Source: Planctomycetales bacterium (GTDB taxonomy: Bacteria; Planctomycetota; Phycisphaerae; SM23-33). Taken from it: a DNA stretch of 64,000 bases. A program made the translations under genes and the position numbers. Under the pieces are notes generated by a model. That model did no database searches and was not told where the DNA came from. It worked only from the letters and a program-made list of their open reading frames with translations. The stretch lies in the NCBI GenBank assembly GCA_030612725.1, contig JAUWNJ010000002.1:64542-128541 (forward strand). Reading direction: 5' to 3'. Positions 1 through 64,000 of the stretch are shown here, piece after piece; positions within the stretch are counted from its first letter, which is position 1; each line of letters opens with the position of its first letter.

Positions 1-1318
1 CATTGTCGCATCTGACATTGCGGACATATCCACACCCTGTTCAACCAGCCAGGTTTTTCGCCCGACGAGAATTTCCTGCCCATCGACGTTTCCGCTGACG
101 CCCTTACCGGCGAATTCCTGGAAATCCGTCGGCTCCGCCGGTGCGATTCTGGCCTTCTGCGCGATTTTCACGATTGCCTTGGCGACGGGGTGTTTCGACA
201 TCTGTTCGAGAGCCGATGCCGTTTTGAGCAGTTCTTCCGGGTCGATTCCAGGCCCCGGCTGGAGGCGGGTAACCGCCAGTTCGCCGGTTGTCAGCGTTCC
301 GGTCTTGTCGAAAATCACAGATGTGAGGTTTCTCGCCACTTCCAGCGTGGAGACATCTTTGATGAGAATCCCAAGCCTGGCGGCGCATGACAGTGCAGCG
401 ACCATTGCCGTCGGAACCGCCAGAATCAGCGCGCACGGACAGGCTACGATAAGCATGGTAATTGCCCGCTCGATCCCGCCGCTGTTGCGTGTGAAGAACA
501 GTACAATTCCGGTAATCATAATTATTGTCGGCGTGTACCACCCGGCATATCGGTCGATTAACCGCATGATGGGCGTCCGCGTCTGCTGGGCCTGGAGAAT
601 GAGGTGGCGGACCTTGCCCAGCGTGGTATCGTCGCCGGCACGCGTAACTTTCACATCGACGACGCCGGTCTGGTTGTTCGTACCGGAGAAAACCTCGTCT
701 TCGACAGCCTTATCCACCGGCAGAGATTCGCCGGTAATGTTTGCCTGGTTGATGGATGTTTGTCCCGATACGATTATTCCGTCTGCTGGGACGTTGTCGC
801 CGGGGCGCACGCGGACTATGTCGCCGGCTGACAGGTCGGTCGGATTGACGAGTTCCTCGCTACCGTCGTCGGCGAGACGGTGGGCCTTGGTTGGTGAGAT
901 GCGGATGAGCGATTCGATACTGGCCTTTGCGCCCAGTGCGGTTCGCGTCTCCACCAGGTTCGCCAGCAGCAGGAAGAAGGCTACGATCCCCGCCGTTCGG
1001 TAATCCGCCGCCGTCAATGCGGCGATGACAGCCAGGGCGACCAGTTCGTCCATGTGTGCCTCATGGCGAAAGATGCCCTTAATCGCGTGGATGATGATGG
1101 GAAACCCCAGCAGGATTGCTCCGGCCAGCGCCAGGATGTCGGCGAAGGAATTCAGTTCTCGCCGCCCGTCGGAAAAGGTTACACGCGAAAAAATCGGGAT
1201 CATCGGAACTATATACGAACAAAGCACCAGTACGCCGCCCAGAAGTATCCCTACGATAAGTACGCTCGCGCGGACGGTCTGTGCCTCGACCGAATCCTTC
1301 AGAATGTCATGAGCCATA
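1..1318 (-). CDS. heavy-metal translocating P-type ATPase (P1B-type); N-terminal part only, C-terminus runs past the window start
   Basis: Reverse-strand translation from the ATG at 1316-1318 gives TM helices, a CPC motif (IVACPCALILAVP) and the DKTGTLT phosphorylation motif. The frame stays open to position 1. Confidence 0.85.
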
Positions 1319-1571
1319 TAATTCTCCGCTTTTTTTTCCGGGGAAACAGGTTGTCATTGATACGCCGCTGTTACACCGGCGGTTCTGATGATTTACGATT
1401 AATTCAGGAAAGGCAAACGCTATCGACAAAGACGCGATAATGCAACGTTTTTTGTGTCGGAGCTTCGGGGATTACTTCATTGAGGGGTAGGCCGGGCCGG
1501 AGCGACACATAGTGTCCTGCCGTAGGCATCCCTATGGGCCTACGGGAAGAGACCCACCTGGATAAGGCGGG

Positions 1572-1853
1572 CTACCCACTATGTGCCGGTTCCAGAGCCT
1601 GTAGGATTCTCTGTCGTGTCTTTGCGGGAAAATGAAGCATTGTAAAAAGGTCTTTGGGAAATACAACGAAACAATCGGCTGGGTATAGATAATCTTCCCC
1701 GGATTCGTCGATGACCCTGATCATGTCGATGTCTTCTTCTCCTTCATCGGGCAGCATCAGATAGAGTTTGTTCGCTTCAAGGGAAGCGGAATATTCTTCG
1801 TTGTTAACGCACAGGCATAATTGTGTTTTTCGTTTGGCCATTTTATCGCTCAC
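1572..1853 (-). CDS. hypothetical small protein (93 aa), second gene of an overlapping pair
   Basis: ORF whose first 4 nt overlap the upstream small ORF (1850-1853). No recognisable domain. Confidence 0.4.
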   Translation of the reverse strand: MSDKMAKRKTQLCLCVNNEEYSASLEANKLYLMLPDEGEEDIDMIRVIDESGEDYLYPADCFVVFPKDLFTMLHFPAKTRQRILQALEPAHSG

Positions 1854-2083
1854 AGTATTCGCTTGATTTTGAATTCCACTTGCCCGATTCCATGTGCTTC
1901 GTACCAGTGAATCTCCGCCTCAAATACCTTTCCTTGCCGACGGACTTTTGCATAACCCTTTCTCTTCCGCCAGCGACCTTTTCCGTATATCTTCTCCAAT
2001 CGCGGAAACTCGCGAATTTGCTTTCCGGTTACAAAAGTTTTTGGATTCCGAATATCGCTGATAATTTCGAAACTTGGTTTCAT
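1850..2083 (-). CDS. hypothetical small basic protein (77 aa), first gene of an overlapping pair (TA-like architecture)
   Basis: ORF MKPSFEIISDIRNP...HWYEAHGIGQVEFKIKRIL, 4-nt overlap with the downstream ORF. No family recognised. Confidence 0.4.
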   Translation of the reverse strand: MKPSFEIISDIRNPKTFVTGKQIREFPRLEKIYGKGRWRKRKGYAKVRRQGKVFEAEIHWYEAHGIGQVEFKIKRIL

Positions 2084-2129
2084 TCAATTCACTTTATTAT
2101 AGCAGACTAATGTTGTTTCCGAAAAGAAT

Positions 2130-3311
2130 TCATTTTTTCGAGATTGTCTCCAGGATTCGGAGGTAACTCTGGTATCGTCGCAGCGGGATTTTACCGGCTT
2201 CGGCTGCGGCGATAACGGCGCAGTCCGGCTCGTGAGTGTGCGTGCAATCGTTGAATTTGCACTGCGGCGCGAATTCGACCAGTTCCGGGAAATACCAGGT
2301 CAACTCAGCGGCGTCCATTTCGACGGCCAATTCGCGCACGCCGGGCGTATCGACCAGCAACCCGCCGCCCGGAAGTTCGTGCAGTGTAGCAGCCGAGGTA
2401 ACGTGCCGACCTCGCTGATCCTTCATGCGAATCTGCCTGACTGCCAGGTCCGCGCCCGGAACCAGGGCGTTAATCAGCGTGGATTTTCCGACGCCCGAAG
2501 CGCCGGCAAGTACGCTCCGCCTGTCCCGAAGGGCCTTACGCAGTTTCCGTAGCCCCTTGCCCGTCTCGGCGGAGCAGAGAAACACCTCGATATCGCCGGA
2601 TGAAAGTTCCTTCAGCAGTTTTTTATCCGGTTTGTCCAGGTCGATTTTGTTGATTACGATCACCGGCTTCATCTCGCCACGTTCGGCGACGATGCAGAAC
2701 CGGTCGATCAGTCCGGGTCTGAACGCAGGCTGGCGGACCGACGCGATAATCAACAGCGTGTCCATATTCGCGGCTACGACTTTTACGAACATTTCATTAT
2801 CGTATCGCCCGCGTCGTTTTCCGCTGGTCGGTTGCGGTCGTGCAAGGGCGGACCGCCTGGGTCGTCGGGAGAGAATCACTCCGTCGGTTCGCTGGCTGTC
2901 GGTTGTCGTATCCCCCGAAACGTGCTGTGCCTCCGTCAGCGACACAGACACCTCGTCTCCGACTGCCAGTGCGGTTGTATCCTTCGGCGGGCGGAACGTG
3001 CCTGCCAATCGGCAGAGTAATTCATCTTCGCCCAACCGCACAATCGCCCCGCCTGGAAACAGTCCCGTTACAATTGCGATTGCTTCTGACTCATGCGATG
3101 GTTCGTCGGTTTCGCCGGCCTTGGCGATTGGCTGATTGCGTGAGGCCGGGAGTTTGACGCGTAGAGGTTGGAGTGTCTCTGCTGAATCGGCGTCGAGCGA
3201 ATCTGTTTCCGCTTCGCGGAAGCGTCGCTCCCAGTCTTTTATCCGCCGTTGCGATTTACCTTTGCGTCTGGGCATGACGGACATTGTTACCGGCATGAGG
3301 CGAATCCGCAA
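2130..3311 (-). CDS. rsgA: ribosome small-subunit-dependent GTPase A (RsgA/YjeQ)
   Basis: G4-G1-G3 circularly permuted GTPase motifs (NKIDL, GASGVGKSTLINAL, DTPG) and a C-terminal zinc-finger CxxC...HxxC (CKFNDCTHTHEPDC). The annotated N-terminus may be over-extended. Confidence 0.9.
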   Translation of the reverse strand: MRIRLMPVTMSVMPRRKGKSQRRIKDWERRFREAETDSLDADSAETLQPLRVKLPASRNQPIAKAGETDEPSHESEAIAIVTGLFPGGAIVRLGEDELLCRLAGTFRPPKDTTALAVGDEVSVSLTEAQHVSGDTTTDSQRTDGVILSRRPRRSALARPQPTSGKRRGRYDNEMFVKVVAANMDTLLIIASVRQPAFRPGLIDRFCIVAERGEMKPVIVINKIDLDKPDKKLLKELSSGDIEVFLCSAETGKGLRKLRKALRDRRSVLAGASGVGKSTLINALVPGADLAVRQIRMKDQRGRHVTSAATLHELPGGGLLVDTPGVRELAVEMDAAELTWYFPELVEFAPQCKFNDCTHTHEPDCAVIAAAEAGKIPLRRYQSYLRILETISKK

Positions 3312-3415
3312 CCAATCCGCGGATTATTAAAAAACGAAGGGATGTCTCCTTCGCCTGACTCGACGAAAGAAACATCCCTTTTTTCTAATCCGTTAAAGCG
3401 TTACTGAACTACCGC

Positions 3416-4210
3416 CTATGCTCTTTTCCTGCGGAGGATAACGCCAACCAGACCAACACCCAGAAGCGTCAGGGTCATCGGTTCGGGAACGACCTTGGCC
3501 ACAATGCTGCCACCAACGCCGTCGGTCCTTGTCAACTGCCAATCAGAGGTCTTACCACCGACAACTGTGAAGTCTGTGAAAAGCGTGGTGTCAAGAGTAC
3601 CAACCACGGACATTATCACGATTTCTGCATTTAGCACTTCGGCGTAACCACTAGCATCCAGCACGAGTCCACCGGCCAGGGTGGCATCACCGGCGACAGT
3701 AATCGTCGAAAGCTTGCTGCCATCATTGTCCGGCTTAACCCTCAGTGTTCCTGCTCCACTCCACTTGATGATCCAGTTACCGGCTACGTCAACCGTGCAG
3801 TTGGAACCAACTACTGTGAGTCCCCAATCGCCTGCACCCTCGAAGCCCCATGTCCCGGTATGATAGATACCGGTTCCGGACACCGTGACGCCGCCGGGAT
3901 TGACGGCGTTGCCGGCATTGTAGAGCTGGCTTTTCTTTGCAGTCAGCACGCCGCCTGAAGTAATCCTCACGCCCATTCCACCAAACAAATAACTGACTGT
4001 GCCTGCGTCCGCAGTAATAAGGGGATCCAGGGCGGTGAAACCATCGATTTGGGCGGCATCAGCCGCTCCCGGCACCATGCCGTTAGACCAATTATTAGGA
4101 TCGCCCCAATCTTCGCTGACATCGCCGGTCCAAATTTCATTACCAAACGCCGGTGCCGACAAAGCAACCACCGCCAGTACTGCCAATAAAATCGTTACAT
4201 TTCTCATCAT
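3416..4210 (-). CDS. PEP-CTERM sorting domain-containing secreted protein
   Basis: Signal peptide MMRNVTILLAVLAVVALSAPAFG and a C-terminal VPEPMTLTLLGVGLVGVILRRKRA (PEP motif, TM helix, Arg cluster). GGAGAG RBS upstream of the ATG at 4210. Confidence 0.75.
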   Translation of the reverse strand: MMRNVTILLAVLAVVALSAPAFGNEIWTGDVSEDWGDPNNWSNGMVPGAADAAQIDGFTALDPLITADAGTVSYLFGGMGVRITSGGVLTAKKSQLYNAGNAVNPGGVTVSGTGIYHTGTWGFEGAGDWGLTVVGSNCTVDVAGNWIIKWSGAGTLRVKPDNDGSKLSTITVAGDATLAGGLVLDASGYAEVLNAEIVIMSVVGTLDTTLFTDFTVVGGKTSDWQLTRTDGVGGSIVAKVVPEPMTLTLLGVGLVGVILRRKRA

Positions 4211-4665
4211 TTCTCTCCTCACTTCTCCCAGCGCCGGTTTTCCAACGGCACGCCCGTTAGTTGCCGGCACCATAACTAAAAAACCTTTCTTTACAAAATT
4301 ACAACCACAAAATCACAACCAGACTTGCGTTGCACCCTGCCTCCTTTCTTAAAAAGGCTCCAAAGAAACCAAACTTCAGGATATTAACTAGACTAGACTT
4401 GCGTTCTGTCTCCGCATTACCTTCCTTCGACAACTCACATGCCAAACAAGAAATGTGCTCCAATTCTCTTACGCCAGCCAGATCAACTGGCATAGGAACC
4501 GTAATCCTCATCTCAATCAACCGCGATTCTATCACGGTATGCCGAGATTGTCAAGGGATAAAACCATTTTTTTTACAATTTTTTGCGGGATTCAAAATGA
4601 ACTGAAGAGAAGAGGGAGAAAGGGGCGGGCGCTTTATGCCTTTCAGGGTCAGGCGTCTTATTTGG

Positions 4666-5484
4666 TCAGCGGCGTCGTCTGTGGTTCACTATCGCGGCGA
4701 CGCCGACGAGGACAGACGAGACGATAACGATCATCGCACCTGTCGGCAGGTCGGCAACGGCGGCAACAAGGAAGCCTCCCAGCCCGCTGACAGCCCCCAG
4801 CCCCATCGCAACACCCAATGCCCGGCCATGTCCTTTGACCAGCAGGAAGGCAGCGGCTGCGGGATTCGCCATGAGGCTGTAGATCATCAGCCCGCCGATG
4901 GTCTGAAAATTCACCGTCAGCACAGCCGCAGTGAGGACAAGGAATATCGTCCAGATGAGCGTTACGTGCACGCCGGCAGCGGCAGCGTGAAGCCGACTGA
5001 ACATTATCGCGCGCATCTCCTTGTAGAACAGCACAACGAAGGCGACCTGAACCGCCGCCACTGCCGACATCAACTTCACGTGATCCCACCGGCAGTAGAT
5101 CAGGCTGCCCCAGAGCAGGTTGCGAACGTCGTTGTCGGAGATGCCGTATTTCGGGAACAACCCGATTCCCAGAAACGCCAGTCCCATCGAGAGCGTGAAC
5201 AGCAGCCCCATCAGGACGTTAATGTTAATATGCGTAGTTTCCGGTTCCAGCAGCCCCAGGAGCATGGCTGTTACAATCGCGCCGATAAGGGCGGGGATAA
5301 GCAGCATAGGCCCGGACAGGCCGAACAAGGAGCCGAAGACAGCGCCGGCCAGGGCGGCGTGCGAGACGCAGACGCCCAGAAACGGTATCTGCATCCCGAC
5401 GACGTACACGCCGAGCATCCCCGTCGATGCTCCTGCTACCGCGCCACCGACCATTACGGGCGCCCAGAAGGTCAGGTCAATCAT
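4666..5484 (-). CDS. metal (Zn/Mn) ABC transporter permease, ABC-3 family
   Basis: Multi-TM protein typical of ZnuB/MntB. 4-nt overlap with the upstream ATPase gene. Confidence 0.85.
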   Translation of the reverse strand: MIDLTFWAPVMVGGAVAGASTGMLGVYVVGMQIPFLGVCVSHAALAGAVFGSLFGLSGPMLLIPALIGAIVTAMLLGLLEPETTHININVLMGLLFTLSMGLAFLGIGLFPKYGISDNDVRNLLWGSLIYCRWDHVKLMSAVAAVQVAFVVLFYKEMRAIMFSRLHAAAAGVHVTLIWTIFLVLTAAVLTVNFQTIGGLMIYSLMANPAAAAFLLVKGHGRALGVAMGLGAVSGLGGFLVAAVADLPTGAMIVIVSSVLVGVAAIVNHRRRR

Positions 5485-6275
5485 GCCCAGGCCCTCCCCG
5501 ATGGGATTACGGCGTGCCGACCGGTCTCGTGCACTACCACAAGGGAACTGCCGTAAAGAGAAGCGATTCGCTCATTCGTCAGCACCTCTTCAGGCGTTCC
5601 GTCGGCGGTGATTCGTCCCGCCTCCAAAAGCACCACCCGCCGGCAGCAGGGGGGGATGACCTCCAGTTCATGGCAGACAAGAACGACGGTCATGTGCATT
5701 TGGCGGTAAAGTTCTTCCATGACGGCGACGATCTGCTCACGCCAGAATAAATCGAGATTGGCTGTCGGTTCGTCGAGAATGAGCATCTCCGGCTGCTGGA
5801 CCATCGCCCGCGCGATGAGCGCCTTTCGCTGCTCACCGCCGGATAAGTCGCTGTATGCGCTACCGGTAAGTCCGCGAAGCCCGAGCCGGTCGATCCACTC
5901 ATCGACGATTCGCCAATCATCCCGGCCCAGGGGTCGGCCAAGTCCGGCGATACCGCATCGACCTATGGCGACGACCTCGCGGAGCGTCAGCGGCATCTCG
6001 CTGTGAGCGGCGAGGATTTGCGGAACGTACCCGACTCGCCGGCGAAGCCGGCTCAAACCCGCCCGGCGTACGCATTGCCCCAGCAGCCTCACCTCGCCCG
6101 CAACGCCGCGTTGAAAACCCAGGCAGCATTTCAGCAGCGTACTTTTGCCCGCGCCGTTCGGGCCAAGGATCGTAACAACTTCGCCGGCGAATACATCCAG
6201 ATGCTCGACCGAAAGGATCGTCCGCCCACCGGCGCGAACGTGCAGATTATCGATTTGTATCACCGAATCGGTCAT
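5481..6275 (-). CDS. metal ABC transporter ATP-binding protein (ZnuC-like)
   Basis: Walker A GPNGAGKST, ABC signature LSGGEQ, Walker B LILDEP. Confidence 0.9.
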   Translation of the reverse strand: MTDSVIQIDNLHVRAGGRTILSVEHLDVFAGEVVTILGPNGAGKSTLLKCCLGFQRGVAGEVRLLGQCVRRAGLSRLRRRVGYVPQILAAHSEMPLTLREVVAIGRCGIAGLGRPLGRDDWRIVDEWIDRLGLRGLTGSAYSDLSGGEQRKALIARAMVQQPEMLILDEPTANLDLFWREQIVAVMEELYRQMHMTVVLVCHELEVIPPCCRRVVLLEAGRITADGTPEEVLTNERIASLYGSSLVVVHETGRHAVIPSGRAWA

Positions 6276-7102
6276 TATCGATTTTCCGCGACGAGTTCGG
6301 TAACATTATCGTGGACGAGTTTGTCGAACCCGTCGCCGGTCGGAAAATTCCCGAAGACAACCACCTTTGCCCCAAGCCGCTCGGCCAGCGCATCCGCAAG
6401 CCGCCTGCCAGCCGGCAGATTTGCGACGACAATCTTCACCCCTGCCGACCTTGCCGAGCGGACGGCGGCGTCAATCTCGCTGATACCGGCGGTGTCGGAA
6501 CTTTTGAACGTAGCGACTACGTTCAGGCCAAGTCGCCGGCAAAAGGCGGCCTGATGCCTGCTGGCGAGCACCGGCGAACCCTTGAGGTTCGCCGATTCTA
6601 TCCGCCCCTTCGCCCACTCGCCCAGCGACGCCATTCTCCCTGCTACCTTTTCCAGCCTGGCGTCGGCGTCGGCGCGGTCGAGCAGACCGGCGGCTACGAA
6701 GGCCTCGGCAGTCTGCCGGCAGGCGGAGAGGTAACTTTCCGGCTCGCACAGCCCGCCGCCAATTTTTATCGAGGCGATTTGCAGACCGGCGGCTTTGAGG
6801 TCCGACAGTTTCGCCTCCAGCGATTCCTGGAAGTCCTGTCGCAGCAGCAACCGGCAGGTGCGGAGTTGCTCAATCTGCGAGGGGCGGATGTCGAAATGTC
6901 CGGGGCACATCCCAGGCCCGGCCAGGCGGAGGACGGGTTCGCCGTCTTCGAGGAACTCCCGCGCGGCGCATTCCAGATACGACGTACTCGCCGCCACTTC
7001 AGACGGTTCATCCTTACTGCAACCTGTGATTGCGATCGTCGCCGATACGCAAAACGCCAGAATCACTCGATAACGTTTCAATGTGCATACCCTTTCATTC
7101 AT
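6275..7102 (-). CDS. metal ABC transporter substrate-binding lipoprotein (ZnuA/TroA family)
   Basis: Lipobox ITGCS after a signal peptide and a TroA-like body. The start is set at internal MNERV; the longer ORF to 7267 is probably an over-extension. Its stop overlaps the ATPase start by 1 nt. Confidence 0.75.
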   Translation of the reverse strand: MNERVCTLKRYRVILAFCVSATIAITGCSKDEPSEVAASTSYLECAAREFLEDGEPVLRLAGPGMCPGHFDIRPSQIEQLRTCRLLLRQDFQESLEAKLSDLKAAGLQIASIKIGGGLCEPESYLSACRQTAEAFVAAGLLDRADADARLEKVAGRMASLGEWAKGRIESANLKGSPVLASRHQAAFCRRLGLNVVATFKSSDTAGISEIDAAVRSARSAGVKIVVANLPAGRRLADALAERLGAKVVVFGNFPTGDGFDKLVHDNVTELVAENR

Positions 7103-7110
7103 TACGCGCG

Positions 7111-7812
7111 TTACAGGCCCGTATGCATCTGTCCGTCCGTGGTTCGCACCCGGGAAATCACGCCTTGAGTGCCGAGGCCACGATACCACGAGCATCGAGC
7201 CACCGGCGCACGCGGCGGCACGCCAACGTCCTTGTCGTATCTCGGCCCGACACTCCAGATGACCCAACTAATCGGGCACGGAATTATTTTGCCGTTCACG
7301 TCGGTGGGTCTCCAGACATTATCATAAGATTGCCCAGCCAGTGTCTGCGGATCGGCGTCAGGATCATCACGGGGGAAATCATCAGGCACCCAGACGCTCT
7401 TGGGGACCGCGCCGTTGTTGTGAAGACCCCAGCCGGGTGCCTTGTACTTATAAGTATGTCCGGGGTTGAAGACGTCCTCCATGTTGGCCGACATCTTCGT
7501 ATCGGGTTGGCCCGCTGCCAGCCATTGCCTCTGAACCAACTCGATCGGCAACTCGCAGAAATGCTCCCACTTTTCGGTCTCGCAGTACGTTCGCATGGGT
7601 GGGTAGGTCTGCTTGTTCTGCGAGGCGTAGCATTCCAGTGCGGTGGCGATGCCCCGCAGTTCCGCCATTGCTTTGGTTACCTTCGCCATCTCTTTTGCCG
7701 CCGAAAGGCTCGGCAGCAGGATCGACACCAGCAGAGCAAGGATTGCGACAACCACAAGTAACTCTACAAGCGTAAAACCCGCGAGATGATCATTGTTTCG
7801 AAGCATAATCAC
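7111..7812 (-). CDS. prepilin-type N-terminal cleavage/methylation domain protein (planctomycete pseudopilin-like)
   Basis: N-terminus MIMLRNNDHLAGFTLVELLVVVAILALL matches the G|FTLVE prepilin signal. Confidence 0.75.
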   Translation of the reverse strand: MIMLRNNDHLAGFTLVELLVVVAILALLVSILLPSLSAAKEMAKVTKAMAELRGIATALECYASQNKQTYPPMRTYCETEKWEHFCELPIELVQRQWLAAGQPDTKMSANMEDVFNPGHTYKYKAPGWGLHNNGAVPKSVWVPDDFPRDDPDADPQTLAGQSYDNVWRPTDVNGKIIPCPISWVIWSVGPRYDKDVGVPPRAPVARCSWYRGLGTQGVISRVRTTDGQMHTGL

Positions 7813-7872
7813 CGACCACGGCCAAGTCTTCGACTTGACCGTGCCACCCTGAAATTATCATGCTATAGTCCA

Positions 7873-8826
7873 CTACCGACTTCTGCGGCGGCGTCTGAAT
7901 ATCGCCAGGCTGCCGAGGGTCAGCAACAACAGCGAGGCAGGTTCGGGAACGATGCCCAGCATATCGCTGCCGCCGTCGTAACCCATCACCCACATCCGGT
8001 ATCCGGTGGTGTATCCCTCTTCCTGGTTGAATATACCGACCACGTCAAACGTGCCACCAAGATTGCTGGGGTCGCTAAAGACATCGGACATTCCCAGACG
8101 GCAAGGCAACGTCAGGCCGGTGCCGTCAGTGATCTCCATCTCTACGTCAGGACCCCACAGATTCGCATCGACGAAACTGACGTCGTTGATGCGGACCAGC
8201 CTCGCCTGGTAATACTCCCCACCGATTAAGCGTGTGTCGTCGAAGATGTCATTGTTCGAGGCGTCCTTGACATCCGCCAGCGTAATCACTTCCGGCGCGG
8301 GCAGCCCCGGCGTGCTGTCCAGCCATTCGACGGTGAAGTCCATTCCCGAAGCGGAACAGTGTCGCTCGTTGACGTTGGTCTTGCCGTTGTACCCCTTGAT
8401 GTAGCCGGTAACGCGCACCCTGTCGCCCATGCGGATGCGGTGAGCGTCGTCGTAGTTCAGACGGTTCAACTCGTCGTTCCACTCCGTTTCCGTATAGTCC
8501 ACGTCGCCCATCCTGCTGTATTTTTGTCCCATCCAGCAGGCGGTCCCGGCGTGGTCGCCACCTTCGCCCTGAACGTAAATCTGCCACTGGCCGCCCATCC
8601 ATGCAGGGGCGTCGTAGGCCGGGTCGAGCATATCCTCGGGGTTGTTCAGCACGACCCCCTCCAACACAACCGTCAGCGTTGCACCCTCCTTCAGGTGCGT
8701 GGCGTGACCGGTGTTATCGACAGCCTGAATTTCCCAGTGAGTTTCAGCCTGTACCATCGCTGCGACGAGCAGCAGTGCAACTGTTCCAATAACGAGACTT
8801 TTTGTAACTTTTGCGAGCATGAGCAT
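7873..8826 (-). CDS. PEP-CTERM sorting domain-containing secreted protein
   Basis: Signal peptide MLMLAKVTKSLVIGTVALLLVAAMVQA and a C-terminal IVPEPASLLLLTLGSLAIFRRRRRSR. Confidence 0.75.
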   Translation of the reverse strand: MLMLAKVTKSLVIGTVALLLVAAMVQAETHWEIQAVDNTGHATHLKEGATLTVVLEGVVLNNPEDMLDPAYDAPAWMGGQWQIYVQGEGGDHAGTACWMGQKYSRMGDVDYTETEWNDELNRLNYDDAHRIRMGDRVRVTGYIKGYNGKTNVNERHCSASGMDFTVEWLDSTPGLPAPEVITLADVKDASNNDIFDDTRLIGGEYYQARLVRINDVSFVDANLWGPDVEMEITDGTGLTLPCRLGMSDVFSDPSNLGGTFDVVGIFNQEEGYTTGYRMWVMGYDGGSDMLGIVPEPASLLLLTLGSLAIFRRRRRSR

Positions 8827-9095
8827 TCTCCTTTCCTCTGACTTCGAGCACATAACAAAAAGAACTTCATCGCAGTCCGTAGGACTCTTCGAGAGCACGC
8901 AGAGAGAGCAGAGAAAAGAAACAAAAAAGTTTTTTTATTTGTTCTCTGCGTTTTCTGCGTTCTCTGCGTTCATCTTAATTATGGTCTCCTGATCGCCATT
9001 CGGGTTGAGCATTGACACAATCAAGCCACGGCGGTATTAACTATCTCTGGAAAGTTAATACTTCCGACGGCGATATTAAGAAAGAAAAAAATCGT

Positions 9096-9719
9096 ATGAA
9101 CGAGAAAATTTCTGAATCAACCTTCACCGACCCACGGGTCGCCTTCTTCAACCGCCACGCCGACTCGTGGGACGAAGACGTTTCGGCCATTGATTCGAAC
9201 ATCCGTCGCCTGGGGGAATTGCGCGACGCTATGGGTCTGCACGCCGGGATGGACCTTCTCGAAGTCGGATGCGGGACGGGACAGATTACGGGATGGCTTT
9301 GCGAGGCCGTTGCGCCGGGGAAGGTAACAGCAGTCGATTTTTCCGAGGTCATGCTCGCGACGGCGCGGGCCAAGGATATTGACGCCGATTTTTGCCTGAT
9401 GGATATTTGCGCCGACAGACCTGTGGGGGAGTTTGATGTGGTATTGTGTTTCCATTGTTTTCCGCATTTCCGCGACCAGCCTGCTGCGTTGCGCAACCTG
9501 TCGTCAGCCCTGAAACCCGGCGGGTCGTTGGTCGTGATGCACCTTGTCGGAAGTAAGGCGATTAACGCCTTTCACAACGGCGTCGGTGGGGCGGTAGCCG
9601 ACGACATTCTCCCAACCGGCGGGGAATGGGACGACCTTCTAAGCCACGCCAACCTGAAATTCACCGAACTTACCGACCGCGACGACCTGTTCATCCTCCG
9701 CGCCGTCGGCAATTCTTGA
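9096..9719 (+). CDS. class I SAM-dependent methyltransferase
   Basis: Motif I LLEVGCGTGQIT and a UbiE/COQ5-like fold. The start is placed at MNEKIS; the ORF opens at 9012. Confidence 0.8.
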   Translation: MNEKISESTFTDPRVAFFNRHADSWDEDVSAIDSNIRRLGELRDAMGLHAGMDLLEVGCGTGQITGWLCEAVAPGKVTAVDFSEVMLATARAKDIDADFCLMDICADRPVGEFDVVLCFHCFPHFRDQPAALRNLSSALKPGGSLVVMHLVGSKAINAFHNGVGGAVADDILPTGGEWDDLLSHANLKFTELTDRDDLFILRAVGNS

Positions 9720-9858
9720 ACCCTGGCGCGCAAGATGGTAAAAGAAAACCTATAAGCAGGCTGGGGCAAAGTCCCACCCTTCTCCTGATTTTGATATACC
9801 GCATGAGCAGAAAAAATTGGGACTTCGTCTAAAGCCTGCAATTAGGGAGGTAACATAA

Positions 9859-11784
9859 ATGTATATGCGGCGCGGACTGTTGTGTGCATTTTCGGTTGCG
9901 GTTTTCATCGGCCCGACGGGGGGCCAGACGTCCGCCGTGCCAGGGACGACCAGACCCGCCAAACCGGTCGATAAGAAATTCGACGACTCCTGGCTTGGCG
10001 AAATCGCATTGGAACAGTTGAAACAGGTCGTCGAGGCCCAGCCTGAATCTCTGGGAACCGGCGAAAAGTACCTCGAATTGTCCAAGTCTATGGAAAAGGC
10101 GATGCTCGCCCGCCTGACATGCGGACACGCCGACAAACTCAAAGCCCTCAACGACATGGTCTTCGTGATGCGGGCGTGCAGGCACCTGCCGCTGACTTAC
10201 GAAATCACCGGCGACGGTAAATTCGCAAAGTGGCTGATAGAGCATCGAGCGGTTTCGCGCCGGCTGTTCCGGGCAGTCGAGGAAATCAGACTCCCCGAAG
10301 ATGCGCTGAAAAAACTCCATGAACTGGTCAAAGCCGAGGAAAAGAAGGTCATCGAATATCCGGACCTTGCCGTCGCTTTCGCCACCTCGATTCCGATGAA
10401 GCACTATCGCGATCAGCCCGAAGCGTCCTCGATGCTGGATTCCTTCCGATGGTACACAGACCCCAAAGCCAAATTCTTCCGTTACGACCTGAAGAAAATG
10501 CCGTACGAGGTTTCGCGTTATCTCGCCACCAGCCGACTCAGTACCAAGGAGCGTAAATGGGCGGTTGCGAAGTACCGCAAATCGAGAAAGCCCGCCAAGA
10601 GTTACTTTGATTTGAAATATGATTATGACCATTACCGCAAGGGCGTCCCGAAGAAAATCGCCAAAGTCGCATACACCTTGCCCAATCTCCGTAAAGTCGG
10701 CGGGGGCTGTATTGAACAGGCCTACTATGCCGGTGAGGTTTGCAGGGCGTTGGGCATCCCGGCGACAATTGTGCTTGGACGGGGCGGAAGCGGCGAGACG
10801 CACGCATGGGTCGCCTGTCTGAAACTTACTCGCGGAGGTTCCGAGGCTGCATGGGACAGCCGGACGGGTCGGCATGAATCGCAACTTTATTACATCGGTA
10901 TTTTACGGGAACCTGCCGGCGGAAAGGAAATCCTCGATTGCGAACTTGCCCTTCTTTGTGCGGCTACGCATCTTCCGTTGCGACGACGCGAACAGGCCGA
11001 TACCGCGACTGAACTGGCGAAAATCGTCGAAAAAGCCATGGGTAAAATCGCTCAAGGCGACTTGTCCGTGTTAAAAAATCTCGCCCAACAGTACAATCAG
11101 GAACTCGCCAAAAATAATCGCCAGGCCCGAACCGGCTGGATAAAGGCCCAAAGAAAAATCGACATGTCGCTGGTCGAATACCTTATCGACACAGCCATTG
11201 CTCGCAACCTGGCCCATGGTCCGGTTTGGGAACTCATCATCGAACTGGCCAAAGCGGATCGCCTTCCGATTGATCATCTCTATCGTTTTTTTGATATTCT
11301 TGTCGTTCGCACCGCCAAGCAGTATCCGGATTACAGTTGTCGTCTGATTATGCGTATTGTCCCGACCATTAATGACCCTGAACGACGGAAGAAAGCGTAT
11401 AAAAACGCGGTTGGCATTTACTCGAAGCGTCCGGATTTGCAGGGATGGATTCTTATCGCGCTCGGCGAAGATTATCAGAAGCAGGGTAAGAATAGAAAGG
11501 CGGTTAAGGCTTATGAACAGGCGGCTTCGCGGTGCTCGAATCTCACCGAGATCGTTCTGGAGGCATCAGGACGGGCAGAGGCAATGTTCATCGAGAGAAA
11601 AAGAAGGAACCTGGCGATAAAGATGTATAGCCGGCTTTTCGCCAAGGCAAAAAAGGCGAAAAACGTACACTCAAGTTTCCGCCAACAGACAGCGCATTAC
11701 CTTCTCGGCAAGAGGCTGATTCAATTACTGATAGATGAAGAAAAAATGTCGGCGGCCAAACGTATCGAGGCGCAGATCAGGTGA
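9859..11784 (+). CDS. secreted transglutaminase-like cysteine protease domain protein with C-terminal TPR-like region
   Basis: Signal peptide, then GGGCIEQAYYAGEVCRALGIPATIVLGRGGSGETHAWVACL (Cys...His-A-W, the transglutaminase-like core). AGGGAGG RBS. Confidence 0.65.
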   Translation: MYMRRGLLCAFSVAVFIGPTGGQTSAVPGTTRPAKPVDKKFDDSWLGEIALEQLKQVVEAQPESLGTGEKYLELSKSMEKAMLARLTCGHADKLKALNDMVFVMRACRHLPLTYEITGDGKFAKWLIEHRAVSRRLFRAVEEIRLPEDALKKLHELVKAEEKKVIEYPDLAVAFATSIPMKHYRDQPEASSMLDSFRWYTDPKAKFFRYDLKKMPYEVSRYLATSRLSTKERKWAVAKYRKSRKPAKSYFDLKYDYDHYRKGVPKKIAKVAYTLPNLRKVGGGCIEQAYYAGEVCRALGIPATIVLGRGGSGETHAWVACLKLTRGGSEAAWDSRTGRHESQLYYIGILREPAGGKEILDCELALLCAATHLPLRRREQADTATELAKIVEKAMGKIAQGDLSVLKNLAQQYNQELAKNNRQARTGWIKAQRKIDMSLVEYLIDTAIARNLAHGPVWELIIELAKADRLPIDHLYRFFDILVVRTAKQYPDYSCRLIMRIVPTINDPERRKKAYKNAVGIYSKRPDLQGWILIALGEDYQKQGKNRKAVKAYEQAASRCSNLTEIVLEASGRAEAMFIERKRRNLAIKMYSRLFAKAKKAKNVHSSFRQQTAHYLLGKRLIQLLIDEEKMSAAKRIEAQIR

Positions 11785-11791
11785 GACACGA

Positions 11792-12847
11792 TCACAGTTT
11801 TCCATTTTCCCAAATTGTTTCGTACATCGTTGTGATATTTTCGGTCGGCGAAACTGCCTGGAGGTTGTGGCAGGGGGCGCAGAACCATCGGGCCGACGCG
11901 AAGATGCGGATGTTGTCCAGCACTTCCCGGCGAACGTCGTCGGCCGAACCGAACGCGAGCGTCTGCTGGTTGTCCACCGCGCCGTGGAAGGCGATTTTGT
12001 CGCCGAAATCTCGCACCAGTTCTTCACGCTCCATGCCCGCGCAGCGCCACTGGATGGGGTTGAGCACTTCAATGCCGGTTACTTCAATCAAATCCGGGAT
12101 TACTTCCCGAACGGCTCCGTCCGTATGGTAGAAAACGTGGATGCCGTGACTTCTGGCAAGGTCGGCCATTTTCTTCTGGTTCGGGAGGATGAATTTGCGA
12201 ATCTGCTTCAGACCCATCAGCAGCCCGGTCTGACTACCCAAATCCTCTGCTACGTATGTCAGGTCAACCCGCCCGTCGGCAATGTCCCACATCCGCTCGT
12301 TGAGACCATAGTGGAAGTCGAACAGGTGCGTGAAGATCGCCTCTGCGATTTCCGGCTCGACGAGCAGGTCCATCATCGCCTGTTCCATACCTCGCATCTG
12401 GCAGTAGATGAGGTATGGTTCATAACAGCCACAGCGGATAGCCCTGTAGCCTGGAATGTCGGCGACCTGCGCTGTAAATTTTTCCCAGTCGTGGTCGTCG
12501 GGGTTCGGCCATTTGAATTCGTGGACCTGCTCGACCGTCGTTACGTCGGCCAGCGGGTGGTTGATTACCTCGTCGTACTCGCCCTCGCCGTAACTGACCG
12601 CCCTGAACCGCCGTCCCCACATATCGGCTTGGGGATCGTCGGGATAATGAGATACTGTCCGCTCCGCGTCGATTAGATGCACGCCGTCGATGTGCAGTTT
12701 GTTGTAAAGGGCCTCAATGTCGTTGCATTTGAGGTCTTTGAAAAGGCGCTCGGTTACTTCATCGGTAGCCCAGTAGTCTGTGGGTATTCGGTCCGGCTTC
12801 TCGCTGTTAAGCAATGCAAGCCATCGCTCTCGCGGTGTCATTGACAT
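11792..12847 (-). CDS. uroporphyrinogen decarboxylase (URO-D) family protein
   Basis: URO-D/MtaA-like sequence over the full length. Convergent with the upstream gene across a 7-nt gap. Confidence 0.75.
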   Translation of the reverse strand: MSMTPRERWLALLNSEKPDRIPTDYWATDEVTERLFKDLKCNDIEALYNKLHIDGVHLIDAERTVSHYPDDPQADMWGRRFRAVSYGEGEYDEVINHPLADVTTVEQVHEFKWPNPDDHDWEKFTAQVADIPGYRAIRCGCYEPYLIYCQMRGMEQAMMDLLVEPEIAEAIFTHLFDFHYGLNERMWDIADGRVDLTYVAEDLGSQTGLLMGLKQIRKFILPNQKKMADLARSHGIHVFYHTDGAVREVIPDLIEVTGIEVLNPIQWRCAGMEREELVRDFGDKIAFHGAVDNQQTLAFGSADDVRREVLDNIRIFASARWFCAPCHNLQAVSPTENITTMYETIWENGKL

Positions 12848-12875
12848 AAAGTTGGTCCTTTTTTAAAGTCAGATA

Positions 12876-13037
12876 TCAGCCTACAATCTGCTTCGATTTG
12901 AGCGTAACCACCTTTTGTCCGCTTTCGTCCTGTTTTTTTTTCATCGCAGCAAGTAATTTGTGGGCGTCATAACCATAATTTGCTGCGATTCGATCCTTCG
13001 TCTCGCGCAGTTCTTTAAGCACCGAGTCCTCGTACAT
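12876..13037 (-). CDS. hypothetical small protein (53 aa) trailing the PIN gene by 2 nt
   Basis: ORF MYEDSVLKELRETKDRIAANYGYDAHKLLAAMKKKQDESGQKVVTLKSKQIVG starts 2 nt after the PIN stop. No domain. Confidence 0.35.
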   Translation of the reverse strand: MYEDSVLKELRETKDRIAANYGYDAHKLLAAMKKKQDESGQKVVTLKSKQIVG

Positions 13038-13039
13038 GA

Positions 13040-13513
13040 CTATTCTCCCATTAATGTGTCAGGCGTACAAACAACAGGTGGCTTGTAACCCTTTGCCCAA
13101 ATCAACTTATCGACGGACTCCGTCATTTCCGAGTTGGCCAGATGCTTGCAATTCCACGTCAACAGCAAGTCTATGCCGTGAATAGTCGCCGTGGCAAGAT
13201 GCGTTGCATCGTCAACGGCCTTTTTCGGTAATGGTCCCTCAACGATTAAGGCCTTGGAAAGATCGGCAATCTCGTTTGTCAAGGCCAATAGTGGAAGGTT
13301 GCGGAGAATCGCCAATCGCTTTTGGGCGGCTTCCTGATCTCCACCGGCGGCTTCTTCCAAAGTAAGTTCAGAGGTGTACAGGTCGAACTCCACCCGCCGC
13401 CGATTCCACCATTCCAAAGTAATCTCCTGACGGGCTGCCTTTATCAAATCGCGACTTGGCCATGCCGTCAAGTAGCTCACGATTGAGGTCTCGATATATA
13501 CGCGCTGCTTCAA
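13040..13513 (-). CDS. PIN domain nuclease (VapC-like toxin family)
   Basis: N-terminal VYIETSIVSYL (acidic residue in the first strand) and C-terminal LLTWNCKHLAN, both typical PIN motifs. Confidence 0.7.
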   Translation of the reverse strand: MKQRVYIETSIVSYLTAWPSRDLIKAARQEITLEWWNRRRVEFDLYTSELTLEEAAGGDQEAAQKRLAILRNLPLLALTNEIADLSKALIVEGPLPKKAVDDATHLATATIHGIDLLLTWNCKHLANSEMTESVDKLIWAKGYKPPVVCTPDTLMGE

Positions 13514-13579
13514 TATGGAATCTCCTATTGTCGGCTACGCTGCATAACTGCGGCGACAAGTTCATATCAATCAGGACGT

Positions 13580-13813
13580 TCATGCGAGGTGGGCCAGTGG
13601 AATATCAACTTCTTCGGATCGCCATGCGGCGTAGGCTAACGCTTTCTGAAGGTCCGCCTCCTCCAAGTGCGGATATGCTTCAAGCACCTCATCCCTGGAG
13701 CGCCCTGCCGCCAGAAGACCTACGATTGTGCCTACCGTTACTCGCATCCCGCGGATACAGGGCTTACCACCCATGACCTGTGCGTCGAAGGTAATCCTTT
13801 TCAATTCATTCAT
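13580..13813 (-). CDS. DUF433 domain protein (antitoxin-like partner of PIN-like DUF5615 genes)
   Basis: IRGMRVTVGTIVGLLAAGRSRDEVLEAYPHLEEADLQKALAYA is the DUF433 signature. Confidence 0.75.
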   Translation of the reverse strand: MNELKRITFDAQVMGGKPCIRGMRVTVGTIVGLLAAGRSRDEVLEAYPHLEEADLQKALAYAAWRSEEVDIPLAHLA

Positions 13814-13878
13814 ATTGCTCTCCTTCGAGATATTATAGCATATTGCGAGAAGAAAAAGACTCCCGTCCCCTTTTTCTT

Positions 13879-15936
13879 TTATCTTTTCAATATCTGGAAC
13901 AGGTTAATATGTTCGTCGGTCCACAGGTCGATGCGGTCGAAATCGCTTCGCGGGGCAGTCGCGGATGCCTGGATTGCCTTTTGATTTATAAAACTCCCGT
14001 CTCGCGTCAGGATTATCCAATCAGACGCGAAAATACCCTCTGCCTCGTCTTCGTCGTTCTGAATCCAGGCGGTTTTCAGATTCAGGTGCCGAGCCATTTT
14101 CCATATTACCGATTGCAAGTCAAGATGTACGGTCGAGACGTGCATTGCGATAACGCCGTCGGATTTGAGATGCCGCAGGAATATCTCGAAAGCCTCTACC
14201 GTCAGAAGGTGGACCGGAACGGCGTCGCTGCTGAAGGCGTCGAGGATAAGCAGGTCGAAATTTTGCGCCGGTTCCGCCTCCATCGACAGCCGTGCATCGC
14301 CCATAATCACGTCCACGTCGGCTTGGCAATCGTTCAGGTACGAGAACCGCGTGCGTGCGATGCGTTCGACGTCGGGATTGATTTCATAGAACCGGATGCG
14401 GTCGCCTTTTTTTCCGTAAGCAGCGATTGTTCCGACGCCAAGCCCGACGACGCCGATATGCCTGTTTTCCTTTCGGCGGAAAAATCGTATCGCCAGTCCC
14501 GCACCACTGTTTTTACCGAAGTAGGCCACAGGCTGAGAGTGTTTTCCCGGATCGACAAACTGCAGCCCGTGAAATGTCGTTCCGTGCTGGAGGACGTAAC
14601 GGTGCATAGCCGGGTCGGCGCGGTCGTTCTCCCAGACGGTCAGTACGCCGAAAAAATTGCGGGTGTTCGAGACCGCGATCTTATTGGCGTCGCCGCGATG
14701 CCCTTCGGCGAAAACCGCTACGACGCCGACGGCGACAATCAGCCCTGTCCACACCCATCTGCGAGAGCCTCGGCGGAGCACGGATTTTTCATCTGCCAGC
14801 AGCACGAACAGGCAGCACGCCAGCAGTCCCAGGTGCAGTTCGAGGTAAGTGTTGAACACCAGCGGTGCGATAACCGCGACGAAAACTCCGCCGATCGCTC
14901 CACCGGTCGCAATCATAAGATAGTAACCCGTCAGGCGTTGCGGAGCGGGCCTGAGGCGGTACAATTCGCCGTGGCAGACCATGCAGCAGGCGAACAGAAC
15001 GGCAGAGTACATCACTATCTGCTGAATAACGGACAAATCCACGTTCCATGCCCGCACAAAAGCCACGGCAATGATGGACAAAATAAACACGCCGAGAAAA
15101 ACCGGGCGGACGTACCACCTTTCATGATGGAAGCAGATGATAAACGACAGCAGGTAAATGCACAGCGGCAGTATCCAGAGGAAAGGAATAACGGCTACGT
15201 CCTGGCAGATTTTATTGGTTACCGCCAATAATTCGACCGACGCGCCGGCAGGTAAGGCCAACCAGAGCAGGCGGGTTCCAAGTTTCGGAGATTGTTTCGA
15301 CAGATTCGCTTCGCTCATCTGTCGGTTTTTGAGGGGGTTGCTTTTCCAAAGTCGAACCGCGCAGACGCCGGCGAAGATAGCGAACGCGCCGAGGCTCCAG
15401 GACCATATATTCGCCTGCGTCGCACGCGAAAAGGCCGGTTCTATGAGAAATGGATAACTAATCAGCGCCAGAAGCGATCCGGCATTGGAGAGCGAGTAAA
15501 GACGGTACGGCGATGCGGTCGGATTCGTCCTGTGGAACCAGTTTTGCATCAAAGGCCCGGTGGCTGAAAGGACGAAGTAGGGCAGGCCTATGCAGGCTGA
15601 CAGGAGCAGCAGGATTCGAAGCGTCGGTAAATCCGCGCCTTGGGGCTTCCACCCAGCCGACGGTATAATCGGAAGCATAGCCAGTGCGGCGACGATAAAA
15701 ACAACGTGAACAACCGCCTGTGTGCGAGGCTTAAGATAACGGGCGATAAAATGAGCATAGGCGTACCCGCCCAGCAGGAAAACCTGGAAGAACAACATGC
15801 AGGTCGTCCAGACCTCCGGACTTCCGCCGAACCAGGGAAGGATGTACTTGCCGATTAATGGCTGGACCTGAAAGAGCAGGAACGCTCCGAGGAACACAGC
15901 CGGTGCGAAAATCAACAATGAATCTCGTTTGTTCAT
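13879..15936 (-). CDS. fused polytopic membrane domain / spermidine synthase-like (aminopropyltransferase fold) protein
   Basis: About 12 TM helices followed by a spermidine-synthase-like domain (VVGLGVGTIAAY...LLILDAFSSD). Confidence 0.8.
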   Translation of the reverse strand: MNKRDSLLIFAPAVFLGAFLLFQVQPLIGKYILPWFGGSPEVWTTCMLFFQVFLLGGYAYAHFIARYLKPRTQAVVHVVFIVAALAMLPIIPSAGWKPQGADLPTLRILLLLSACIGLPYFVLSATGPLMQNWFHRTNPTASPYRLYSLSNAGSLLALISYPFLIEPAFSRATQANIWSWSLGAFAIFAGVCAVRLWKSNPLKNRQMSEANLSKQSPKLGTRLLWLALPAGASVELLAVTNKICQDVAVIPFLWILPLCIYLLSFIICFHHERWYVRPVFLGVFILSIIAVAFVRAWNVDLSVIQQIVMYSAVLFACCMVCHGELYRLRPAPQRLTGYYLMIATGGAIGGVFVAVIAPLVFNTYLELHLGLLACCLFVLLADEKSVLRRGSRRWVWTGLIVAVGVVAVFAEGHRGDANKIAVSNTRNFFGVLTVWENDRADPAMHRYVLQHGTTFHGLQFVDPGKHSQPVAYFGKNSGAGLAIRFFRRKENRHIGVVGLGVGTIAAYGKKGDRIRFYEINPDVERIARTRFSYLNDCQADVDVIMGDARLSMEAEPAQNFDLLILDAFSSDAVPVHLLTVEAFEIFLRHLKSDGVIAMHVSTVHLDLQSVIWKMARHLNLKTAWIQNDEDEAEGIFASDWIILTRDGSFINQKAIQASATAPRSDFDRIDLWTDEHINLFQILKR

Positions 15937-15990
15937 AGTCGGGCAATAATATCAGGTGAACGGCGAAAAAGGAAGTTCCGTATTTCCGCG

Positions 15991-17406
15991 TTAGGGGAGT
16001 TGTTCGACCAGCATTTTGAGCAGGGTTTTTGTGGGCATGGTTTTTGGTCCCGCCGGCGTCATCCATCGGCAGGAGTGGTGGTTTTCGGCGAGCATTTTTT
16101 CAACCCGTTGCACGGCAAGGACTACTGAAGAATGGTTCTTACCCGTGAATTGCCCTATTTCAGGAAAACTCATTCTCGTGTGTCGTCGGGTCAGGTACAT
16201 CGTGATGGCGCGGGCGAGGCTGACGGTGTGCGTTCGTCGCGATGAGTGGATGTCCGCCGGTGTGATTCCGAAGAATGCCGACGTAACCGTTTCGATCTCG
16301 CCGAGCGTTACGGCGCTGTCGGTTCTAACGAGGTGGTCGGCAAGTACGTCGCGGGTCAGGTCGAGCGTTACGGGTTCGCCTGCGAGTTTCGCCAGGGCAG
16401 AGAGTTTCACCAGCGCGCCTTCCAGTTCGCGGACCGAGCCGTGAATGTGCATGGCAATGTATTCCACCACGTCGCGCGGCGCGGGAAGTTTCATCTTCAA
16501 AGCGAGCCTGCGGAGAATTTTGATTCTCGTTGTCCGGTCGGGCGGGTCGATCCTGACGACCATTCCCGAAAGGAATCGGCTGACGAGTTGTTCTGTGAGT
16601 TTCCCAAGCAGACGCGGATGAGCGTCCGAAGCCATCACAATCTGCTTATCTGCGCCGTGGATGGTGTTGAAGGTGTGAAGAAACTCCTCCTGCGTAGCCT
16701 TCTTGGCGGCGAGAAAGTGAACGTCGTCGATGACCAGCAGGTCAAGCCGACGGTAGGTTTTCCGAAAGGCATCCGTTTTTTTATACCTTATGCCCTGGAC
16801 GAAATCGTTCGTGAACCGCTCTGCGGTGATGTATTTCCATGTGAGTTTTCTACCGTTGTTGTTTTGGGCGACGGCGTTGCAGATTCCCTGAAGAAGGTGA
16901 GTTTTTCCCACGCCGCAGGTTCCGTGGATGAACAGCGGGTTGAATGTTACCTTGCTGTTCTGAGCGACGGAAAGCGCCGCCGAGTATGCCAGTTTATTCG
17001 ATGTCCCGGTTACGAAATCCTCTAATTTATATCGCAGTTTGGACGCCGGCGCTAATTTTCGTCGGGCAGTTCCAGCCGTTCCACGATTCACAAGGTTTGC
17101 CTGAACGTCCAGTTGGCGTCCGCGAAGACGTCCGCTCAACGTCGGGTCCACGGAGACTGTTACGCGCCTTTGCCGACCGGTAACTTCCCTGCTTGCAGCC
17201 GCTAAGTCTTCCGCGAAGTGGCTTTCGATCCACCCGGCGATAAACGGATTGGCCGCATCGACCTTGACGTCCTCGTTTTCGACGGAGACCTGCGCAGCGT
17301 TCTTGAACCAGGCGTTAAATTTCTGTGTACCGATTCGCCTATGAACAACCTCAAGGACTGCGTCTGTCGGGTCCGTTCGGGCACATGCACCTATTTCGGC
17401 GGACAT
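15991..17406 (-). CDS. dnaA: chromosomal replication initiator protein DnaA
   Basis: AAA+ Walker A GTCGVGKTHLL, the sensor motif, and a C-terminal DNA-binding domain (...ITMYLTRRHTRMSFPEIGQFTGKNHSSVV). Confidence 0.95.
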   Translation of the reverse strand: MSAEIGACARTDPTDAVLEVVHRRIGTQKFNAWFKNAAQVSVENEDVKVDAANPFIAGWIESHFAEDLAAASREVTGRQRRVTVSVDPTLSGRLRGRQLDVQANLVNRGTAGTARRKLAPASKLRYKLEDFVTGTSNKLAYSAALSVAQNSKVTFNPLFIHGTCGVGKTHLLQGICNAVAQNNNGRKLTWKYITAERFTNDFVQGIRYKKTDAFRKTYRRLDLLVIDDVHFLAAKKATQEEFLHTFNTIHGADKQIVMASDAHPRLLGKLTEQLVSRFLSGMVVRIDPPDRTTRIKILRRLALKMKLPAPRDVVEYIAMHIHGSVRELEGALVKLSALAKLAGEPVTLDLTRDVLADHLVRTDSAVTLGEIETVTSAFFGITPADIHSSRRTHTVSLARAITMYLTRRHTRMSFPEIGQFTGKNHSSVVLAVQRVEKMLAENHHSCRWMTPAGPKTMPTKTLLKMLVEQLP

Positions 17407-17908
17407 TTTCTATTCCTTTTTCGACCGGGCAGTAATACCGCCGGAAACACACCAGTTCTTGCGGTATCGATAAAATCTGATCTGAAATCCTGTTTTATGA
17501 AACTCAACCAACGCATACGAATTTATCATCGACTCGACTACTGTCAAAGTGGTAATTGTCGCTTTTCTTATCCACATCAAGTCAAGCCTCGCTTGCAGAG
17601 AAACTTCCGAAGCAAAGTTTTTTTTCATTCACCGGTTATGCACAAAATTTCCACGAAGCGCGACCGTGAAAAGAAAAATTAGCAGGGATGCAGGGGATAA
17701 AGAGGATAAAACATCTTTTCAAAATTCAAACAGGTGCTTTTCTTCTTATTGAAATTCGCTTTTTATCCCGTGCATCCCCTGCATCCCTGCTAATTCTTTT
17801 CCCTGTATTCCTGCTGGTTCTTGAAAATTTGTTGTTTGACAATCGCCGTTCGAAAATCGACAATTGGCAATCGACAATCGGCAATTGGCAATTGAAGGAG
17901 TTTTTACA
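17407..17908. promoter_or_regulatory. putative oriC and dnaA promoter region
   Basis: Perfect DnaA box TTATCCACA at 17568-17576 and TTATGCACA at 17636-17644, plus 7/9 variants (TTATCCTCT rc near 17702, TTATCCCGT near 17766). A perfect 22-bp inverted repeat (17677-17698 / 17774-17795) flanks the AT-rich tract. Confidence 0.6.
17838..17895. repeat. tandem CAATYGRCAAT array in the 5' leader of the 17909 gene (family also at 19125-19160 and 46461-46504)
   Basis: gacaatcgccgttcgaaaatcgacaattggcaatcgacaatcggcaattggcaattg. Confidence 0.7.
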
Positions 17909-18571
17909 GTGAGATACTTCGTAGCGATTCCGGCATTGTGTCTGGTTTTTGCGTTGTTGACGGCCTCGGCTGAGCCGGTTCCCAAACCCGGCGTGGTGGC
18001 GAGAAGCTGGGAATTGGAATTCGAGTACACAACGCCCCAGCCATTTGAGATCCAGTTGCCCGGATGGAAGGAAAAGCGAACCTTCTGGTACATGCTTTAC
18101 ACTATAAGCAATCGAAGCGGCACTGATCGCATCTTCGTACCGGAGTTCTGCCTCTACACCGACACCGGTGATGTCCGCCGGGGCGGTGATCGGGTCTCCG
18201 CCGGGGTATTCCGAGCCATTAAAAAACGCCACAATAATCCGCTATTGACGGATATGGCCTTTATTACCGGGAAGGTACTCCAGGGTGCCGATAACGCCAG
18301 GGACGGCGTGGCGATATGGACGGATTTTGACCACAAAGCACGTGGTTTCAACGTATTTGTGGGAGGGCTTAGCGGCGAGCGGAAAAAGGTAAAACTGCCT
18401 AAACCCATCACCGTTACTGTTGCCGACGAGAACGGAAAAGAGAAAAAGGCAACCAAGACCGAAGTCGTTCTCTCTAAAACGCTGAGCCTGCGGTACTTCC
18501 TTCCCGGCGACGCATCCGCCAGATCGGCTGACACGCCCCAACTCCGGAAAAAGCAGTGGGTGATGCGGTAA
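17909..18571 (+). CDS. hypothetical secreted protein
   Basis: GTG start 7 nt after an AAGGAG RBS. Signal peptide VRYFVAIPALCLVFALLTASA. No known domain. Confidence 0.55.
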   Translation: MRYFVAIPALCLVFALLTASAEPVPKPGVVARSWELEFEYTTPQPFEIQLPGWKEKRTFWYMLYTISNRSGTDRIFVPEFCLYTDTGDVRRGGDRVSAGVFRAIKKRHNNPLLTDMAFITGKVLQGADNARDGVAIWTDFDHKARGFNVFVGGLSGERKKVKLPKPITVTVADENGKEKKATKTEVVLSKTLSLRYFLPGDASARSADTPQLRKKQWVMR

Positions 18572-18573
18572 TT

Positions 18574-18648
18574 ATTGCGGATTGTGGATTGTGGATTGCG
18601 GATTGCACACACTCGCTGATTTGTTGGAATCCGCAATCCACAATCCGA
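18574..18648. repeat. inverted repeat built of GGATTGTGGATT units (terminator-like hairpin)
   Basis: Left arm tgcggattgtggattgtggattgcggattgc, right arm gaatccgcaatccacaatccg, about 20-nt loop. Starts 3 nt after the stop of the 17909 gene. Confidence 0.75.
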
Positions 18649-18813
18649 AATTGGTAAAAAATCGGCTCAAACCTTACACAACATTCGTGCCGAAATGCAG
18701 TGCTGGAAAAATTAGTCAGACACGATTGACTCCGTATCGTTATGATTGTAGAATACGTGCGGTTAGATGAGGGATTTGTCAGCGATTTGGTTAGATGATT
18801 ATTGAGGTAGGAA

Positions 18814-19047
18814 ATGGCACATAAAAAGGGACAAGGTTCTTCTCGTAACGGTAGAGACTCAAACGCCCAGAATCGTGGCGTCAAGCGGTTCGGTGGTCAG
18901 ACGGTATTGGCCGGTACGATTATCGTTCGTCAATGCGGTACTCCCAAGAAACCCGGGGTCAACGTCGGAATTGGACGCGATAACACGCTCTTCGCCAAAA
19001 GCGACGGATGCGTACGCTTTCGCGGGCGCTTCGTGGACATCATCTAA
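18814..19047 (+). CDS. rpmA: 50S ribosomal protein L27
   Basis: [28 protein letters not shown] is the canonical bL27 N-terminus. Confidence 0.9.
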
Positions 19048-19184
19048 TTTCCAGTTTCCGATTTTCAATTGCGGTTGGATTCTGTGCTATCTTGACCGAC
19101 ATCAACACCCAGCGGAGAATTCCTGCGGATTGACAATCGACAATTGACAATCGGCAATCCCATAGGGATGCCTACGGCATTGAA

Positions 19185-20954
19185 ATGTTTTTGGACGAAG
19201 TGAACATTATGGTAATCGCCGGTAACGGCGGGGATGGGTGCGTAAGTTTCCGGCGAGAGAAATTCATCCCCCACGGCGGCCCGGACGGGGGAGACGGGGG
19301 AAACGGCGGGAGCGTTTATTGCCTGGCTGACCCTACCGTCAACACACTCTACCACATTGCCGGCAAACACCACTGGAAAGCCACTCACGGCGGCAGGGGA
19401 ATGGGTAAAAAATGCCATGGCCGCAACGGTGTTGATGTTGTCGTTCGCGTCCCGCCCGGAACGATTATCCACGATGCCGAGCACGGCATAGTGCTCAAAG
19501 ACCTCGCCGAAGAGGGCCAAAAGGTTTGCGTCGCACAAGGCGGCCACGGCGGCAAGGGCAACGTCCATTTCGCCACTTCAACCCATCAGACCCCGCGCGA
19601 AGCCATACCGGGTAAGTCAGGACAGACCCGCCGGCTTCACATGGAACTCAAACTCGTCGCCGACGTAGGGCTTGCAGGACTTCCGAACGCCGGTAAAAGC
19701 ACGCTCCTGCGACGACTGTCCGCCGCCAGACCCAAAGTGGCTGATTATCCGTTCACTACGCTTGAGCCGGTTCTCGGAATCGTGGAACTATCAGGGCATC
19801 GACGGTTCGTCATGGTTGATATTCCGGGGCTTATTGAAGGCGCGCATCGTGGCGTGGGGCTGGGCGAGGAGTTTCTCAGGCATGTCCAGCGGGCTTCGAT
19901 TCTCGTCCATATCGTCGATATCTGCCCGCAGACCGGCGATGCCGTCGAAAATTACCACACGATCAATGACGAACTGCGACAGTATTCGTCGGAATTGGCC
20001 GAAAAACCGCAGATCGTCGTCGCAAACAAAATGGACCTGACCGACAGCGACGAAAACCTCGCCCGATTCACCCAAGCCGTCGAATGCGATGTCATCGCCA
20101 TATCAGCAGTTACCGGAAAAGGGCTCGATAAACTGACCGAACGGATATGGAAAGTGCTGAAGGACAGGGACTTGGGACTAGGGATTAGGGAAAAGAAGAA
20201 ACATATGAACAAGACCGAATCCATTCTTGCTTGTGATGTCGGAAATTCTCGGATTGCGGTGGGATGCGTGGTCGATGAGGAAGTTTCGCACGTCCGGCAA
20301 GTTTCCCCCGACAATCTCGGCGATGCGCTGGCGGATTTATGGTCCGAGTGTCCCAAGCCGGCGATAATCGCAGCCTGTTCGGTCCAGGCTGAATATCTGG
20401 CGGAACTTGAAAAGGCGTCCAAACATATCGACCAGAAGGTTCTCGTGGTTGGGCGCGACCTTCCGCTGCCGATAGAGACGAATCTGTCCGAACCGGAAAG
20501 TATCGGAACCGACCGTCTTTGCGCAGCGGCGATGGCGTATCACCGCCTCGGCAGTGCCTGCGTCGTAGCCGATTTCGGTACAGCCATTACCATCGACTGC
20601 GTTAATGACGAGGGCGTCTTCCTCGGCGGAGCGATCCTGCCGGGGCTTGGTCTGTCCGCCGAGGCGTTGGCTAACGGTACGTCGGCCCTGCCTGCTGTGG
20701 AGTTGACCAAACCTGATTGGGTTTTCGGAGCCGACACACGCCAGGCAATTATCGGCGGGATAGTTACCGGCGCACGTGGCGCGATGAGGGAACTTGTCGA
20801 ATCCTACGCAACAGAATTAGGCGCTTGGCCCGAAGTAATCCTCACCGGCGGCGACGCCGAGATTGTCGGAGCAGGCTGCGACATAGTCAACGCCATCATC
20901 CCGGACTTGACGCTGTTGGGGGTTGCGCTATCGGCCCGGAATGTTCAGAAATGA
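19185..20954 (+). CDS. obg: GTPase Obg fused in frame to a type III pantothenate kinase (CoaX) domain
   Basis: Residues 1-320: Obg glycine-rich N-domain and G domain (GLPNAGKST, DIPGLIEGA, NKMD). Linker KDRDLGLGIREKKKH, then MNKTESILACDVGNSRIAVG..., a CoaX/Bvg-accessory fold, to the stop at 20954. No stop codon between the two parts. Confidence 0.8.
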   Translation: MFLDEVNIMVIAGNGGDGCVSFRREKFIPHGGPDGGDGGNGGSVYCLADPTVNTLYHIAGKHHWKATHGGRGMGKKCHGRNGVDVVVRVPPGTIIHDAEHGIVLKDLAEEGQKVCVAQGGHGGKGNVHFATSTHQTPREAIPGKSGQTRRLHMELKLVADVGLAGLPNAGKSTLLRRLSAARPKVADYPFTTLEPVLGIVELSGHRRFVMVDIPGLIEGAHRGVGLGEEFLRHVQRASILVHIVDICPQTGDAVENYHTINDELRQYSSELAEKPQIVVANKMDLTDSDENLARFTQAVECDVIAISAVTGKGLDKLTERIWKVLKDRDLGLGIREKKKHMNKTESILACDVGNSRIAVGCVVDEEVSHVRQVSPDNLGDALADLWSECPKPAIIAACSVQAEYLAELEKASKHIDQKVLVVGRDLPLPIETNLSEPESIGTDRLCAAAMAYHRLGSACVVADFGTAITIDCVNDEGVFLGGAILPGLGLSAEALANGTSALPAVELTKPDWVFGADTRQAIIGGIVTGARGAMRELVESYATELGAWPEVILTGGDAEIVGAGCDIVNAIIPDLTLLGVALSARNVQK

Positions 20955-22078
20955 ACTCGCCGACGATAACATCGGCATCGCTGGTTACTTCGCCCGCTCG
21001 CGGCGGAATCGCCGTCATTATCCTGACAGGCCCGGAAACCAAACGAATCATCGGCGAAATCTTCCGACCAGTATCGCAGACCGGCGGGCAGGGGAGCTTG
21101 GCATTGGGGCGAATTGTCCGTGATGGCGAGGTGCTCGACGAGGCGATTGTCTCAACACTCGCCGACGATTGTTGCGAGATTAACATCCACGGCGGGCCTC
21201 ACGTTGCGAGAAAAGTCCTTTCGCTATTGTCTGAACGAGGCGTACATATTGTTTCTGATTGCCAAGCCGATTCGACGCTGACGCTGTCTGCGCCGGGGCT
21301 GGGAAATTCCGCAATTACGGAAGAATTTCTCTCGGCATTACGCAAGGTATCTACGCCGCTTGGGGCATCGGCATTGAGTTGCCAATGGTCGGGCGGATTG
21401 TCGGTGTTGGCGAATCGGACGAAAGTCGATGCCGCTGCTCTCCGCGCTGCCGCCGATGCGATTCCGATAATGCGCCGATTACTGGAACCGGCTGAGATCG
21501 TCATCGCCGGACCCCCCAATGCCGGAAAAAGCGCCCTGGCTAACGCGCTGGTCGGGCGAAATGTCGCCATAGTGTCCGAAACGCCGGGCACGACGCGGGA
21601 CTGGGTACGCACTCTTACCGACGCCGACGGCGTACCAATCTGGTTGACCGACACTGCCGGACTTTGGGAAGAAGCCGAAGGTATCGACGCCGAAGCCGTC
21701 CGGCGAGCATGGGAACGGATCGAATCAGCCGACCTGGTTATCTGTGTTACCGTCGGCGACGATGACGGATATGACGGCCTGGTCGCACATCTCCACACGC
21801 TGACGAATGTCATTAATGTCGTCGGAAAATGCGATATTACCCGCCCGGAAGAATGTAAGGGGAAACTGGCAGTCTCTGCCAAGACATTTACCGGAATTAC
21901 CGATCTTCGACGGGCCATTTGCGAGGATTTGGGGTTTGGTGGCTTCGATCCGTCTTCAGCGATGGCATTCACCGAGCGCCAGGTCGAATGGCTTGGTATC
22001 GCTGCCGAGGCGATTGACCGGGGCGATCAGGCAGGAGCACGATTGGCATTGGAGAATCTGCTCCAAGCCGACGGATAG
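20951..22078 (+). CDS. mnmE: tRNA modification GTPase MnmE-like (shortened C-terminus)
   Basis: MnmE N-domain, then G domain GPPNAGKSALAN...TPGTTRD...DTAG. The ATG overlaps the coaX-part stop (ATGA). The protein ends ...LENLLQADG and lacks the usual C-terminal CxGK tail. Confidence 0.75.
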   Translation: MNSPTITSASLVTSPARGGIAVIILTGPETKRIIGEIFRPVSQTGGQGSLALGRIVRDGEVLDEAIVSTLADDCCEINIHGGPHVARKVLSLLSERGVHIVSDCQADSTLTLSAPGLGNSAITEEFLSALRKVSTPLGASALSCQWSGGLSVLANRTKVDAAALRAAADAIPIMRRLLEPAEIVIAGPPNAGKSALANALVGRNVAIVSETPGTTRDWVRTLTDADGVPIWLTDTAGLWEEAEGIDAEAVRRAWERIESADLVICVTVGDDDGYDGLVAHLHTLTNVINVVGKCDITRPEECKGKLAVSAKTFTGITDLRRAICEDLGFGGFDPSSAMAFTERQVEWLGIAAEAIDRGDQAGARLALENLLQADG

Positions 22079-22338
22079 CTATCCGTCGGCTTGGACATCT
22101 ACCGGTTGTGCAATGTGTAGCGTTTGGGTAAAATAGACAAGGTTGCAGAGAATTCCCGATGCTTCTAAAATTTATTAAAAATTTGTATTGAAACTGTCTG
22201 GTCCTGTGCTGTAAGATAGAGTGGTCATTTCGAGCGGTGAAGGTGCGGTTGATAATTGGGGTCAAACCACCATGCCTGCTCAATTCCAGTCATATGTGCT
22301 TTTCGGAATGTTCGAGATTTTATCGGAAATCGTGAGGC

Positions 22339-22551
22339 GTGGAGCGTACAGTGAAACTATGGATAAAAGTACGGCGTAACGACGGGGGCGGATTCACCGC
22401 TATCTGTCCGTCGCTTCCGGGGTGTGTCTCTGCCGGCCTGACCGCTCAACAGGCCAGAGAGAATCTGGAAGAGGCCATTCGTGGATACCTTGCCAGCGTA
22501 AATAACTTTGTACCGGCCCATCTCCACGAAATGCTGGTGTATCAGTCCTGA
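22339..22551 (+). CDS. HicB-like antitoxin / UPF0150 family protein (solitary)
   Basis: GGFTAICPSLPGCVSAGLTAQQARENLEEAIRGYL matches the UPF0150/HicB N-domain. No HicA-like gene adjacent. Confidence 0.55.
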   Translation: MERTVKLWIKVRRNDGGGFTAICPSLPGCVSAGLTAQQARENLEEAIRGYLASVNNFVPAHLHEMLVYQS

Positions 22552-22661
22552 AATAATTTCGCACCAGGGAGGGTGTGCGTAAAGGGGGAATATATTGTCT
22601 TATAACACCATCAAATGATTACCACTATCCCGAAACTGGTCGAAGACTTTTCTGAAACCGT

Positions 22662-25600
22662 TTAGCGTATCTTGACAGTCTTGATCTCAAACGCCCGGAA
22701 GTTGAGAGTTATCGCGCCGTCTTTACTCACGCGCAATTTCCGAAACGGCGTTTCCAGCATGTCGCACTCGGAGGCCGTTTTTACCGGTGTCGCAACATTC
22801 AGGCGAACTTTCGCCGCACTACCGGCGGATTCGTACAGCCGGAGGATTAAGTCGCCGCCGTCTTCGGCAATCTTTACCGTTTCGACAACAACCGAATTTC
22901 CCGAAACCTGAAGGAAGGAGAACTCCCCGCCGGACTTCGACGAGCTCAGTCGAGTCGCGTATTGCCCCGGCTCGACGGAGGCGGGGACGTTGAGTTCGTA
23001 GGCGGCGCGGACGACGTCGCTTTCGGTAAATCCGCCGTTGTGCGGCAGCAGGGCGTAGGTAAAGACGTGTTCGCCCTTATCTGCCTGTCCGTCCGGCGCA
23101 ACGGGCGCACGCAGCAGACTCAGACGCAACACACCGTCCAAAATGTCGTAGCCGTATTTGCAATCGTTCAAAACGGCGATGCCATAGTGTGCCTCGCTCA
23201 GGTCGGCCCATTTCTGCGCAGGCCATTCGAACCGTGCCTTTTCAAATTCCGTATTGCGGTGGGTGGGGCGGACGACGTGCCCGAACTGTATCTCCCCGCG
23301 CAGCGTGGATGAAGACAAATCGGCTGGGAAGGCGACCTTCAGCAGGCGATGCGTCTCCCGCCAATCGACGCGCGTTTCAAAATCTATTCGGCGCGAACCG
23401 GCGCGAAGGACTATCTCCTGCTGCAGGCTCGACCGACTCACCTTACGGGTTACCGCTATGCGAGCCTCCAGAGGTCCGTCCGCGATGATTTCGACCCGTT
23501 GGGCAGGGCCGATCCGAACAGGCGTGGTCCTGTAAGGCTCGTCGATGTCCCACGCGTCGAACTTTGCGGGGTTGTCGCGGTACAGTTCCAGGCGATTCAT
23601 AACCTCGCCTGTCTTTACCAATCGTCGACCGGCGGCCTTGTCCAGCAATTGGGCGATCTGACCTCGCTTGTCGATTAGCAGGCGAAGGTGTTCGTTTTCC
23701 ATGACGATTCCGCCTCGCGACGCCTTCGCCGTTACGGGCGACGGACAGTCGGCGGGTTTTCCGGGAAGGACTTTTATCGTCTTGCATCCAACCGAGGGGA
23801 TATTCGGCACAGCCACCAGGAGCCGGCGATTCCGTACCCGCCCGACAATCCGGCTCGGAAGGGGAGTACCGTCGCAATCGACGACTTGGCCGACTTTACC
23901 CTCAACCGGCAGACTTACCACGGCGTCTCGCCGCCAGGACAGCGTGTTCCATACGGTCCAACCGGACCGACCGGTGGTTAGGACCTTTTGGGCCGACGAT
24001 GTGATTTCTTCACATTCCGCCAGGATTTTCCCGTACAACGCTTCGGCCTCTTCGTTCACACGTTGGATGGACGAGCCGGGAAGTATGTCGTGGAACTGGT
24101 TCAGCAGCAGACCTTTCCATGCCTTTTCCAATCGTTCGCGCGGAACCTTTCGTCCTCGCGTTACCGAAGCAATGGCCGAGAAGATTTCGGCTTCGCGCAG
24201 CGCGAATTCGCACTTTCGATTACCACGCTTGATGCGTGCCTGGCTGGTGTAAGTACCGCGATGAAATTCATAATATAGTTCGCCGACATAGCGGTCCTGC
24301 GGCGGGCCTGACTTTTCCAACTCGGCGAAGAACTCCCTCGGAGATGCTATGCGGGTGCGGGGCAGACCTTCCAGGTCGCCCTCGCGCCGGAGGTATTCAA
24401 GGTGGTCGCGCGTCGGTCCGCCGCCACCGTCGCCCCATCCGAACGGATAGAGCAACTTGTCGGTTTCGTCCTTGTGTACGCAATCGCCCCATCGTTTGGC
24501 GACAGATTCAGGGTCCGTTCGGGCATTGTAGTCGCGGTGAAAATGGGCGAGGACGCCGCTGCCATCGATACCTTCCCAGGTGAATGTCTCGTATGGGAAG
24601 GTCGTCCCGCCGTGGAGATTCCAGAATATCTTGGCAGTGGTGAAGTATTTTACGCCACACCCGAGGAGAATCTGCGGCAGGCTGCCGCTGTAGCCAAACA
24701 CGTCCGGCAACCAGCATACCTCGCTGTCGATGCCGAAGTGCTCCTTGAAGTAACGTTTTCCGTAGAGGAGTTGGCGGATGATCGCCTCGCCGCCTGATAT
24801 GTTGGTGTCCGGTTCGACCCACATTGCTCCGTCGGGAATCCACTGCCCGCGTCGCACAGCCCGGCGAATATCCTCGAAAATATCCGGATAGTCCCGACTT
24901 GCGTACTCGTACAACTGCGGCTGGCTCTGGAGAAAGCGGTATTCGGGATATTGTTTCATCAGCGCCAATGCGGTGGAAAAAGTAGCGCCGACCTTGCGAT
25001 AACTCTGCGCCAGAGGCCAGCGCCAGGCTACGTCTATATGGGCATGTCCGAAGCAGAACATCTCCGGCATTGTCGGCCCGTTGCGGGAGGACAGCAGGTC
25101 GGACAGAATTGCTTTGGCTGCGGCGAGTGAACTATCGAAAACTACCGCATCGGCCTCCGGATCGATCAGGGCGGTAACCTTTTTGATTGCCTTTTCCAGG
25201 CGATGGCGGCGGAGCGAATCGTCCGGTAAAGCCTCGGCCAATCCCCAGACGGTCGTCGCGTCGAGCCATAACTGATAGGTCTGCTCGTTCCATTCGGCCA
25301 GCCACAGTCCTTTGAATGTCTGCTGGGCATGGGGGGTCGGTGGAATCGGGTCCGTACCGGGTAAAACATATGGCCTGTGAGAAGGAGTGGGGCCGTGCCC
25401 GGCATAGGTCTCGATAAGGATTTTCAGTGTACCGGCGCCTTTGACCAGGCGAGACAAGTCCACTTCGCGGTGGTATTTATTCAGGCCTCCGACGGCCCGA
25501 CCGGCAACGAAAACGACTGACTCGGCGTCGATGTTACCCGTCAGGACAATGGTTTTGCTTTTCGTCGCGCGTGGAACGTCCGCCTTGCATCGAAACCAGG

Positions 25601-25796
25601 CATACTGCCATTTCCGTCCCCACTTCCTGCCCCGGCGGATCGGGCGATATCGCAGGCGGGAAGATTGGGACGGTGTGAGATGCTCCGATGTTACGGCAAA
25701 TTCAGCCGGTAACTCCACAACCGGCGAAACGACTCGATTGCGAATCGCCTCCAGCCAATGCTCTATACGAGCCTTCCAGACAGTCGGTATCGTCAT
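22662..25796 (-). CDS. glycoside hydrolase family 38 alpha-mannosidase
   Basis: GH38 N-terminal catalytic region (HAHIDVAWRW, WLPDVFGYSG) and C-terminal beta-rich domains. The start is set at MTIPTVWKAR. Confidence 0.85.
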   Translation of the reverse strand: MTIPTVWKARIEHWLEAIRNRVVSPVVELPAEFAVTSEHLTPSQSSRLRYRPIRRGRKWGRKWQYAWFRCKADVPRATKSKTIVLTGNIDAESVVFVAGRAVGGLNKYHREVDLSRLVKGAGTLKILIETYAGHGPTPSHRPYVLPGTDPIPPTPHAQQTFKGLWLAEWNEQTYQLWLDATTVWGLAEALPDDSLRRHRLEKAIKKVTALIDPEADAVVFDSSLAAAKAILSDLLSSRNGPTMPEMFCFGHAHIDVAWRWPLAQSYRKVGATFSTALALMKQYPEYRFLQSQPQLYEYASRDYPDIFEDIRRAVRRGQWIPDGAMWVEPDTNISGGEAIIRQLLYGKRYFKEHFGIDSEVCWLPDVFGYSGSLPQILLGCGVKYFTTAKIFWNLHGGTTFPYETFTWEGIDGSGVLAHFHRDYNARTDPESVAKRWGDCVHKDETDKLLYPFGWGDGGGGPTRDHLEYLRREGDLEGLPRTRIASPREFFAELEKSGPPQDRYVGELYYEFHRGTYTSQARIKRGNRKCEFALREAEIFSAIASVTRGRKVPRERLEKAWKGLLLNQFHDILPGSSIQRVNEEAEALYGKILAECEEITSSAQKVLTTGRSGWTVWNTLSWRRDAVVSLPVEGKVGQVVDCDGTPLPSRIVGRVRNRRLLVAVPNIPSVGCKTIKVLPGKPADCPSPVTAKASRGGIVMENEHLRLLIDKRGQIAQLLDKAAGRRLVKTGEVMNRLELYRDNPAKFDAWDIDEPYRTTPVRIGPAQRVEIIADGPLEARIAVTRKVSRSSLQQEIVLRAGSRRIDFETRVDWRETHRLLKVAFPADLSSSTLRGEIQFGHVVRPTHRNTEFEKARFEWPAQKWADLSEAHYGIAVLNDCKYGYDILDGVLRLSLLRAPVAPDGQADKGEHVFTYALLPHNGGFTESDVVRAAYELNVPASVEPGQYATRLSSSKSGGEFSFLQVSGNSVVVETVKIAEDGGDLILRLYESAGSAAKVRLNVATPVKTASECDMLETPFRKLRVSKDGAITLNFRAFEIKTVKIR

Positions 25797-25951
25797 TGCA
25801 GAAAATCCTTTCCGAAGAAAAAGAGGACGGGGTCTCTTTCCCGCATCATTCACAAGATTTCTTCTTATACTCTCTCCTGCCGGCAAAAAAAAGACTCCCG
25901 CCCCCTTTTCCCTTGTGGTATCCTTACCGCTCAACAGTGAAAGGAAGAAGT

Positions 25952-27205
25952 ATGTTCAAAAATGTGAACGACTTGACCGACGCCGTACGAAAGGCCGTTG
26001 AGACGACCGTTGTTACCGATGTCCACACGCACCTGTTCCCGCCGAGTTATGACGAGGCGTTGCTCTGGGGCGCAGACGAGATATTAACCTATCATTACCT
26101 GGTAACGGAACTGTTCACCGTCGCGCCACACAGCCTGACGTGTGAAAAATTCTTTTCCCTTCCGAAATCCGCACAGGCCGACCTGGTTTGGGAGCATATT
26201 TTCCTCAAGGGCGGCGCGCTGTCCGAAGCCGCTCGCGGCGTAATCACAACCTTCAACCATCTCGGTCTGGACGTAGCCGGACGCGACCTCGCCGGGATAC
26301 GGAAATGGTTCGCCGAACAGAATATCGACGAATACCTCGCCAAAGTCTTCGAAATGGCGAATATCGATTACGCCGTGATGACCAACAGCGCCTTCAGCGC
26401 CGCCGAAGCCGATTTCTGGCGGCAGGACCTGCCGGTACCAGATTGTCTCAAGACATCGCTGCGAATTGATACGCTGTTCGACGACGGTTGGGAAAAGGCA
26501 GTCGAAGTCATGTCCGATGCCGGTTACGACGTCAAGATCGAGCCGGATGATAAGACCTACGACGAAGTCCGCCGTTTTCTTGTCGATTGGTCGGAGCGGA
26601 TTAAACCGGTGTACTTCGCCGCTTCGATCGGACCTGATGAATTCGCCTATGGCGACGATAATCCGTTCACCCATGTGATTGATCGGGCGGTCATGCCGGC
26701 AGCGGTCGAGGTCGGCGTGCCTTTCGCGTTGATGATAGGCGCGCGCGGGGCAGTGAACCCGAACCTTCGCGCCGGCGGCGCAGGTGTAGGGGTCGCCGAC
26801 GTAATGTCCCTGACGAGAATGCTCCAGAACCACGCCGATGGAAAATTCCTCGTTACGATGCTCTCACGCGACAACCAGCACGAACTGACCGTCCTTGCCC
26901 GGAAATTCGGTAATCTGCACCTGTTCGGATGCTGGTGGTACTGCAATAACCCGAGCATCATCGACGAAATGACGCGCCAGAGGCTCGAACTGCTGGGAAC
27001 GGCCTTTACTTCCCAGCACTCCGACGCCCGCGTACTGGACCAGTTAATCTATAAATGGAGCCATACGCGGAAGATCGTCGCCGACATCCTCGTCGAGAAG
27101 TACAGCGACCTGTTCGCTGCCGGGTGGAGGCCGACTCAGGAGGAAATCACCCGCGACGTCCGCGCCATCTTTGGCGGGTCGTTTGAGGCGTTCCTGGAAA
27201 AATGA
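25952..27205 (+). CDS. uxaC: glucuronate isomerase family protein
   Basis: DVHTHL metal-binding N-terminus and a C-terminal GCWWYCNNPSIIDEMTRQ...SQHSDARVLDQLIYKW pattern like the UxaC C-terminal region. AAGGAAG RBS. Confidence 0.75.
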   Translation: MFKNVNDLTDAVRKAVETTVVTDVHTHLFPPSYDEALLWGADEILTYHYLVTELFTVAPHSLTCEKFFSLPKSAQADLVWEHIFLKGGALSEAARGVITTFNHLGLDVAGRDLAGIRKWFAEQNIDEYLAKVFEMANIDYAVMTNSAFSAAEADFWRQDLPVPDCLKTSLRIDTLFDDGWEKAVEVMSDAGYDVKIEPDDKTYDEVRRFLVDWSERIKPVYFAASIGPDEFAYGDDNPFTHVIDRAVMPAAVEVGVPFALMIGARGAVNPNLRAGGAGVGVADVMSLTRMLQNHADGKFLVTMLSRDNQHELTVLARKFGNLHLFGCWWYCNNPSIIDEMTRQRLELLGTAFTSQHSDARVLDQLIYKWSHTRKIVADILVEKYSDLFAAGWRPTQEEITRDVRAIFGGSFEAFLEK

Positions 27206-27242
27206 AACCCGCATCCGACACTAAAATGACAAGACAGCAGAT

Positions 27243-28097
27243 ATGAGTAAAGATTTGTCTCATCCGAAGTTTCCGTTGATTCCCGGCATCGCCGGCGGGC
27301 TTGGGCCTTTTGCGCATGTCGGGTTCGAGAAGCGCCTTCTGGAACTGTCGGCTGAACGTTTCGGCGCAGACGGCGACGCCGATTTCCCCGAATGGATTGT
27401 ATCGAGCGTTCCGCAGGTTCCCGTCCGGTCCGAAGCGCTTCTCGGAAAGGCATCCGACCCCAAGCCGTTCCTGCTCCGGTCGTTTCGCCGACTCGAGCGG
27501 GCCGGCGCCGATTTCCTGTGCGTTACATGCAACACAGCCCACGCCTTCCTTCCGGCAATCGCCGACGAGATACCGCTGCCACTTATTCACGTTGCTATCG
27601 AGACGGTCGATTATGTGCTTCGGCATTATCCGTCGGTAAAGCGTGTGGGGCTTTTGGCGACGACGGGGATATGCCGGTTCGGACTGTTCAGCCAAATCTT
27701 CGCCGGTAGGGGAGTCGAGTTGGTTTATCCGCCCGACAGCGAGGATGAATCCGACCCGTCGAATCTAATGGAAAGACTCGTCATGCAGGCGATTTATGGT
27801 CCTTATGTCGATGGTAAACGCTCCGGCGGGATCAAAACCGGGCTGATCGATGAGGGCGACCCTTCGCCGAAGGAGTTGCTGCGGGAGGCAGCCAGGGGGC
27901 TGGTCGAGCAGCAGGGGGCGGAAGTTGTCATTGTCGCCTGTTCGGAAATTTCGCTGGCCATGGGTCCGGAAGATGCTTCGGTTCCGGTCGTCGATACAAT
28001 GGACGTTCTGGCATTGGCTGTACTGGACCTGGCCCGGGGCGAGCGTTCGCTGCAAGACCTGCCTGACCCCGACGCCTGGCCTGATCCGAAACAGTAA
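27243..28097 (+). CDS. aspartate/glutamate/hydantoin racemase family protein
   Basis: Two-domain racemase pattern with Cys-containing motifs (CVTCNTAH, VIVACSE). Confidence 0.8.
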   Translation: MSKDLSHPKFPLIPGIAGGLGPFAHVGFEKRLLELSAERFGADGDADFPEWIVSSVPQVPVRSEALLGKASDPKPFLLRSFRRLERAGADFLCVTCNTAHAFLPAIADEIPLPLIHVAIETVDYVLRHYPSVKRVGLLATTGICRFGLFSQIFAGRGVELVYPPDSEDESDPSNLMERLVMQAIYGPYVDGKRSGGIKTGLIDEGDPSPKELLREAARGLVEQQGAEVVIVACSEISLAMGPEDASVPVVDTMDVLALAVLDLARGERSLQDLPDPDAWPDPKQ

Positions 28098-28175
28098 CCC
28101 GGCTGGGAATATACACAATATTACGATATAGTACCGATTACGTTGGTTTTGCCCTTTTGGGCAGGACAGTGTTGA

Positions 28176-28877
28176 ATGGTTATTTCCGGTTCTAATCCGT
28201 GGGGGCGGTTGAACAGCGGGCCTTTGATTGCGCCGTCGCTGCTGGCGTGTGATTTCGCGCGTGTCGGCGAGCAGGTTGACGCTGTCGTCGCCGCCGGGGC
28301 AGAGGTTCTGCACGTCGATATAATGGACGGGCATTTTGTACCGAATCTGTCGATGGGGCCTGGGTTCGTCAAGAGCATCCGCGCCTTTACCGATTGCCCG
28401 CTCGACGTGCATATTATGGTGTCCGACCCGCTTTATTTCGCCGAACGGTTCGCCGATGCCGGTGCTGATTCGGTTACTTTCCACATCGAAGCCGCCGATA
28501 AACCACGCGAAATAATAGATTTGCTTCGATGCCGAGGTTTGGGGGTGGGCGTGTCCGTAAAACCCACTACACAGGCCGGGGCGATTGACGGTATAATACA
28601 GGACGTCGATCTGGTATTGGTGATGACGGTCGAGCCTGGTTATGGTGGGCAGAAGTTTATGGAAGATCAGTTACCGAAGATCGAGCGGATTCGCTCCGTA
28701 CTTCGTCCTGAGCAGCGTCTCCAGGTCGATGGCGGGATTAATCCGATTACTGCCGCCCGTTGCGCATCCGCCGGTGCGGACGTATTCGTAGCAGGCGCAA
28801 ACATCTTTGGCAGCAGCAATATCGCCGAAGCAATAACTCTTTTACAGAATGTAGTTACAGAGAAAATAGATAAATAA
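28176..28877 (+). CDS. rpe: ribulose-phosphate 3-epimerase
   Basis: LIAPSLLACDFARVGE, HVDIMDGHFVPNLS, MTVEPGYGGQKF. Confidence 0.9.
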   Translation: MVISGSNPWGRLNSGPLIAPSLLACDFARVGEQVDAVVAAGAEVLHVDIMDGHFVPNLSMGPGFVKSIRAFTDCPLDVHIMVSDPLYFAERFADAGADSVTFHIEAADKPREIIDLLRCRGLGVGVSVKPTTQAGAIDGIIQDVDLVLVMTVEPGYGGQKFMEDQLPKIERIRSVLRPEQRLQVDGGINPITAARCASAGADVFVAGANIFGSSNIAEAITLLQNVVTEKIDK

Positions 28878-29152
28878 AAATCCAAAATACGAATATCGAA
28901 ATACGAAACAAATTCGAATGACCGAATTCTCAAAATCCGAAACGAACTTGGACAACCAAAATCCAAAACGAAAGCACTATGACCTTGAAGATCGAACCTT
29001 TGAGAAAACGAGCGTGTCGCTTTGGTTCAGGAAAGCACTGAACTGATGAACATTTTCGGTTCCATCCTTCGCAAGAGCGAATGATATTTTGAACATTTGA
29101 ATTTCGTATTTCGAATTTGTTTCGTATTTCGGATTTCGATATTCGGATTTAT
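28876..29152. repeat. MITE-like palindromic element, AATCCGAAA/ATACGAAA family, copy 1 (rpe|accD)
   Basis: Left arm aatccaaaatacgaatatcgaaatacgaaacaaattcgaatgaccgaattctcaaaatccgaaacg and right arm ...ttgaatttcgtatttcgaatttgtttcgtatttcggatttcgatattcggattt are imperfect reverse complements. About 150 bp core. No ORF. Confidence 0.8.
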
Positions 29153-29162
29153 TTGAGAAACC

Positions 29163-30029
29163 ATGGCTGATCAAGACACATTTACACCGTTTCAATACGT
29201 TCCGATGCCGGACGGCCCTCCGGTCCGCAAAAAGCGCGACATGCCCGACGGACTTTGGATGCGCTGCGGCGAGTGCGAGACGATGCTGTACCGCAAGGTC
29301 GTTGCCGAAAACCTCGAAGTCTGCCCGGAGTGCGGGTGGCATTTCCGTGTCGGTGCAGCCAAACGTATCCGTCAGTTGTCCGACCCCGACACATTCGAGG
29401 AACTCTTCGACGATATCGCTCCCGATGACCCGTTGGCGTTCAAGTGGTGTGGGCAGACTTACGCCCAGCGGCTTCGCGACGAACAGGACAAGACGCAATC
29501 GACCGACGCGGTTATTACCGGAATATCCTACATCAAGGGTCGGCGAGTAGCGCTGGGCGTGATGAACGGGGATTTCCTGATGGGGTCAATGGCGTCGGTT
29601 GTCGGAGAGAAGATAACGCTGCTGATAGAACATGCCACGGATGAACGCGTCCCCCTGGTGATTGTCGGCACTTCCGGCGGGGCGAGGATGCACGAAGGAG
29701 CGCTGTCGCTTATGCAGATGGGCAAAACCAGCGCCGCTCTGGCCCGATACGACGAAGTCGGCGGGTTGTTTATCTCACTCCTGGCAGACCCGACAACAGG
29801 CGGAACAACCGCCTCATTCGCCATGCTCGGCGACATCATCATAGCCGAACCGAACGCTCTTATCGGATTCGCCGGTCAACGCGTCATCGCAAATACCATC
29901 AAGACCGAGTTGCCCGCCGGTTTCCAGCGGGCAGAATTCCTGCTCGACCACGGATTCATAGACCGCATCGTCCCGCGACATGAACTTCGCAGCGAAATCG
30001 CCCGCCTGATCGACTACTGCAAAGCATAA
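29163..30029 (+). CDS. accD: acetyl-CoA carboxylase carboxyltransferase subunit beta
   Basis: N-terminal Zn-ribbon [26 protein letters not shown] and a carboxyltransferase domain. Confidence 0.9.
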
Positions 30030-30090
30030 TTCGATTGCGGATTGTGGATTTCCAATTTGTTTAGAGAAGCCGTCGAACATTCTTCCAGTT

Positions 30091-30732
30091 TCAATTAAAA
30101 ATACCTACCCACCACGGCGCGGACGTCAGATCGCCGTAGGTTATAACATCGAAGGTCGCGTGGGCCAGAACGGGGAACAGCACGCTGCCGAAGGCCTCTC
30201 TCATCAGCCCAAAAACGATACCGAAAACTATCGTCCCCGCCCCCAGCCACAGCAGATCCGCCCGAACAGCCACATCCGGCAGGACAAACAGACTGCACTT
30301 GTAAGCCGCATGAGCAACCGCTCCGCCAACGCACGCTACCCACAGACCATACCTCCGCAAACAGCCCTGCACGAAACCTCGATACGCGACCTCCTCACAG
30401 ATGCCGATGCCCGCCGCGATGAGACAAAACCATTCCAGACGTTCGGGCAGCAGCGTTTGATGTTGTGTGCCGCGATAGTACACCGCCAGCCCAATTCCCA
30501 AAGCAACCGCCGGCAGGATATATATCAGGCGATACCTCGCAAAACCGGTTATGCCCAACAGCCCCCACGGTTGAGGTGATTTGGCGATTCCACGCGCCAG
30601 AGCCAGACCCGCTATCAAAAGCCCAGCCAGCCGAGGTAGTATCAGAGCTTCCCGATGGGCACACAGCGCAAAGACCGCCATGCCCACCGCGAACATCAGC
30701 GCCTCCACGGGCCGACCGGACCGCTGGCTCAT
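30091..30732 (-). CDS. CPBP family intramembrane glutamic endopeptidase (CAAX protease-like)
   Basis: EEVAYRG (the EExxxR motif), then FxxxH-like and HATFD motifs in TM helices. The start is set at MSQRSG, whose ATG overlaps the upstream LRR gene's stop by 1 nt. Confidence 0.65.
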   Translation of the reverse strand: MSQRSGRPVEALMFAVGMAVFALCAHREALILPRLAGLLIAGLALARGIAKSPQPWGLLGITGFARYRLIYILPAVALGIGLAVYYRGTQHQTLLPERLEWFCLIAAGIGICEEVAYRGFVQGCLRRYGLWVACVGGAVAHAAYKCSLFVLPDVAVRADLLWLGAGTIVFGIVFGLMREAFGSVLFPVLAHATFDVITYGDLTSAPWWVGIFN

Positions 30733-32076
30733 CACGCAGCCTTCCCCGTCGCAGACCGCCGACGCCACCAGACGCCCAACCCCACCGCTACGGGAACGAC
30801 CAGAAGAATCCAGGCCGAACCCATGCAGAAACCCACAATCTTACATTCCGGCAAGGCCTTGCGAATCTCGTCGTATTCCTCTTGGCGTTTCTCCAAGCCG
30901 TCGTCATCGACCACAAGCATCTTGAGATTCTTCAATTTCTTCAGAGGAGAGAGGTCCTTGACGGTCGGCGGTATTGGAACAATGGCGAGTTCCGTAAGGT
31001 TCGTCAATTTCCCGATTGGGGCGATGTTTTTGATTTTGGCATCGGTGTCCGGCCCCAGGGTCAGGCTTCGCAGTTCCCGCATATCAGTTAAGAAGTCGAG
31101 GTCGGTGAGTCCATCGGCTTCTCCAAGATGGAGAGTCTGAAGATGCTTGAGGTTCCGCAGTGCCATGAAGTCTTTAACGTAACTGCAATCCGCTATTACA
31201 AGTCCTTGCAGGTGTGTCAGTTTGGACAGCGGAGCCAGGTTCGTAACATTACCCAAGCCCAAGAATCGAAGTTTTTTCAGTTTCGTCAAGTCGGGTATTT
31301 TTTCGCCTGATATCACAAGGTGCGTAAGGTCTGACAGTTGAACAATCACATCCTCGTCGATTTTCATCCCCTTAGCAAAAAGGCAGGCTGGTTGAGCAGC
31401 GATTAGTGCTTTGCGGACGTCGGCTTCGATTGTCAGTTTCAATTCGACTGTTGGCTTCGACGTGGCGGATTTGATCTCGCTACCGCCAAAGACAACAGTG
31501 ATACCTGCCCCTGCCATGCGAGTCAGTGCCGCCGTATCGGTCGCCGCATCGCCGCTGAGTAGAAGCGTGCGAATCGTCTTTAGTTTCGCGTCAGGCTGCT
31601 GTGCAAACCATTGAGCGCCGGCTTTGTTGCTCAAATCGACGCAGATTACCTTGTCGTTCAGCAGCGCCAAGCCGGGCTGGCGGGAAAAAACCAGCGGCAT
31701 TTTCTCGTCGCCACGGAATATGTACCGGAAACTTATTTTGTCCATTGACTTGTCGGCCTTGCGATACAGTTGAATCATCAGTAGCTCTCCATCGAACGCG
31801 AGAAACTCATAATGGTCCTTGCCGGCATCTTCGGCCTCTTCCGCCCTGCCCCTACCAAATATTCCCCCCCGCTGAAAACTCCCGCACTGGACATCCTGCA
31901 CTCCTGCTCCGCCGGTAAGTTTGACCGAAACCAGACGCTCCTGTTTGGGACGCTCCTTCTCGGTGCGATCCTTCCCATCTCCGCAGGCCAGCGGCAGGAA
32001 ACATCCGATCAGCAAGAATAATTGCACGAAATGACGTAACCTCGGCCGAACACATCGGTAAATGATATGAAGCATC
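30732..32076 (-). CDS. leucine-rich repeat lipoprotein with C-terminal TM anchor
   Basis: Lipobox LLIGCFLPLACG, multiple LxxLxLxxN LRR units, and a C-terminal GSAWILLVVPVAVGLGVWWRRR. Confidence 0.65.
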
Positions 32077-32115
32077 GCTTTTCTCCCTGATTTATAGCCT
32101 ACGAAGGAGTATCTG

Positions 32116-34023
32116 CTATTCTCCGGCTGCATTTTCCTGGGTGTTCTCGCTTTCGGAGGTTGTTTTTTTCTTCCTGCTTCGTCGTCTTCGTCGCGGTTTC
32201 TTTTTTGCTTTTGCCTGTTCGGGTTCGGGTTCGGGTTCTTTTTCGCTTTCTTTTACTTCTTCTTTTGCCTCGACTTTTGTCTCATCGGTTGTCTCATCGG
32301 GCTCTGTTGCGGGTTTTTTCTTTCGTCGTCGCCGGCGCGATTTTTTCTTTTTCTTCGGGACGTCGGATTCGGCGTCGGTTGTTTCGTCGGCTGGCGTTTC
32401 GGCCGCTTCTTCAAGTTGTTGTTTCTGGAAGGCTGACAGCTCAGCGAGGGTGATTTCCCTTGTGGGCGCTTTTTCGATTTTACCGGGGGCGGACGAATCC
32501 GTTTCACATTGAACCGTTGCTCCTCGTGTATCGGTACATGTCAGTCTGGTTTCGCTGACCGGCAGATCGGCGTTAGCGTGAATGAGGATTTGTGTCTGTG
32601 AAACCTTTTCCAGTTCTGTAATGTCATTTCGGTGATGGTTGAAGAGATGTTCTGCCACAGTGGTCGCGACAGTCAGTTCGATTTTCGCGATGCCTTCATC
32701 GCTTGTAGCGAGTTGCAACGCGCGTAACGTTGCCAGTGTTTGCGATTTGACGGACCTGATTCGCCCGGCCCCGCCGCAGTGCGGACATGGACGCGAGATA
32801 GCGCTTGCCAGCGACGGTTTGATTCGCTGGCGGGTCATTTCAACGATACCGAACCGGCTCATTCGCAGTATTTTTGTCTTGGCGCGGTCTTTTTTGGTCT
32901 CTTCGCGGAGGATTCGTTCGATTTCCCGGCAGTGTTTTCCATCGATCATGTCGATGAAGTCGATGACGATTACGCCGCCGAGGTCGCGGAGTCGCAGTTG
33001 TCGTGGAATTTCGTGGGCGGCTTCACTGTTCATCCGAAACGCCATTGTTTCGGCATTGTCTGTGTCGCGGAACCGTCCGGAGTTGATGTCAATGGCGACC
33101 AATGCCTCTGCCTGGTCGATTATCAACGACCCGCCGGAGTCGAGGGACACTCGCGGAGAGGTAATGGCTTCGATTTCCCGCTCCAGTCCGAAGGCGTAGA
33201 ACAGGCCGGCCTGTCCGGTGTACAGTTCAACCCGATTGCTTGTTCGCGGCATGTTCAGGTGGAGGAATTCTTTTACCTTGCAGGCGACTGTTTCGTTGTC
33301 GCAGATAATTCGCTTGATGTCGGAGTTATATATGTCTCGGATAGTGCGTATGACCAGGTCGGATTCCTGATATATTTCCGCAGGTGCGCCGGTTTTTTTC
33401 TCTCGCTGTTCGATAGACTTCCATAGTCTCGTGAGGTAATTCAAGTCTCGCTGGAGGTCGTGTTTCGACCTGCCCATTCCGGCGGTTCGGACGATGAAAC
33501 CGAGATCGGACGGAGGTTCGAGTTCTTCCAGTATGGCGCGCATCTTGGTTCTTGCGTCTTCATCTTCTATCTTTCGTGAAATACCGAGCCTTTGCATTCC
33601 CGGCATCAGCACGAGGTATCGTCCCGGAATTGAGATATAGGTCGTCAGTGTCGAACCCTTCGTTCCGATACCGTCCTTGATAACCTGGACGGTAACTTCC
33701 TGCCCTCGGCGGAGGCACTTCTGGATGGGGGGACGTTCTTTGCGAGTGCGCTTTTTACCGACGTCTTCGGGGCGATTCTCACCTTCGGGAAAATATTCCG
33801 GGTGCAAATCGGAGATGTGGAGGAAACCGTTCTTAACTATACCAAAATCCACAAAGGCCGCCTGAATCGAAGGCTCGACGTTGGTTACGCGCCCCTTGTA
33901 AATGTTGCCGACATGCGAGAGGCTAGATGCCTGCTCAATGTAAAGTTCGGTAAGATTGTTATCGCTTACAATGGCGATCCGGCACTCGTCCGGCTGGGCG
34001 TTTATCAGCATTTCCTTTGTCAT
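32116..34023 (-). CDS. rng: ribonuclease E/G family endoribonuclease
   Basis: S1 domain and RNase E/G catalytic core (DNase I-like region, Zn-link CPHCGG) plus a Lys/Glu-rich low-complexity C-terminal tail. Confidence 0.85.
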   Translation of the reverse strand: MTKEMLINAQPDECRIAIVSDNNLTELYIEQASSLSHVGNIYKGRVTNVEPSIQAAFVDFGIVKNGFLHISDLHPEYFPEGENRPEDVGKKRTRKERPPIQKCLRRGQEVTVQVIKDGIGTKGSTLTTYISIPGRYLVLMPGMQRLGISRKIEDEDARTKMRAILEELEPPSDLGFIVRTAGMGRSKHDLQRDLNYLTRLWKSIEQREKKTGAPAEIYQESDLVIRTIRDIYNSDIKRIICDNETVACKVKEFLHLNMPRTSNRVELYTGQAGLFYAFGLEREIEAITSPRVSLDSGGSLIIDQAEALVAIDINSGRFRDTDNAETMAFRMNSEAAHEIPRQLRLRDLGGVIVIDFIDMIDGKHCREIERILREETKKDRAKTKILRMSRFGIVEMTRQRIKPSLASAISRPCPHCGGAGRIRSVKSQTLATLRALQLATSDEGIAKIELTVATTVAEHLFNHHRNDITELEKVSQTQILIHANADLPVSETRLTCTDTRGATVQCETDSSAPGKIEKAPTREITLAELSAFQKQQLEEAAETPADETTDAESDVPKKKKKSRRRRRKKKPATEPDETTDETKVEAKEEVKESEKEPEPEPEQAKAKKKPRRRRRSRKKKTTSESENTQENAAGE

Positions 34024-34101
34024 ACTTTCACGTTCCTTCGTTGACGCATCAATTTCGTATTTTTACAGGCAGGGCCATCGTGGCGAAGCCTTTTTCGTCA
34101 G

Positions 34102-34800
34102 TTAGAATTCGCACTCGAGGGCTGTTTTTTCCAGCCTGGCGAGTGTTTCGTTAACATCGGCGACTTCCAGCAGTCTTAACACCCGTTCGGGTCCGATGGG
34201 TCCGTCCGGTGGTTCAGGCGCAAGCGTGAAGGATAGTTTTCCGTCGTTCCCGCCTGACGACGATATGCCGATGCCGCCTATTTGTCCCTTGATGTCTATA
34301 AGTTTGTTTGGTTTATCATCGCCGGGGTTGCGACGGCGGGCGACTTCCCACTTTGCGGTCTGTTTCAGCGCCTCCAGACGGGCCTCTATTTGCTTCCGTT
34401 CGCAATCGGTCAATGATAATTCGTACGTTACCGCCTTGATTTTCGCCTTGGTCTTGTTCGGTAGCGGTTCGGTTTTTATCAGTTTCATTCCTTCGGGAAA
34501 CTGCTCGCCGAGGTGCAGACCCGGGTCTGACGCAGGTGAATCGGTTTTCAACTCGATTACCATCAATTCGCATCGGCTGCTTACGCCCACCGGGCGGGGC
34601 AGCGGCAGGGACAGTTTGGGACGGGGATTGAATCCTTCGGAGAATTTTATCGGTAGTCCGGCCCGAGCGGCTGAACGTTCGCACAGGCTCATCATGTTGC
34701 GGTGCGAGAGGAACCGCAAATCCCCCCCGACGGTGAACCACACCGCCCATTGCATTTTTGATTTTCGATTTTCGATTTTCGATTTTACCAGGGCGGACAT
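34102..34800 (-). CDS. DUF2344 (TIGR03936, radical-SAM-linked) family protein
   Basis: FTVGGDLRFLSHRNMMSLCERSAARAGLPIKFSEGFNPRPKLSL is the DUF2344 signature. The start may instead be the internal MQWAV at 34755; the first 15 codons run through a gattttc x4 tandem repeat. Confidence 0.65.
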   Translation of the reverse strand: MSALVKSKIENRKSKMQWAVWFTVGGDLRFLSHRNMMSLCERSAARAGLPIKFSEGFNPRPKLSLPLPRPVGVSSRCELMVIELKTDSPASDPGLHLGEQFPEGMKLIKTEPLPNKTKAKIKAVTYELSLTDCERKQIEARLEALKQTAKWEVARRRNPGDDKPNKLIDIKGQIGGIGISSSGGNDGKLSFTLAPEPPDGPIGPERVLRLLEVADVNETLARLEKTALECEF

Positions 34801-34851
34801 ACGGTATTCCGTTTTTTCAGTCCCTAATCCCTAGCCCCAAGTCCCTGTCTT

Positions 34852-36588
34852 TTAGTACGCTTCCGGCATCACTTCACGAATCTGGTTGCGCAGATAGGAG
34901 ACTATTTGTTTGTCTATATTTAATGTCGCCACATGCCGGGCGACCCGGCGGGCGTGTTCGATTGTTATTGAACGAATGACCTTCTTCAGTTCCGGTACAC
35001 TCGGCGGGGCCACCGAAAAAGTTCGCAGACCCATTCCCAGCAACAGAAGGATGTATTTCGGGTCGCTTCCCATCTCCCCGCAGAGCGAAACTCCTACATC
35101 ATATCGCTGTCCGGCGCGGATGACTTCCTTTATCAATCGCAGCACAGCCGGGTTGGCGGCAGTGAACAGCGGCGCGACCCGCTCATTGGTTCTATCGACC
35201 GCCAACGTGTACTGGATCAGGTCGTTGGTCCCGATTGAGAAGAAATCCACTTCCTGCGCGAACTGGTTGCACTGAAGCGCCGCCGAGGGGACTTCCATCA
35301 TCATCCCTACGGGCACGTCTGTGCGGACCTCGACGCCTTCTTCCTCCAGGTCTTCCATCACATCTCGCAGAATCATCTTTGCCTGGCGGAGTTCCATCAC
35401 CGTGGTAATCAGCGGGAACATGACTGATACCTCGCCTTTCATCGACGCCCGCAGAATTGCCCGCAACTGCGTCTTGAATAATTGCAGGTGCTGGAAGCAG
35501 AAGCGAATGCTTCGCAAGCCCAGGAACGGGTTTCGCTCCTGTATGAGCAAATGCGCCTGCGTGTACTTATCAGCGCCCAGATCGAGCGTGCGTATGCACA
35601 CGGGACGACCATCCATAGCCTCGATTACTTTGCAATACGCCTCGTAATGGTCCTCTTCGGTCGGTTCGGTTTCCTTTTCGAGGTAGAGAAATTCGGTTCG
35701 GTACAGCCCGACGCCCTGCCCGCCCCTGGCAAGGACATTCTCCGCTTCACTCGGAAATTCGATATTTCCCAGAAGCGTTATTTCATGCCCGTCCATCGTA
35801 ATGGCGGGTAAATCCCGCAGGCGATCCAGTTCGCGGGTGAATTCGACCTGGCGACGCAGGAATTGGCGATTTTCCTCTATGGTGGCTTCGTCAGGTTCGA
35901 TGATGACAAGGCCACGGTTACCGTCGATGATTACTATGTCTCCGGCGTTGACGGAAACGCTCACATCATTAAGCCCGACAACGGCGGGGATACCCAGAGC
36001 ACGGGCGACAATGGCGGTATGACTGGTCCGACCGCCGGCGTCGATTGCCAGACCCAGGATATGTTTGCGGTCCATGCTGGCCGTCTGGGAGGGCGTAAGG
36101 TCGTGGGCGAGCACGACTACGTCTTCGGTCAGGTGCCCAAGACCTTCCCTGCTTTCGCCGATTAATCGGCGGAGGATACGCTTCTCGACGTCATAGACGT
36201 CCTTGACTCTCTCTGCGAGATACTCCGGCATCTGGAGGAATTCCTTGGCGTACTCGCGCAGGACGGTGGCGACGGCGAATTCAGCCGTTACGCTTTCGGT
36301 TTTGATTTTGTCCCTGACTTTTTCCAGCAGGGCTTCATCGCCCAGCAGCGCAAGGTGGAAGTCGAAGATTGCTCCCGTTTCCTTTCCAAGCCGCTTGGCG
36401 GTGTTGTCGCGCAGTTCGGTCAGTTCTTCGCGTGCCCCAGTCAGGGCGTATTCGAGGCGTTCAGCCTCTTCGCCGGCGCGGTCGGCGCTTATATGCCGCT
36501 CGGGAATGCGATATTCCTCGGCATCCAGGACAACAGCCTGGCAGATCACCACGCCGGGTGAAACTCCGATGCCTTTCTTGATTTCCAT
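34852..36588 (-). CDS. ptsI: phosphoenolpyruvate-protein phosphotransferase (PTS enzyme I)
   Basis: Active-site His region GGRTSHTAIVARALGIPAVVG and a PEP-utilizing C-domain. Confidence 0.9.
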   Translation of the reverse strand: MEIKKGIGVSPGVVICQAVVLDAEEYRIPERHISADRAGEEAERLEYALTGAREELTELRDNTAKRLGKETGAIFDFHLALLGDEALLEKVRDKIKTESVTAEFAVATVLREYAKEFLQMPEYLAERVKDVYDVEKRILRRLIGESREGLGHLTEDVVVLAHDLTPSQTASMDRKHILGLAIDAGGRTSHTAIVARALGIPAVVGLNDVSVSVNAGDIVIIDGNRGLVIIEPDEATIEENRQFLRRQVEFTRELDRLRDLPAITMDGHEITLLGNIEFPSEAENVLARGGQGVGLYRTEFLYLEKETEPTEEDHYEAYCKVIEAMDGRPVCIRTLDLGADKYTQAHLLIQERNPFLGLRSIRFCFQHLQLFKTQLRAILRASMKGEVSVMFPLITTVMELRQAKMILRDVMEDLEEEGVEVRTDVPVGMMMEVPSAALQCNQFAQEVDFFSIGTNDLIQYTLAVDRTNERVAPLFTAANPAVLRLIKEVIRAGQRYDVGVSLCGEMGSDPKYILLLLGMGLRTFSVAPPSVPELKKVIRSITIEHARRVARHVATLNIDKQIVSYLRNQIREVMPEAY

Positions 36589-36598
36589 AATTAATTAG

Positions 36599-36682
36599 CG
36601 GTCAGCAATCAGCGTTCAGCAGTCAGCAATTAAGTGTGTTACTTTTTCTTTTACTGACCGCTGATTGCTGACTGCTGATTGC
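36599..36682. repeat. inverted repeat built of CAGCAATCAG units between ptsH and ptsI
   Basis: Left arm gcggtcagcaatcagcgttcagcagtcagcaat, right arm actgaccgctgattgctgactgctgattgc. The same unit family recurs at 60586-60709. Confidence 0.75.
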
Positions 36683-36690
36683 TCTTCTTC

Positions 36691-36963
36691 TCATTCTTCG
36701 CCGAATTTATCTTTGATCAGCCCCGACAGTTTGCCGATGGCTTTGTCGGCATCCTGTCCATCCGCCCTGATTCGCAGTAGAGTGCCTTTCTCTGCCCCGA
36801 GAGTCAACATCGAGGTAACACTCTTTCCATCCACTACAAGGTCATTCTTGATGACCTCTATTTTAGATTCATATTTATTGGCCAATTGCACGAACTGCGT
36901 CGCCGGACGGGCATGCAGGCCATGTTTATTGATTAATGTTATTTCTACTTCGTGTTTGCTCAA
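36691..36963 (-). CDS. ptsH: phosphocarrier protein HPr
   Basis: HGLHARPAT active-site His15 motif. 90 aa. Confidence 0.9.
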   Translation of the reverse strand: MSKHEVEITLINKHGLHARPATQFVQLANKYESKIEVIKNDLVVDGKSVTSMLTLGAEKGTLLRIRADGQDADKAIGKLSGLIKDKFGEE

Positions 36964-37022
36964 TTGTTTTTTATCGCTTCACAAAAAAGGAACAATCTTT
37001 TTAACCACAGGCAACATCCCAT

Positions 37023-37490
37023 TTACGCCATCTCATCGGCTTCGACGATGAGTTCGGCGATTGCCTTGGGTGTTTCGCTCTGACGGAGGAATTTTCTGAA
37101 AATGTCCCGTTGCACGTGCTTGAAGATAGTTTCCATTGCCTGAAGGTGCTCATCGGGATTGTCGGGGTTGGACAACAGTAAAATAACTATATAGACGGGT
37201 TTGGAGTCCAATGCGCCGAACTCGACACCGGTAGCCGAGCGTCCTATTGCACCGACGGCCTGCTTGACGGTTTTAACCTTGGCGTGGGGAAGGGCGACGC
37301 CCTTTCCGATACCGGTAGTTGCTTGCTTTTCCCTGGCAAGAACCGCGGTAGTTGCGTCCTTTACGCTCCGTGCCGAAATCGCGCCGGAATCGGCCAATAC
37401 CGACATCAACCGCTTGATGGCTTCGTCACGCGTAACGTCGTTCAGGTCGGCAATAACGGCGTCCGAAGCGATTATGTCCGATAATTTCAT
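37023..37490 (-). CDS. ptsN: PTS IIA-like nitrogen regulatory protein (EIIA-Ntr family)
   Basis: Fructose-family EIIA fold with the GIGKGVALPHAK active-site His. Confidence 0.85.
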   Translation of the reverse strand: MKLSDIIASDAVIADLNDVTRDEAIKRLMSVLADSGAISARSVKDATTAVLAREKQATTGIGKGVALPHAKVKTVKQAVGAIGRSATGVEFGALDSKPVYIVILLLSNPDNPDEHLQAMETIFKHVQRDIFRKFLRQSETPKAIAELIVEADEMA

Positions 37491-37506
37491 GCTTCTGCTC
37501 CTGTTT

Positions 37507-37549
37507 GGTAATTGGTAATTGGTAATCAGTAATTGGTAATTGGTAATCC
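37507..37549. repeat. tandem heptamer array (GGTAATT x6) in the ptsN 5' leader
   Basis: ggtaattggtaattggtaatcagtaattggtaattggtaatcc, 17 nt upstream of the ptsN ATG. Related arrays at 42240-42319 and 55186-55225. Confidence 0.75.
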
Positions 37550-37569
37550 GGCATCGAACACTTTACTGA

Positions 37570-37908
37570 TTACTCGTTTCCTGCCACTGAATCATTAATC
37601 TGTTCATGTGTCGGTCCATGTCGGTCGCGGATTTTGTCCTTATGGCGTCGCAGCTGCTCTTCCATTTTATGGATGCACTGATCCACGCATGCGTACATAT
37701 CCCGTCCACGATGGTGGGCGACGAAGGTGCTTTTACGTTTTCCTGACGCGACGATCTCGACGTAATGCTCTCCGGCATCGACGGCGAATGTTATATCGAC
37801 GGACTGCAAACCGTTATAAAAATGCGGCAGCCCGTTCACCTTTTCCCGGGCATACTCTTTCATTGCGTCTGTCAGTTCCACGTGTCTGGCCACAACGGAT
37901 ACATTCAC
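37570..37908 (-). CDS. hpf: ribosome hibernation promoting factor
   Basis: Short HPF/RaiA (112 aa): MNVSVVARHVELTDAMKEYAREKV... Confidence 0.9.
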   Translation of the reverse strand: MNVSVVARHVELTDAMKEYAREKVNGLPHFYNGLQSVDITFAVDAGEHYVEIVASGKRKSTFVAHHRGRDMYACVDQCIHKMEEQLRRHKDKIRDRHGPTHEQINDSVAGNE

Positions 37909-37947
37909 GATAGATTTCTCCAGTATTAGGGTCCAATGAACCTGATG

Positions 37948-38718
37948 TCATTCGTTTTCCTGATTTTTCGTCCCGGCTAATGCTTTCGCAGCGATCATCC
38001 CGGTGGCGCTTCCCGGTTTTTGCTGACCTGGGGGGATAAGTACACCGCCGCTGACAGTGAAACGCAATGCCTCATCTATACTCAACGGCAGATCGATTAC
38101 CTCGTCGCGCCGCACCATTATTGTGTATCCTGTAACGGGCGTCGGGGAAGAGGGGATAAATACAGTCAGCATATCCGAACCAACCTTTTCATTTACCGTT
38201 CGCATTCCCTCGCCGGTCATCAGGCCCAGCGAGAAAATTCCTTTACGGGGATATTCAACCGCCACTACATGGGAATATTCCGCCTTTCGTTCGGTGAGCA
38301 GGAAATCGGTTACCTGTTTCGCGCCCGGATAAATCCGTTTGATAACCGGCACTCTTCCAATCGCATGCTCGAGGGTGGCCCATAAACCTCGCCCGATGAA
38401 ACTCGCCACGAATCGCCCAATGACGTAAATGGCTACAAACGCCAGAAAGAACCCGATCCATTCGAGGTGATACTGCTCCCATACGTCTTTTACCGGGGTC
38501 CAATAGACGGACCCTTTCCACGTAAGCGGAACGTGGTCAAGGATGCAGTAAAACTGCACCACGACCCATCGGGCGGCGATGTTAATATACTGGCCGATGT
38601 ACTTCTGGATTAACGTGAATATCCAAACAAGAATGGCCACGGTCAGGACCGCAGGCAGCACTGCTGCGAGACCTCGCACAAAAAACCGCCTGAAATCTTT
38701 CCTGAAACTACCGGCCAC
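37948..38718 (-). CDS. DUF502 family membrane protein
   Basis: Two N-terminal TM helices followed by a conserved soluble domain. Confidence 0.7.
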   Translation of the reverse strand: MAGSFRKDFRRFFVRGLAAVLPAVLTVAILVWIFTLIQKYIGQYINIAARWVVVQFYCILDHVPLTWKGSVYWTPVKDVWEQYHLEWIGFFLAFVAIYVIGRFVASFIGRGLWATLEHAIGRVPVIKRIYPGAKQVTDFLLTERKAEYSHVVAVEYPRKGIFSLGLMTGEGMRTVNEKVGSDMLTVFIPSSPTPVTGYTIMVRRDEVIDLPLSIDEALRFTVSGGVLIPPGQQKPGSATGMIAAKALAGTKNQENE

Positions 38719-38824
38719 TAATGACTCCTGTTATCACAGGGATGTTAATCCGTTACCGACAATACCAACACCCACCCCTGATCAGATTTTAGTTTATAGA
38801 CCAACTCCCCGCGCGTCAAGCATT

Positions 38825-39253
38825 CTAGCCGACTCGCTCCAGCGTGAATTGCCGCGATGCCTGACCGGTCGGCTTTATCGCTATGCGCCAGTAGGGCTTG
38901 GGAAGGGCGTTTTCGGCGCGGTCGGCCCATTCAATGACGACGATACCGTCAGAGAGCATCTCGTCGAGACCCAGATTGTCCAGTTCGTCTTCAGCAGCCG
39001 GCAACCTGTAAAGGTCCACGTGATAAAGCCTGATGCGCCCGACATATTCCTGCACCAGGACGTACGTCGGAGAAGAGACCATTCGCTCATCGACTATGCC
39101 AAGTCCGACAGCCAGCCCCCGAACAAAGGCAGTCTTGCCCGAACCCAAATCGCCGACCATTGCGATGCAATCACCAATAGCAAAACGCCCAGCCAATCGC
39201 TTACCCAACGCGACGGTCTCTTCGACGCTGTTTGTCTGAAACTGCTCACTCAT
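38825..39253 (-). CDS. tsaE: tRNA threonylcarbamoyladenosine biosynthesis ATPase TsaE
   Basis: Walker A GDLGSGKTAF and the YjeE fold. 142 aa. Confidence 0.85.
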   Translation of the reverse strand: MSEQFQTNSVEETVALGKRLAGRFAIGDCIAMVGDLGSGKTAFVRGLAVGLGIVDERMVSSPTYVLVQEYVGRIRLYHVDLYRLPAAEDELDNLGLDEMLSDGIVVIEWADRAENALPKPYWRIAIKPTGQASRQFTLERVG

Positions 39254-40168
39254 TTACGTTTCATGTTCCCATCCGCGTGGTTCGAGTTTTTCACGTTTTC
39301 CATCGCGGAGCAGCGTCATACCGCTGCCCGCGACAATCCCGCCAATTCGAGTTATTTTTGCTTCCAGTGGTTGATTTTCGATGAGTTCATCGGCTTCGGT
39401 TTCCGGCAGCGTGAACAGCAATTCGTAATCTTCCCCGTCGAACAATGCCGCTTCCAGCGGGTCTTTTCGCCCGGCGGCATCGTCGTGGATGGGAATGGTA
39501 ATGGTATCCAGTTCGGCAGCAACACTGCTTGCGTCAACGACATGCCCCAGATCGCCGGCCAGACCGTCGGATATGTCAATCATCGCGCTGACGGCGAATC
39601 GCCTGGCCAGTGTGCGGGCGTCGGCGATTCTGGGACTGAATTCCAGATGGCGCCGAGTGGCCCACGCGCCGCCGAGTTTTCCTGTAACGCAGATGGCGTC
39701 GCCGACCTGTGCGCCGCTGCGGAGAACCGGCTCGATACCGTCGCATTTGCCAAGGATTGTAACGCTGATTTGCAGAGGTCCCGGCGATTCGCCCCATGCC
39801 GCCAGGTCCCCGCCGACCAGCGGGCAGGCGAATTCGTCGCCGCACACTCGCAGGCCAAGGTATATCGCTTCAGCATCGGCCTGCGAAAAGCCCTTCGGCG
39901 CTGCCACAGTCGCTACCATTGCTACCGGAACGCCCGCCATTGCGGCGATGTCGGAAAGTGCGCGCACAGCCGACTTTCGACCGGCAGCTTCCGGCCCGTG
40001 CTCTACCAGCGAAAAATGCACGCCGTCGAGAACCTGGTCGGTGGTCAACAGCAGTTTCTCACCCCCGACGTTCAACACCGCGCAATCATCCCCGGGCCCG
40101 ACAGCCACGACTTCCGGGTCAAACTCGCCTTGCCGGCGTATCCACTCAATGAATTCAAATTCACGCAT
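39254..40168 (-). CDS. thiL: thiamine-monophosphate kinase
   Basis: AIR-synthase-related fold: GPGDDCAV, TTD, ISDGL. Confidence 0.85.
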   Translation of the reverse strand: MREFEFIEWIRRQGEFDPEVVAVGPGDDCAVLNVGGEKLLLTTDQVLDGVHFSLVEHGPEAAGRKSAVRALSDIAAMAGVPVAMVATVAAPKGFSQADAEAIYLGLRVCGDEFACPLVGGDLAAWGESPGPLQISVTILGKCDGIEPVLRSGAQVGDAICVTGKLGGAWATRRHLEFSPRIADARTLARRFAVSAMIDISDGLAGDLGHVVDASSVAAELDTITIPIHDDAAGRKDPLEAALFDGEDYELLFTLPETEADELIENQPLEAKITRIGGIVAGSGMTLLRDGKREKLEPRGWEHET

Positions 40169-40215
40169 CTGGTTATTACGAACACTTCGCAGGGTGCCGT
40201 GGCCGCGGCACCCAA

Positions 40216-41610
40216 CTACCCCAGTTTTCTTTTCCAGAAATTCAGTTGTTTTCGCAGTTGTTTCGCCCCGGCAGCGCCTTCGGGTTTGTAGTGTTTGACT
40301 ACGTTGTCTGCGCCGAGGTGGTCGGCAACGTCCGGGCCTATGGCCTTGTCGGCAGCACGGATGACGACCTCCGGCAGGCTCGCGAGCGTGTTGCCCGTCC
40401 GGGCTGCGTTGGCGACAAGTTCGCCGACGATTCCGTGGGCAGTGCGGAACGGCACGCCTTTATTGACCAGATATTCCGCCAGGCTCGTCGCATCGAGGAA
40501 ACCGGCGTCCAGGTCGGCGGCGATTCGCCCCGGGCAGAACCGTACCGTCGAGACGACCTTCGACGCAACGACCAAGGCTGACTTCATCGTCGAAACCGTC
40601 GCAAAGGCGAAGCGTTTGTCGTCCTGCAAGTCCCGGCTATAGCCCGACGGCAGCGATTTCATCAGCGTCAGCATCCCGCACAGGTTCCCGATTGCGCCGG
40701 CTGATTTGCCTCGGATAAGTTCCAGCGTGTCGGCGTTTTTCTTCTGCGGCATCATCGAGGACGACGTGCAGACCGAATCGTCCAGTTCGATGAAGCCGAA
40801 CTCGGTGGTCGAGTAGATAATCCAGTCTTCAGCCCATCGGCTCAGATGTACGCCGACCGTAGCCAGGCAGAAGCACAGTTCCGCCAGGAAGTCGCGGCTT
40901 GATGTCGCGTCGATGCTGTTTCGCGTTATGGCTGGAAAGCCGAGTAGTTCGGCGACGCGTTTTCGCTCCAGCGGGATGGACGTACCGGCCACAGCCCCGC
41001 TTCCGAGCGGGCAGACATTGACGCGTTTTCGGCAATCGGCCAGGCGTTCCGCGTCGCGGTCGAGCATCTCGACGTACGCAAGCATCGCGTGTCCTGCCAG
41101 GATTGGCTGGGCGCGCTGAAGGTGCGTGTAGGCGGGCATGACAATCTGCCCGTATTTATCAGCCCCGGCGACGAAGGACGTTTGCAACTGCCGGATGAGG
41201 TCTCTCATGTCGTCGATGGCGTCGCGTGCCCATAGTCGCAGATCCAGAGCGATCTGGTCGTTTCGGCTCCGTCCGGTGTGGAGTTTCCGCCCCGGTTCGC
41301 CGATGCGTTTTATCAAGGCCGATTCGATGACCATGTGGATGTCTTCGAGGGCGGGGTCGAGTTTGACCTTCCCGGCTTCGATGTCCTCGGCGATTGTCGA
41401 GAGGCCTTTTTTGATGCGGGTCAATTCCCTGCCTGTGAGGATACCGATCTCGCGGAGCATCGTCGCGTGGGCGAGCGACCCGGCGATGTCGTACTTGTAC
41501 AGGCCCGCATCCACGTCGATCGACGCCAATAGTTCGCTGGTGGCCTGGTCCGCTTCGCCGCTCAGTCGGCCATGCCATGATTTGGTTGATTTTGTCGTTT
41601 TCTTTGCCAT
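40216..41610 (-). CDS. argH: argininosuccinate lyase
   Basis: Fumarate-lyase signature GSSMMPQKKNAD and the TGRSRNDQ motif. The start is set at MAKKTTKSTKSWHGRLSG. Confidence 0.9.
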   Translation of the reverse strand: MAKKTTKSTKSWHGRLSGEADQATSELLASIDVDAGLYKYDIAGSLAHATMLREIGILTGRELTRIKKGLSTIAEDIEAGKVKLDPALEDIHMVIESALIKRIGEPGRKLHTGRSRNDQIALDLRLWARDAIDDMRDLIRQLQTSFVAGADKYGQIVMPAYTHLQRAQPILAGHAMLAYVEMLDRDAERLADCRKRVNVCPLGSGAVAGTSIPLERKRVAELLGFPAITRNSIDATSSRDFLAELCFCLATVGVHLSRWAEDWIIYSTTEFGFIELDDSVCTSSSMMPQKKNADTLELIRGKSAGAIGNLCGMLTLMKSLPSGYSRDLQDDKRFAFATVSTMKSALVVASKVVSTVRFCPGRIAADLDAGFLDATSLAEYLVNKGVPFRTAHGIVGELVANAARTGNTLASLPEVVIRAADKAIGPDVADHLGADNVVKHYKPEGAAGAKQLRKQLNFWKRKLG

Positions 41611-41747
41611 TGGATATTTCCCGCTGGAACAGTATTGTCGAAGCGCGAATGATAGCATATCCCACGTGTATCTTCCAGCCTGAAGAGAAGTTGCGAAATC
41701 GTCGCCGATGACCTATAGTATTACGCTACAAATAAGGAGCACAGACA

Positions 41748-42239
41748 ATGAGCGTGAACGAATATCAAGGCAAGTTGATCGCGCCGGCCGGTGCGAAGTT
41801 CGCCGTTATCGTCAGCCGGTTCAACGAGTTCATTACATCGAAACTGATGTCGGGTGCAATTGACGCGCTGACCCGTCACGGTGCAGGCGACAGCGACATT
41901 GACGTGGTATGGTCGCCGGGATGTTTCGAGATTCCGCTGTTATGCCGGCGTCTGGCAGAATCCGGAAAGTATGCCGGAGTGATTTGCCTGGGGGCGGTGA
42001 TTCGCGGCGGGACGGAGCATCACCGATACATCGCGTCGGAAGTTACCAAGGGAATAGCAGCCACATCTCTGGCAACCGGCCTGCCGTGCATCTTCGGCAT
42101 CCTGACCTGCGACACCATCGAGCAGGCGGTAGAGCGGGCAGGAACCAAGAGCGGAAACAAAGGCGCCGACGCAGCCATTGCCGCTATCGAAATGACTAAC
42201 CTGATGGGGCAACTGCCTGCCACGAATTCCACGAAGTAA
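41748..42239 (+). CDS. ribH: 6,7-dimethyl-8-ribityllumazine synthase
   Basis: [20 protein letters not shown]...[10 protein letters not shown]. Confidence 0.9.
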
Positions 42240-42319
42240 GTAATTCGTAATTGGTAATTCGTAATTCGTAAAAAAACCGATGCTCTGTTACCAATTACGA
42301 ATTACCAATTACGAATTAC
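42240..42319. repeat. 27-bp near-perfect inverted repeat of TAATTCGTAATTGG units between ribH and nusB
   Basis: Left arm gtaattcgtaattggtaattcgtaattcgta, loop aaaaaaaccgatgctctg, right arm ttaccaattacgaattaccaattacgaattac. Confidence 0.8.
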
Positions 42320-42346
42320 AAAATTCATGGAACGGAGTTTTTCGGA

Positions 42347-42763
42347 GTGATTGAGCACCACAAAGCAAGGCTGATGGCGATGCAGGGTCTTTGTTGCCTG
42401 GACGTTCAGGGCGATGACGGCATGGATGCAACGCTGGGATTTTTCCGCGACGGTAAGGAAAGCCTCGAAACCACCGACGAGGCGGAATGCATGATTCGCG
42501 GCGTTCTTGCCGAAAGGAACGAAATCGACGAACTCCTCAGCGGGCAAAGCCGGCACTGGAAAGTCGCTCGCATGGGGCTTCTGGAGCGAAATATCCTGCG
42601 GCTGGCTGTTTGGGAACTACTGACAACCCACACGCCGAAAAAAGTCGTCATCAACGAAGCAATTCGCCTGGCGAAGGAATTCGCCTCGGCTGAATCGTCA
42701 AAGTTCGTCAACGGCGTACTCGATGCAACAGCGGAAAGAATCACAGAGAATAGTAGTCAGTAG
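42347..42763 (+). CDS. nusB: transcription antitermination factor NusB
   Basis: NusB fold: ARLMAMQGLCCLDVQ...ERNILRLAVWEL. Confidence 0.9.
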   Translation: MIEHHKARLMAMQGLCCLDVQGDDGMDATLGFFRDGKESLETTDEAECMIRGVLAERNEIDELLSGQSRHWKVARMGLLERNILRLAVWELLTTHTPKKVVINEAIRLAKEFASAESSKFVNGVLDATAERITENSSQ

Positions 42764-42932
42764 TAAAATCCGAATATCGAAATCCGAAATCCGAAACAAT
42801 ATCGAAATACGAATGGCCAAAATTAGAAACACCATTTTCAAGTTGTCGTATAGTTTGAAACATTTGAAAATTCGGATTTTGAATTTGTTTCGGATTTCGG
42901 ATTTCGGATTTCAATATTCGGATTTAAGTACC
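42764..42932. repeat. MITE-like palindromic element, AATCCGAAA/ATACGAAA family, copy 2 (nusB|ftsY)
   Basis: Left arm aaaatccgaatatcgaaatccgaaatccgaaacaatatcgaaatacgaatggccaaaat, right arm aaaattcggattttgaatttgtttcggatttcggatttcggatttcaatattcggattt. Starts immediately after the nusB stop. Confidence 0.8.
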
Positions 42933-42965
42933 ACCTATTAAACACCACACGCGGAGCGTGAATAA

Positions 42966-43886
42966 ATGGCGTTATTCAGGAAAACAATACAGCACCTTAC
43001 CGGCGGGTTGGCGCGGACGCGGAAGAAACTTATCGGTTCGTTGCGGTCGCTGCTGGTGGGGCGAAAAATAGACGACGATCTTCTCGATGAACTTGAAGAG
43101 CAGTTAATCCTCGCCGACATCGGCGTAACCACAGCGATGAGGATACGCGAGGACCTCCAGAACGCTTACAAAGAGAAAAAACTCCAAAGCGGCGACGAGG
43201 TGATAGACTTTCTCAAGTCCGAGATGAAGCAATACTGGCCTGAGGCCGACCGGAGCATTCATTTCGCCGAAACCGGGCTGACGGTGATCCTGGTAGCCGG
43301 GGTCAACGGTACCGGAAAGACGACCTCGGTAGCCAAACTGGCGCATTTGTTCAAGTCCGAGGGTAAAAAAGTCTGTCTCGCCGCTGCCGATACGTTTCGA
43401 GCGGCGGCTGTGGAACAACTGACTATCTGGGCTGAACGCATCGGCGTCGATATAATCAAGGGTTCTCGCGGTTCCGATCCCGCTGCCGTCGCTTTCGACG
43501 CCTGCGACGCCGCCATTGCCCGCGGCGCCGACGTCCTGCTGGTCGATACTGCCGGTCGGCTTCATACGCAGGACAACCTCATGCGCGAACTGGGCAAGAT
43601 TCGCAATGTAGTCGCCCGCAAAATCTCCAACGCTCCGCACGAAGTCCTGCTGGTTCTCGACGCGACCACAGGCCAAAACGCCATCAGCCAGGCGAAAGTC
43701 TTCACCGATACGATTGACGTTACGGGTATCTTCCTGGCCAAACTTGACGGCACCGCCAGGGGGGGAATCGTCGTCGCCATTCGGGACGAACTGTCCCTGC
43801 CGGTGAAATTCGTCGGTATCGGCGAAAAATACGAAGACGTCGAACCGTTCGACCCGGAATCATTCGTCGAAGCGCTGTTTAGTTAA
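42966..43886 (+). CDS. ftsY: signal recognition particle receptor FtsY
   Basis: NG domain: [31 protein letters not shown]. Confidence 0.9.
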
Positions 43887-43914
43887 AGGAAGGGTGTAGG
43901 GCGTAGGGCGTAGG

Positions 43915-44877
43915 ATGAGTAACAAAGTCGCGTTTATTTCTGATCCGGCGTATCTCGAACACCATACCGGTCTGGGGCATCCCGAATCGCCGCAACGTCT
44001 GGCGGCAATATGGGGAAAACTCGACGACGAGGGGCTTTGGGATGAACTGACACACATCGAACCGGTTCCCGCGAGCGTTGACGACTTGCTGATGGTGCAC
44101 GGGGGCGATTACATCGAACAAGTCCGGCAGGATGTCGAAGACGGGCGAACGATGCTTTCAACCGGTGATACGAATATCTGTCCGAAATCGTACGAAATCG
44201 CGATTCTGGCTGTCGGTGGGGCGATACGGGCTGTCGATACCGTTTGCAACGGCAAAGTCAATTCGGCCTTCTGTGCGGTCCGCCCGCCGGGGCATCATGC
44301 AACTGCCAACGCCGGCATGGGATTCTGCATCTTCAACAACGCTGCAATCGCCGCTCGATATGCACAGAAAAACTGCGGCATTGAGCGGGTTCTCATAGTT
44401 GATTGGGACGTCCACCACGGAAACGGGACGCAGGAGATTTTCTATGACGATCCGTCCGTTTTCTACTTCTCGACGCATCAGTTCGGTACCTATCCAATGC
44501 CGATGACAGGTTTGGGCTACGACGGTCAGAGAGGCAGCCACAGTGGCGGGGGGGCCAATATCAATTGTCCGCTCCCGATGGGGGCGGGAGATGATGAAAT
44601 CATCGCAGCCTTTACAGAGCGTCTCGTCCCAGCCATGGCGGAATTCTCGCCGGAACTGGTGATTATCTCTGCCGGTTTCGATTGCATCGCCAGCGACCCG
44701 ATCGGCGGCTTGGGTGTTACGGACGACGGTATCGCAGCCTTGACGAAAATCGTCATGGAAATCGCCGCCGCTTCAGCCAACGGGCGAATTGTCTCACTTC
44801 TGGAAGGCGGATACGACCTGTCCGGCCTGGCGTCGGCGGTGAACACGCATATACGAACGATGATGAAAGAGAGGTGA
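43915..44877 (+). CDS. histone deacetylase family protein (acetoin utilization AcuC-like)
   Basis: HDAC motifs: RPPGHHA, DWDVHHGNGTQ, GGYDL. Confidence 0.85.
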   Translation: MSNKVAFISDPAYLEHHTGLGHPESPQRLAAIWGKLDDEGLWDELTHIEPVPASVDDLLMVHGGDYIEQVRQDVEDGRTMLSTGDTNICPKSYEIAILAVGGAIRAVDTVCNGKVNSAFCAVRPPGHHATANAGMGFCIFNNAAIAARYAQKNCGIERVLIVDWDVHHGNGTQEIFYDDPSVFYFSTHQFGTYPMPMTGLGYDGQRGSHSGGGANINCPLPMGAGDDEIIAAFTERLVPAMAEFSPELVIISAGFDCIASDPIGGLGVTDDGIAALTKIVMEIAAASANGRIVSLLEGGYDLSGLASAVNTHIRTMMKER

Positions 44878-45005
44878 TGCATTATTTTTTTAATTGGCGG
44901 GAACTTTCCGGACAGTTATGTGCCAAAATACAAAAGAAGGAGTGTTTAATGCTAATTGGCTTAGTTGCTCCATAACCGTCAGGATTTTTTGAAGGAGGCA
45001 TCACC

Positions 45006-45965
45006 ATGCTCGCAAAAAAGCAAATTTCACTTGGTAGGATTTTCGGACTCGCTCTGTCGGCGGCGGTCTTGTTGGGCTCGGTGGACGCCGCGTTTGCATT
45101 CCGATTCGGCACGATGTGTGACAGCCGCGGCAACCCCGTCAATGTGGCCGTTCTCAGCCAACTTATTACCGACATGAATGCACATGACCCTGCCTTCTGC
45201 CTTTTCCCCGGCGACCTTGTTGCAGGCTTCACAAGTGACGCTGAAGAGATGGAGCGTCAATTGGGCATATGGATAGATGCAACCAGCCACTTCACGGGAA
45301 CGATGTACGTGACTCCGGGCAACCACGACATAATCAATTATGGGAATTCGGCTACATGGCGGAAGATGTTTCCGGACATGCCCCAAAACGGCCCCGATAA
45401 ACCCGATTCTCTGTTTAACGAAAAAGGCCTCACGTATTACTTTGATCATGGTAACAGCCGGTTCATCAGCATTACTTCCGACCATGAATTAATCCCGTCA
45501 GGGTGGGTCGATTGTTCGTGGCCGGATGATATCCTCAGCGAAAGCACGGGTTTCGAGCACGTATTCGTGACAACCCATCATCCATGCTCTGACCTGGGCG
45601 GAGCGTCGGGCGATTACTGGCAGACGCTCGTGAGCCACGGCGTTGATGCCGTTTTCTGTGGCCATCACCATAAATACAGCCACAGTCAGCCGAGTGGGCC
45701 GGACACGACGTGGGATGTCATTGTGGGCACGGCAGGCGCCCCGCTTTGGGGAGGGCAGAAATACGGATACCTGATTGTGGATGTTACCGGCCCCTACGTC
45801 GAGGCCAGGTTCTACGCAGATCTCGATCACGATGGTCATTACGACGATCTCAGCGACACTTTCGTCATCGCCGTTCCGGAGCCGGGCACTATGGCACTGC
45901 TGACCCTCGGCGCGGTTGGCGTCCTGTTTAAGCGGAGGCGGAAAAGGCGCACGTCCGGGCGCTGA
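45006..45965 (+). CDS. calcineurin-like metallophosphoesterase with PEP-CTERM anchor
   Basis: Signal peptide, phosphoesterase motifs GDLV, GNHD, GHHH, and a C-terminal VPEPGTMALLTLGAVGVLFKRRRKRR. Confidence 0.7.
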   Translation: MLAKKQISLGRIFGLALSAAVLLGSVDAAFAFRFGTMCDSRGNPVNVAVLSQLITDMNAHDPAFCLFPGDLVAGFTSDAEEMERQLGIWIDATSHFTGTMYVTPGNHDIINYGNSATWRKMFPDMPQNGPDKPDSLFNEKGLTYYFDHGNSRFISITSDHELIPSGWVDCSWPDDILSESTGFEHVFVTTHHPCSDLGGASGDYWQTLVSHGVDAVFCGHHHKYSHSQPSGPDTTWDVIVGTAGAPLWGGQKYGYLIVDVTGPYVEARFYADLDHDGHYDDLSDTFVIAVPEPGTMALLTLGAVGVLFKRRRKRRTSGR

Positions 45966-46029
45966 TGGGAACCAAAGCGGCGCACAAGGTTGCTTAGGAA
46001 GCCCAGTCATTCGAATGGCTGGGCTTTTT

Positions 46030-46455
46030 CTAATCCTCGGACGGTGAAACCGCTCCGCGCGTGCGTTTGGTATCGCTCCGGCGGTGCTTGGTTTCCAGAC
46101 GGCGTTTCTTCGATGCGAGTGTCGGCTTGGTCTTTCGGCGGGGTTTGGGCTTTTTGACGGCCTTGCGGATAAGTTCAATCAATCGACCGCGTGCATCCTG
46201 GCGATTGCGTTGCTGTGTGCGGTATCGCCGGGCCTCGATAATCAATACGCCGTCGGTTGTCATCCGCCGACCTGCAAGGCGAATCAGTCGCTCGCGTACA
46301 TCGTCGGGCAGGGAGGCCGAGTTGGTTACGTCGAAGCGGAGTTGCACTGCCGTTGCGACCTTGTTGACATTCTGCCCCCCAGGCCCGGAAGCGCGAATAA
46401 ACTCCTCCCGAATCTCCCCCTCGTCAATCGAAATGGTGCGTGTTATGTGAATCAT
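46030..46455 (-). CDS. arfB: alternative ribosome rescue factor ArfB (peptidyl-tRNA hydrolase)
   Basis: GGQ motif (SGPGGQNVNKV) and a basic C-terminal tail. Confidence 0.85.
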   Translation of the reverse strand: MIHITRTISIDEGEIREEFIRASGPGGQNVNKVATAVQLRFDVTNSASLPDDVRERLIRLAGRRMTTDGVLIIEARRYRTQQRNRQDARGRLIELIRKAVKKPKPRRKTKPTLASKKRRLETKHRRSDTKRTRGAVSPSED

Positions 46456-46504
46456 GTCTTCAATTTCTTTTCAATTGGCAATTGAAAATCGGCAATTGGC
46501 AATC

Positions 46505-47644
46505 TCATATGTTTTCTCCGTATAAAAACGCTTTTGCGAAGCGGGCGGTCATTGCTTTGTTTGTCAGGGCCATGGGTAGCATCATCTGGATTGACGTTCC
46601 GGGCGGGCGGATGTTGCCGGCGAGCGTGTCGCGCCATTGGTCCTTGAACTCGGAGAGGGTTTCCTGAAAGCGGTCGCTTTTCAGTGCCCTGCCGGCGACG
46701 TCGGCGGCCACCAGCGCGCTGCGGATGGAGGCGTCCAGCGTCGCGCCGGTCATTGCCGAGGCGAACCCCCCGGCAGTTCCGATTAGCAGCGTCCGCTTGG
46801 CGGTGTGCGTTTCCATATCGAGCGCTTCGCCGCCGGGCGGACGCCAGGCCAAAGCCGTTGACCTGGAAAGGTCCAGATTCGCATCCACCAGTTCCGCCTG
46901 CTGCAAGTCCCGGATAAACCGGACGAGTTCCTCGCCACCGTTTGATGCGGCTCCGGCGAGATAGACGATGCGAACGTGCAAAACGCTACCGGCCCGGAAA
47001 AACATTCCAAACCTCTGGCCCCCGGAAATCGCAGCCACATGCAGGGCACCCGGCGTTTTCCGGGCTGATGACGGCAGCGGAACGTCAAGCCCGCATACGG
47101 TCATCCGTTCTTTCGGAGCAGACTGCATCGATATTCCCGCCTCGGCGATTGCATCGGCCGGCGAGCCTTGGGCAATCAGCAGCACGGATGCGCGAAATTC
47201 CTTCCCGGACGGCGATTTTTCGCTCAATACAACGGCTGATTCCTGAAGGTCGATCCCGACGGGGCGTTTAAGTCCGACAATTCGCACGCCCGCCCGCCGG
47301 GCCGATGCCGCAAGAGTTTTGAGGAATTTTTCCGGTTTCAGCGTGAAGCCTATCGCGGATTTGCTGCTATGGACGGCTTGGCGCGCGAGGTCCGCCGAGT
47401 AGAAGTGCATTGACCGGAAGGCTGAATCCGTCGCGGATGTTTTAATCTTTCGCAGGAACGGGCAGGCTTTGAACGTATCGGTCGGTATCCAGTCGGTCAG
47501 GGGCGACTCGGCTTGGAATTGACTCACCCGGGCCTGCGGCGATTGAAGAAGAACCACCTCATGCCCCATTTTCGCCAGCGTGGCCGATGCGACGTATCCC
47601 GCCGCCGTCGCGCCAAGAACGGCAATGTCGTAAGTCTTCGCCAT
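46505..47644 (-). CDS. FAD-dependent oxidoreductase (geranylgeranyl reductase-like)
   Basis: N-terminal dinucleotide-binding DIAVLGATAAGYVAS. Start set at MAKTYD. The 5' leader holds a ggacacaaag x3 tandem repeat (47651-47690). Confidence 0.65.
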   Translation of the reverse strand: MAKTYDIAVLGATAAGYVASATLAKMGHEVVLLQSPQARVSQFQAESPLTDWIPTDTFKACPFLRKIKTSATDSAFRSMHFYSADLARQAVHSSKSAIGFTLKPEKFLKTLAASARRAGVRIVGLKRPVGIDLQESAVVLSEKSPSGKEFRASVLLIAQGSPADAIAEAGISMQSAPKERMTVCGLDVPLPSSARKTPGALHVAAISGGQRFGMFFRAGSVLHVRIVYLAGAASNGGEELVRFIRDLQQAELVDANLDLSRSTALAWRPPGGEALDMETHTAKRTLLIGTAGGFASAMTGATLDASIRSALVAADVAGRALKSDRFQETLSEFKDQWRDTLAGNIRPPGTSIQMMLPMALTNKAMTARFAKAFLYGENI

Positions 47645-47854
47645 AGCGTATCTGAAAGAATGAACCACAAAGGACACAAAGGACACAAAGAAAAACTTTT
47701 TTTCCACAGCAATGCAGGCTGGGCCGACCTGTCTGCCGACAGGCAGGTAGGCCCACCTTGATCCTACTATTTTTTTATAATTCGTGCAATTCGTGGATTA
47801 AATTCGTGTAACCTGTCCCTTCGGGATTCGTGGTACGAAGCAGGAGATAAACCA

Positions 47855-48433
47855 ATGCAATCGGACATTCCCACACGTGAAGAGGCCTTCGCACTCCTGA
47901 AGCAGTACAACAGCAGCGAGCGTGCGATAAGGCACGCCCTGGCCGTTGAGGCTGTGATGAGATACTTCGCCCGAAAGATGGATCAGGATGAAGATGCCTG
48001 GGGCGTCGTCGGGCTGATTCACGACGTTGATTACGAGCAGTTCCCCGACCAGCATTGCCAGAAGGCCCGCGAGATTTTGAGCGAAAACGGTTGGCCCGAG
48101 GAATTAATCCGCGCGGTTGTTTCGCACGGGTGGGGGCTTTGCTCGGACGTCGAGCCGGCCAGTGATATGGAGAAGGTTCTTTACGCCGTCGATGAACTCA
48201 CCGGACTGGTCGCAGCCACTGCCCTGGTCCGCCCGTCAAAGAGCGTAATGGACCTGACAGCCAAGTCCGTAAAGAAGAAGTGGAAGAACAAATCTTTCGC
48301 CGCCGGCGTTGACCGGTCCGTTATCGACAAGGGCGCTGGGATGCTTGGTATGGAGCGGAGCGACCTGATAACCGACGTAATAATGGCAATGCGCGAAGTA
48401 GCCGAGGCAATCGGCCTGGCGGGAAATGTCTGA
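47855..48433 (+). CDS. HD-domain phosphohydrolase
   Basis: H...HD metal-binding pattern (RHALAVEAV...GLIHDVDY) in a 192-aa protein. Confidence 0.7.
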   Translation: MQSDIPTREEAFALLKQYNSSERAIRHALAVEAVMRYFARKMDQDEDAWGVVGLIHDVDYEQFPDQHCQKAREILSENGWPEELIRAVVSHGWGLCSDVEPASDMEKVLYAVDELTGLVAATALVRPSKSVMDLTAKSVKKKWKNKSFAAGVDRSVIDKGAGMLGMERSDLITDVIMAMREVAEAIGLAGNV

Positions 48434-49217
48434 CATACTTGAAATACCGGATCAGCCGACAATTCTTCCGCTTGATCCGATGCCGACTGCGCTACCTGAG
48501 ATTGCAGCAGCGTGGATGGAGAGGATGGGTAAGGGGGCTTTACTGGGACTGCTGATGTTGCCCCTTGGCACTTGCTTATGCCTGATTCTCGTTTTTGGGG
48601 TGATACCCGCCTATCATATGGAAGTCTTTGTTTTTCCGGTCTTTTCGGTGATTGGCGTAATCGTCTTGTGGCTAACTACCTCGCCTGAACCGGGAAATCC
48701 ATATTGGCTTATCTATTTACGCTGGGCTACCAGAGCGGGGATATTGATGGGGCTGGCTTGGCAAATCGTTCGCATAGGAGTTCTTCACTCGCCCCTGATG
48801 ACGGCGGAAGACTTTGCTGCCCCTTACGGGCTATTGATACTTGCGGGTTCGGCTGGAAGTGCTGCGGATATGTGGTATTGTTCTCGCCTTGGACGTCGGC
48901 TTGGTGATCGGATACTGCGGATTAGTTTCGGTATACTCAAGTGGATTTTTGGCTTGTTCTTCGTTTTGACGGCGTTCAGTGCGGCGTACGACTGGGAGAA
49001 ATTCTGTGGAGATCAGGCTTACTTCTTGACGCACGCCGGACAGTATTGGGCAACTGCTTATCGGACATGGACTTTTTTACTCGTCTGGACAGGTATTTAC
49101 CTTTTTCTTGGGCTTTTATTCGGCTGGTTGCAATGGCGTCTCTGGCGTCGGTTGCGAACGACGGCCAACAGTTTGCGCGAGATGGGTGAGGGCTTATCTG
49201 GGGAAAAATTGCAATGA
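48426..49217 (+). CDS. hypothetical polytopic membrane protein
   Basis: 6-7 predicted TM helices. 8-nt overlap with the HD gene and 4-nt overlap with the next gene. Confidence 0.5.
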   Translation: MSDILEIPDQPTILPLDPMPTALPEIAAAWMERMGKGALLGLLMLPLGTCLCLILVFGVIPAYHMEVFVFPVFSVIGVIVLWLTTSPEPGNPYWLIYLRWATRAGILMGLAWQIVRIGVLHSPLMTAEDFAAPYGLLILAGSAGSAADMWYCSRLGRRLGDRILRISFGILKWIFGLFFVLTAFSAAYDWEKFCGDQAYFLTHAGQYWATAYRTWTFLLVWTGIYLFLGLLFGWLQWRLWRRLRTTANSLREMGEGLSGEKLQ

Positions 49218-50050
49218 ACACATCCATTTTCGGCGACAAGATAATCGTGCTCTGGCAGGTGCTGCTGGCCGGTGGGGCCGTTGTTTTCTCGGTTACGTTC
49301 GGGGCGTGGCTGATGGGGCGGAAATGGCGTAAAAAAGGCGAACAACCGCCCAGCCGCGCTCGTCGAGTAGCGGTCTGTACCGCTGTTGCAATCGCGTCGC
49401 TTCTGGGGCTGCCCGTTGTTGTTGGGTTTATGATTACTCTTATTCATATGGAGATGCCTTGCGTTACCTTGCCGGGCGTGGCGATTTTTATCGGATGCAT
49501 CGTAACGTCCAGGCGAATCAGGAGAAACTGGACCAGGAGCATCAAGCCTCAGTTATGGATGATCGGACTTATTTGCGGAATTACCGGCGTTATGTGTTTT
49601 GCTGGGACGCTTGGACGATTTAGAGTATTGGCAAAGCGGCCGATAGATGGAGGCAATCTCAGCGGCATTGGCCACGTACTTGCGCATTATCACGAAGAGC
49701 ACGGCAAGTATCCGGACGATCTTCGCCGTTTGGTAGATGATGGGCGGGACGCACAACTGTTGTTATCAAGATATGGTACTGGGAGTAAAGAAATACCTGA
49801 TCCTCGCCCTGTGCCTTACGATGGCCCTTGTGATCATATTTACATCCGCCTGCCGGAAGATGCGCCGGATGATCTTGTCTGGGTCTGGCAGCCGGTGAAA
49901 TATCACGATAACGAGGGGGGGTTCGTGCTATTCAAAGACGGCCGAGTTCGTTGGTTGACGCCGGAGCGACTCAAGGCGGAAGTCGCCAGAACGCACAAAT
50001 GGCTTGAGACGCACCCGACAACCCAGCCGGCGACAGCGCCTGCGGGATAA
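49214..50050 (+). CDS. hypothetical membrane protein with C-terminal H-X9-DG-like domain
   Basis: About 4 N-terminal TM helices. The C-terminus YHDNEGGFVLFKDGRVRWL resembles the H-X9-DG motif of planctomycete DUF1559 proteins. Confidence 0.5.
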   Translation: MNTSIFGDKIIVLWQVLLAGGAVVFSVTFGAWLMGRKWRKKGEQPPSRARRVAVCTAVAIASLLGLPVVVGFMITLIHMEMPCVTLPGVAIFIGCIVTSRRIRRNWTRSIKPQLWMIGLICGITGVMCFAGTLGRFRVLAKRPIDGGNLSGIGHVLAHYHEEHGKYPDDLRRLVDDGRDAQLLLSRYGTGSKEIPDPRPVPYDGPCDHIYIRLPEDAPDDLVWVWQPVKYHDNEGGFVLFKDGRVRWLTPERLKAEVARTHKWLETHPTTQPATAPAG

Positions 50051-50065
50051 CAACGAGGTAACGAA

Positions 50066-51568
50066 ATGACAAAAGTTGATTTTTCCAAACTTCCCAAGCC
50101 GGTTTTGGGCGAGCATCCTGAATGGGTGGAACTTTATTACAAGGCGTGGGAACTGGCGGCTACGCATATCAGGACCGACAAGTCCGGCAGGGCGTACATG
50201 GACGCAGCCTTCGAGCCGTGGGACAATCGCCAATGGGTCTGGGATACGTGCTTTATGAGCCTGTACTGCCGATACGCGCCCGAGCAGTACCCCGGCGTCG
50301 AAAGTCTGGATAACTTCTACGACCGCCAGAGCGACGACGGCTTCATCTCAATGACCTACGACATGGACACGGGTACCGAACCCTGGCCGGGCTATATCAA
50401 TCCTCCGCTGTTCGCCTGGGTCGAATGGGAATACTATCTCAGCACGGGCGACGGTTCGCGTTTCGAGCGCGTCGCGGGCCACATCGAGCGGCTTATGGAC
50501 TGGATCGACGCCAACCGACGCACCGTTCCGCACAGGCGGCGGGCCAGCCGGGATACGAATATCCACGACGTCGGCGAATCGGCCGAGAACTATCAACTGT
50601 ACTACTTCTCCGACTGCGGCGCATCGGGTATGGACGATTCACCGCGCACGCCGCGCATACCAGAGGCCGGTCGATTTTACGACTGGATCGACCTGTCCAG
50701 CCAGATGGCGCTTTCGTTCCGAATGTTGGGGCGGATGCACAATGTGCTCGGCAATTCCGAACGCGCCTCGCACTGGGAAAAACGCGCCGTCGAACTGGGA
50801 GGCCTGATTAACGCCGAATTGTGGTGCGACAGGACGCGGTTCTATCACGACCGGATGCTGCCGAGGAATTTCGTCGCCTCCAAAACGACTGCGGGGTTCT
50901 GGCCGATGCTGGCCTGTATCTGCGACGACGACCGCCTCGACGCACTCGTCGAACACCTGCTCGACGAACATCAGTTCAATCGCCCCACGCCGGTTCCGAC
51001 ACTATCGGCTGACGACCCGAACTACACCCCGAAGGGTGTCTATTGGTGCGGCGGGGTGTGGGCGCCGACGAACTATATGATTGCGCGAGGCCTGATGAAG
51101 GCGGGGCGACCCGACGTGGCGCACGAAATCGCAATGAAATACGTCGGCGCTATCGCGCGAACTTACGCTGACTACCAGCCTAATACATTATGGGAGTGTT
51201 ATTCGCCCGAAGAGGACTTACCCGGTCTGACCGCTTACAGCGGCGAGGCCGTCAAGGGCGATTTCGTCGGGTGGACCGGGTTAGGACCGATCGCCATGCT
51301 TATCGAAAACATCATCGGTATCGACATCGACGTTCCTGACCGGCGGGTCAACTGGGACATTCGCCTGACCGAAGCCCACGGCGTCCGCAGCCTGGGTCTT
51401 GGTGGTCTTGGTCGGGCGGATTTGCTCTGCAAGGCGAGAAAATCCGCGGACGCCCCGGCGGAGGTTGAACTTTCCTGCCATAGCGATTTGACCGTTCGCA
51501 TTACCCGCGGCAGCGTTAGTAAAACCATTGAAGTGCAGAAAGGAGCCGTCGTGTCGGCAACGGTGTGA
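50066..51568 (+). CDS. six-hairpin glycoside hydrolase (GH63/GH37-like) family protein
   Basis: Cytoplasmic 500-aa protein with an (alpha/alpha)6 glycosidase-like sequence pattern. Family assignment is tentative. Confidence 0.5.
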   Translation: MTKVDFSKLPKPVLGEHPEWVELYYKAWELAATHIRTDKSGRAYMDAAFEPWDNRQWVWDTCFMSLYCRYAPEQYPGVESLDNFYDRQSDDGFISMTYDMDTGTEPWPGYINPPLFAWVEWEYYLSTGDGSRFERVAGHIERLMDWIDANRRTVPHRRRASRDTNIHDVGESAENYQLYYFSDCGASGMDDSPRTPRIPEAGRFYDWIDLSSQMALSFRMLGRMHNVLGNSERASHWEKRAVELGGLINAELWCDRTRFYHDRMLPRNFVASKTTAGFWPMLACICDDDRLDALVEHLLDEHQFNRPTPVPTLSADDPNYTPKGVYWCGGVWAPTNYMIARGLMKAGRPDVAHEIAMKYVGAIARTYADYQPNTLWECYSPEEDLPGLTAYSGEAVKGDFVGWTGLGPIAMLIENIIGIDIDVPDRRVNWDIRLTEAHGVRSLGLGGLGRADLLCKARKSADAPAEVELSCHSDLTVRITRGSVSKTIEVQKGAVVSATV

Positions 51569-51733
51569 ACTCCGTGCTGTAAAATCGCCCGCAAATGTAA
51601 AAAAAAGCGAAAAATCCGGATTTCCCCCTTGACAAAAACAAGATTTTCGGATATATTTATAGTATCAGCAGCATCGGGGATGCGCTTGGCGATGCTCGAA
51701 GTGCTAACTTTGCCTCGTGAGGAATAAGAAGGA

Positions 51734-52357
51734 GTGTGGGAAATGCTTAGATCAAGGATTCTGGTTGTTCTGTCGGTGGGATTGTTCATTTCTGCAACGG
51801 CTTCGGCTTCACCCGTTACTTTTGATGGGAATATCGACGTCAACGACTCGTATTTTGCTACGTTGACCGATGGCGACGAGGCCACTGTTCAGAACGATCT
51901 GGACATCAAGTCTGTCGGTTTTGACCTCTATGGCGGATATTTCTGGATGGGTCTGGAAGTCTATACCGGCCCGATGGCGACCGACGGTGGTCCCACGTCG
52001 ATAGCGAATATGACGCTCTTTTACGGAGTTTTTCAGGTCGCGGGTTCCGACGACGTCAATCTTATCGTTATCCTGGACGAAGGTGCGGTATCCAGTGTCC
52101 TCCTCGACGGTACGGAGTTGGTTTCCGGGACGCACTATGAGGCAGTGCTCGGTTTGGGTAACCCCACCGGCGGACTGGAGATAAAGATTGACGACAACCT
52201 CCTGTCGCCGATGAGTTTCACTTTCTTCGGGCAGTTGGATGGTACCGGTTGGGACAACGACGACCAGATCGCCGGTTTCGTAGAGGTTCCCGAACCTGTA
52301 ACGCTGGCGCTGATAGCGATTGGTCTTCCCCTGGTGTTGATTCGTCGCCGACGGTAA
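51734..52357 (+). CDS. PEP-CTERM sorting domain-containing secreted protein
   Basis: Signal peptide and a C-terminal VEVPEPVTLALIAIGLPLVLIRRRR. Confidence 0.7.
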   Translation: MWEMLRSRILVVLSVGLFISATASASPVTFDGNIDVNDSYFATLTDGDEATVQNDLDIKSVGFDLYGGYFWMGLEVYTGPMATDGGPTSIANMTLFYGVFQVAGSDDVNLIVILDEGAVSSVLLDGTELVSGTHYEAVLGLGNPTGGLEIKIDDNLLSPMSFTFFGQLDGTGWDNDDQIAGFVEVPEPVTLALIAIGLPLVLIRRRR

Positions 52358-52386
52358 GCGTTGCAACAATACGTAACACGGGCGAG

Positions 52387-53256
52387 TTACCTCGAAAAGG
52401 TGGCTCGCCCTTTTTCTGCGCCGTGATTCTTTCGCCCGGGTCGAAGTATCAGCGTAAAGCCGCCGACAGTGATGATAACCAGCGTCCCCGGTTCGGGAAT
52501 CTGCTGCATTATCCATCCTGAATACGCGCTGACCCTGACGTCGTACCCCCTGTCGCCGTATTCAGGGTAAATTGAGTCGCCGTCAAAGTTCGTGATTCCG
52601 ACGTGGATTCCGACGATCTTCAGCCCGCCTGCTTCGGCGACAAAAGAAGGTCCGCCGGAATCGCCTTTCGCTATCATGGACTCGGTTGTTCCTTCGGGCG
52701 GACTTCCCCCTCCGTCGGCGGGTTCGTCGAAATCGAACATAAGGAAGCCGGAGATGGTACTGTCAATCCGATTTCCACCATAGCGTCCGGTTCCCCTTGG
52801 GTATTGACCCGGTTCGGGCATACCGGTTCCACTCTCGCCGAATCCGACGATAATGATCTCGCTGCCAAGTTCGTTCGTCCGGGAATTAACCTGGTATCCG
52901 GGCAGGCCGGTGCTCCTGTCCAGACGGACGACGGCAAGGTCTTTATAGGGGTGAACATATTTCTCGACCAGGCTGAACGTTTCGGAGCCGGAGGCGGTGT
53001 ACAACGTGAAGGTATGTCCGGAAATATTTTCAACGGCATGTTTCGCGGTCAGAATGTGAACCGGACTGATCAGTACGCCGGTCGTTCCCCCAGCCGAGGA
53101 AAGATACCCGACGCCTTCCAGCCCGGGCATCAAGTCGTACCGGTGATAGGCAGGGTCGTCGCAAACTACAATGGCCGACGAATGAGCGGGAAATGCACAA
53201 ATCACCGCGAGGAACGCCAGGGTTCCGCAAATCCATGGGTATAAATCGCTTCTCAT
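52387..53256 (-). CDS. trypsin-like (S1) serine protease with PEP-CTERM anchor
   Basis: Catalytic triad context TAKHAV (His), GDSGGP (Ser), and a C-terminal IPEPGTLVIITVGGFTLIL. Confidence 0.8.
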   Translation of the reverse strand: MRSDLYPWICGTLAFLAVICAFPAHSSAIVVCDDPAYHRYDLMPGLEGVGYLSSAGGTTGVLISPVHILTAKHAVENISGHTFTLYTASGSETFSLVEKYVHPYKDLAVVRLDRSTGLPGYQVNSRTNELGSEIIIVGFGESGTGMPEPGQYPRGTGRYGGNRIDSTISGFLMFDFDEPADGGGSPPEGTTESMIAKGDSGGPSFVAEAGGLKIVGIHVGITNFDGDSIYPEYGDRGYDVRVSAYSGWIMQQIPEPGTLVIITVGGFTLILRPGRKNHGAEKGRATFSR

Positions 53257-53387
53257 TTTCTAAACCTCCGGGGGCCTTGAAGCCTGATTACTCCGACAGT
53301 ACCGGGCTTATGGGTATATCGGCAGTAGAGGAGGGTCAGTTTGCTAACAGTTGGTACATAAAATGGGGGCAGGCCACCTTGATCGCG

Positions 53388-53531
53388 CTGTGTTCGCGTT
53401 TGCGCGCGCAAACGCGAACGTAAAAATCGGAGGAAATGAAAATTCCAAAAAAACTTTTCCCAAGGCCACCAAGGACTTATGGCGTCGCTATCCGTTTTGT
53501 GTTCGCGTTTGCGCGCGCAAACGCGAACGCA
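53388..53531. promoter_or_regulatory. two copies of a 33-bp direct repeat, each containing a perfect 28-bp palindrome, upstream of the PEP-CTERM protease gene
   Basis: gttcgcgtttgcgcgcgcaaacgcgaac at 53392-53419 and 53501-53528, 109 bp apart. They lie 136 and 245 nt upstream of the protease start. Confidence 0.6.
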
Positions 53532-53711
53532 AAAGTTAATACGGAGAGAATAGGGACTAGGGACTTGGGACTAGGGACTTGGAAAAAAGAAACAGATGGG
53601 CCGTTTAGGCAAGATGGGCAAAATAGGCAATGGCGGATTTTTTAAAATGGGCGTAAAAATGACACTAAAATACGCAAATCTATGCACGCCAAGGAGTTAT
53701 GGGTTTTGCAA

Positions 53712-53820
53712 TTTTTCCCAATTGTTCCGAATCGTTCCCAATCGTTCCGAATCGTTCCCAATCGTTCCCAATCGTTCCCAATTGTTCCGAATTGTTCCGT
53801 TTCGTTCCGTTTCGTTCCAC
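53712..53820. repeat. tandem array of about 11 copies of the 10-mer ATCGTTCCCA (variants ATTGTTCCGA, TTCGTTCCGT)
   Basis: Unit boundaries were read directly from the sequence. No spacers, so this is not CRISPR-like. Confidence 0.85.
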
Positions 53821-53892
53821 AACGGCGTGGCCCGATTCCGGTATCCGCCTGTGTGCGGCTCGAAAGAAGCGAGGGCCAGCCTGTCGCCAAAG

Positions 53893-54354
53893 TTACATAT
53901 CTTCGTGGTCAATAAGCATGAAGCCGCGTTTTGTCAATATCTGAGCGGACAGGACGTGGTCGTCGGTGTGAAAGACCAGCACCGGATAATCGTTGTGCCG
54001 GAGGAACAGCGGATAGGCAAACTGGATGTTCAGTTCGGCGGCAACGAGCGCCTTGCAGACCTGGCTGAGCGTGTCGATATCGTGCAATGCGACGGCCAGT
54101 ACGTCGGATTCGGTGAATGCCGCACCGGCGTCGATGAGTTTCACACGCGCCTTACCGACGTCGGTGAAGATCATGCGCACCACAGCCCAGTCTGCGGAAT
54201 CCACCACGGACAGACCTGCAATTTCAACGTCGGCTTCGTCCAGAGTAGTAAGCATCTTGCTCAATCTTCCGACGCGGTTGGGCATGAAGATATTGAACTG
54301 GCGGATGGACGGGGTTTCGTACGCTCGCTCGATTTGAGGTCCGGACATGGCCAT
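53893..54354 (-). CDS. ACT domain-containing protein (tandem ACT-like repeats)
   Basis: Two beta-alpha-beta-beta-alpha-beta-like halves, e.g. QFNIFMPNRVGRLSKMLTTLDEADVEI. Confidence 0.5.
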   Translation of the reverse strand: MAMSGPQIERAYETPSIRQFNIFMPNRVGRLSKMLTTLDEADVEIAGLSVVDSADWAVVRMIFTDVGKARVKLIDAGAAFTESDVLAVALHDIDTLSQVCKALVAAELNIQFAYPLFLRHNDYPVLVFHTDDHVLSAQILTKRGFMLIDHEDM

Positions 54355-54432
54355 AACGAGAGATACTATAACCTCAAAAGGTCTGAAAGCAAAGACAGCA
54401 AGAGATTTTTCTTTCAGCGGGTGATGGTTTTT

Positions 54433-55098
54433 TTAATGTATAAGCGCTTTTACGCCCAGCGCGATACCCATGACGGTTACTGCTACTCCGCATAGACCGT
54501 TGGCGATTCTGAAAAATGTCGGTCCGATTTTCTGCGGCCTGAGGCGGACAAGCACAGTAATGAAAGCGAACCAACATGTCATTCCACATGAAACGGCGGC
54601 TACTCCGAGCCACATTCCCACGCTTCCCGCTGATACATCGGCTCCCTGGAGCCAGGCCGGTCCGACTCCCACCCACCAGAGAAACGTGGCAGGATTCAGG
54701 AACGTCAGAATAGCGCCGGTCAAGAGGTCTCCCCCGACACCTGTGCGTCGATGTCGCATTCGTTCGGCGCGGATGGCGGCCTGGACTCGTCGGGACGGAA
54801 CAACCGCCTTGCGAAGGATGAACAGTCCAAGAAGCAGGATGATACAGGCAGCGGGCAGCTCCACGTACTGCCGGATCGAATCGACGTCCGTGTATTTCAA
54901 GAGCGTGCTTCCGCCCCACATCACCAGGACCACTTCGCAGGTTTCGAAGGCTACCGATCCGATACCGACCCACATGGTCCTCGTCCAGTGCATCACCAGT
55001 CCGCGACGAATGGCGATCATATTGACCGGACCGACGACGGGCGCCGCCGCCATCAGACCCAATCCGAACGCCCATGCTAGAACTAAAATACTCGGCAC
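54433..55098 (-). CDS. LysE/RhtB family amino-acid exporter
   Basis: Six TM helices and a LysE-type N-terminal motif. The overlapping 264-aa ORF in another frame is judged spurious. Confidence 0.8.
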   Translation of the reverse strand: MPSILVLAWAFGLGLMAAAPVVGPVNMIAIRRGLVMHWTRTMWVGIGSVAFETCEVVLVMWGGSTLLKYTDVDSIRQYVELPAACIILLLGLFILRKAVVPSRRVQAAIRAERMRHRRTGVGGDLLTGAILTFLNPATFLWWVGVGPAWLQGADVSAGSVGMWLGVAAVSCGMTCWFAFITVLVRLRPQKIGPTFFRIANGLCGVAVTVMGIALGVKALIH

Positions 55099-55294
55099 GT
55101 CTTTTTCGCTCCTGAAAAGTTCCGGCTATGCTAACCGCTGACGACACAATAAAAAAGAGCGAGTCCACGAATTACCCAAATTTTGTAAATCAGTAATTCA
55201 CGATTCCGTTACCAATTACCAACCCGCAGACTGTTTTTTCGATTTCGGAGGCGTTATGATGTCGGTACTGAAGTTTTGTGAGCAGCAGGGATGA

Positions 55295-56284
55295 ATGAGC
55301 GTGAAACTGTCTGGTAAGTATCAGAAGAGATGGGTTCTTGTCGGCTTGTGCCTTTTCGGTGTGGTGCTGATGCTTCCACCGGCGGGAAGTGTGCGGGGGT
55401 TTTGTCGTCGTGCTGCCCGTCCCGTTCTGGTTCCGATGAGTATCTTCGGCTCGCATGTTACCGTTCATCTTCGTTCGCGTATGGACGAAATGACGGTATC
55501 GTCGTCGTCCGACGCCGATGAGCGGGCCCAGGCCTTTCGCGGGCAGATACTACTGATGCGGCAGATGATCGAAGACCAGCGCCGAGAAATTCGGACGCTC
55601 ACTAATTGGAACGGTACACTTGAAGGATTCAGGTGCCGTCTGCTTCCCGCGCGCGTTATCGCCGCCGATCCTTTGTCGCTGCGCAACCGCCGACTTATCG
55701 GCGTCGGCAGTCGCAAGAGCGTCGGGCCTGGTGACCTTGTAACCACACGTCGGATAATTCACGAATCCGCCGCGCCGCTGCCGGACAAACTCACCGTCCT
55801 GGGACGAAATTACGTCGTCGGGTGCGTCAGTAACTCGTCAGTCTGTTCGGCGACGCTGACGCTTGTAACGGATCCGCATTTTAAGGCTTCAGCCAAACTT
55901 TGGCGCATGGTCGAGCCGGGCAGGCAGCGAACTATTTTTCTGACCGTCAAGACCGGCGGGGTGGAGAAGCGGACCTTCAAGCACAGCCGAACTACTCCCG
56001 GACCTGAACCTGTTGGGAATCCCATTCCCGTCGAGGCAATCGGTAACGGGCGTGAGGTCGTGCTGGAGCACGTGCCTTCCAATCACAACGTGCGAGCCGG
56101 GGACATCCTTACGTCGGCCGGTTCGTCGGGTCTGTTTCCCCTTGGTCTGACCATAGGCCGAGTCAGTCGGGTTGAACGGGACAAAAACGACGCCCATTTC
56201 GTTATGGTGTTTGTGGAACCCCTTGGAGATTTGCGGCGACTTCAAAATGTGTATATTGTTCTTCCTGATCGAGGTACGGATTGA
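55295..56284 (+). CDS. mreC: rod shape-determining protein MreC
   Basis: N-terminal TM helix, a coiled coil, and beta-barrel domains. It sits immediately upstream of mreD. Confidence 0.8.
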   Translation: MSVKLSGKYQKRWVLVGLCLFGVVLMLPPAGSVRGFCRRAARPVLVPMSIFGSHVTVHLRSRMDEMTVSSSSDADERAQAFRGQILLMRQMIEDQRREIRTLTNWNGTLEGFRCRLLPARVIAADPLSLRNRRLIGVGSRKSVGPGDLVTTRRIIHESAAPLPDKLTVLGRNYVVGCVSNSSVCSATLTLVTDPHFKASAKLWRMVEPGRQRTIFLTVKTGGVEKRTFKHSRTTPGPEPVGNPIPVEAIGNGREVVLEHVPSNHNVRAGDILTSAGSSGLFPLGLTIGRVSRVERDKNDAHFVMVFVEPLGDLRRLQNVYIVLPDRGTD

Positions 56285-56325
56285 TACTGCAACACAACTT
56301 TGTTTTTATGGAACAACAGGGATAT

Positions 56326-56456
56326 GCGAAATACGAATATCGAAATCCGAATGTTCAAAACATCTACGGTAAGACCTGCCGGACGGTGTTTTGGAGATTC
56401 AAATTTGGGTCATTTGATATTGTTTTGAATTTCGAGATTCGGATTTCGGATTTAAA
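56326..56456. repeat. MITE-like palindromic element, AATCCGAAA/ATACGAAA family, copy 3 (mreC|mreD)
   Basis: Left arm gcgaaatacgaatatcgaaatccgaatgttcaaaacat, right arm atattgttttgaatttcgagattcggatttcggattt. Confidence 0.75.
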
Positions 56457-56534
56457 AAACTTGCACAAGGCAATTGATTACAGCGTTTTACAGACAAAAT
56501 CCTTTGCCAAGTTGCATCGTGGGATTAAATAACA

Positions 56535-57074
56535 ATGAGATGGTATCATTTTATAATTCTGGTGTTTGTCGCTGTGGTTGGCGTTGTCGTGCAATCGACG
56601 GCGGGGCAGTTGTTGTGGTTTCGCACGGAGTTAGGATGGGTCGGCCCTGAACTGCTCGCAGCGGTGGCAGTGTTCATAGCATTGTATGCCACAAGCGCTA
56701 CTGATGCGGCATTGTCCGGGTGGATACTGGGATTCGCGGTGGACCTGAGCGTCGGTGGATCGAGCATGGGATTGTTGGCGTTGCTGTACGCTGCCGGTTG
56801 CTGGGGGATATTCCGCATTCGGGAGGTCTTTTTCCGCGACCGGATGATGACACAGATAATCATTGGGTTTATTTTTTGCGTGTTTGTTTATGAATTGTGG
56901 ACGGTCTATGACATCATGGTCGGCGGAAGGGCGTCTGGTGAGTATTTCCGACCGGCCCTTCAGGCATTGGGATTGTCGATTTATACTGCGGTGTTGACTC
57001 CTCCGGTATGTGCGCTGTTAAAACGCCTGCGAGGATTTGTGCTTCCCATGCCGCCGATTCGTGAAAGAAGATAA
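56535..57074 (+). CDS. mreD: rod shape-determining protein MreD
   Basis: Five-TM small membrane protein between mreC and mrdA. Confidence 0.75.
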   Translation: MRWYHFIILVFVAVVGVVVQSTAGQLLWFRTELGWVGPELLAAVAVFIALYATSATDAALSGWILGFAVDLSVGGSSMGLLALLYAAGCWGIFRIREVFFRDRMMTQIIIGFIFCVFVYELWTVYDIMVGGRASGEYFRPALQALGLSIYTAVLTPPVCALLKRLRGFVLPMPPIRERR

Positions 57075-57077
57075 TTA

Positions 57078-59018
57078 ATGTATGAGCGCCGCCTGAAAAT
57101 ATTTCTGATAGTGGTGGTGGTCGCCATATTTGTAATCGTAGGCCGGCTCGCCCATTTACAGTTGATCCAGGGTGAGCAATACCGCCGCCGGGCGGGTGAA
57201 CTGCTGATTTACGGTAATTTGCTTCCGACGGTTCGGGGAAAGATACTGGACCGCATGGGGCGGGTGTTGGCTTACGACAAACCTTGCTTTGATTTTTGCC
57301 TGGACTATCGCATGTTGAAGGGCCCTGGTTCGACCGCCGCTGAGCGCAGGGCCTACAAGCGTTGGGTCCGTGGCCGGGTTCGTGAAATACGCAAGCGCGA
57401 GAAGGTTTCCAGGCAGCGGGCGGAGGAGATTTTCGAGCGTCGCTACGAGCAGACGTGGGAACTGTCAGCCGAACTGACCGGGGCGACGCGAAACGAGATA
57501 TTCCGCAAAGCCGAGAATGCCGTTCGCCGCATCGAGGCGATTCGACGCGGCGTCGGCGGACCGATTCGAGAGGAGAACCTCGCCCATGCCGTGGTTCCGG
57601 GTCTGAATGAAGCCACAGCAGTGAAGGTCAGGGCGCGTCTCGACGAGATGATCGGCGCTTCGGTTCACCCGTCGCATCAACGATGGTATCCACGCGGACA
57701 TGATGCCTGTCACATCGTCGGGCGGCTCAGGCCGTTGAAGGCCGAAGAGGTCCGCCAGGCCCGCGCAATATGGAAAACCGATGTCCCCATAGAGGCGAAA
57801 TTGGCCGGTAATCTCTCCGGCGACCTTGTCGGTTCCGTCGGTATCGAGAGGCTTTGCGAGGGTTTGCTTCGAGGAAGCAGGGGATATCGTCGTGGCCGGC
57901 GAACCGGTCGGATGCTCAATGAAGTTCATGCCCGCTTCGGTTCGGACGTGCATCTTACGATTGATATTGAACTTCAACAGGCATTGGCCGGTCTCCTCGG
58001 CAGGCCCGGCGCGATCGTGGTACTGGACGTTCCGACCGGAGAGGTGCTGGCGATGGTGTCGCTTCCGACCTATGACGTGAACACCTACCGGCGCGAGTAT
58101 GACCGGCTTAGCAGGGACCAGGTTCGTCTGCCGTTGTGGGATCGGACAGTGGCGATTCGTTATCCGCCCGGTTCGACGGTCAAGCCCCTGGCTGCACTGG
58201 CAGGTCTTGAGACCGGCGTAATTACGCCGGAGAAAACATTTCACTGCAAGGGATACCTTCACAACCCCCATGCCTTCCGCTGCTGGATATGGAAGTATCA
58301 CCGGGGGCACGGCGATTTGAACGTGGTAGGCGCTCTTGAGCAGAGTTGCAACGTATTTTTCTACAATGTTGGTGAACGCCTTGGTGTTCGGCGTCAGGTT
58401 GAGTGGTTGGGTAAGTTCGGTTTTGCCGACAGGCCGGGAACGCTGCTGCCGGGGGAGCGCAAAGGGCTATTGCCCGATCCCCGTCGCGTTCGTAACGTCG
58501 GCGAGGCCCGTCAACTTGCCATTGGTCAGGGGCAGGCAGAAGTAACGCCCATGCACGTAGCCAACGCCATGGCGACTATCGCCCGCGACGGGGAGTTTCG
58601 CTCGCCGCTGCTGGTGCGAGAGTTGAAGAGCAAGCAGCAAGTCCGTCGCATTCCGGTATCGGCTGAACACTTCAGACTGGTGAAGGAGGGGTTATATAAG
58701 GTTGTCAATTCCCCTCATGGCACTGCCTATAAGCATGCACGTGATACTGATATTGAGATTTGCGGTAAGACGGGCACAGCCGAGACGCCTGACCGGCGGA
58801 TCAGGATTGATTCCGACGGCGACGGGAAACTCGACCGCTGGGGGCCGGCTGTTTGCACCGGCGACACCGCGTGGTTCGCCGGTTTCGCGCCGTATCGAAA
58901 TCCGCGAATCGCTTTCGTGGTGATGATCGAATACTCCGACACCGGCGGCGGGCAGACTTGCGGACCGATTGGGAGACAGGTCGTAAGACTATGCCGGGCC
59001 TTCGGGTATCTGAAATGA
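57078..59018 (+). CDS. mrdA: penicillin-binding protein 2 (peptidoglycan D,D-transpeptidase)
   Basis: Transpeptidase motifs STVKP, SCN (EQSCNVFF) and KTGTA, with an N-terminal TM anchor. Confidence 0.9.
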   Translation: MYERRLKIFLIVVVVAIFVIVGRLAHLQLIQGEQYRRRAGELLIYGNLLPTVRGKILDRMGRVLAYDKPCFDFCLDYRMLKGPGSTAAERRAYKRWVRGRVREIRKREKVSRQRAEEIFERRYEQTWELSAELTGATRNEIFRKAENAVRRIEAIRRGVGGPIREENLAHAVVPGLNEATAVKVRARLDEMIGASVHPSHQRWYPRGHDACHIVGRLRPLKAEEVRQARAIWKTDVPIEAKLAGNLSGDLVGSVGIERLCEGLLRGSRGYRRGRRTGRMLNEVHARFGSDVHLTIDIELQQALAGLLGRPGAIVVLDVPTGEVLAMVSLPTYDVNTYRREYDRLSRDQVRLPLWDRTVAIRYPPGSTVKPLAALAGLETGVITPEKTFHCKGYLHNPHAFRCWIWKYHRGHGDLNVVGALEQSCNVFFYNVGERLGVRRQVEWLGKFGFADRPGTLLPGERKGLLPDPRRVRNVGEARQLAIGQGQAEVTPMHVANAMATIARDGEFRSPLLVRELKSKQQVRRIPVSAEHFRLVKEGLYKVVNSPHGTAYKHARDTDIEICGKTGTAETPDRRIRIDSDGDGKLDRWGPAVCTGDTAWFAGFAPYRNPRIAFVVMIEYSDTGGGQTCGPIGRQVVRLCRAFGYLK

Positions 59019-59036
59019 ATGAAATCATTACGCAAA

Positions 59037-59200
59037 ATTCGAATATCGAAATCCGAAATTCGAAACAATATCGAAATACAAATGACCAAAATCCGAAACA
59101 TAAATACACAAACATTTTCAATGTTCTGTGTTTGGGACATTAGAAAATTCGGATTTTGAATTTGTTTCGTATTTCGAGATTCGTATTTCGGATTTAAAAA
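59037..59200. repeat. MITE-like palindromic element, AATCCGAAA/ATACGAAA family, copy 4 (mrdA|rodA)
   Basis: Left arm aaattcgaatatcgaaatccgaaattcgaaacaatatcgaaatacaaatgaccaaaatccgaaac, right arm aaaattcggattttgaatttgtttcgtatttcgagattcgtatttcggattt. Internal hairpin aacatt-ttc-aatgtt. Confidence 0.8.
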
Positions 59201-59263
59201 AGTGGTTAATGTAATTGGCTATGATGATTTATACATGAGAAACCTTTGTAAAGTTGTGCTGTC

Positions 59264-60580
59264 ATGTTCGGATGGTTGAAGACATATTTTCGCGGAATTA
59301 GTTGGCCTATCATTGTGGCGATGGGCGCTCTGATGGTTATCAGTGTCCTTTCCGTCAGGGTGGCTGAACAGGCCGATCCGTCTGATGCGCTGTTGCGAGG
59401 AAGCACGGTCCGGCAGATGGTTTATGTCTCGGTGGGCGTTGCCGGCTTTATTATCGCGACGGTCATCCCATACCAGCGAATCGGGCGGAGCGCGTATTTC
59501 TTCTTCGCGCTGAACCTGGCGTTGCTGGTTCTTGTATTGTTTCTGCCGGCGATTCGGAACAGCCACAGGTGGATTAATCTGAAGTTCTTCAAGGTCCAGC
59601 CAAGCGAATTGGCCAAGTTGACCTACATCCTTGCCCTGGCGTGGTACCTGCGATACAGGGATAATTATCGCCGATTCTTCGGGTTTCTCCCCCCGTTTAT
59701 ACTAACGTTGGTGCCTGCGGTGTTGATCCTGGTTGAGCCGGACCTGGGCACGACGCTTCTGTTGTTTCCCACGTTATTTTTCATGCTCTTCATGGCCGGT
59801 GCGAAACTCCGCCATCTGCTGCTGGTCGTCGCTATCGCCGGCGTTGTGATATTCTTCCCCGTACCCCGAAACGTTACAGACCAAAATCCTTCGGTTATCG
59901 CTGAGCGGAATGTTCTGGCGTACTGGCATGGTAAGATCGGCGGGCGGGAGTATGTTATCTCGGCTGCTCCGTTGACGATTATGAAACACCATCAACTTTC
60001 CCGCATCGAAGGTTGGCTATTGCAGCCTGACCCGCTTGTGGAAGTGAGCAGAAGCAAAGGGTTCCAACTCCAGAACTCGATAATCATTCTCGGCTCCGGC
60101 GGGTGGAGAGGTCAAAACGTGCTGGAGCAGAAAAACCTCTATTTCCGCATGTTACCGGACGACCACACCGACTTTATATACGCAATCATCGGCGGCGAAT
60201 GGGGGTTTCTGGGATGCGCGGGTGTGATGCTGATTTATATGGCGATTTTCTTCTGCGGCACCGAAATCGCCGGAACGACCGACGACCCCTTTGGCCGACT
60301 TCTGGTGGGGGGGGGGTTGGGGCTGTTGCTGGCGCAGGTACTGATTAACGTCGGTATGACAATGGGACTGGCGCCTATTACCGGTATGACTCTTCCTATG
60401 ATCAGTTACGGCGGTTCAAGTATGCTGGTCAACTGTGTCGCGATGGGGCTGTTGATAAACGTCGCTCAACGAAGACCTGTTCTTCTAGGCCCAAAACCGT
60501 TTGAATACGGCAGCCGAGCCGGCGGCGAATCTATGTCCTACGGACCTTTGTTCGAATGGGGACGAAGGCGAAAAAGGTAG
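59264..60580 (+). CDS. rodA: SEDS-family peptidoglycan glycosyltransferase RodA (with extended periplasmic loop)
   Basis: FtsW/RodA 10-TM pattern. About 70 extra residues lie in the large loop compared with typical RodA. Confidence 0.85.
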   Translation: MFGWLKTYFRGISWPIIVAMGALMVISVLSVRVAEQADPSDALLRGSTVRQMVYVSVGVAGFIIATVIPYQRIGRSAYFFFALNLALLVLVLFLPAIRNSHRWINLKFFKVQPSELAKLTYILALAWYLRYRDNYRRFFGFLPPFILTLVPAVLILVEPDLGTTLLLFPTLFFMLFMAGAKLRHLLLVVAIAGVVIFFPVPRNVTDQNPSVIAERNVLAYWHGKIGGREYVISAAPLTIMKHHQLSRIEGWLLQPDPLVEVSRSKGFQLQNSIIILGSGGWRGQNVLEQKNLYFRMLPDDHTDFIYAIIGGEWGFLGCAGVMLIYMAIFFCGTEIAGTTDDPFGRLLVGGGLGLLLAQVLINVGMTMGLAPITGMTLPMISYGGSSMLVNCVAMGLLINVAQRRPVLLGPKPFEYGSRAGGESMSYGPLFEWGRRRKR

Positions 60581-60585
60581 AAAAA

Positions 60586-60709
60586 GCGATCAGCGATCAG
60601 CAGTCAGCAAAAGATGAAAAAGACCGCTGTGCGTCACGTAGTGATGCTACGCATAGCACCGCGTAGCGATACTACGTACCACTACGTGGAACGCTGATTG
60701 CTGATTGCT
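60586..60709. repeat. nested hairpin element (outer CAGCAATCAG-unit stem, inner cacgtagtg/cactacgtg and gctacgc/gcgtagc stems) between convergent rodA and the downstream gene
   Basis: Left arm agcgatcagcgatcagcagtcagcaaaag, right arm gaacgctgattgctgattgct. Inner palindromes were read directly from the sequence. Confidence 0.75.
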
Positions 60710-60714
60710 AAATG

Positions 60715-61134
60715 TTAATGATGTTGAAAATAATAAATCCACCATATTGCTGAAACCAACGTGTAGGTCAGGAATAGACCCCAGCATCCGATTTCGGTGA
60801 ACAGGCGTTTGCGAAATTTGAGAATGATTATCGAAGCCATGGCTACAACGAGAATCTTGAAGATTACAAGCAGGGCAACATCGTTCATTAGAGGAGCGGC
60901 GATTGGATTGGCCTCTATGAACCCGCCGGCCTTGACAGCCATCAGGGTGAATACCAGGTCGAAGACGTTGACTATCCATAGCATCACGAGTATGAGAGTT
61001 ACTCGTCTGGAACGCCGCGCGTACGGATCTTCACGGGCCTGTTTGAACCACCTCCACAATCGCGCGAACAGCGACCCTCTCCGGGCGGGACCAATTCGTA
61101 TAATGGTTTGGTCTCGTTCCATAGAATCACGCAT
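60715..61134 (-). CDS. small membrane protein (DUF5658-like)
   Basis: TM helices with a D-L-x-x-T...GG-x-E-x-NP-like motif (FDLVFTLMAVKAGGFIEANP). Confidence 0.45.
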   Translation of the reverse strand: MRDSMERDQTIIRIGPARRGSLFARLWRWFKQAREDPYARRSRRVTLILVMLWIVNVFDLVFTLMAVKAGGFIEANPIAAPLMNDVALLVIFKILVVAMASIIILKFRKRLFTEIGCWGLFLTYTLVSAIWWIYYFQHH

Positions 61135-61181
61135 CGGCGGTGTACCTTATAGGGTTTAACTCTAATTATATGGATTAATAG

Positions 61182-62069
61182 GTGTCTGATTCAAAAAAAA
61201 TAACATTTGCGAACCGACTTGCCGACGACGTGCGTGTAACGCACGAAATGCTGAAACTACCGGACGGGCAGGAGACGCCGGTGTTGCATCATCATCCTTC
61301 ACAGAAGGTAGGCGTTCCGGTTTTGTACGTTCATGGTATCCAGTCTCATCCCGGATGGTTCACCGGTTCCGCCCAGATGCTGGCACGCGCCGGCAGCGAG
61401 GTTTTTCAGGTAACACGCCGAGGAAACGGAACATCGCCAACCCGAAGGGGCGATGCCGCCTCGGCTGAACAACTCCTCGGCGACGTCAATGCCGCGGTAA
61501 AGTATGTTCTGGAACAAACGGGGAATAAACGCCTCGCACTTCTGGGCATCAGTTGGGGCGGGAAACTGCTGACGGCATACGCCCTGCGGGCCGACGTGGA
61601 TAATATTGATTCACTGACGCTTGTCGCTCCGGGCCTGAAACCGCTGGTGGATGTCTCGATAGCGACCAAACTGGCCGTACTGTTGGCCTTGATTTTCAGG
61701 CCCGGGACGTATTTCAAAATTCCGCTCAATGACGTGTCTCTTTTTACGGACAATCCTGAAATGCGTGAGTATTTGCGTAACGACCCACACCGTCTTCATC
61801 GCGCCACTGCGCGATTTCTGTTCGCGTCAGCCATGATTGACCGGATTATTGCTCGCGCGGACGAACGGACGCTGAAGGTTCCGACGACGTTAATCCTGGC
61901 CGGTCGGGACCGCATCATCGACAACGAATCCACCTGCGATCTGATGGAATGGTTGGCTGACAGACCGGTGCGAGTTCGCCTGCTTGATGCTACTCATACC
62001 ATAGAGTTCGAGCGGGAAAAGGGGGCCTTCTACGAGATACTTTGTCAGGCCGTTGGGGAAGAAAGATAG
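61182..62069 (+). CDS. alpha/beta hydrolase (lysophospholipase-like)
   Basis: Nucleophile elbow GISWGG and an HG oxyanion motif (VLYVHGIQSH). Confidence 0.8.
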   Translation: MSDSKKITFANRLADDVRVTHEMLKLPDGQETPVLHHHPSQKVGVPVLYVHGIQSHPGWFTGSAQMLARAGSEVFQVTRRGNGTSPTRRGDAASAEQLLGDVNAAVKYVLEQTGNKRLALLGISWGGKLLTAYALRADVDNIDSLTLVAPGLKPLVDVSIATKLAVLLALIFRPGTYFKIPLNDVSLFTDNPEMREYLRNDPHRLHRATARFLFASAMIDRIIARADERTLKVPTTLILAGRDRIIDNESTCDLMEWLADRPVRVRLLDATHTIEFEREKGAFYEILCQAVGEER

Positions 62070-62088
62070 CGGGATTGTAATCCTGCTT

Positions 62089-62700
62089 AAAGAAGAAGAA
62101 AAGGAATAGCAGGATTACAGGGATTACCGGATTACAGGGATTTTTATTTTTGCTGAAAAAAGAAGAGGAAAAAGAAAGGCAGGGGGATTGCAGGGATTGG
62201 TTTTAATTCTCAAATCTTCTTACTTGCAAAGAAGACGAGCCGAAATTTATCAGCAGCGCAACCAGCAACCTGGAGGCTTTTAAGTAACTGATAGTCTGTG
62301 CTCGGTGCTCCTTAATCGTATCGACAACGGCCTTCAGTTCGACAATAACCTTTCCTTCAACAACCATGTCAGGCCTGTATGTACCACAAAGCATTCCCTC
62401 GTAAAAAACTTCGAATTCACGCTGTGACTCAAATGAAATTCCTGTGAGCATCAATTCCTTGGAAAGCGCTTTGTGATATGTCGATTCGGTGAAACCGGCG
62501 CCAAGCGTTCCGTGAACTTCATGAGCGGCCCCGATAATGTTATAAGTAAGTGCGTTAATGGGATCGTCAGCGTCCAAACCACCCCGAACACCAACAACAC
62601 CCCCGACTTCTTTTTCTGTTTCTTTTGTTCCTTTTAACAAAATAAAAATCCCTGTAATCCGGTAATCCCTGTAATCCTGCTATTCCTTTTCTTCTTCTTT
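62089..62700. mobile_element. cassette: GxxExxY gene bounded by a perfect 62-bp inverted repeat, abutting the 3' end of tRNA-Ser
   Basis: IR-L at 62089-62150 is exactly the reverse complement of IR-R at 62639-62700 (aaagaagaagaaaaggaatagcaggattacagggattaccggattacagggatttttatttt). Extra GGGATTG/CAGGGATTGG motifs at 62071-62086 and 62180-62199. Confidence 0.7.
62203..62640 (-). CDS. GxxExxY family protein (PD-(D/E)XK-like)
   Basis: YNIIGAAHEVHGTLGAGFTESTYHKAL (the GxxExxY motif), then ...VELKAV...LINFG. TTG start immediately adjacent to IR-R. Confidence 0.85.
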   Translation of the reverse strand: MLKGTKETEKEVGGVVGVRGGLDADDPINALTYNIIGAAHEVHGTLGAGFTESTYHKALSKELMLTGISFESQREFEVFYEGMLCGTYRPDMVVEGKVIVELKAVVDTIKEHRAQTISYLKASRLLVALLINFGSSSLQVRRFEN

Positions 62701-62707
62701 TCTTTAA

Positions 62708-62792
<85 letters not shown>

Positions 62793-62963
62793 ATAGGCTC
62801 CGATTTTACCAAAGCCTTTTCCGTGTTGCACGCGTTGATTTGACGCTTGTGGGGATATTCAACTTGTCGGCCTTGCTGTGCCGATGTAAGATTATACCGT
62901 AAAGTCGGAAAATGCGTAACTTTACGTCGTGTACGGCGTTTAAATTAAAGAACGAACCGGCAG

Positions 62964-64000
62964 TGCAGTTCCGGATGCCTTGGAGTTTTTTTCGAGGGTG
63001 GTGTTACCGTGGCTCGAACCGATATATTTTCCGTTACGATTAATCATTTTCTCGCTCCCGTTTTGTCGTTTCTGAACGACCCGACGGTGTCGGAAATTAT
63101 GATTAACACCTTCGATGAGATATACATCGAGAAGGACGGCGCACTGACCAGGACCGACGCGAAATTCGACAACGAAGAGTCTTTTACCGCTGCCGTCAAT
63201 AACATCCTCCAATTCACGGGCAAACGCATGAGCCTGGAGCATCCGCTTCAGGATTCCCGCCTGCCGGACGGCTCGCGCGTGCATGTTGTCCTTTCACCGC
63301 TGAGCCGGCGCGGAACCACCATGACCATCCGAAAATTCGCCAAGGTCATGTTCGATGCCGAAAACCTGGTCAAACTCGGCTCCTGGACCCACCAGGCGAT
63401 GGAATATCTGCGAATGTCCGTGCTTGGCGAGAAGAACCTTCTGGTGGCAGGCGGAACGTCGTCGGGCAAAACCTGCCTGTTGAATGTTCTGAGCACGTTT
63501 ATCCCCAATCACCAGCGGATAGTGGTAATCGAGGATTCAGCCGAACTCGCCCTTCAGCAGGGCCACCTGATTACGCTGGAATCCCGCAGCGCCGACCGCT
63601 ACGGGCGCGGCGAAGTAACGATCCGCGACCTGTTCCGCTCGTCGCTTCGGCTTCGACCCGACCGGATAATCATCGGCGAATGTCGAGGCGGCGAAGCGCT
63701 GGAAATTATCCAGGCGATGACGTCAGGCCACGCCGGTTCGATGAGCACACTGCACGCCGACAGCCCCCTCGATACGCTAAGCCGGATGGAGACGCTGTGC
63801 ATGATGTCGAATGTGAACCTTCCGCTGTACGCGCTTCGGGCGCAGGTGGCTTCGGCGATAGACGTGGTTGTCCAGGTAACGCGGTTCAGCGACGGGCGAC
63901 GCGCGATTACAAGTATCGCCGAAGTCCTTCCGCTGGACGATAAGGGGCAATATCGCATTGCGGAGATGTTCACGTATCAATTGGACGAAAAGTCCGATTC
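62964..64000 (+). CDS. cpaF: CpaF/TadA-family secretion ATPase (type IV / Tad pilus), 3' end beyond the window
   Basis: Walker A GGTSSGKTCLLN, Asp box, Walker B RIIIGECRG, His box TLHADSP. GTG start candidates at 62964 and 63009. No stop before the window end. Confidence 0.8.

Follow-up and report, generated by a model that had tools for sequence, protein, structure and literature searches.

The ribH, nusB and ftsY genes lie in this order on the + strand of the window (the whole stretch of 64,000 nucleotides that was analysed), and a hairpin with arms of tandem heptamers is present in each of the two spacers between them. The spacer between nusB and ftsY is occupied by the second of four copies (copy 2) of a dispersed family, referred to below by its heptamer AAATCCG. 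The features of the locus are as follows:

41748-42239, + strand: ribH (TIGR00114, E 7e-51)
42227-42332, + strand: ribH-nusB hairpin, core arms 42240-42271 and 42288-42319, built of GTAATTC heptamers (4.6 units)
42347-42763, + strand: nusB, the upstream gene (TIGR01951, E 8e-35); its stop codon TAG at 42761-42763 adjoins the element
42764-42932, + strand: copy 2 of the AAATCCG family, a whole ORF-less cassette of 169 bp, oriented by its ORF remnants
42766-42799, + strand: left arm of copy 2, AAATCCG AATATCG AAATCCG AAATCCG followed by AAACAA, i.e. the layout of four heptamers plus AAACAA
42813-42823, + strand: ATGGCCAAAAT, remnant of the start and first codons of a four-helix-bundle ORF in the inner left arm (alignment A2)
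42833-42839, + strand: CATTTTC, perhaps left over from the ..MNIFG.. codons close to the 3′ end of the ORF (a weak match of 7 nt)
42885-42925, + strand: right arm of copy 2, TTGTTT, three CGGATTT, CAATATT and CGGATTT, one heptamer longer than the left arm
42948-42960, + strand: small hairpin CACGC-GGA-GCGTG outside copy 2, its loop with the likely ftsY Shine-Dalgarno sequence GGAG
42966-43886, + strand: ftsY, the downstream gene (TIGR00064, E 2e-106), with the start ATGGCG kept in relatives

Copy 2 starts with TAAAATCCG at 42764, directly 3′ of the nusB stop codon, as the initial annotation had it, and the gap between its end and the ftsY ATG at 42966 amounts to 34-41 nt, so that the distance of about 30 nt given there was roughly right. 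The element had also been described, correctly, as a copy of a dispersed family that occupies nearly the whole nusB-ftsY spacer; four copies are present in the window. The small hairpin at 42948-42960 is also kept in L002, a close relative.

Folding and transcription signals of copy 2

The RNA fold of 42755-42945 has a minimum free energy of -64.5 kcal/mol, compared with -33.2 +/- 4.1 kcal/mol for 200 shuffled sequences (z -7.64), none of which was as stable. In the fold of 42764-42932 there are 60 pairs, four of them G.U, which makes the roughly 55-bp imperfect hairpin that had been predicted for any read-through RNA a fair description. The stem is built of two helices, of 12 bp and 22 bp, with a 7-nt bulge between them that corresponds to the extra heptamer of the right arm, and is followed by shorter inner helices. 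Weaker outer pairing extends beyond the heptamer arms to about 42932-42940.

A scan of copy 2 against Rfam revealed no family at gathering score, and at relaxed thresholds the sole scores came from generic long miRNA-precursor hairpin models, far below their cut-offs. In the region 41600-44000 no intrinsic terminator was found on the + strand and promoter-like sites occurred at chance level. The right arm of copy 2 is followed by AAGTACC and not by a U-tract. Copy 2 was rejected as an intrinsic terminator because its stem is A/U-rich, it has no U-tract and no + strand terminator site was called; the fallback view that the two hairpins could serve as terminators only finds no support, since they have neither a U-tract nor a G+C-rich stem.

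Copies of the family in the window

In the window the motif AATCCGAAA is found 12 times, where 1.27 occurrences would be expected; this is an enrichment of roughly tenfold over shuffled sequences, and none of 100 shuffles reached 12. Four elements of the AAATCCG family were delimited, i.e. copy 2 (42764-42932) and the following three:

28878-29150, + strand: copy 1, in the rpe-accD spacer, 273 bp, internally deleted, with both gene ends kept
56326-56453, + strand: copy 3, the most degraded ORF-less copy
59034-59195, + strand: copy 4, ORF-less, with the same deletion junction as copy 2

Copy 1 retains the 5′ part of a gene, which reads MTEFSKSETNLDNQNPKRKHYDLEDRTFEK.. from the ATG at 28918, and its 3′ part, ..ELMNIFGSILRKSE*, at 29043-29084. 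The translation gives ..KHYDLEDRTFEK.. in one frame and ..ELMNIFGSILRKSE* in another; the N-terminal residues ..KHYDLEDRTFE.. are retained. In alignment A2 the counterparts of ATGGCCAAAAT of copy 2 are ATGACAAAAAGCC in the full-length element L181 (see below) and ATGACCAAAAT in copy 4. The columns of CATTTTC (182-188 of alignment A1) are nearly invariant among the four window copies, and in A2 this motif is aligned with AACATTTTCGG of copy 1 and L181.

Over the aligned bases, loop included, the identity between copies 2 and 4 is 92%, and copy 2 is 93% identical to the copy found in L002. The common junction of copies 2 and 4, together with their identity, argues that the gene-less form was copied as such and did not decay separately at each site; as judged from the alignments, it has itself been duplicated within this genome.

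Full-length members and the four-helix-bundle gene

When metagenome contigs were searched for the arm motif GAWWTTGTTTCGKATTTCG, at least 120 loci from many environments were found. Most of the matches listed are short hairpins resembling copy 2, and among them 45 well-formed elements have ends of the type four heptamers plus AAACAA / TTGTTT plus four heptamers. Four of the matches listed (L181, L143, L142 and L176) enclose an ORF of ~120 amino acids between the family ends. All four ORFs match TIGR02436, "four helix bundle protein" (E 5e-16 to 3e-19), and those of L181 and L143, which were the ones covered by the Pfam scan, match PF05635, "23S rRNA-intervening sequence protein" (E 3e-11 and 7e-10, respectively). 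The L181 protein also matches PDB entry 2rld, which has five chains (E 8e-12). L176 contains an additional ORF with a NOV_C domain. Genes of the PF05635/TIGR02436 type are also present in multiple copies in some genomes.

Full-length members measure ~470-560 bp and comprise, in order, the left arm, an inner arm with the start codon, the gene for a four-helix-bundle protein of ~120 amino acids and a mirror-image right arm. The start codon ATG is part of the inner left arm (TTCAAATGAC), which is paired with GTCATTTGAA just past the stop codon. The C-terminus of the L181 protein, ..ELMNIFGSILRKSE, consists of the same 14 residues as the remnant in copy 1; the C-terminal piece of copy 1 is 77% identical to L181 over 26 residues (E 2e-11), and the N-terminal match is weak. 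Searches of Pfam, NCBIfam and PDB with the concatenated 50-amino-acid remnant of copy 1 gave no match, so the link with four-helix-bundle proteins emerged from the full-length metagenome elements and not from copy 1 alone. This link of copy 2 had been overlooked in the initial annotation.

Three states can be distinguished in alignment A2: the full-length L181 and L143, copy 1 with its internal deletion, and the gene-less copies 2, 4 and that of L002, which have both arms, ATGRCCAAAAT, CATTTTC and the inner arm that follows the ORF. Copy 2 can be aligned with L181 and L143 end to end, bar the deleted gene; the protein encoded in the loop is represented in copy 2 by remnants only and in copy 1 in part. 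These alignments indicate that 42764-42932 is a gene-less miniature of a palindromic cassette family that carries a four-helix-bundle gene of the 23S rRNA intervening sequence (IVS) type, that the gene of copy 2 was lost between its first and last codons, and that elements of the rRNA-IVS type also reside between ordinary genes in this planctomycete lineage. No rRNA genes were detected in the window or in nine cassette-bearing loci searched for them, and none of the elements is located in an rRNA gene. The transposase and recombinase families sought in the profile scans of ORFs from the examined cassettes were not matched, and PADLOC assigned the four-helix-bundle, GxxExxY and NOV_C proteins to no defence system.

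Structure of the arms

The arms of the 45 well-formed elements among the matches listed almost always consist of four AAnnnCG heptamers and AAACAA, i.e. of four heptamers and one degenerate unit, with the termini AAATYCG...CGRATTT; the gene is missing from about 90% of them. Their flanks contained neither a consistent direct repeat that would represent a target-site duplication nor a conserved sequence.

Covariation between the arms was analysed for 34 elements and no compensatory changes were found (score 0.041 vs 0.083). The arms were paired in 84.8% of the cells, which is below all 500 shuffles (88.1 +/- 0.5), and this analysis and a second statistic agree that complementarity is lower within elements than between them. 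The low complementarity within elements appears to result from a fixed asymmetry of the arms and not from compensatory evolution: in 21 of the 34 elements AAGCACG is the second heptamer of one arm and AATATCG the third of the other. The second and third heptamers are therefore mismatched in most of the 34 elements, producing two conserved 3x3 internal loops, and in many family members the stem is more interrupted than in copy 2. The lack of compensatory changes implies that base-by-base pairing is not maintained by selection. The asymmetry fits recognition of a structured RNA or DNA site by a protein better than selection for a perfect helix.

The sense strand showed no enrichment of G.U pairs (in co-directional contexts roughly 112 on the sense vs 130 on the antisense strand, counts that depend on crude calls of the flanking genes, partly wrong, e.g. 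for L181), and in the four window copies the difference between the strands is small. The ORF-less metagenome copies could not be oriented against copy 4, their inner regions being palindromic and their loops unrelated. The tests of arm covariation and G.U strand bias thus gave no support for selection at the RNA level.

The ribH-nusB hairpin and the wider class of heptamer-armed elements

A different 27-bp inverted repeat had been noticed between ribH and nusB, and its arms were found at 42240-42271 and 42288-42319. It forms a perfect helix of 27 bp (-46 kcal/mol, z -10). The two hairpins had been called unrelated; this holds for their sequences, which differ, but not for their kind, as the arms of both are made of 4-5 tandem heptamers. 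The ribH-nusB hairpin is dispersed too: the same arms and loop occur at 141-235 of L003, a close relative, and the window site corresponding to that position has only a one-armed TTGGTAA array. At the ribH-nusB junction itself the hairpin is missing from all relatives examined. It is a lineage-specific insertion and belongs to another dispersed family with the same kind of architecture.

A further member of this class, with a different gene, lies next to a tRNA gene:

62089-62700, - strand: intact sister-type cassette with 94-nt inverted arms of GGATTACAG-type repeats
62203-62640, - strand: GxxExxY / PD-(D/E)XK ORF of this cassette (PF13366, E 2e-37; TIGR04256, E 1e-38)
62708-62792, - strand: tRNA gene, with the cassette 62089-62700 immediately downstream

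Other four-helix-bundle ORFs are flanked directly by inverted tandem repeats quite different in sequence from the AAATCCG family (TTCTAAC in L095, ACCTAAAT in L129 and GAAAAGT in L121), and GxxExxY (TIGR04256) ORFs in the same layout occur with CACGAAGG repeats in L142 and with arms beginning TTAGCAGGGATGAAC in L008 and L009. About 15 further tandem-heptamer arrays or hairpins were seen in the window, nearly all of them in spacers. There is partial evidence for flanking arrays at HicAB, GNAT and other small-gene insertions in spacers of L002 and L003; in L002 a heptamer array lies 5′ of hicB and CACAGAG arrays lie around an ORF of 212 amino acids, and these are not claimed to be of the same class.

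The same spacers in related genomes

The window comes from a planctomycetotal metagenome-assembled genome of the Phycisphaerae/Sedimentisphaerales type, and its two spacers were compared with those of Phycisphaerae-like metagenome-assembled genomes. L002, with 98% FtsY identity, has the AAATCCG type of element upstream of ftsY, and its left flank (bases 1-123) matches neither nusB nor the rest of the window, which reflects either a rearrangement or a chimeric assembly at the repeat. In L003 (94% FtsY identity; 88-91% nucleotide identity in the genes flanking the spacer) the nusB-ftsY spacer contains a AGCAGGGAT-type hairpin and the last codons of nusB are rewritten; there is no ribH-nusB spacer at all, and no hairpin at that junction. 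The nusB-ftsY spacers of the other relatives contain:

L005, L006 and L007: other heptamer hairpins
L008 (676 nt): a full GxxExxY cassette (phmmer E 4e-23)
L009 (589 nt): a full GxxExxY cassette (phmmer E 1e-24)
L012 and L015: a hairpin of another kind in each
L010 and L013: no obvious structure

A hairpin or cassette of some kind is present in this spacer in about 10 of 13 related genomes. The elements alter the C-terminal and stop codons of neighbouring genes, e.g. of nusB in L003 and L005, and the cassette terminus TAGCAGG supplies the nusB stop codon TAG in L008, L009 and L012. Close relatives have a ribH-nusB spacer of at most about 30 nt; in the window its length is 107 nt, and in L013, the relative furthest away, 211 nt.

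All five array-bearing spacers that the window has in common with L002 or L003 differ in content, from which it follows that turnover of the elements is far more rapid than that of the genes around them. Copy 2 itself is a product of insertion or turnover and not a conserved spacer: in L003, in spite of 94% FtsY identity, this place is taken by another cassette family. The public Logan contig L001, which contains this nusB, ends 32 nt into copy 2; such a break is expected inside a repeat.

Transcription and proposed processing

In all 11 cases that could be judged, the gene of a gene-bearing cassette runs in the same direction as the host gene or tRNA gene upstream of it, which points to read-through transcription, and the complete cassette genes of L008 and L009 run in the nusB-ftsY direction. 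Together with the lack of a + strand terminator, these orientations indirectly favour co-transcription of nusB and ftsY. The 107-nt insertion upstream of nusB is evidently tolerated.

The closest precedent for the fate of such a transcript is the 23S rRNA IVS of Coxiella burnetii, the terminal repeats of which form a 28-bp stem (PMC4990558). Tandem GACAGAT heptamers, variable in number, are located there just upstream of an S23p ORF, which is decaying and in one strain has suffered a 176-bp deletion; the IVS is excised by RNase III, with the cut at the first heptamer (PMC4990558). Apart from their location, the window elements agree with this IVS in all its structural features. A further parallel comes from Correia elements, miniature inverted repeats that RNase III cleaves when they are co-transcribed (PMC2649163, PMC10969869).

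We consider it moderately probable that copy 2 is a gene-less IVS-type cassette residing in a nusB-ftsY read-through RNA, with its stem cut by RNase III. The cassette would be carried passively in the transcript, where its arms may pair into the 12-bp and 22-bp helices and the inner helices described above. We infer processing by RNase III by analogy with the Coxiella IVS, in which a heptamer-containing stem is excised by this enzyme, and the stem of copy 2 would most likely be cut in the same way. The cut would remove the insert and separate the nusB and ftsY messages without terminating transcription. The element would then represent tolerated selfish DNA, made harmless in operons by its hairpin, and would not have evolved as a device for the regulation of nusB or ftsY.

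The hairpin could instead serve the host, acting after nusB as a terminator or attenuator or, like REP sequences, as a stabiliser of the ribH-nusB 3′ end, with ftsY transcribed from its own promoter. The fold of -64.5 kcal/mol is very stable, REP and ERIC sequences stabilise or destabilise upstream mRNA (PMC10969869), and the occurrence of some structure in about 10 of 13 related nusB-ftsY spacers could mean that one is needed there. However, the spacers of L010 and L013 have no obvious structure, the same families occupy many unrelated spacers, and in this genome only an equivalent hairpin has entered the normally tight ribH-nusB junction. The A/U-rich stem, the missing U-tract and the absence of a + strand terminator call also speak against it, as do the cassette genes of L008 and L009, which are oriented for read-through. 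We regard a host-serving hairpin as unlikely.

It is also conceivable that the element acts as a DNA-level site, either as a single-stranded or cruciform hairpin for a recombinase or transposase, like attC sites or IS200/IS605-REP ends, or through heptamers bound by a pentameric four-helix-bundle protein, the RNA hairpin being incidental. The missing G.U strand bias agrees with this, and so do the conserved unpaired triplets (GCA in the second and TAT in the third heptamer, 21 of 34 elements), which resemble those of sites for structure-specific DNA enzymes. A lack of target-site duplication is typical also of HUH-type elements, and four heptamers with a degenerate unit may be set beside a homopentameric protein family (PMC4990558) with five chains in 2rld. 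On the other side, none of the examined cassettes is associated with a recombinase or transposase, attC R/L boxes were not seen in the sequence (by eye), and strict co-orientation with host transcription is a feature of the transcript level, although both levels could act together. An exclusively DNA-level role seems to us decidedly unlikely.

Heptamer slippage combined with chance low-complexity symmetry in an A+T-rich spacer, i.e. no element at all, would account for arms made of tandem heptamers in unequal copy number and recalls the varying heptamer number of Coxiella strains (PMC4990558), but it is hardly credible and was refuted by the shuffles (a roughly tenfold excess of the motif), by alignment A2 and by the copy identities: inner arms, loop and ORF remnants are common to copy 2, copy 4 (~92%) and L002 (93%), and non-repetitive parts are shared with full-length elements from unrelated metagenomes.

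Implications

The locus combines IVS-like architecture and an IVS-type gene family with a position between ordinary genes and with abundant gene-less copies, and its cassettes turn over rapidly even at about 90% identity between genomes. Where the 23S IVS and the S23p gene come from, how they move and what they do have been open questions since about 1990 (PMC4990558). The elements described here offer a large natural collection of insertion sites and orientations, with intermediates of decay and asymmetric arms, in which the movement of cassettes and their tolerance in operons can be studied. In practical terms, the repeats break short-read assemblies and alter the C-terminal and stop codons of neighbouring genes. 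In the literature, covered mainly through open-access sources so that an earlier description is possible, we found no account of heptamer-armed four-helix-bundle cassettes outside rRNA, nor of their gene-less miniatures, turnover in operon spacers or abundance in Planctomycetota.

A wider proposal, speculative and in our estimate improbable, is that rRNA IVSs are a minority of a larger class of transcript-embedded cassettes whose arms are recognised by the four-helix-bundle pentamer, one heptamer unit per subunit. The class would then have the layout of 4-5 tandem heptamers, a small gene (for a four-helix bundle, a GxxExxY nuclease or others) and inverted heptamers. Binding of the pentamer to its own and to gene-less arms would promote copying or control processing by RNase III, the conserved asymmetric unpaired triplets would mark polarity, and the nusB-ftsY copy would be a trans-acting target of proteins from full-length copies elsewhere in the genome.

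Comparison with known systems

Cyanobacterial STRR and the TAACTGA repeats of Beggiatoaceae and Bacteroidetes are likewise intergenic heptamers near gene ends, in sets of 2-6 or more, with a patchy phylogenetic spread (PMC4679880). Those arrays are direct only (in BOGUAY, 169 direct sets vs one indirect) and have no cargo gene (PMC4679880), whereas the arrays analysed in this work form inverted pairs enclosing a gene or its remnant. Like the elements here, REP/BIME sequences are extragenic palindromes that lack a target duplication and cluster immediately behind stop codons where neighbouring genes are co-directional or convergent (PMC3733652). REP sequences are 20-40 bp long with a GTAG/CGTC head and a RAYT protein (PMC3733652); copy 2, with 169 bp, heptamer arms and the termini AAATCCG...CGGATTT, does not fit and was rejected as a REP/BIME. 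Neither such a head nor RAYT was seen at the elements here.

With integron attC sites the elements have in common imperfect palindromes with conserved unpaired positions, which bound small promoterless cassettes and are conserved in architecture more than in sequence. Unlike attC, they show no R''/L''/L'/R' boxes, integrase or contiguous array, and the cassettes stand singly between housekeeping genes. Copy 2 was rejected as an attC site, as the cores R'' RYYYAAC and R' GTTRRRY are absent from its ends (by eye) and the elements are dispersed singly.

Insertion of a Correia element duplicates a TA target; no duplication was seen here, and the full-length parent encodes a four-helix-bundle protein and not a transposase. 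Copy 2 resembles miniature inverted-repeat elements (MITEs) in being short and non-coding, with inverted repeats and many copies (4 in 64 kb; at least 120 loci), and departs from them in the target-site duplication and transposase-encoding parent, which were not found. Like the Correia (NEMIS) elements of Neisseria and other MITEs, the gene-less copies are 100-170 bp long, non-coding and flanked by terminal inverted repeats, with many intergenic copies (PMC2649163, PMC10969869). Correia elements are often co-transcribed and their hairpins are RNase III substrates (PMC2649163, PMC10969869). The IHF site and outward promoters are peculiar to Correia elements (PMC2649163), which do not have tandem-heptamer arms.

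PF05635/TIGR02436 genes, functionally uncharacterised, occur in rRNA IVSs (PMC4990558, PMC11270868), and it is with ORF-bearing 23S IVSs that the family may best be compared. It differs from them in lying between protein-coding genes and not in helix 25 or 45 of 23S rRNA, in being multi-copy and dispersed (4 per 64 kb) with most copies devoid of the ORF, and in heptamer sequence and arm length; excision by RNase III, demonstrated for the IVS, is inferred here. It shares with the IVSs of Coxiella burnetii and Leptospira the terminal inverted repeats that form a long stem (PMC4990558) and the tandem heptamers of this stem beside the ORF start, variable in number (PMC4990558). The PF05635/TIGR02436 gene in the loop, as seen from the full-length members and copy 1, decays by internal deletion as it does there, and like the IVS the cassette would be embedded in a host transcript and co-oriented with it.

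Occupation of corresponding sites in the relatives

The same sites have been found to carry different content in the window and in its two close relatives, L002 and L003 (98% and 94% FtsY identity, respectively). Six TTGGTAA heptamers form a one-armed array at 37505-37548 of the window, and the matching site of L003 (141-235) holds a complete GTAATTC-type hairpin, a member of the family that occupies the ribH-nusB spacer of the window. In the ftsY-deacetylase spacer, the window has GTAGGGC x3 standing alone (43891-43914); the same array precedes a HicB-like ORF in L002 (1250-1490) and both HicB and HicA in L003 (6951-7387). An insertion of 833 bp in L002 (6209-7042) contains a zinc-ribbon/membrane-like ORF of 212 amino acids, and its borders are formed by a hairpin of CACAGAG heptamers and by a CTCTGTG array in inverted orientation; the corresponding site of the window (46455-46502) comprises a CAATTGG array only.

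GxxExxY cassettes and gene-less hairpins

The window contains one intact cassette of the GxxExxY type:

62089-62700, minus strand, GxxExxY / PD-(D/E)XK cassette (TIGR04256, E = 1e-38)

Its inverted arms of 94 nt, built of GGATTACAG-type 9-mers, surround the GxxExxY gene; a tRNA gene of the same orientation (62708-62792) is situated upstream of the cassette at a distance of 8 nt. Hairpins of the AGCAGGGAT type were noted at 17674-17798 of the window and 5852-5989 of L003. The terminus TAGCAGG(G)AT is common to these hairpins and to the full GxxExxY cassettes in the nusB-ftsY spacers of two more distant relatives (L008 and L009); the hairpins look like the gene-less form of this cassette type. 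The nusB stop codon of L008, L009 and a further distant relative, L012, is supplied by the terminal TAG of the element; the nusB reading frame of L003 and L005 runs into the spacer element.

Surroundings of the nusB-ftsY element

An outer inverted repeat, weak and taking in the last nusB codons, frames the AAATCCG arms upstream of ftsY (TAGTAGTCAGTAGTA / TTAAGTACCACCTATTA; 42751-42765 and 42926-42940 in the window, 124-136 and 288-305 in L002). Speculatively, this outer repeat may be what remains of an earlier cassette of the TAGCAGG type that was invaded by the AAATCCG element. A small hairpin is located on the ftsY side:

42948-42960, CACGC-GGA-GCGTG, loop holding the likely ftsY Shine-Dalgarno sequence (GGAG)

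This hairpin is kept in L002 but not conserved in L003. In L002, the relative of 98% identity, the segment preceding the ftsY-proximal element (1-123) corresponds neither to nusB nor to any other window sequence, which reflects either rearrangement at the repeat or a MAG contig with a chimeric end.

Arms and arrangement of the AAATCCG family

Arms of 34 AAATCCG-family elements, taken from metagenome loci (L083-L199) and from the window (59035), were aligned (A3) and proved to be systematically non-mirror-image. One arm carries a variant triplet, mostly GCA, in the second heptamer, and the opposite arm another, mostly TAT, in the third; in consequence, the two arms of an element pair less well with each other than shuffled arms do.

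Among the metagenome loci, the element at 13545-13832 of L101 encloses a second, almost perfect palindrome with arms of about 100 bp, a hairpin nested in a hairpin with a fold of about -244 kcal/mol. Cassettes also cluster: at 397-1990 of L142 a four-helix-bundle cassette adjoins a GxxExxY cassette between histidine-kinase and response-regulator genes, and at 295-1195 of L176 one arm pair encloses two ORFs, one for a four-helix-bundle protein and one with a NOV_C domain (PF13020). A putative endonuclease III-like (nth-like) gene, identified from its translation alone, is flanked in L112 (4110-5279) by a short AAATCCG-family element on either side (n = 2).

A tandem array of the 10-mer TTCCCAATCG (8-10 copies) and a G+C-rich inverted repeat of 37 nt, GTTCGCGTTTGCGCGCGCAAACGCGAAC, were observed at 53715-53818 and 53389-53531 of the window, in or near the spacer 53256-53596; both are unlike the heptamer hairpins in style.

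Follow-up and report, generated by a model that had tools for sequence, protein, structure and literature searches.

REP and REPIN elements of E. coli and Pseudomonas are mobilized by the RAYT tyrosine transposases, which are IS200/IS605-like. These elements are extragenic palindromes, found mostly in co-directional or convergent gaps just past stop codons, in which two inverted halves make a long hairpin. Single halves also occur. They lack a target-site duplication, and their presence or absence varies between relatives. REP elements are transcribed in operons and can stabilize the upstream mRNA, and their families are usually specific to a species or genus. The units are GC-rich, and the published criterion is a palindrome of 20–40 nt with the tetranucleotide GTAG or CGTC at one end (PMC3733652).

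The Correia elements of Neisseria (NEMIS) and the ERIC (or IRU) elements of the enterobacteria are imperfect palindromes of 100–170 bp that lie between the genes of operons, and have both filled and empty orthologous sites. They are co-transcribed as long RNA hairpins; RNase III cuts Correia and ERIC modulates decay, and REP, ERIC and Correia elements all affect the fate of mRNA. Insertion of Correia and ERIC elements duplicates the dinucleotide TA, and the elements end in defined inverted repeats of 26 bp. Each is restricted to one genus or family, and Correia elements carry an IHF site. The features of Correia elements are summarized in PMC4853749. Prokaryotic MITEs are small, non-coding, AT-rich and intergenic, with terminal inverted repeats and multiple copies. 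They occur in phages as well as in chromosomes, and when clustered at 95% identity ∼97% of the clusters are confined to a single genus (PMC11602168).

Two other types of sequence should be considered. The STRR, TAACTGA and (GGGANTN)n repeats are intergenic direct arrays of one 7-nt unit in variable copy number, often with four units and sometimes inverted. STRR heptamer repeats occur in heterocystous cyanobacteria. Intergenic heptamer arrays, the TAACTGA repeats among them, have an unexplained spread across phyla that takes in Beggiatoaceae, Cyanobacteria and Bacteroidetes (PMC4679880), and (GGGANTN)n arrays are found in Xanthomonas and Nostoc (PMC4692102). Bacteria have an excess of heptameric repeats that has been ascribed to slippage (PMC4692102), and the binding of one CspB protein per heptamer has been discussed (PMC4679880). 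The attC sites of integrons are imperfect palindromes of 60–140 nt that follow the stop codons of co-directional genes, with unpaired bases marking the strand and R''/R' core sites of sequence GTTRRRY.

We have analyzed a palindromic element located between mreC and a putative mreD gene in a planctomycete. The window is the whole stretch of 64,000 nucleotides of DNA that was analyzed, and all coordinates refer to it. Related loci were collected by a scan with PBP2, taking one genome per species. This gave seven MAGs of Planctomycetales/Planctomycetaceae (L001–L007), with PBP2 identities to the window, from L001 onwards, of 90, 82, 74, 62, 47% and so on. The window, L001 and L002 belong to the Planctomycetaceae. 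The features of the locus are as follows.

55295–56284, + strand: mreC (Pfam MreC, E = 7.5e-20; orthologues in L001–L007)
56278–56284, + strand: left imperfect direct repeat GGATTGA, at the end of mreC
56282–56284, + strand: mreC stop codon TGA
56285–56528: insertion relative to L001–L004, 244 bp (MAFFT alignment of the mreC 3' and mreD 5' ends; tblastn coordinates)
56285–56323: left flank of the insertion, 39 bp of unique sequence
56324–56454: copy 3 of the family, an imperfect palindrome (profile match and RNA fold)
56455–56528: right flank of the insertion, 74 bp, with an A6 run, a small hairpin and a tail
56522–56528, + strand: right imperfect direct repeat GGATTAA
56535–57074, + strand: putative mreD (179-aa membrane protein with about five hydrophobic segments, in the mreD position)
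57078–59018, + strand: mrdA, encoding PBP2 (Pfam Transpeptidase, E = 1.5e-65, plus PBP_dimer)
59264–60580, + strand: rodA (Pfam FTSW_RODA_SPOVE, E = 1.5e-78)
60585–60709: nested hairpin 3' to rodA, unrelated to the family (fold −62.2 kcal/mol)

The match of the window MreC to TIGR00219 is below the family cut-off. The name mreD is used in a positional sense only, because searches of the protein against Pfam, NCBIfam and PDB sequences gave no match. The putative mreD is nevertheless kept between mreC and the PBP2 gene in L001–L007, with 39–96% identity, and the gene order mreC-mreD-mrdA-rodA is common to all seven loci. The four genes are co-directional, and the LysE-family gene upstream is divergent. 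The spacers are 250 bp between mreC and mreD (56285–56534), 3 bp between mreD and mrdA and 245 bp between mrdA and rodA. The nested hairpin that follows rodA has outer arms of AGCGATC/AGCAGTC heptamers and a GC-rich core, and TRF finds period-7 arrays within it at 60585 and 60693.

The first-pass annotation had placed a palindromic family element of ∼130 bp at 56326–56456 in the 250-bp mreC–mreD spacer. Profile and fold both agree with this, and the profile-based boundaries of 56324–56454 lie within 2 nt of the earlier ones. The profile (A3) was built from 51 metagenomic copies alone, with no sequence from the window included. It matches copy 3 with E = 1.7e-21 over model positions 4–150 of 157, with scores of 73 bits for the − strand and 64 for the + strand. 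The arms consist of CGAAATN heptamers with AAATYCG and CGRATTT ends that are predicted to fold back on each other. The outer heptamers read AAATACG AATATCG AAATCCG on the left and CGAGATT CGGATTT CGGATTT on the right, and the center (56362–56386) is GC-richer. Copy 3 is a short variant in which the inner arms are reduced, with one extra heptamer in the right arm. The RNA from 56300 to 56480 has a predicted folding free energy of −50.8 kcal/mol, compared with −36.0 ± 3.5 kcal/mol for 200 dinucleotide shuffles (z = −4.2), none of which was as stable.

The mreC–mreD spacer was compared in the relatives, as the initial annotation had proposed. In L001–L004 the two genes are 2–7 bp apart or overlapping, with neither the repeat nor a long spacer. 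Because four relatives lack the repeat and have their genes so close together, the excess length in the window is an insertion, and a single gain in the window lineage would be more parsimonious than three or more losses. The insertion point is directly 3' to the mreC stop codon, and the mreC and mreD frames are both intact. In the alignment with L001–L004 the ancestral junction is split between GGTTGA and ATGACAATG, and the sequence ATAACA (56529–56534) before the mreD ATG is the retained counterpart of the ancestral 6-bp mreC–mreD spacer. GGATTGA and GGATTAA differ by one mismatch and form the only direct repeat, which bounds the 244-bp block and not the family element. In the predicted fold, the 15 nt that directly precede the mreD ATG remain single-stranded. 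A search for the same MreD with an empty site returned a single public contig, identical to the window. That contig stops within copy 4, as assemblies tend to at repeats.

The insertion is composite, because just 56324–56454 of the 244 bp belongs to the family. The left flank has no BLAST match in the window, the relatives or the 120 metagenome loci listed below. Its sequence TGCAAC (56288–56293) is predicted to pair with GTTGCA (56511–56516) as an outer stem in the fold of the whole spacer. Within the right flank GGCAA (56469–56473) is predicted to pair with TTGCC (56504–56508), forming the small hairpin. The right flank weakly resembles the tail that follows copy 4, with a score of 17 compared with 6.5 ± 3.2 for shuffled sequences (5 of 500 scored as high), and its alignment scores against L001 and L002 are 26–28; it has no match among the metagenome loci listed. 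From its structure the insertion may have occurred in two steps, or by recombination instead of a clean transposition.

An nhmmer search of the 64-kb window with the A3 profile finds exactly four copies of the family, and nothing else is matched. In addition to copy 3 these are the following.

28877–29152: copy 1, with ∼130 nt extra in the center (nhmmer end-to-end, 78.7 bits), between genes for ribulose-phosphate 3-epimerase and an acetyl-CoA carboxylase carboxyltransferase (Pfam)
42761–42929: copy 2 (nhmmer), between nusB (42347–42763) and an SRP54-type GTPase gene (42966–43886) (Pfam NusB and SRP54)
59030–59199: copy 4 (nhmmer, 110 bits), between the PBP2 gene and rodA

The four palindromes share the 18-mer CGAATATCGAAAYMCGAA, which occurs seven times in the window with one mismatch allowed, where none would be expected. 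Scanning public metagenome contigs for this 18-mer gave at least 120 loci. The family is matched in 107 of the 120 metagenome loci listed, with 82 near-full-length copies; among these matches the near-full-length copies are 111–187 nt in length (median 148), and the G+C content of the host contigs ranges from 35 to 65%.

The element is ∼150 nt long. Its two arms surround a variable center, and each is made up of four heptamers of the CGAAATN type, followed by a CGAAACAA hinge and an inner arm with a 7-nt periodicity. The consensus runs AAATYCG, three more CGAAnnn heptamers, AAACAA, the inner arm (AATGACCAAAATnCAAATGnCCAAAAC), the variable center and then the mirror image. Of 118 arms among the metagenome matches listed, 87 carry four heptamers, no more and no fewer, ahead of the hinge. 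The termini are sharp, with the sequence AAATYCG and A at positions 1–3 in >90% of the 118 arms, and outside them the metagenome matches listed have no conserved flank motif except a preference for A/T at position −1. The arms are ∼81% complementary, giving terminal inverted repeats, and around 25 loci among the matches listed have one arm alone. The coding capacity is nil, the sole ORFs being read-through of the arms.

Within the metagenome matches listed, the flanking genes are co-directional for 41 copies, convergent for 8 and divergent for 2. The copies mostly fill the spacer, often starting ≤20 nt past the upstream stop codon, and their neighbors are housekeeping genes such as recA, mreB, pfk, lspA, ftsY/SRP54, hemB and that for DAHP synthase. 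No protein encoded in the metagenome loci listed is >53% identical to any window protein. RecA of one locus (L096) is 87–89% identical to proteins of Syntrophaceae/Deltaproteobacteria MAGs, and a phosphofructokinase with a family copy on each side of its gene (L017) is 87% identical to a Desulfatiglandales protein. A neighboring protein in L035 has 90% identity (a partial match) to a Rhodothermales MAG and 70% to Rhodocaloribacter litoris. In IMG/VR the 18-mer is present in nine contigs, with full-length copies in seven of the nine. One of these (L137) is Mu-like, encoding Mu portal, Mu F, Gp36 and virion-morphogenesis proteins, and its element sits between two co-directional structural genes. 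Judged by the proteins encoded next to the copies, the family spans at least three phyla, with Planctomycetota, Desulfobacterota and Rhodothermales hosts, plus a transposable-phage-like genome. Because the match covers the non-repetitive hinge and the inner arms, it is not credible that simple repeats have converged.

How does this family compare with those already described? It resembles REP and REPIN elements in being an extragenic palindrome found mostly in co-directional or convergent gaps just past stop codons, with two inverted halves that make a long hairpin, single halves in places, no target-site duplication, and presence or absence that varies between relatives. The likeness would extend to transcription within operons, as proposed here for copy 3. 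However, the family arm is ∼60–70 nt and AT-rich, its ends are AAATYCG with no GTAG or CGTC terminal tag (the criterion of PMC3733652), no RAYT gene was seen near the sampled copies, and the family crosses phyla. The imperfect palindromes of Correia and ERIC are of comparable length, lie between operon genes and also have filled and empty orthologous sites. Unlike those, the family does not duplicate a TA target or have the defined 26-bp terminal repeats, its whole arm is made of heptamer modules, and its host range is not that of one genus or family. The prokaryotic MITEs share its small size, lack of coding capacity, AT-richness, terminal inverted repeats, intergenic position, multiple copies and occurrence in phages as well as in chromosomes. 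Yet the target-site duplication is absent, no parent insertion sequence sharing the ends of the family turned up in ∼0.7 Mb of context, and this family is common to at least three phyla at ∼80% identity.

The likeness to the heptamer tandem repeats lies in the 7-nt unit, the intergenic position, the frequent number of four units, the occasional inversion, and the puzzling spread over distant phyla (PMC4679880, PMC4692102). Those are direct arrays of one unit, whereas in the ∼150-nt element the units differ from one another and are fixed in number, a hinge and inner arms are present, and the ends are sharp. The attC sites are similar in size and in their position after the stop codons of co-directional genes, and in having unpaired bases that mark the strand; but no GTTRRRY core sites are visible in the family consensus, there is no integrase, and the genes on either side belong to the core set, keep their order and are not cassettes. 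We found no description of the family in Rfam or in the papers on REP (PMC3733652) and MITEs (PMC11602168), and strings of 13 nt from the element gave chance matches in primer lists alone when sought in full-text literature. In Rfam searches only tRNA passes the gathering scores in the whole window, and nothing relevant appears in 56200–56600 at E values up to 10. The family is apparently undescribed, and is best filed with the REP/MITE kind of intergenic palindromic repeat.

We then considered how the element might move. None of 35 precisely delimited copies has a repeat of ≥3 bp abutting its ends, and in a second test k-mers shared between the flanks were at the level of the permutation null. 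The absence of a target-site duplication means that a classical DDE-type MITE mechanism is unsupported. There is no transposase beside the copies among 94 flanking ORFs in ∼0.7 Mb of context, nor was a long form enclosing an ORF or a parent insertion sequence with the same ends found in that context. No RAYT gene was found in the flanking ORFs sampled or the window ORFs scanned. A blastn search with copy 2 against plasmid and phage collections gave no match, possibly owing to the low-complexity filter. The possibility that elements land in pre-existing hairpins finds the flank complementarity only weakly above the null (−10.2 compared with −9.25 ± 0.4 kcal/mol); it is below the 5th percentile of the null in 13% of cases, so is not general. 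A gene encoding a PD-(D/E)XK protein with a GxxExxY motif (62203–62640), flanked by 94-nt inverted repeats, was considered as a mobilizing nuclease, and was dropped because it is kept in place in L001 and L002 and is absent from all 120 metagenome loci listed.

Taken with the comparisons above, we think it probable that copy 3 is a non-autonomous mobile repeat, similar to a REPIN or a MITE, that is co-transcribed as a hairpin and uncouples the translation of mreD from that of mreC. A small, non-coding AT-rich palindrome would have inserted recently after the mreC stop codon in the window lineage, presumably mobilized by an enzyme that acts in trans and does not duplicate the target site. The lack of target duplication, the conserved mismatches and the half elements resemble the single-strand (HUH-type) REP/RAYT systems more than the DDE-type MITEs, a likeness limited by the absence of the REP tag and of any enzyme near the sampled copies. 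The operon is probably still read through, placing the element inside an mreC-mreD-mrdA-rodA mRNA. We infer transcription as a single unit because the genes are co-directional, the upstream gene is divergent and there is no promoter or terminator above chance. As a part of that mRNA the element should therefore fold as a long imperfect hairpin. The coupling of mreC and mreD translation would be abolished, and mreD would have to initiate translation alone. The REP, ERIC and Correia elements suggest by analogy that this hairpin may be a barrier to exonucleases or a target for RNase III or RNase E, altering the stability of mRNA segments and shifting the MreC:MreD stoichiometry. The transcript may be processed at the hairpin.

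Repeats also turn over at other junctions of the operon. The window, L001 and L002 have copy 4 at orthologous positions; L003 lacks it, and its gap between the PBP2 gene and rodA is ∼8 bp. In the three that have copy 4 it is not uniform. The inner segment of copy 4 between the two hinges is inverted in L001 relative to the window, while the outer arms have the same orientation; recombination between the arms would produce such an inversion. We asked if copy 3 might be a recent duplicate of copy 4, and rejected this since their mutual divergence is far above that of copy 4 between genomes. The mreD–mrdA junction of L001 contains a 257-bp hairpin of a different dispersed family bounded by AGAAGAT repeats, with further copies at L001 7857–8001 and L003 11010–11225. 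In L003 the same junction has a 142-bp GC-rich hairpin of a third kind. The layout mreC-[element]-mreD-mrdA-[element]-rodA-[nested hairpin] described in the first-pass annotation is therefore correct, while the special tie to the morphogenesis cluster that it implied does not hold. In at least three phyla the family occupies junctions of housekeeping genes unrelated to this cluster, a Mu-like phage carries it too, and as a whole it has neither an orientation bias nor compensatory covariation. The annotation had also described the cluster as interrupted at each of its junctions that lacks translational coupling. This reverses cause and effect: junctions in relatives hold other repeat families, and the junctions are uncoupled because repeats have inserted.

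The arms themselves are informative about what might recognize them. Both are ∼80% conserved in sequence across phyla, and an internal loop is conserved with them. Columns 25–27 and 176–178 of the A3 alignment are unpaired in ∼43 of 51 copies, making a conserved 3x3 internal loop, and AATATCG is never found opposite AATATCG on the other arm, even though the two would pair perfectly. No compensatory covariation is detected, the score being below all 500 column shuffles. When arm pairing is imposed, 81% of cells pair, compared with 83.9 ± 0.4% after shuffling partners among sequences, and RNAalifold retains just the invariant CGAA/TTCG cores. From these alignments, the pattern of conservation gives no indication that an RNA helix was selected for maximal stability. 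The maintenance of the arms as two distinct sequences with a 3x3 loop points to recognition by a protein, either of two distinct ends or of a marked strand in a folded single strand.

Such conservation of arms and loop could reflect a host function instead of pure selfishness. The element might then be a domesticated DNA or RNA binding platform for a conserved host protein of the nucleoid, topoisomerase or cold-shock type that reads 7-nt units, spreading because it is useful in the manner of the REP/BIME sites that bind gyrase and IHF. The CGAA/TTCG cores that recur every 7 nt, the fixed arms of four units, the internal loop, the avoidance of self-opposed AATATCG and the conservation across phyla are all consistent with this. 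So too are the heptamer arrays of many sequences that fill the intergenic spacers of these genomes, and the discussion of one CspB bound per heptamer (PMC4679880). Yet no protein emerged as a candidate, close relatives differ in having or lacking the element at orthologous sites, half elements exist, and there are copies in a phage. A binding platform is compatible with mobility and does not exclude it; as the explanation of the element we regard it as unlikely, though it deserves consideration.

A different proposal is that the hairpin is a selected cis-regulatory RNA of the morphogenesis operon, acting as a processing site, attenuator or stabilizer that sets the amounts of MreC, MreD, PBP2 and RodA. 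The stability of the fold relative to shuffled sequences would favor this. So would the fact that two copies and a third hairpin flank the genes of one operon, and the influence of REP, ERIC and Correia elements on mRNA fate (PMC3733652). The sense RNA of copy 3 is also predicted to be 14 kcal/mol more stable than the antisense (−45.8 compared with −31.4 kcal/mol, with five G-U pairs compared with one). A strand difference of ≥15 kcal/mol is found in just 5% of the family members examined. The asymmetry of copy 3 is a weak, single-locus hint of selection at the RNA level. Against a regulatory RNA, the family as a whole has no bias, with sense and antisense folds the more stable in a ratio of 23:19 (p = 0.5) and a random orientation relative to genes of 20:16, and it lacks compensatory covariation. 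The mreC–mreD element is missing in four relatives that have the same operon, unrelated repeats occupy the other junctions of relatives, and the family is found in unrelated operons of three phyla. Nor does copy 3 look like an intrinsic terminator, in which a U-tract follows a short GC-rich stem: there is no U-tract, and A6 follows on the + strand. There is no terminator-like site in the mreC–mreD spacer, such matches in the region being no more frequent than in shuffles, and a scan of 55000–61200 for promoters and terminators found no excess over shuffled sequences and nothing inside copy 3. A dedicated regulatory role is not supported, and nothing indicates recruitment of the element for the mre operon; we consider this explanation decidedly improbable.

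The palindrome might have arisen in place, by slippage of a heptamer followed by palindromization, i.e. as a local microsatellite hairpin. Among the tandem repeats of the window, arrays with a period of 7, 14 or 21 predominate; they have at least 12 different units and are often arranged as hairpins. Nineteen of these 23 arrays lie in the 15% of the sequence that is intergenic, and four are at ORF edges. An excess of period 7 is also found in L001–L003 and in the metagenome loci listed when family copies have been removed. The arms of different copies differ by whole heptamer units, and slippage is a published explanation for the heptameric repeat excess (PMC4692102). However, copy 3 matches a profile from other phyla over 147 positions that include the non-repetitive hinge and inner arms, the termini are sharp and the number of units is fixed, and the 244-bp block appears at once by comparison with four relatives. 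An origin in place is thus largely refuted, and very improbable.

It is also very improbable that a small protein, or a small RNA gene in its own right, is encoded in the spacer. There is an 83-codon ORF (56281–56532), and a gene caller predicted a 74-aa product in the identical public contig (L131). However, this ORF is read-through of the repeat arms and absent in all relatives, translated elements give low-complexity peptides such as the RecA N-terminal extension LLLFRISIFGFRI, and there is neither an Rfam match nor a promoter or terminator signal above chance.

Beyond a mobile hairpin repeat as the preferred reading, we offer two further suggestions, both tentative and unlikely. The first is that the family represents an unrecognized class of hairpin element with fixed heptamer modules, a conserved asymmetric internal loop that marks one strand, duplication-free insertion beside stop codons by a single-strand-specific enzyme, and carriage from phylum to phylum by Mu-like phages. 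The second is that the family might be the organized end of the heptamer repeats (STRR, TAACTGA and GGGANTN), the simpler arrays being its debris or by-products.

For the organism, these observations mean that the tight coupling of mreC and mreD usually seen is dispensable in this planctomycete, and that operon junctions in this lineage have been colonized repeatedly by hairpin repeats. There is a practical consequence too. The repeats mislead gene callers, leading to spurious ORFs in spacers and extended RecA N-termini, and they break assemblies. The insertion between mreC and mreD is of modest interest in itself. The family is more so, given its architecture, its asymmetry, the lack of target duplication and its spread over phyla and phage. 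A non-coding element of ∼150 nt conserved at ∼80% identity in Planctomycetota, Desulfobacterota, Rhodothermales and a Mu-like phage is unusual, most MITE and REP families of bacteria being confined to one genus. The ends of the element, the missing target duplication and the conserved internal loop fit no known mobilization scheme. The mobilizing enzyme, if found, could explain the spread of heptamer repeats over distant phyla.

The element at the PBP2-rodA junction (copy 4, 59030-59199) has an ortholog at the same site in L001, a related Planctomycetaceae locus, at positions 4026-4199. The outer arms of the two are collinear, and the segment between the CGAAACAA and TTGTTTCG hinges is inverted in L001 relative to the window. 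This 'flip/flop' state of the element implies that the arms have recombined with each other. In copy 1 the centre (28944-29080) holds around 130 nt of unrelated sequence, and the element is apparently able to tolerate or acquire inserts at its apex.

Copies of the family also occur outside the Planctomycetaceae. The IMG/VR contig L137 has a full-length copy (6379-6545, 113 bits) lying between two co-directional genes of a Mu-like phage structural module, with Portal_Mu, Mu F, Gp36 and a virion morphogenesis protein. On the metagenome locus L017 two copies (15-176 and 1724-1891) are found on either side of one phosphofructokinase gene, whose host organism is Desulfatiglandales-like.

Two of the related loci have other hairpin repeats, unrelated to the family, at the mreD-PBP2 junction.
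L001 1827-2083: hairpin repeat
L003 5860-6000: hairpin repeat
Both are inserted directly 3' of the mreD stop codon (TAG|CAG...), and host sequence forms direct repeats at their borders (AGAAGAT; GTGAAAGAAG..). Further copies of the L001 element are present at L001 7857-8001 and L003 11010-11225, and window 7816-7859 matches part of the L003 element. In the window itself, the protein encoded at the mreD position is either an MreD that has diverged or a substitute specific to the lineage.
56535-57074: protein at the mreD position, conserved in seven related Planctomycetaceae loci with 39-96% identity
It has no sequence match in Pfam, NCBIfam or PDB.

A nuclease gene with its own inverted repeats is the immediate neighbour of a tRNA gene.
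62089-62700: nuclease gene and flanking inverted repeats (94 nt, 84% complementary)
62203-62640, minus strand: PD-(D/E)XK nuclease ORF of 145 aa, GxxExxY family (PF13366, E = 2e-37; TIGR04256)
62708-62792, minus strand: tRNA gene
The repeats are composed of 9-mers (GGATTACAG). The gene occupies the same place in L001 (93%) and is partly conserved in L002, another of the related loci; none was found among the 120 metagenome loci listed.

Arrays of period 7, 14 or 21 are abundant in the intergenic spacers of the window, with many different units and commonly a hairpin layout. Intergenic positions account for 19 of the 23 arrays, and 11 of the 42 spacers of at least 50 bp contain one. The heptamers include CAATTGG, ATTGCGG, GACAATC, ATTTTCG, AGCAGTC, TTGGTAA, GTAATTC and AGGGCGT, among others.
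17855-17894, 18574-18646, 19129-19158, 34754-34786, 36593-36683: examples of such arrays
37508-37548, 42240-42319, 43891-43914, 46472-46503, 60585-60709: further examples
20162-20191, 53545-53587 and, as the reverse complement, 34821-34858: G-rich heptamer arrays GGGACTT/GGGACTA/GGGATTA
Period-7/14/21 arrays are likewise in excess in the three related loci L001-L003 and the metagenome loci listed. The G-rich arrays fit the (GGGANTN)n pattern reported for Xanthomonas, and are similar to Nostoc repeats of the form GGGGA(C/T)T (PMC4692102).

Two other repeats lie close to a 299-codon ORF (53596-54495) without a match in Pfam.
53389-53425 and 53495-53531: GC-rich perfect palindrome (TGTGTTCGCGTTTGCGCGCGCAAACGCGAACG), two copies 106 nt apart
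53715-53818: 10-nt unit (TTCCCAATCG / TTCCGAATCG), about 10 tandem copies
Both palindromes lie within the divergent region that precedes 53596, and the array is close to the start of the ORF.

The public Logan contig L131 is identical (100%) to window 53823-59090. Since it starts beside the 10-nt array and ends within copy 4, the assembly breaks at repeats. In its mreC-mreD spacer the gene caller has placed a 74-aa ORF. On the metagenome locus L096 a family copy (1631-1766) immediately precedes recA. Many close RecA homologues (among P0001-P0014 of the protein database) are annotated as 374-389 aa rather than 342-347, with an extended N-terminus LLLFRISIFGFRI..., which suggests that gene callers read the repeat upstream of recA as coding.

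Follow-up and report, generated by a model that had tools for sequence, protein, structure and literature searches.

In the window (the whole 64-kb stretch of planctomycete DNA that was analysed), the 245-nt spacer between mrdA and rodA is mostly occupied by a gene-less palindromic element built of CGAA heptads, hereafter copy 4 (59029..59201, plus strand), as recognized by its sequence, a family HMM and BLAST. On its 5′ side lies mrdA, which encodes PBP2 (57078..59018, plus strand; TIGR03423 pbp2_mrdA, 4.4e-122) and whose stop codon is 10 nt before the element; on its 3′ side lies rodA (59264..60580, plus strand; TIGR02210 rodA_shape, 5.7e-92), which starts 62 nt past it. The HMM and the identity of the two flanking genes bear out the preliminary description, in which a repeat-family member had been placed between mrdA and rodA. 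The bounds obtained with the family HMM and BLAST, 59029/59032 to 59196/59201, are a bit broader than the interval 59037-59200 assigned originally. With a GC content of ~30%, compared with 55% for the whole window, copy 4 forms an AT-rich island. The sequence directly 3′ of it is TTTAAAAAA, not a T run, and no sigma-70 promoter was found within it.

The left arm of copy 4 (59034..59100, plus strand) consists of the outer heptads AAATTCG-AATATCG-AAATCCG-AAATTCG, followed by AAAC and the inner sub-arm AATATCGAAATACAAATGACCAAAATCCGAAAC; the right arm (59130..59196, plus strand) begins with the inner sub-arm GTTTGGGACATTAGAAAATTCGGATTTTGAATTT and continues with GTTTCG and the heptads TATTTCG-AGATTCG-TATTTCG-GATTT. 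Both arms are registered by TRF as period-7 arrays (59035-59065 and 59165-59195). Over 49 nt (59035-59083 and 59147-59195) the arms are 73% complementary, and the sub-arms 88-94%. The termini and junction read AAATTCGAATATCGAAATCCGAAATTCGAAACAATATC ... GAATTTGTTTCGTATTTCGAGATTCGTATTTCGGATTT, in agreement with the features that define the family, i.e. termini AAATYCGAA...TTCGRATTT, four to five CGAA-N3 heptads per arm and a GAAACAAWWTC / GAWWTTGTTTC junction. As RNA, the plus strand folds with -52.9 kcal/mol (z = -5.0; none of 200 shuffles equalled it) and the minus strand with -48.7 kcal/mol (z = -4.1). Between the arms is a variable central loop of 29 nt (59101..59129, plus strand) without an ORF. 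It holds the inner palindrome AACATT-TTC-AATGTT, which had been singled out earlier and is indeed present at 59111-59125; however, it is specific to this copy rather than a feature of the family, being unconserved in the other copies and short enough to have arisen by chance.

Searching the window with the family HMM returned exactly four copies, each with E < 1e-21. Copy 1 (28877..29152, plus strand; E = 4e-24) lies between rpe and accD (Pfam Ribul_P_3_epim and Carboxyl_trans), and its centre is far longer than that of the other three, with 169 nt separating the main arms. Copy 2 (42760..42931, HMM match 42764-42915, plus strand; E = 1.5e-32) lies between nusB and ftsY (Pfam NusB and SRP54), and copy 3 (56320..56455, plus strand; E = 7.6e-22) between mreC (55295-56284) and a 179-aa ORF that occupies the expected position of mreD. 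All four are located between co-directional genes, near stop and start codons. Copy 4 (nhmmer match 59032-59196, E = 2.4e-36) gave the top score, 119.5 bits versus 107.2, 79.7 and 72.3, in keeping with its original designation as the best-conserved copy; its match is partly so by construction, as the profile was built from 39 copies that include copy 4. Membership is also independently supported by the pairwise match to copy 2, whose arms had been said to match those of copy 4 closely: the aligned bases agree at 139 of 161 positions (86%; left arms 91%, right arms 87%), and one of the differences is a right-arm indel of 7 nt. The alignment score of 96, compared with 6.0 +/- 2.5 for shuffled sequences and 48 for the reverse complement, rules out similarity of low-complexity sequence only; the homology of the two copies is positional and oriented.

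An alignment of 39 copies gave the consensus AAATYCGAA-nnn-CGAAATCCGAAATYCGAAAC-AAWWTC...CAAAAC, a loop of 0-60 nt, and GTTTTG...GAWWTTGTTTCGRATTTCG-nnn-TTCGRATTTCGRATTT. Each arm comprises about nine in-phase 7-nt units, in which CGAA (or TTCG) is nearly invariant and the 3-nt fillers are drawn from a small vocabulary (ATY, GCA, TAT, ACT), while the loop columns are unconserved and range in length from 0 to ~60 nt. Complementarity between the arms, determined for 23 elements, is 96-100% at the CGAA positions and 9-35% at the fillers of heptads 2 and 3. RNAalifold, applied to 28 diverse copies, predicts 22 pairs, each of which belongs either to a CGAA block or to the CGAAACAA/TTGTTTCG junction. 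The covariation analysis across copies that had been put forward as a check on the element lent no support to a selected structure, since none of the 22 consensus pairs shows a compensatory change (covariation term +0.33). Of 31 co-directional elements, 20 have the better fold on the sense strand, which is not significant (Wilcoxon p = 0.065); therefore, with covariation also lacking, selection for RNA structure is unsupported. At the level of sequence, the conserved feature is the array in both arms, rather than their pairing. Copy 4 diverges by 16% from its counterpart in relative L003 (see below), compared with 41% at the four-fold degenerate sites of rodA, and by about 11-12% from that in the closer relative L001, compared with 8% at such sites; by this measure the element is under some constraint. 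The ends of the family are sharply defined (AAATYCGAA...TTCGRATTT), and the direct repeats flanking 62 elements do not exceed a shuffled-pairing control, i.e. there is no target-site duplication beyond chance.

The family extends well past this genome. The pattern GAWWTTGTTTCGNATTTCG was found in at least 120 metagenome loci. A rough calculation from the size of the collection would allow some hundred matches to the 19-mer alone by chance; the matches are nevertheless real, because in 119 of the 120 loci among the matches listed the similarity with copy 4 continues over 24-174 nt. The contigs among the matches listed range from 31 to 66% GC, and 18 viral contigs carry a family match. Three family hits were also obtained in the distant planctomycete L008 (RodA 53%, GC 66.5%). 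Judged from these sequences, the family is present in at least two distant planctomycete lineages. Approximately 65 full-length elements (median 145 nt) were recovered, along with solo arms and truncated copies. Thirty elements lie between co-directional genes, nine in divergent and five in convergent spacers, 14 at contig edges and eight nominally within an ORF, the last group probably being an artefact of crude ORF calls. Elements usually begin or end no more than tens of bases from the adjacent stop and start codons, and they are oriented with transcription in 15 cases and against it in seven.

No family match was obtained in the plasmid, phage and E. coli genome collections (BLAST low-complexity filter on). 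An all-against-all BLAST of 2,415 ORFs from 138 loci (~0.9 Mb) revealed ordinary gene clusters only, with no recurring transposase or RAYT, and an NCBIfam scan of 148 flanking ORFs yielded diverse housekeeping families without taxonomic signal. Four high-GC element-bearing contigs encode prepilin-type ORFs of ~270 aa, some with an H-X9-DG motif, a type of ORF characteristic of the Planctomycetes-Verrucomicrobia group; element-bearing contigs show no enrichment of the HIP1 motif of cyanobacteria. A published description of the CGAA-heptad family was not found in the searchable literature, where the exact strings matched unrelated primers only.

Close relatives differ in what they carry at these sites. 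The relatives identified through RodA in the genome collection are metagenome-assembled genomes of planctomycetes, with RodA identities to the window of 96% (L001), 91% (L002), 84% (L003), 83% (L004), 67% (L010) and 52-63% (L005-L009). A member of the copy 4 family occupies the mrdA-rodA spacer in L001 and L003, and a different hairpin, with GCAGGGAT units, occupies it in L002 and L004; this second hairpin family is also present in the window, at 17674-17798. The same spacer holds a GC-rich palindrome in L010 and hairpins of GATATTC units in L009, and is short and empty in L005-L008 (64-70% GC). Copy 3 is missing from L001, L002 and L003, in which mreC nearly abuts the next gene; the window spacer contains, besides copy 3, ~40 nt and 75 nt of flanking sequence that are extra relative to these genomes, so that there is no clean empty site. 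In L001, the inner ~105 nt of the mrdA-rodA element agree with copy 4 to 88-89% in flipped and to 72-77% in direct orientation, and for the outermost 18-34 nt the direct orientation gives the better match, a pattern that fits an inversion by recombination between the arms. Collectively, the spacer swaps, the absence of copy 3 and the L001 flip show the element to have been gained, lost, replaced and flipped among close relatives.

Copy 4 is not the only type of heptad hairpin in the window. Other heptad-armed intergenic hairpins are found at 8900-8985 (unit TCTGCGT), 18572-18660 (GGATTGT), 36590-36679 (CAGCAAT), 37504-37573 and 42227-42332 (GTAATTG or GTAATTC) and 60585-60720 (GATCAGC), and 22 of the 79 TRF rows for the window have period 7. 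In 0.9 Mb of element-bearing contigs, 62 strongly periodic segments have period 7, versus 2-6 for each of periods 6 and 8-11. These period-7 segments represent > 40 unit types; about a fifth of the arrays form inverted pairs, and the majority are simple tandem repeats.

Related arms also enclose genes. In the window, a cassette on the minus strand (62089..62700) is bounded by 94-nt arms (62089-62182 and 62607-62700) that are 84% complementary and consist of period-9 GGATTACAG units. Inside it, on the same strand, lies a GxxExxY / PDDEXK_3 gene (62203-62640; TIGR04256, 1.2e-38; PF13366, 2.3e-37), and a tRNA gene (62708-62792) adjoins it. Iterated local searches of the window and the fetched loci identified five GxxExxY genes and nine 23S_rRNA_IVP/four-helix-bundle genes (TIGR02436, PF05635), none of the latter being in the window. 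An inverted repeat with at least 17/20 matches brackets 10 of these 14 genes, compared with two of 250 size-matched control ORFs, and the count of bracketed genes rises to 12 of 14 when the arms of contigs L104 and L105 are included. Besides the genes of the three contigs described next, 13 others of 23S_rRNA_IVP or GxxExxY/PDDEXK_3 type were checked, nine of which lie within periodic-armed inverted repeats. Heptad arrays, with many different units, make up the cassette arms. Arms of the copy 4 family itself were found to surround a 23S_rRNA_IVP gene on three metagenome contigs only, none of them from this organism. The L105 cassette has arms at 8062-8154 and 8534-8624, matching profile positions 4-97 and 66-159 at ~1e-15 each, with a PF05635 gene (8184-8545) between them; the arms of L040 are at 2817-2894 and 3106-3189, plus 3287-3306; and those of L104 (395-461 and 1017-1086) enclose a nested complete element together with the gene. 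Among PDB entries, the four-helix-bundle proteins match 2RLD, a structure with five chains. The function of the S23p/23S_rRNA_IVP family is uncharacterised (PMC4990558; 10.1101/2024.02.27.582315); a demonstrated mobility function of the GxxExxY family, or a link of heptad hairpins to genes of either family, was not found in the searchable literature.

Among the closest known parallels is the S23p intervening sequence (IVS) of 23S rRNA genes. [quoted passage not shown] The IVS contains two to three tandem heptameric repeats (unit GACAGAT) in strain-variable number and, as in Salmonella and Leptospira, RNase III excises it (PMC4990558). In a survey of CPR bacteria, 23S_rRNA_IVP ORFs were reported in rRNA insertions, with ORF-containing and ORF-less forms at the same sites (10.1101/2024.02.27.582315). 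Copy 4 thus resembles the IVSs of Coxiella, Leptospira, Xanthomonas and Brucella (PMC4990558) in its terminal inverted repeats and long stem, and in the tandem heptameric repeats of variable number in the stem region. [quoted passage not shown] In contrast to the IVSs, which sit in helix 25 or 45 of 23S rRNA, copy 4 is located in an mRNA spacer, has no ORF and belongs to a multi-copy family with four members in 64 kb.

Several families of small intergenic repeats share part of this profile. Correia/NEMIS elements, like the copy 4 family, are small, non-coding, AT-rich and intergenic and have inverted ends; they are co-transcribed, as the copy 4 family would be, and both have many dispersed copies with insertion polymorphism and larger gene-carrying relatives with the same ends. 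However, the copy 4 family has no target-site duplication and no related transposase gene was found for it, its arms consist of repeated 7-nt units and not of one terminal inverted repeat, and the product of its larger relative is a four-helix-bundle protein instead of a DDE transposase. Copy 4 is short and non-coding with inverted ends, multi-copy and insertion-polymorphic, as expected of a MITE; we rejected a classical MITE because of the missing target-site duplication (62 elements) and the missing transposase parent (138 loci, ~0.9 Mb of contig fragments), the gene-carrying relatives encoding PF05635 instead. ERIC/IRU are 127-bp imperfect palindromes of enterobacteria that occur in transcribed intergenic regions in either orientation, with variants carrying extra internal sequence; they are conserved across genera without a known transposase and are not known to show heptad periodicity. 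The copy 4 family is similar in size, in being an imperfect palindrome over its whole length, in its intergenic position in either orientation, in the extra internal sequence seen in copy 1, and in a sequence conserved between genera with no known transposase. It belongs to another phylum, and no blastn match was obtained in 5,426 complete genomes of E. coli, an ERIC carrier (low-complexity filter on).

Cyanobacterial STRRs, with the units CCCCAGT, TTGGTCA and CAACAGT, occur in heterocystous hosts. They share tandem 7-nt arrays with the elements described here, but the latter have the unit CGAAATN and a planctomycete host, and the identity was dropped. The P6b stem of the Nostoc tRNA-Leu intron (PMC4476775), together with STRR, offers a likeness in its degenerate 7-nt-repeat hairpin arms, its 7-nt length steps and the replacement of repeat classes at one site, comparable to the exchange of CGAAATN and GCAGGGAT hairpins in the mrdA-rodA spacer. 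P6b differs in its units (TDNGATT and NNTGAGT, versus CGAAATN), in host phylum and in being confined to a single intron site, the copy 4 family being dispersed (PMC4476775); no link of P6b/STRR to S23p or GxxExxY genes is reported in the searchable papers. TAACTGA heptamer arrays, common to Beggiatoaceae, cyanobacteria and Bacteroidetes, are unexplained (PMC4679880). REP/REPIN-RAYT sequences (PMC3733652; PMC3116915) are likewise short, palindromic, intergenic and high in copy number, lack target-site duplications and are thought to be recognized as hairpins. The ends of the copy 4 family carry neither a GTAG nor a CGTC tag, excluding it from REP/REPIN; its members are ~150 nt long and AT-rich, versus 20-40 nt and GC-rich, and no gene like RAYT, which REP/REPIN use, recurs near them (138 loci). 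Rfam at gathering threshold gave tRNA only and no rRNA in the window, and the best hit of a permissive scan (24.4 bits versus a threshold of 211) was to a plant miRNA hairpin model. An integron attC or a parS-like site was considered and set aside as improbable, as the copies are kilobases apart among housekeeping genes and the core motifs do not fit.

How, then, is copy 4 best explained? We think it probable that it is a gene-less miniature, ~170 bp long, of a dispersed family of selfish, IVS-like palindromic cassettes. It might instead be an RNA hairpin that acts in cis within the mre/mrd operon and is kept by selection, and which would process or stabilize the transcript between cistrons and so set the mrdA:rodA ratio. 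The very stable fold, the position of all four window copies between co-directional genes near stop and start codons, the better folding of the sense strand in 20 of 31 cases, and the occurrence of some hairpin in the mrdA-rodA spacer of seven of 12 planctomycete loci as well as the window would all suit such a role. Yet none of the 22 pairs shows compensation, the filler triplets are mostly non-complementary, the sense bias has p = 0.065, and the elements occur in both orientations (15 same, seven opposite) and in nine divergent spacers. L001, the closest relative, has the inner part in flipped orientation, the family sequence recurs between unrelated genes across many genomes, and relatives at 52-63% RodA identity have short, hairpin-free spacers; we therefore regard an operon-specific hairpin as rather unlikely. 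A long hairpin immediately 3′ of the mrdA stop codon could also suggest an intrinsic (Rho-independent) terminator of mrdA. As its AT-rich stem is followed by TTTAAAAAA without a T run, a terminator scan finds no site inside copy 4, and family members are found in both orientations and in divergent spacers, this is extremely unlikely.

If pairing is incidental, the CGAA array could be a DNA-binding site, at one CGAA per 7 bp, for a nucleoid-associated or chromosome-organising protein of the host. This would account for the near-invariance of CGAA/TTCG at 7-nt spacing in both arms, with the bases between them varying and unpaired, for the conservation of the element beyond synonymous sites at the larger evolutionary distance, and for the marked AT-richness of this island within a genome of 55% GC. 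However, no protein emerged as a candidate, a spacing of 7 bp mismatches the helical repeat of DNA, and solo arms and truncated copies occur; the presence/absence differences and the cassette link fit a selfish element better, and we give the host-protein array little credence. The periodicity invites a further explanation without any movement, in which slippage expands a 7-nt microsatellite and template switching inverts it, as a planctomycete equivalent of STRR. The 7-nt indels between copies, the 22 of 79 TRF rows with period 7 and the dominance of mostly simple tandem period-7 arrays in the contigs (62 segments, > 40 units) are in line with this. Against it, positional homology includes the non-repetitive inner sub-arms and holds across sites and very different genomes, and the termini AAATYCGAA...TTCGRATTT are sharp. 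The homology in the family alignment and these termini largely refute independent local origin, which is very unlikely, and slippage probably reshapes copies after their arrival.

For the miniature-cassette reading, the short gene-less copies would stand to the gene-carrying cassettes as miniatures stand to their full-length parents, and the CGAA-every-7-nt arrays would be recognition sites of a trans-acting factor, possibly the protein that the cassette encodes. Being in the mre/mrd operon, copy 4 would be co-transcribed and would form a long hairpin. On the model of IVS stems, RNase III is predicted to cut this hairpin and so to part the mrdA and rodA segments of the transcript, although the outer stem of many members, composed of 4-bp helices and 3x3 internal loops, would be a poor substrate. 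Several points weigh against the miniature-cassette reading as a whole: the mobilising enzyme was not found, no transposase or other gene recurring beside the elements (138 loci); neither the S23p/23S_rRNA_IVP nor the GxxExxY families have a shown mobility function; the gene-carrying elements found with these arms number only three, all outside this organism, and the window has no 23S_rRNA_IVP gene; and the small genes might instead have entered pre-existing hairpins. A broader proposal, which we consider doubtful, is that heptad hairpins and STRR-like arrays, known for decades from cyanobacteria, Beggiatoaceae and Bacteroidetes and seen here throughout planctomycete and other environmental contigs, are footprints or miniatures of one hitherto unrecognised class of mobile cassette, defined by an S23p or GxxExxY PD-(D/E)XK gene and periodic inverted arms, in which a pentameric toroid reads the arm at one 7-nt unit per subunit and directs mobility or RNA processing; the IVS of 23S rRNA would then be the special case within rRNA.

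Intergenic palindromic and IVS-like selfish repeats are a known kind of element; what is new here are the heptad-array arms, the broad distribution and the link to 23S_rRNA_IVP cassettes outside rRNA. Copy 4 is not a specific regulator of mrdA-rodA. It seems to be a passenger in a tolerant spacer, with no sign of importance to mrdA or rodA in particular. The family to which it belongs is palindromic and conserved in sequence, and was found neither in Rfam nor in the searchable literature. It connects the 7-nt tandem repeats of bacteria, heptad stem-loops that swap at a fixed site, and 23S_rRNA_IVP and GxxExxY genes. Two predictions follow, namely that RNase III cuts operon mRNAs at the family hairpins and that the cassette proteins bind CGAA heptad arrays. 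For annotation, recognition of the family would keep such AT-rich islands from being misread as promoters, terminators, small RNA genes or horizontally acquired DNA.

Periodic inverted arms were found around small genes as well as alone. A GxxExxY/PDDEXK_3 gene on the minus strand (window 62203-62640) is flanked by 94-nt inverted arms of GGATTACAG-type units, forming a cassette (62089-62700) that immediately adjoins a tRNA gene (62708-62792, minus strand). The orthologous cassette in L001, the closest relative compared (RodA identity 96%), lies at about 7050-7670 and has an identical layout. On another contig, L104, the arrangement is nested (395-1086): outer arms of CGAA heptads surround a complete gene-less element (442-611) together with a 23S_rRNA_IVP gene (624-1034), and are followed by a GxxExxY gene with arms of CACGAAG units (1516-1965). 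The CGAA-heptad arms are likewise present on a 7.7-kb viral contig, L148, which carries more than 12 period-7 arrays, with units including GGGTTCA, AGAGGTT, AGAGTTC and AGTAATC.

Numerous further intergenic hairpins of the window have arms that are period-7 arrays (at times period 8 or 9) of varied units. They lie at 8900-8985, 17674-17798, 18572-18660, 36590-36679, 37504-37573, 42227-42332 and 60585-60720, and their units include TCTGCGT, GCAGGGAT, GGATTGT, CAGCAAT, GTAATTG/C and GATCAGC. The arms of a GxxExxY gene on contig L046 (6961-7002 and 7539-7580) are similar to the TCTGCGT unit. Within the CGAA-heptad family itself, copy 1 has a non-repetitive centre (28950-29075) that is far longer than those of copies 2-4; its main arms are 169 nt apart, and the centre is too short for a gene.

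Repeats of other kinds were also observed. Two near-identical, GC-rich perfect palindromes, TGTGTTCGCGTTTGCGCGCGCAAACGCGAACG (53389-53425 and 53495-53531), are separated by 69 nt within a divergent spacer. A GGGACTW heptad array (53545-53587) lies a short distance upstream of a stretch (53703-53825) in which a 10-nt unit, TTCCCAATCG / CAATCGTTCC, is repeated in tandem about 8-11 times with 90% matches. Neither the two ORFs upstream of mreC (53596-55141) nor the 179-aa ORF at the expected mreD position (56535-57074) had a Pfam match, and the latter had no NCBIfam match either. A GC-rich palindrome family, GGTGGCACGGTCAAGTCG...CGACTTGACCGTGCCACC, has one copy in the window (7831-7845 and surroundings), and occurs at the mreC junction in L004 (7235-7305) and in the mrdA-rodA spacer of L010 (7020-7110).

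The mrdA-rodA spacer itself proved variable among relatives. Compared with copy 4 (window 59029-59201), the L001 element (4025-4200) has its inner ∼105 nt in inverted orientation, but the outer ends of its two arms are oriented as in copy 4, which implies recombination between the arms. Moreover, comparison of the spacers of L001 (4000-4250), L002 (5330-5530), L003 (3570-3797) and L004 (9810-10000) with that of the window revealed two unrelated versions, i.e. the CGAAATN element (window, L001 and L003) versus a GCAGGGAT hairpin (L002 and L004). This distribution is out of step with rodA divergence from the window, which at four-fold sites is 8% for L001, 26% for L002 and 41% for L003, and thus suggests that the spacer has undergone repeated replacement, or recombination between lineages.

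Follow-up and report, generated by a model that had tools for sequence, protein, structure and literature searches.

The tRNA-Ser(CGA) locus described here appears to be one copy of a widespread minimal cassette class, in which a gene for a PD-(D/E)XK protein of about 125 amino acids (the GxxExxY family) is tightly bracketed by inverted arrays of short repeat units. Such inverted arrays are characteristic of the family, in archaea as well as in many bacterial phyla. The explanation that we favor, with about even confidence, is that the nuclease cassette persists as a selfish or semi-domesticated element, RAYT/REP-like in its behavior, with arms that are its putative cognate DNA sites. The features of the locus, and one related hairpin elsewhere in the window (the whole 64,000-nucleotide stretch analyzed), are as follows.

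17674..17798, no strand assigned: gene-less hairpin with arms TTAGCAGGGATGCAGGGGAT..., the closest to the cassette arms in the window; z = -8.4.
61182..62069, + strand: alpha/beta-hydrolase gene in convergent orientation to the cassette, with its 3' end (final codons and stop) overlapping the terminal motif.
62060..62088, no strand assigned: outer terminal motif of the element, AGAAAGATAGCGGGATTGTAATCCTGCTT, read from the sequence.
62089..62150, no strand assigned: left arm, on the 3' side of the gene, with a GGATTAC-type unit array at 62107-62142.
62151..62202, no strand assigned: purine-rich spacer and degenerate inner array, directly past the stop codon on the gene strand.
62203..62640, - strand: GxxExxY / PDDEXK_3 nuclease gene, 145 aa from TTG 62640, with stop TAA at 62203-62205.
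62639..62700, no strand assigned: right arm, on the 5' side of the gene, with its array at 62647-62682.
62701..62707, - strand: short spacer from the tRNA 3' end to the arm; a promoter scan found no promoter-like site.
62707/62708-62793, - strand: tRNA-Ser(CGA), from ARAGORN and Rfam, immediately upstream of the nuclease gene.

An earlier note on this DNA had described a discrete cassette with a perfect 62-bp inverted repeat, lying between an alpha/beta-hydrolase gene and tRNA-Ser(CGA). All of this holds: both neighbors were verified, the arms and one nuclease gene form the unit, and each of the two 62-nt arms (62089-62150 and 62639-62700) is the exact reverse complement of the other. Beyond the arms, ungapped complementarity runs inward to 94 nt at 84% (62089-62182 / 62607-62700), and if a 5-nt indel is allowed, complementarity (TTAAAGA) extends to within 2 nt of the tRNA end. 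An assembly artefact or chimera, or a chance inverted repeat, would also yield matching arms, and to this we give virtually no weight. Dinucleotide-preserving shuffles of the window produced zero such matches, an independent assembly of the closest relative (L001) has the same architecture at the same locus with its own mirrored substitutions, and the architecture recurs in dozens of unrelated assemblies.

Three features had escaped the earlier note. The arms are tandem arrays of 8-9-nt units of the GGATTAC type, a degenerate inner array occurs at 62178-62200 (GGCAGGGGGATTGCAGGGATTGG), and the stop codon of the hydrolase gene (TAG, 62067-62069) falls within a conserved terminal motif, AGATAGCGGGATT. 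When aligned with the related cassettes L003 and L004, the segment 62151..62202 proves to be the positional homologue of their simple 3' arm. The terminal motif 3' of the hydrolase gene is conserved in L001, L084, and L088/L089, is shortened to TAGCGGAATTACAGG in L086, and is missing in L083, where the hydrolase C-terminus differs; in L003, AGATAGCGGGATT is the outer end of both arms as well. A small local hairpin pairs 62076-62086 with 62109-62119 (z = -5.9). The outer boundary was also compared by eye with DnaA boxes, parS, and CsrA sites, and a likeness to any of them was dropped as unsupported.

The sole real ORF between the arms is 62203-62640, on the same strand as tRNA-Ser(CGA). Its assignment to the GxxExxY (PD-(D/E)XK-like) family, as earlier proposed, is borne out by profile searches, which gave TIGR04256 GxxExxY at 1.2e-38 (132 bits against a cut-off of 35) and PF13366 PDDEXK_3 at 2.3e-37 (128.4 bits against a cut-off of 22), both models being matched over almost their full length. 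The TTG start (62640-62638), which had been said to abut the right arm, in fact shares 2 nt with it, and a second in-frame TTG at 62577 gives a possible 124-aa product. The GxxExxY motif is intact (GAGFTESTY, with G-x-x-E52-x-x-Y55). Residues D91, E101, and K103 are likewise intact; like E52, they do not vary among 35 homologues, in which Y55 is conserved to at least 90%. The fold is of the restriction-endonuclease-like alpha/beta type and represents the nuclease core, and dN/dS is 0.26 between the window and L001 and 0.05 between the orthologues L010 and L024. From its catalytic residues, low dN/dS, and fold, the protein looks functional, with nuclease activity as the prediction. Some family members are tandem double-domain fusions, which fits action as a dimer. 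Sequence searches against solved structures gave no match, nor did libraries of defense-system and phage proteins. The family comprises 13,515 clusters at 50% identity, and our literature search on GxxExxY / PDDEXK_3 found a function reported nowhere.

We scored inverted repeats around 75 GxxExxY genes, using 347 other ORFs of the same loci as the control. The 95th percentile of the control score was exceeded by 59 of the 75 genes and the 99th percentile by 26, and arms were undetectable in about 20% of the sampled genes. The family unit has the consensus CACRGATTW, with about three 9-nt units per array (a period of 9 nt in 159 of 236 cases and three units in 74 of 104 arrays). Arrays of the GATT type occur at 2.17 per kb within 300 nt of the genes versus 0.098 per kb elsewhere, a 22-fold difference. 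The archaeal loci L041, L045, and L048 bear arrays as well. Several of the highest control scores came from three Y1_Tnp (RAYT-type) genes and two 23S_rRNA_IVP genes; the RAYT genes serve as an internal positive control. With the Rfam 15 covariance models, the tRNA alone reached its gathering score in the window region, the two weak sub-threshold matches overlapping it, and 19 typical GxxExxY loci gave zero matches at the gathering threshold. No description of such array-flanked nuclease cassettes was found in the literature or Rfam.

The position beside a tRNA gene had been read as a classic integration hotspot, and the earlier note gave the distance to the tRNA 3' end as 8 nt. The adjacency is real and the distance is smaller, 6-7 nt from the arm to the discriminator base. 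The hotspot reading was rejected: none of 80 other GxxExxY loci is adjacent to a tRNA gene, tRNA adjacency being confined to the window locus and its orthologues, and neither a duplicated tRNA 3' end (attL/attR) nor attC, attI, or an integrase was found at the locus. The cassette does resemble tRNA-targeting islets and integron cassettes in being a putatively promoterless single-gene unit beside a tRNA 3' end and in belonging to a family whose inverted repeats are mostly imperfect, but it differs from them in lacking an integrase, a duplicated tRNA 3' end, attC/attI, and a cassette array. The earlier statement that there is no integrase or transposase agrees with the genes checked beside the cassette (the hydrolase, a DUF5658 protein, and a CpaF-type ATPase), among which such domains are absent, and with the cassette itself, where Pfam gives PDDEXK_3 alone in the ORF and no transposase or recombinase domain.

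Transcription likely enters the cassette from tRNA-Ser, in which case the window cassette would be promoterless and expressed by read-through. The nuclease gene begins just downstream of the tRNA on the same strand, with no promoter-like site found between them. Elsewhere in the family, cassettes usually occupy short intergenic spacers and are co-oriented with their neighbors (67 of 78 with the upstream and 55 of 67 with the downstream neighbor). The predicted RNA fold of the window cassette pairs the arms over more than 60 bp, with an MFE of -290.5 kcal/mol (z = -10), and the TTG start overlaps the right arm, in which the ribosome-binding region probably lies. These observations could be explained by an RNA-level element like the intervening sequences of 23S rRNA. 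It would be co-transcribed with tRNA-Ser or a host operon, its arm stem would loop the cassette out, cleavage by RNase III or a different double-strand RNase would free it, and a nuclease that may be toxic would have its ribosome-binding site and TTG hidden in the stem. A hairpin-forming regulatory element, the alternative offered in the earlier note, is likewise possible at the RNA level.

The 23S intervening sequences have a similar layout. They are units of about 430 nt with terminal inverted repeats and a small ORF, are excised by RNase III, and show a sporadic distribution followed by vertical inheritance (PMC4990558). The window element shares with them a size of about 0.4-0.6 kb, terminal inverted repeats, a long stem around one small ORF, a place within a probable stable-RNA transcription unit, and the sporadic distribution with later vertical inheritance. 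The 23S_rRNA_IVP four-helix-bundle genes in L005 and L024 are themselves bracketed by inverted arrays inside operons. The window element, however, follows a tRNA rather than lying in helix 25 or 45 of 23S rRNA, its ORF belongs to another family, and its arms are arrays of units with no RNA-pairing signature in the mismatches. An excess of G:U among arm mismatches was looked for as such a signature, and none was found: the mismatches in 1480 paired columns were 26 sense-strand G:U, 36 A:C, and 97 others. In addition, the L010 and L024 orthologues retain arm-specific mismatches despite a dS of 1.6. The two results together indicate that the sequence is constrained and not pairing alone. Pairing by itself would also leave the cross-phylum unit sequence and the 9-nt period unexplained, and a gene-less hairpin (discussed below) has nothing to insulate. 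The arrays at archaeal loci are a further difficulty, as most archaea, to our knowledge, are without RNase III. We regard the RNA-level explanation as unlikely.

The perfect identity of the arms had previously been taken as a sign of recent mobility. The history of the locus contradicts this, and recent insertion was rejected as the cause. L001 has the same cassette at the same, orthologous site with its own perfect repeat, of 64 nt compared with 62 nt in the window, and dS between the two is 0.14 for the cassette and 0.17-0.25 for the neighboring genes. The tRNA-Ser locus is occupied in the window, in L001, and, by a 5'-truncated remnant in the L003 genome, in L084. L086 and L088/L089 have solo-arm remnants, and cassette remnants persist in relatives whose hydrolase is just 78-81% identical. 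The arms of the window and L001 show five differences, every one of them mirrored in the partner arm, so that it is concerted evolution that keeps the arms perfect. Such evolution involves the units inside arms as well as the two arms themselves; between the L039 and L052 orthologues, all six units changed from GGATT to GAATT. What upholds the 62-nt identity would thus be template switching between the arms, or gene conversion, and not a recent insertion.

Copies are found at different loci in related genomes, and they decay to pseudogenes, truncations, and solo arms. In two other genomes, a pair of ABC-transporter ATPase genes encloses a related cassette with 86-90% amino acid identity. The copy in L002/L003, which lies between the two opp-type ABC ATPase genes of the opp operon, is intact, and L004 has a pseudogene with decayed arms at the same opp site. 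One genome, GCA_030642005.1, carries both loci, tRNA-Ser and opp. The copies at different loci are not near-identical (83-90% nucleotide identity). The L084 remnant is 90% identical to the intact copy in the same genome and 86-88% identical to its positional orthologues, a mosaic-looking pattern that is weak evidence.

Hairpins that lack a gene but consist of the same units are found near cassettes. The closest relative has one with near-identical arms (L001 1990-2230), the window has a related one at 17674-17798, and others are found at L011, L013, L058, L062 (where they are nested), and L076, so the flanking repeat is also dispersed without the gene, as in RAYT/REP systems. Metagenome loci L091, L093, and L099 likewise contain gene-less hairpins, and arms nearly identical to those of the cassette recur in metagenomes. 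The window has, in addition, at least seven other intergenic array hairpins, built of unrelated 7-8-nt units and enclosing no gene, which indicates that array hairpins can arise or persist without GxxExxY. The arms might be ordinary host intergenic hairpins, such as REP-like mRNA stabilizers or terminators, with no functional tie to the nuclease, the gene having landed or survived in their loops. The nested hairpins of L062 show that the loops tolerate insertions. Quasi-palindromes are known to mutate by template switching, and under this explanation the arm identity would be a by-product of that process, as at any long quasi-palindrome. We consider such an origin quite unlikely. One unit consensus and period recurs beside GxxExxY genes over unrelated phyla and archaea, with the 22-fold local enrichment given above, whereas the remaining hairpins of the window are built from different units. 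A further point against it is that paralogues within one genome have different arm variants, each variant being matched in both arms.

At a site between radA and a gene for an FAD-dependent protein, the cassette is present in Bacteroides finegoldii and absent from a relative with a RadA 98% identical. The entire spacer differs at this single occupied/empty pair, which looks like allelic replacement by recombination and not transposition. No target-site duplication is visible there; the outer ends (TTAA.., TTAGCC.., GATAGC..) belong to the inverted repeat, making short duplications indistinguishable from the repeat. Recent paralogue bursts were sought and rejected, as the within-genome paralogues (L035, L065, L072) are 44-84% identical in amino acid sequence. 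Old paralogues, together with orthologous cassettes stable over saturated dS, suggest that mobility, if any, is rare. Plasmid carriage amounts to 8 of 72,556 records, all of them large non-mobilizable replicons. The phage protein families searched contain almost no GxxExxY members, and in viral contigs the arm pattern gave a single chance match inside a DnaB-like helicase gene.

Whole-spacer replacement of this kind could be the work of a free-standing homing endonuclease, which would cut cassette-free alleles so that recombination copies the cassette in, the arms being secondary. Homing endonucleases of the PD-(D/E)XK type exist, for example I-Ssp6803I. The cassettes exactly fill the space from the stop codon of one conserved gene to the start codon of the next, and L010 and L024 both have one between leuC and leuD. 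Such enzymes, however, need no inverted arrays and leave no gene-less hairpins. Moreover, cassettes at the same site have saturated dS, like their neighbors, which points to vertical descent with no recent invasion. Homing is in our view improbable. The likeness to insertion sequences and MITEs is also partial. Inverted ends of repeated short motifs lie tightly around a single gene, as at the ends of Mu and Tn7, and the family includes truncated remnants, nested copies, derivatives without the gene, and copies at more than one locus, but the cassette lacks a recombinase of the DDE, HUH, serine, or tyrosine type, target-site duplications were not found, and the copies are old and not near-identical.

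The nearest parallel to the nuclease cassette is the RAYT/REP (REPIN) system. In both, a small nuclease-type gene lies inside inverted short repeats, the same repeat occurs gene-less in intergenic spacers, and the gene is vertically inherited under purifying selection; three RAYT-type genes were picked out by the same inverted-repeat screen. GxxExxY differs in being a predicted hydrolytic PD-(D/E)XK nuclease and not an HUH/Y1 (IS200-like) transposase, in having repeats that are arrays of about three 9-bp direct units rather than single REP palindromes, and in being often multi-copy with one arm variant per copy. We propose that the nuclease encoded in each cassette binds or cleaves its arrays as double-stranded DNA, since the nuclease is the sole factor common to all hosts and the inverted arms present the same duplex motif on each side of the gene. 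The gene would be vertically persistent and strongly constrained, and its cognate repeats would occasionally be spread or exchanged, with or without it. Against this proposal, we know of no strand-transfer activity in a hydrolytic PD-(D/E)XK nuclease alone. More tentatively, and in our judgment somewhat doubtfully, GxxExxY genes and CACRGATTW arrays may constitute an undescribed class of selfish or commensal DNA element in Bacteria and Archaea, with predicted recognition of both cassette ends and with array hairpins propagated or maintained in intergenic spacers with or without the gene.

A large family with no assigned function thereby gains a testable candidate DNA target, in the arrays that flank most of the sampled members. 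The arrays also suggest an origin for some REP-like intergenic hairpins in Planctomycetota, Chloroflexota, Bacteroidota, and archaea. For annotation, it is useful to know that the cassettes overlap the stop codons of their neighbors, occur within operons, and mark rearrangement sites (L088/L089). Three families of small genes, RAYT, the 23S intervening-sequence four-helix-bundle proteins, and GxxExxY, are linked by inverted-repeat bracketing. If the proposed explanation is true, RAYT/REPIN would have in the GxxExxY cassettes a second counterpart, with a different mechanism, and the same logic may possibly apply to the unexplained four-helix-bundle cassettes of the intervening sequences.

The arms at 62089-62150 and 62639-62700 are exact reverse complements, as the earlier note had reported. 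Shuffles of the window never contained a matched 62-nt inverted repeat, and the complementarity extends inward, ungapped, to 94 nt at 84%; the probability of an artefact is negligible. On the minus strand the order is tRNA, a gap of 6-7 nt, 5' arm, ORF and 3' arm, and the left neighbour of the cassette is an alpha/beta hydrolase. The position between these two genes was thus correctly described, although the gap had been given as 8 nt.

62707/8-62793, minus strand: tRNA-Ser(CGA)
62203-62640, minus strand: GxxExxY / PDDEXK_3 ORF, the sole credible ORF between the arms

The ORF, rightly taken earlier for the only one in the cassette, encodes a clear member of TIGR04256 / PF13366 (profile matches at 1.2e-38 and 2.3e-37, respectively). 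Its GxxExxY motif and catalytic residues are intact; E52, D91, E101 and K103 do not vary among 35 homologues, of which at least 90% share Y55. The window arms contain 8-9-nt GGATTAC-type units, and the hydrolase stop codon TAG (62067-62069) falls within the element's own motif AGATAGCGGGATT. The reported lack of an integrase or transposase holds, there being no recombinase in the element.

We compared 80 GxxExxY loci from GTDB species representatives, which were the best tblastn matches and not a random sample, in the Planctomycetota, Chloroflexota, Bacteroidota, CPR groups, Acidobacteriota, Alphaproteobacteria and three archaeal MAGs (MAG taxonomy labels as deposited). To give each gene an inverted-repeat score, 250 nt from its upstream side were aligned to the reverse-complemented 250 nt from its downstream side. 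Random positions of equal geometry had a mean score of 17.8 and a maximum of 31, and control ORFs from the same loci (n=347) had a mean of 18.6, with 95th and 99th percentiles of 26 and 41.6. Among the 75 distinct GxxExxY genes, 59 scored above 26 and 26 scored above 41.6. The top-scoring control ORFs included two 23S_rRNA_IVP four-helix-bundle genes and three Y1_Tnp (IS200-like, RAYT-type) genes with REP-like hairpin flanks, each in a comparison locus:

L080, 6489-7055: Y1_Tnp gene
L070, 7339-7845: Y1_Tnp gene
L064, 5922-6383: Y1_Tnp gene

The screen thus picks up RAYT, a known system of nuclease and repeats, and GxxExxY falls next to it. The arms consist of about three tandem units in nearly all cases (three units in 74 of 104 arrays), with a period of 9 nt in 159 of 236 cases and the consensus C-A-C-R-G-A-T-T-W. 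Unit variants include CACGGATTA, CACAGATTT, CGCGGATTA and CACGAATTT, with CAGGGATTA in the window and CACAGAGGA in Bacteroides finegoldii. Array density is 2.17 per kb within 300 nt of GxxExxY genes and only 0.098 per kb in the remainder of these loci; 12 arrays turned up in 570 kb of shuffled loci. No Rfam family matched the arms, and the searchable literature was silent on what GxxExxY proteins do and on what flanks their genes.

The tRNA had been proposed as an integration hotspot, which is not borne out: none of the 80 other loci has a tRNA neighbour, and the element is without integrase or att site. Cassettes typically occupy short spacers between co-oriented genes (by crude ORF calls, 67 of 78 upstream and 55 of 67 downstream neighbours share the direction of the cassette gene), such as leuC and leuD in loci L010 and L024 or radA and a FAD-dependent gene in B. 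finegoldii. The outer arm end often contains the stop codon of the upstream gene, and the ATG of the next gene lies about 5-30 nt past the 3' arm. In locus L005 a single operon has the order cassette, ruvA, four-helix-bundle cassette and ruvB, with a 23S_rRNA_IVP gene at 4990-5575 between inverted arrays built from another unit (CAGTAGCCGG / GGTAGTCGG). L024 has a four-helix-bundle gene as well, downstream of leuD (2356-2718). The window locus is one instance and stands out for the tRNA next to it and for the length and perfection of its arms.

Paralogues, whose flanks had been proposed for a check, each have their own arm variant matched on both sides; those in one genome share 44-84% amino acid identity and hence are old. 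Between the same-site cassettes of L010 and L024, dS is saturated (1.6) and dN is lower for the nuclease (0.086) than for leuD (0.26). The GxxExxY protein is strongly constrained and mostly vertically inherited, and the family is near-absent from plasmids and from the searched collections of phage and defence proteins. Many members, of about 250-290 amino acids, have two tandem GxxExxY domains (P0186, P0188, P0192-P0195 and others), which suggests that the single-domain proteins act as dimers. In the Prevotella orthologues L039 and L052 (arms around the gene at about 4001-4378), all six units differ as GGATT to GAATT (CACGGATT vs CACGAATT), a concerted change across units and both arms, as expected either if the units co-evolve with a binding protein or if slippage and template switching homogenize them.

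Recent mobility had been suggested as one possible cause of the perfect arms, and the closest relative contradicts this. In L001, an ENA metagenome scaffold with a GxxExxY protein 91% identical to that of the window, the order CpaF, tRNA-Ser, cassette, hydrolase, DUF5658, FtsW is the same, dS is ordinary (nuclease 0.14, hydrolase 0.25, DUF5658 0.17) and the nuclease dN/dS is 0.26. The inverted repeat of L001, 64 nt long, is likewise perfect, and its arm has five differences from the window arm, all five mirrored in the partner arm. Because the differences are mirrored and each repeat is perfect, the arms are identical through concerted evolution, not recent insertion.

More distant relatives were located through the hydrolase gene. 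L083 (hydrolase 84% identical) has no trace of the element and a different hydrolase C-terminus, whereas the others keep remnants: the last ~45 codons and the 3' arrays in L084 (81%), a piece of the outer arm with the terminal hairpin in L088 and L089 (78%), beyond which synteny breaks, and TAGCGGAATTACAGG only in L086 (79%). In every lineage with a trace, the hydrolase stop codon comes from the element motif. In L084, which has lost the 5' half of the cassette, the sequence directly after tRNA-Ser forms a perfect 16-bp hairpin (GTTGACTGGCCGAGTT...AACTCGGCCAGTCAAC; 5335-5385) that may be a replacement terminator.

The genome that contains L084 (GCA_030642005.1) also has, at L002/L003, an intact cassette (90% amino acid identity) in an opp-type operon, co-oriented with the two ABC-transporter ATPase genes on either side of it and with simpler arms (44 nt, 86% complementary). 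A second species (L004) has a cassette at this opp site with a premature stop at the motif Y and decayed arms. The inner degenerate array of the window (62178-62200) aligns with the simple 3' arm of L003, so that the long perfect outer arm is a later addition, made by inverted duplication of the 5' arm together with the leader; since it is common to the window, L001, L084 and partly L088, it is old.

Gene-less hairpins of cassette-type units occur near cassettes at L011, L013, L058, L065 and L076, and nested in L062. In L062 a CACGGATTA-type array hairpin lies in the loop of a CCACAGATTAAC-type hairpin (365-575), and a sister of the outer hairpin is without insert (2723-2828). L001 has, 4 kb from its cassette and flanked by a protein-kinase gene and a TadE gene, a gene-less element (1990-2230) of one forward and two reverse arrays; its arms are near-identical to those of the cassette, and the pyrimidine-rich tail of the cassette 3' arm also follows each reverse array. 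The window counterpart of this region is just past the window end. A GxxExxY gene was present in none of nine metagenome matches to the arm pattern, which include gene-less hairpins at L091, L093 and L099. Generic host hairpins, unlinked to the nuclease gene, would also occur without it; given the concentration of arrays around GxxExxY genes, we consider this explanation unlikely.

Other repeats are present in the window. At least seven intergenic array hairpins (17674-17798, 18572-18660, 28878-29150, 36593-36683, 42227-42332, 42751-42940 and 59035-59194), none enclosing a gene, have units mostly of 7-nt period (AAATCCG/CGGATTT, GTAATTC, GTGGATT, CAGCAAT, GCAGGGAT); three, folded as DNA, gave z of -6 to -8.6. 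Single intergenic tandem arrays of 7-9-nt units (34754-34786, 37505-37548, 46472-46503, 53551-53582, 47666-47690 and 47773-47810; ATTTTCG, TTGGTAA, CAATTGG, TAGGGAC, CACAAAGGA and an inverse CACGAATT-type array, AATTCGTGCAATTCGTGG) resemble the STRR heptamer repeats of cyanobacteria. A 10-nt tandem repeat (TTCCCAATCG / GGGAACGATT; 8-10 copies) at 53715-53818 has a near-identical counterpart at an unrelated locus of a related genome (L003, 7699-7768), and about 70 nt separate two copies of a REP-like, GC-rich palindrome of 37 nt, TGTGTTCGCGTTTGCGCGCGCAAACGCGAACG (53389-53425 and 53495-53531).

The single occupied/empty pair (n=1) is a contig with a RadA 98% identical to that of B. finegoldii and the same flanking genes, without a cassette. 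There is no target duplication at this pair; the whole spacer differs, and at the empty site unrelated sequence separates the genes where a clean excision scar might have been. A homing-endonuclease cassette is in our view very unlikely. The empty radA/FAD-dependent spacer (L111, 3869-3948) has two direct CACTGATAAAT repeats and so could be a degenerate array in its own right; past it, the FAD-dependent gene of this contig is broken into two ORFs.

The arms could instead serve in RNA, in a role resembling that of a 23S intervening sequence. The cassette has a long predicted RNA stem (z = -10), and no promoter-like site was found for it, so co-transcription with the tRNA is likely. Against this role, arm mismatches (26 sense G:U, 36 A:C and 97 others in 1480 columns) show no G:U excess, different phyla, archaea included, share the unit sequence and its 9-nt period, and where the two arms mismatch, the L010 and L024 orthologues retain the same mismatches. 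These features point to constraint on DNA-level sequence rather than on RNA pairing alone, and we regard the RNA role as somewhat unlikely, though the two roles are compatible. An RNA-binding protein would meet two different sequences at inverted arms; as at transposon ends and RAYT flanks, one duplex motif stands on both sides of the gene. Since the encoded nuclease is the only factor common to all hosts, we infer from these sequence comparisons that the arrays are its putative cognate DNA sites.

The cassette looks most like an intervening sequence, from which it differs in location and ORF, and by analogy would work most like RAYT/REP, from which the absence of an HUH transposase sets it apart. 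It differs from an IS element in having no recombinase and no visible target-site duplication, and from tRNA islands and integron cassettes in lacking integrase, att site and attC. Beside the established anatomy, family-wide association, concerted arm evolution, decay products, gene-less copies, second locus and one occupied/empty site, we consider a persistent RAYT/REPIN-like cassette, with its mechanism, the most likely reading, at roughly an even chance. A promoterless nuclease gene would be expressed by read-through, here from tRNA-Ser. Its product would bind the unit arrays at both cassette ends and, in keeping with the tandem-fusion proteins, would probably do so as a dimer or higher oligomer. 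On rare occasions, repair or template-switch events triggered by the nuclease would duplicate or swap array hairpins, whether or not these carry the gene, and long arms would stay identical through the same process. The interest of the finding lies more in the arrays around GxxExxY genes as a family-wide hallmark than in the window locus itself.
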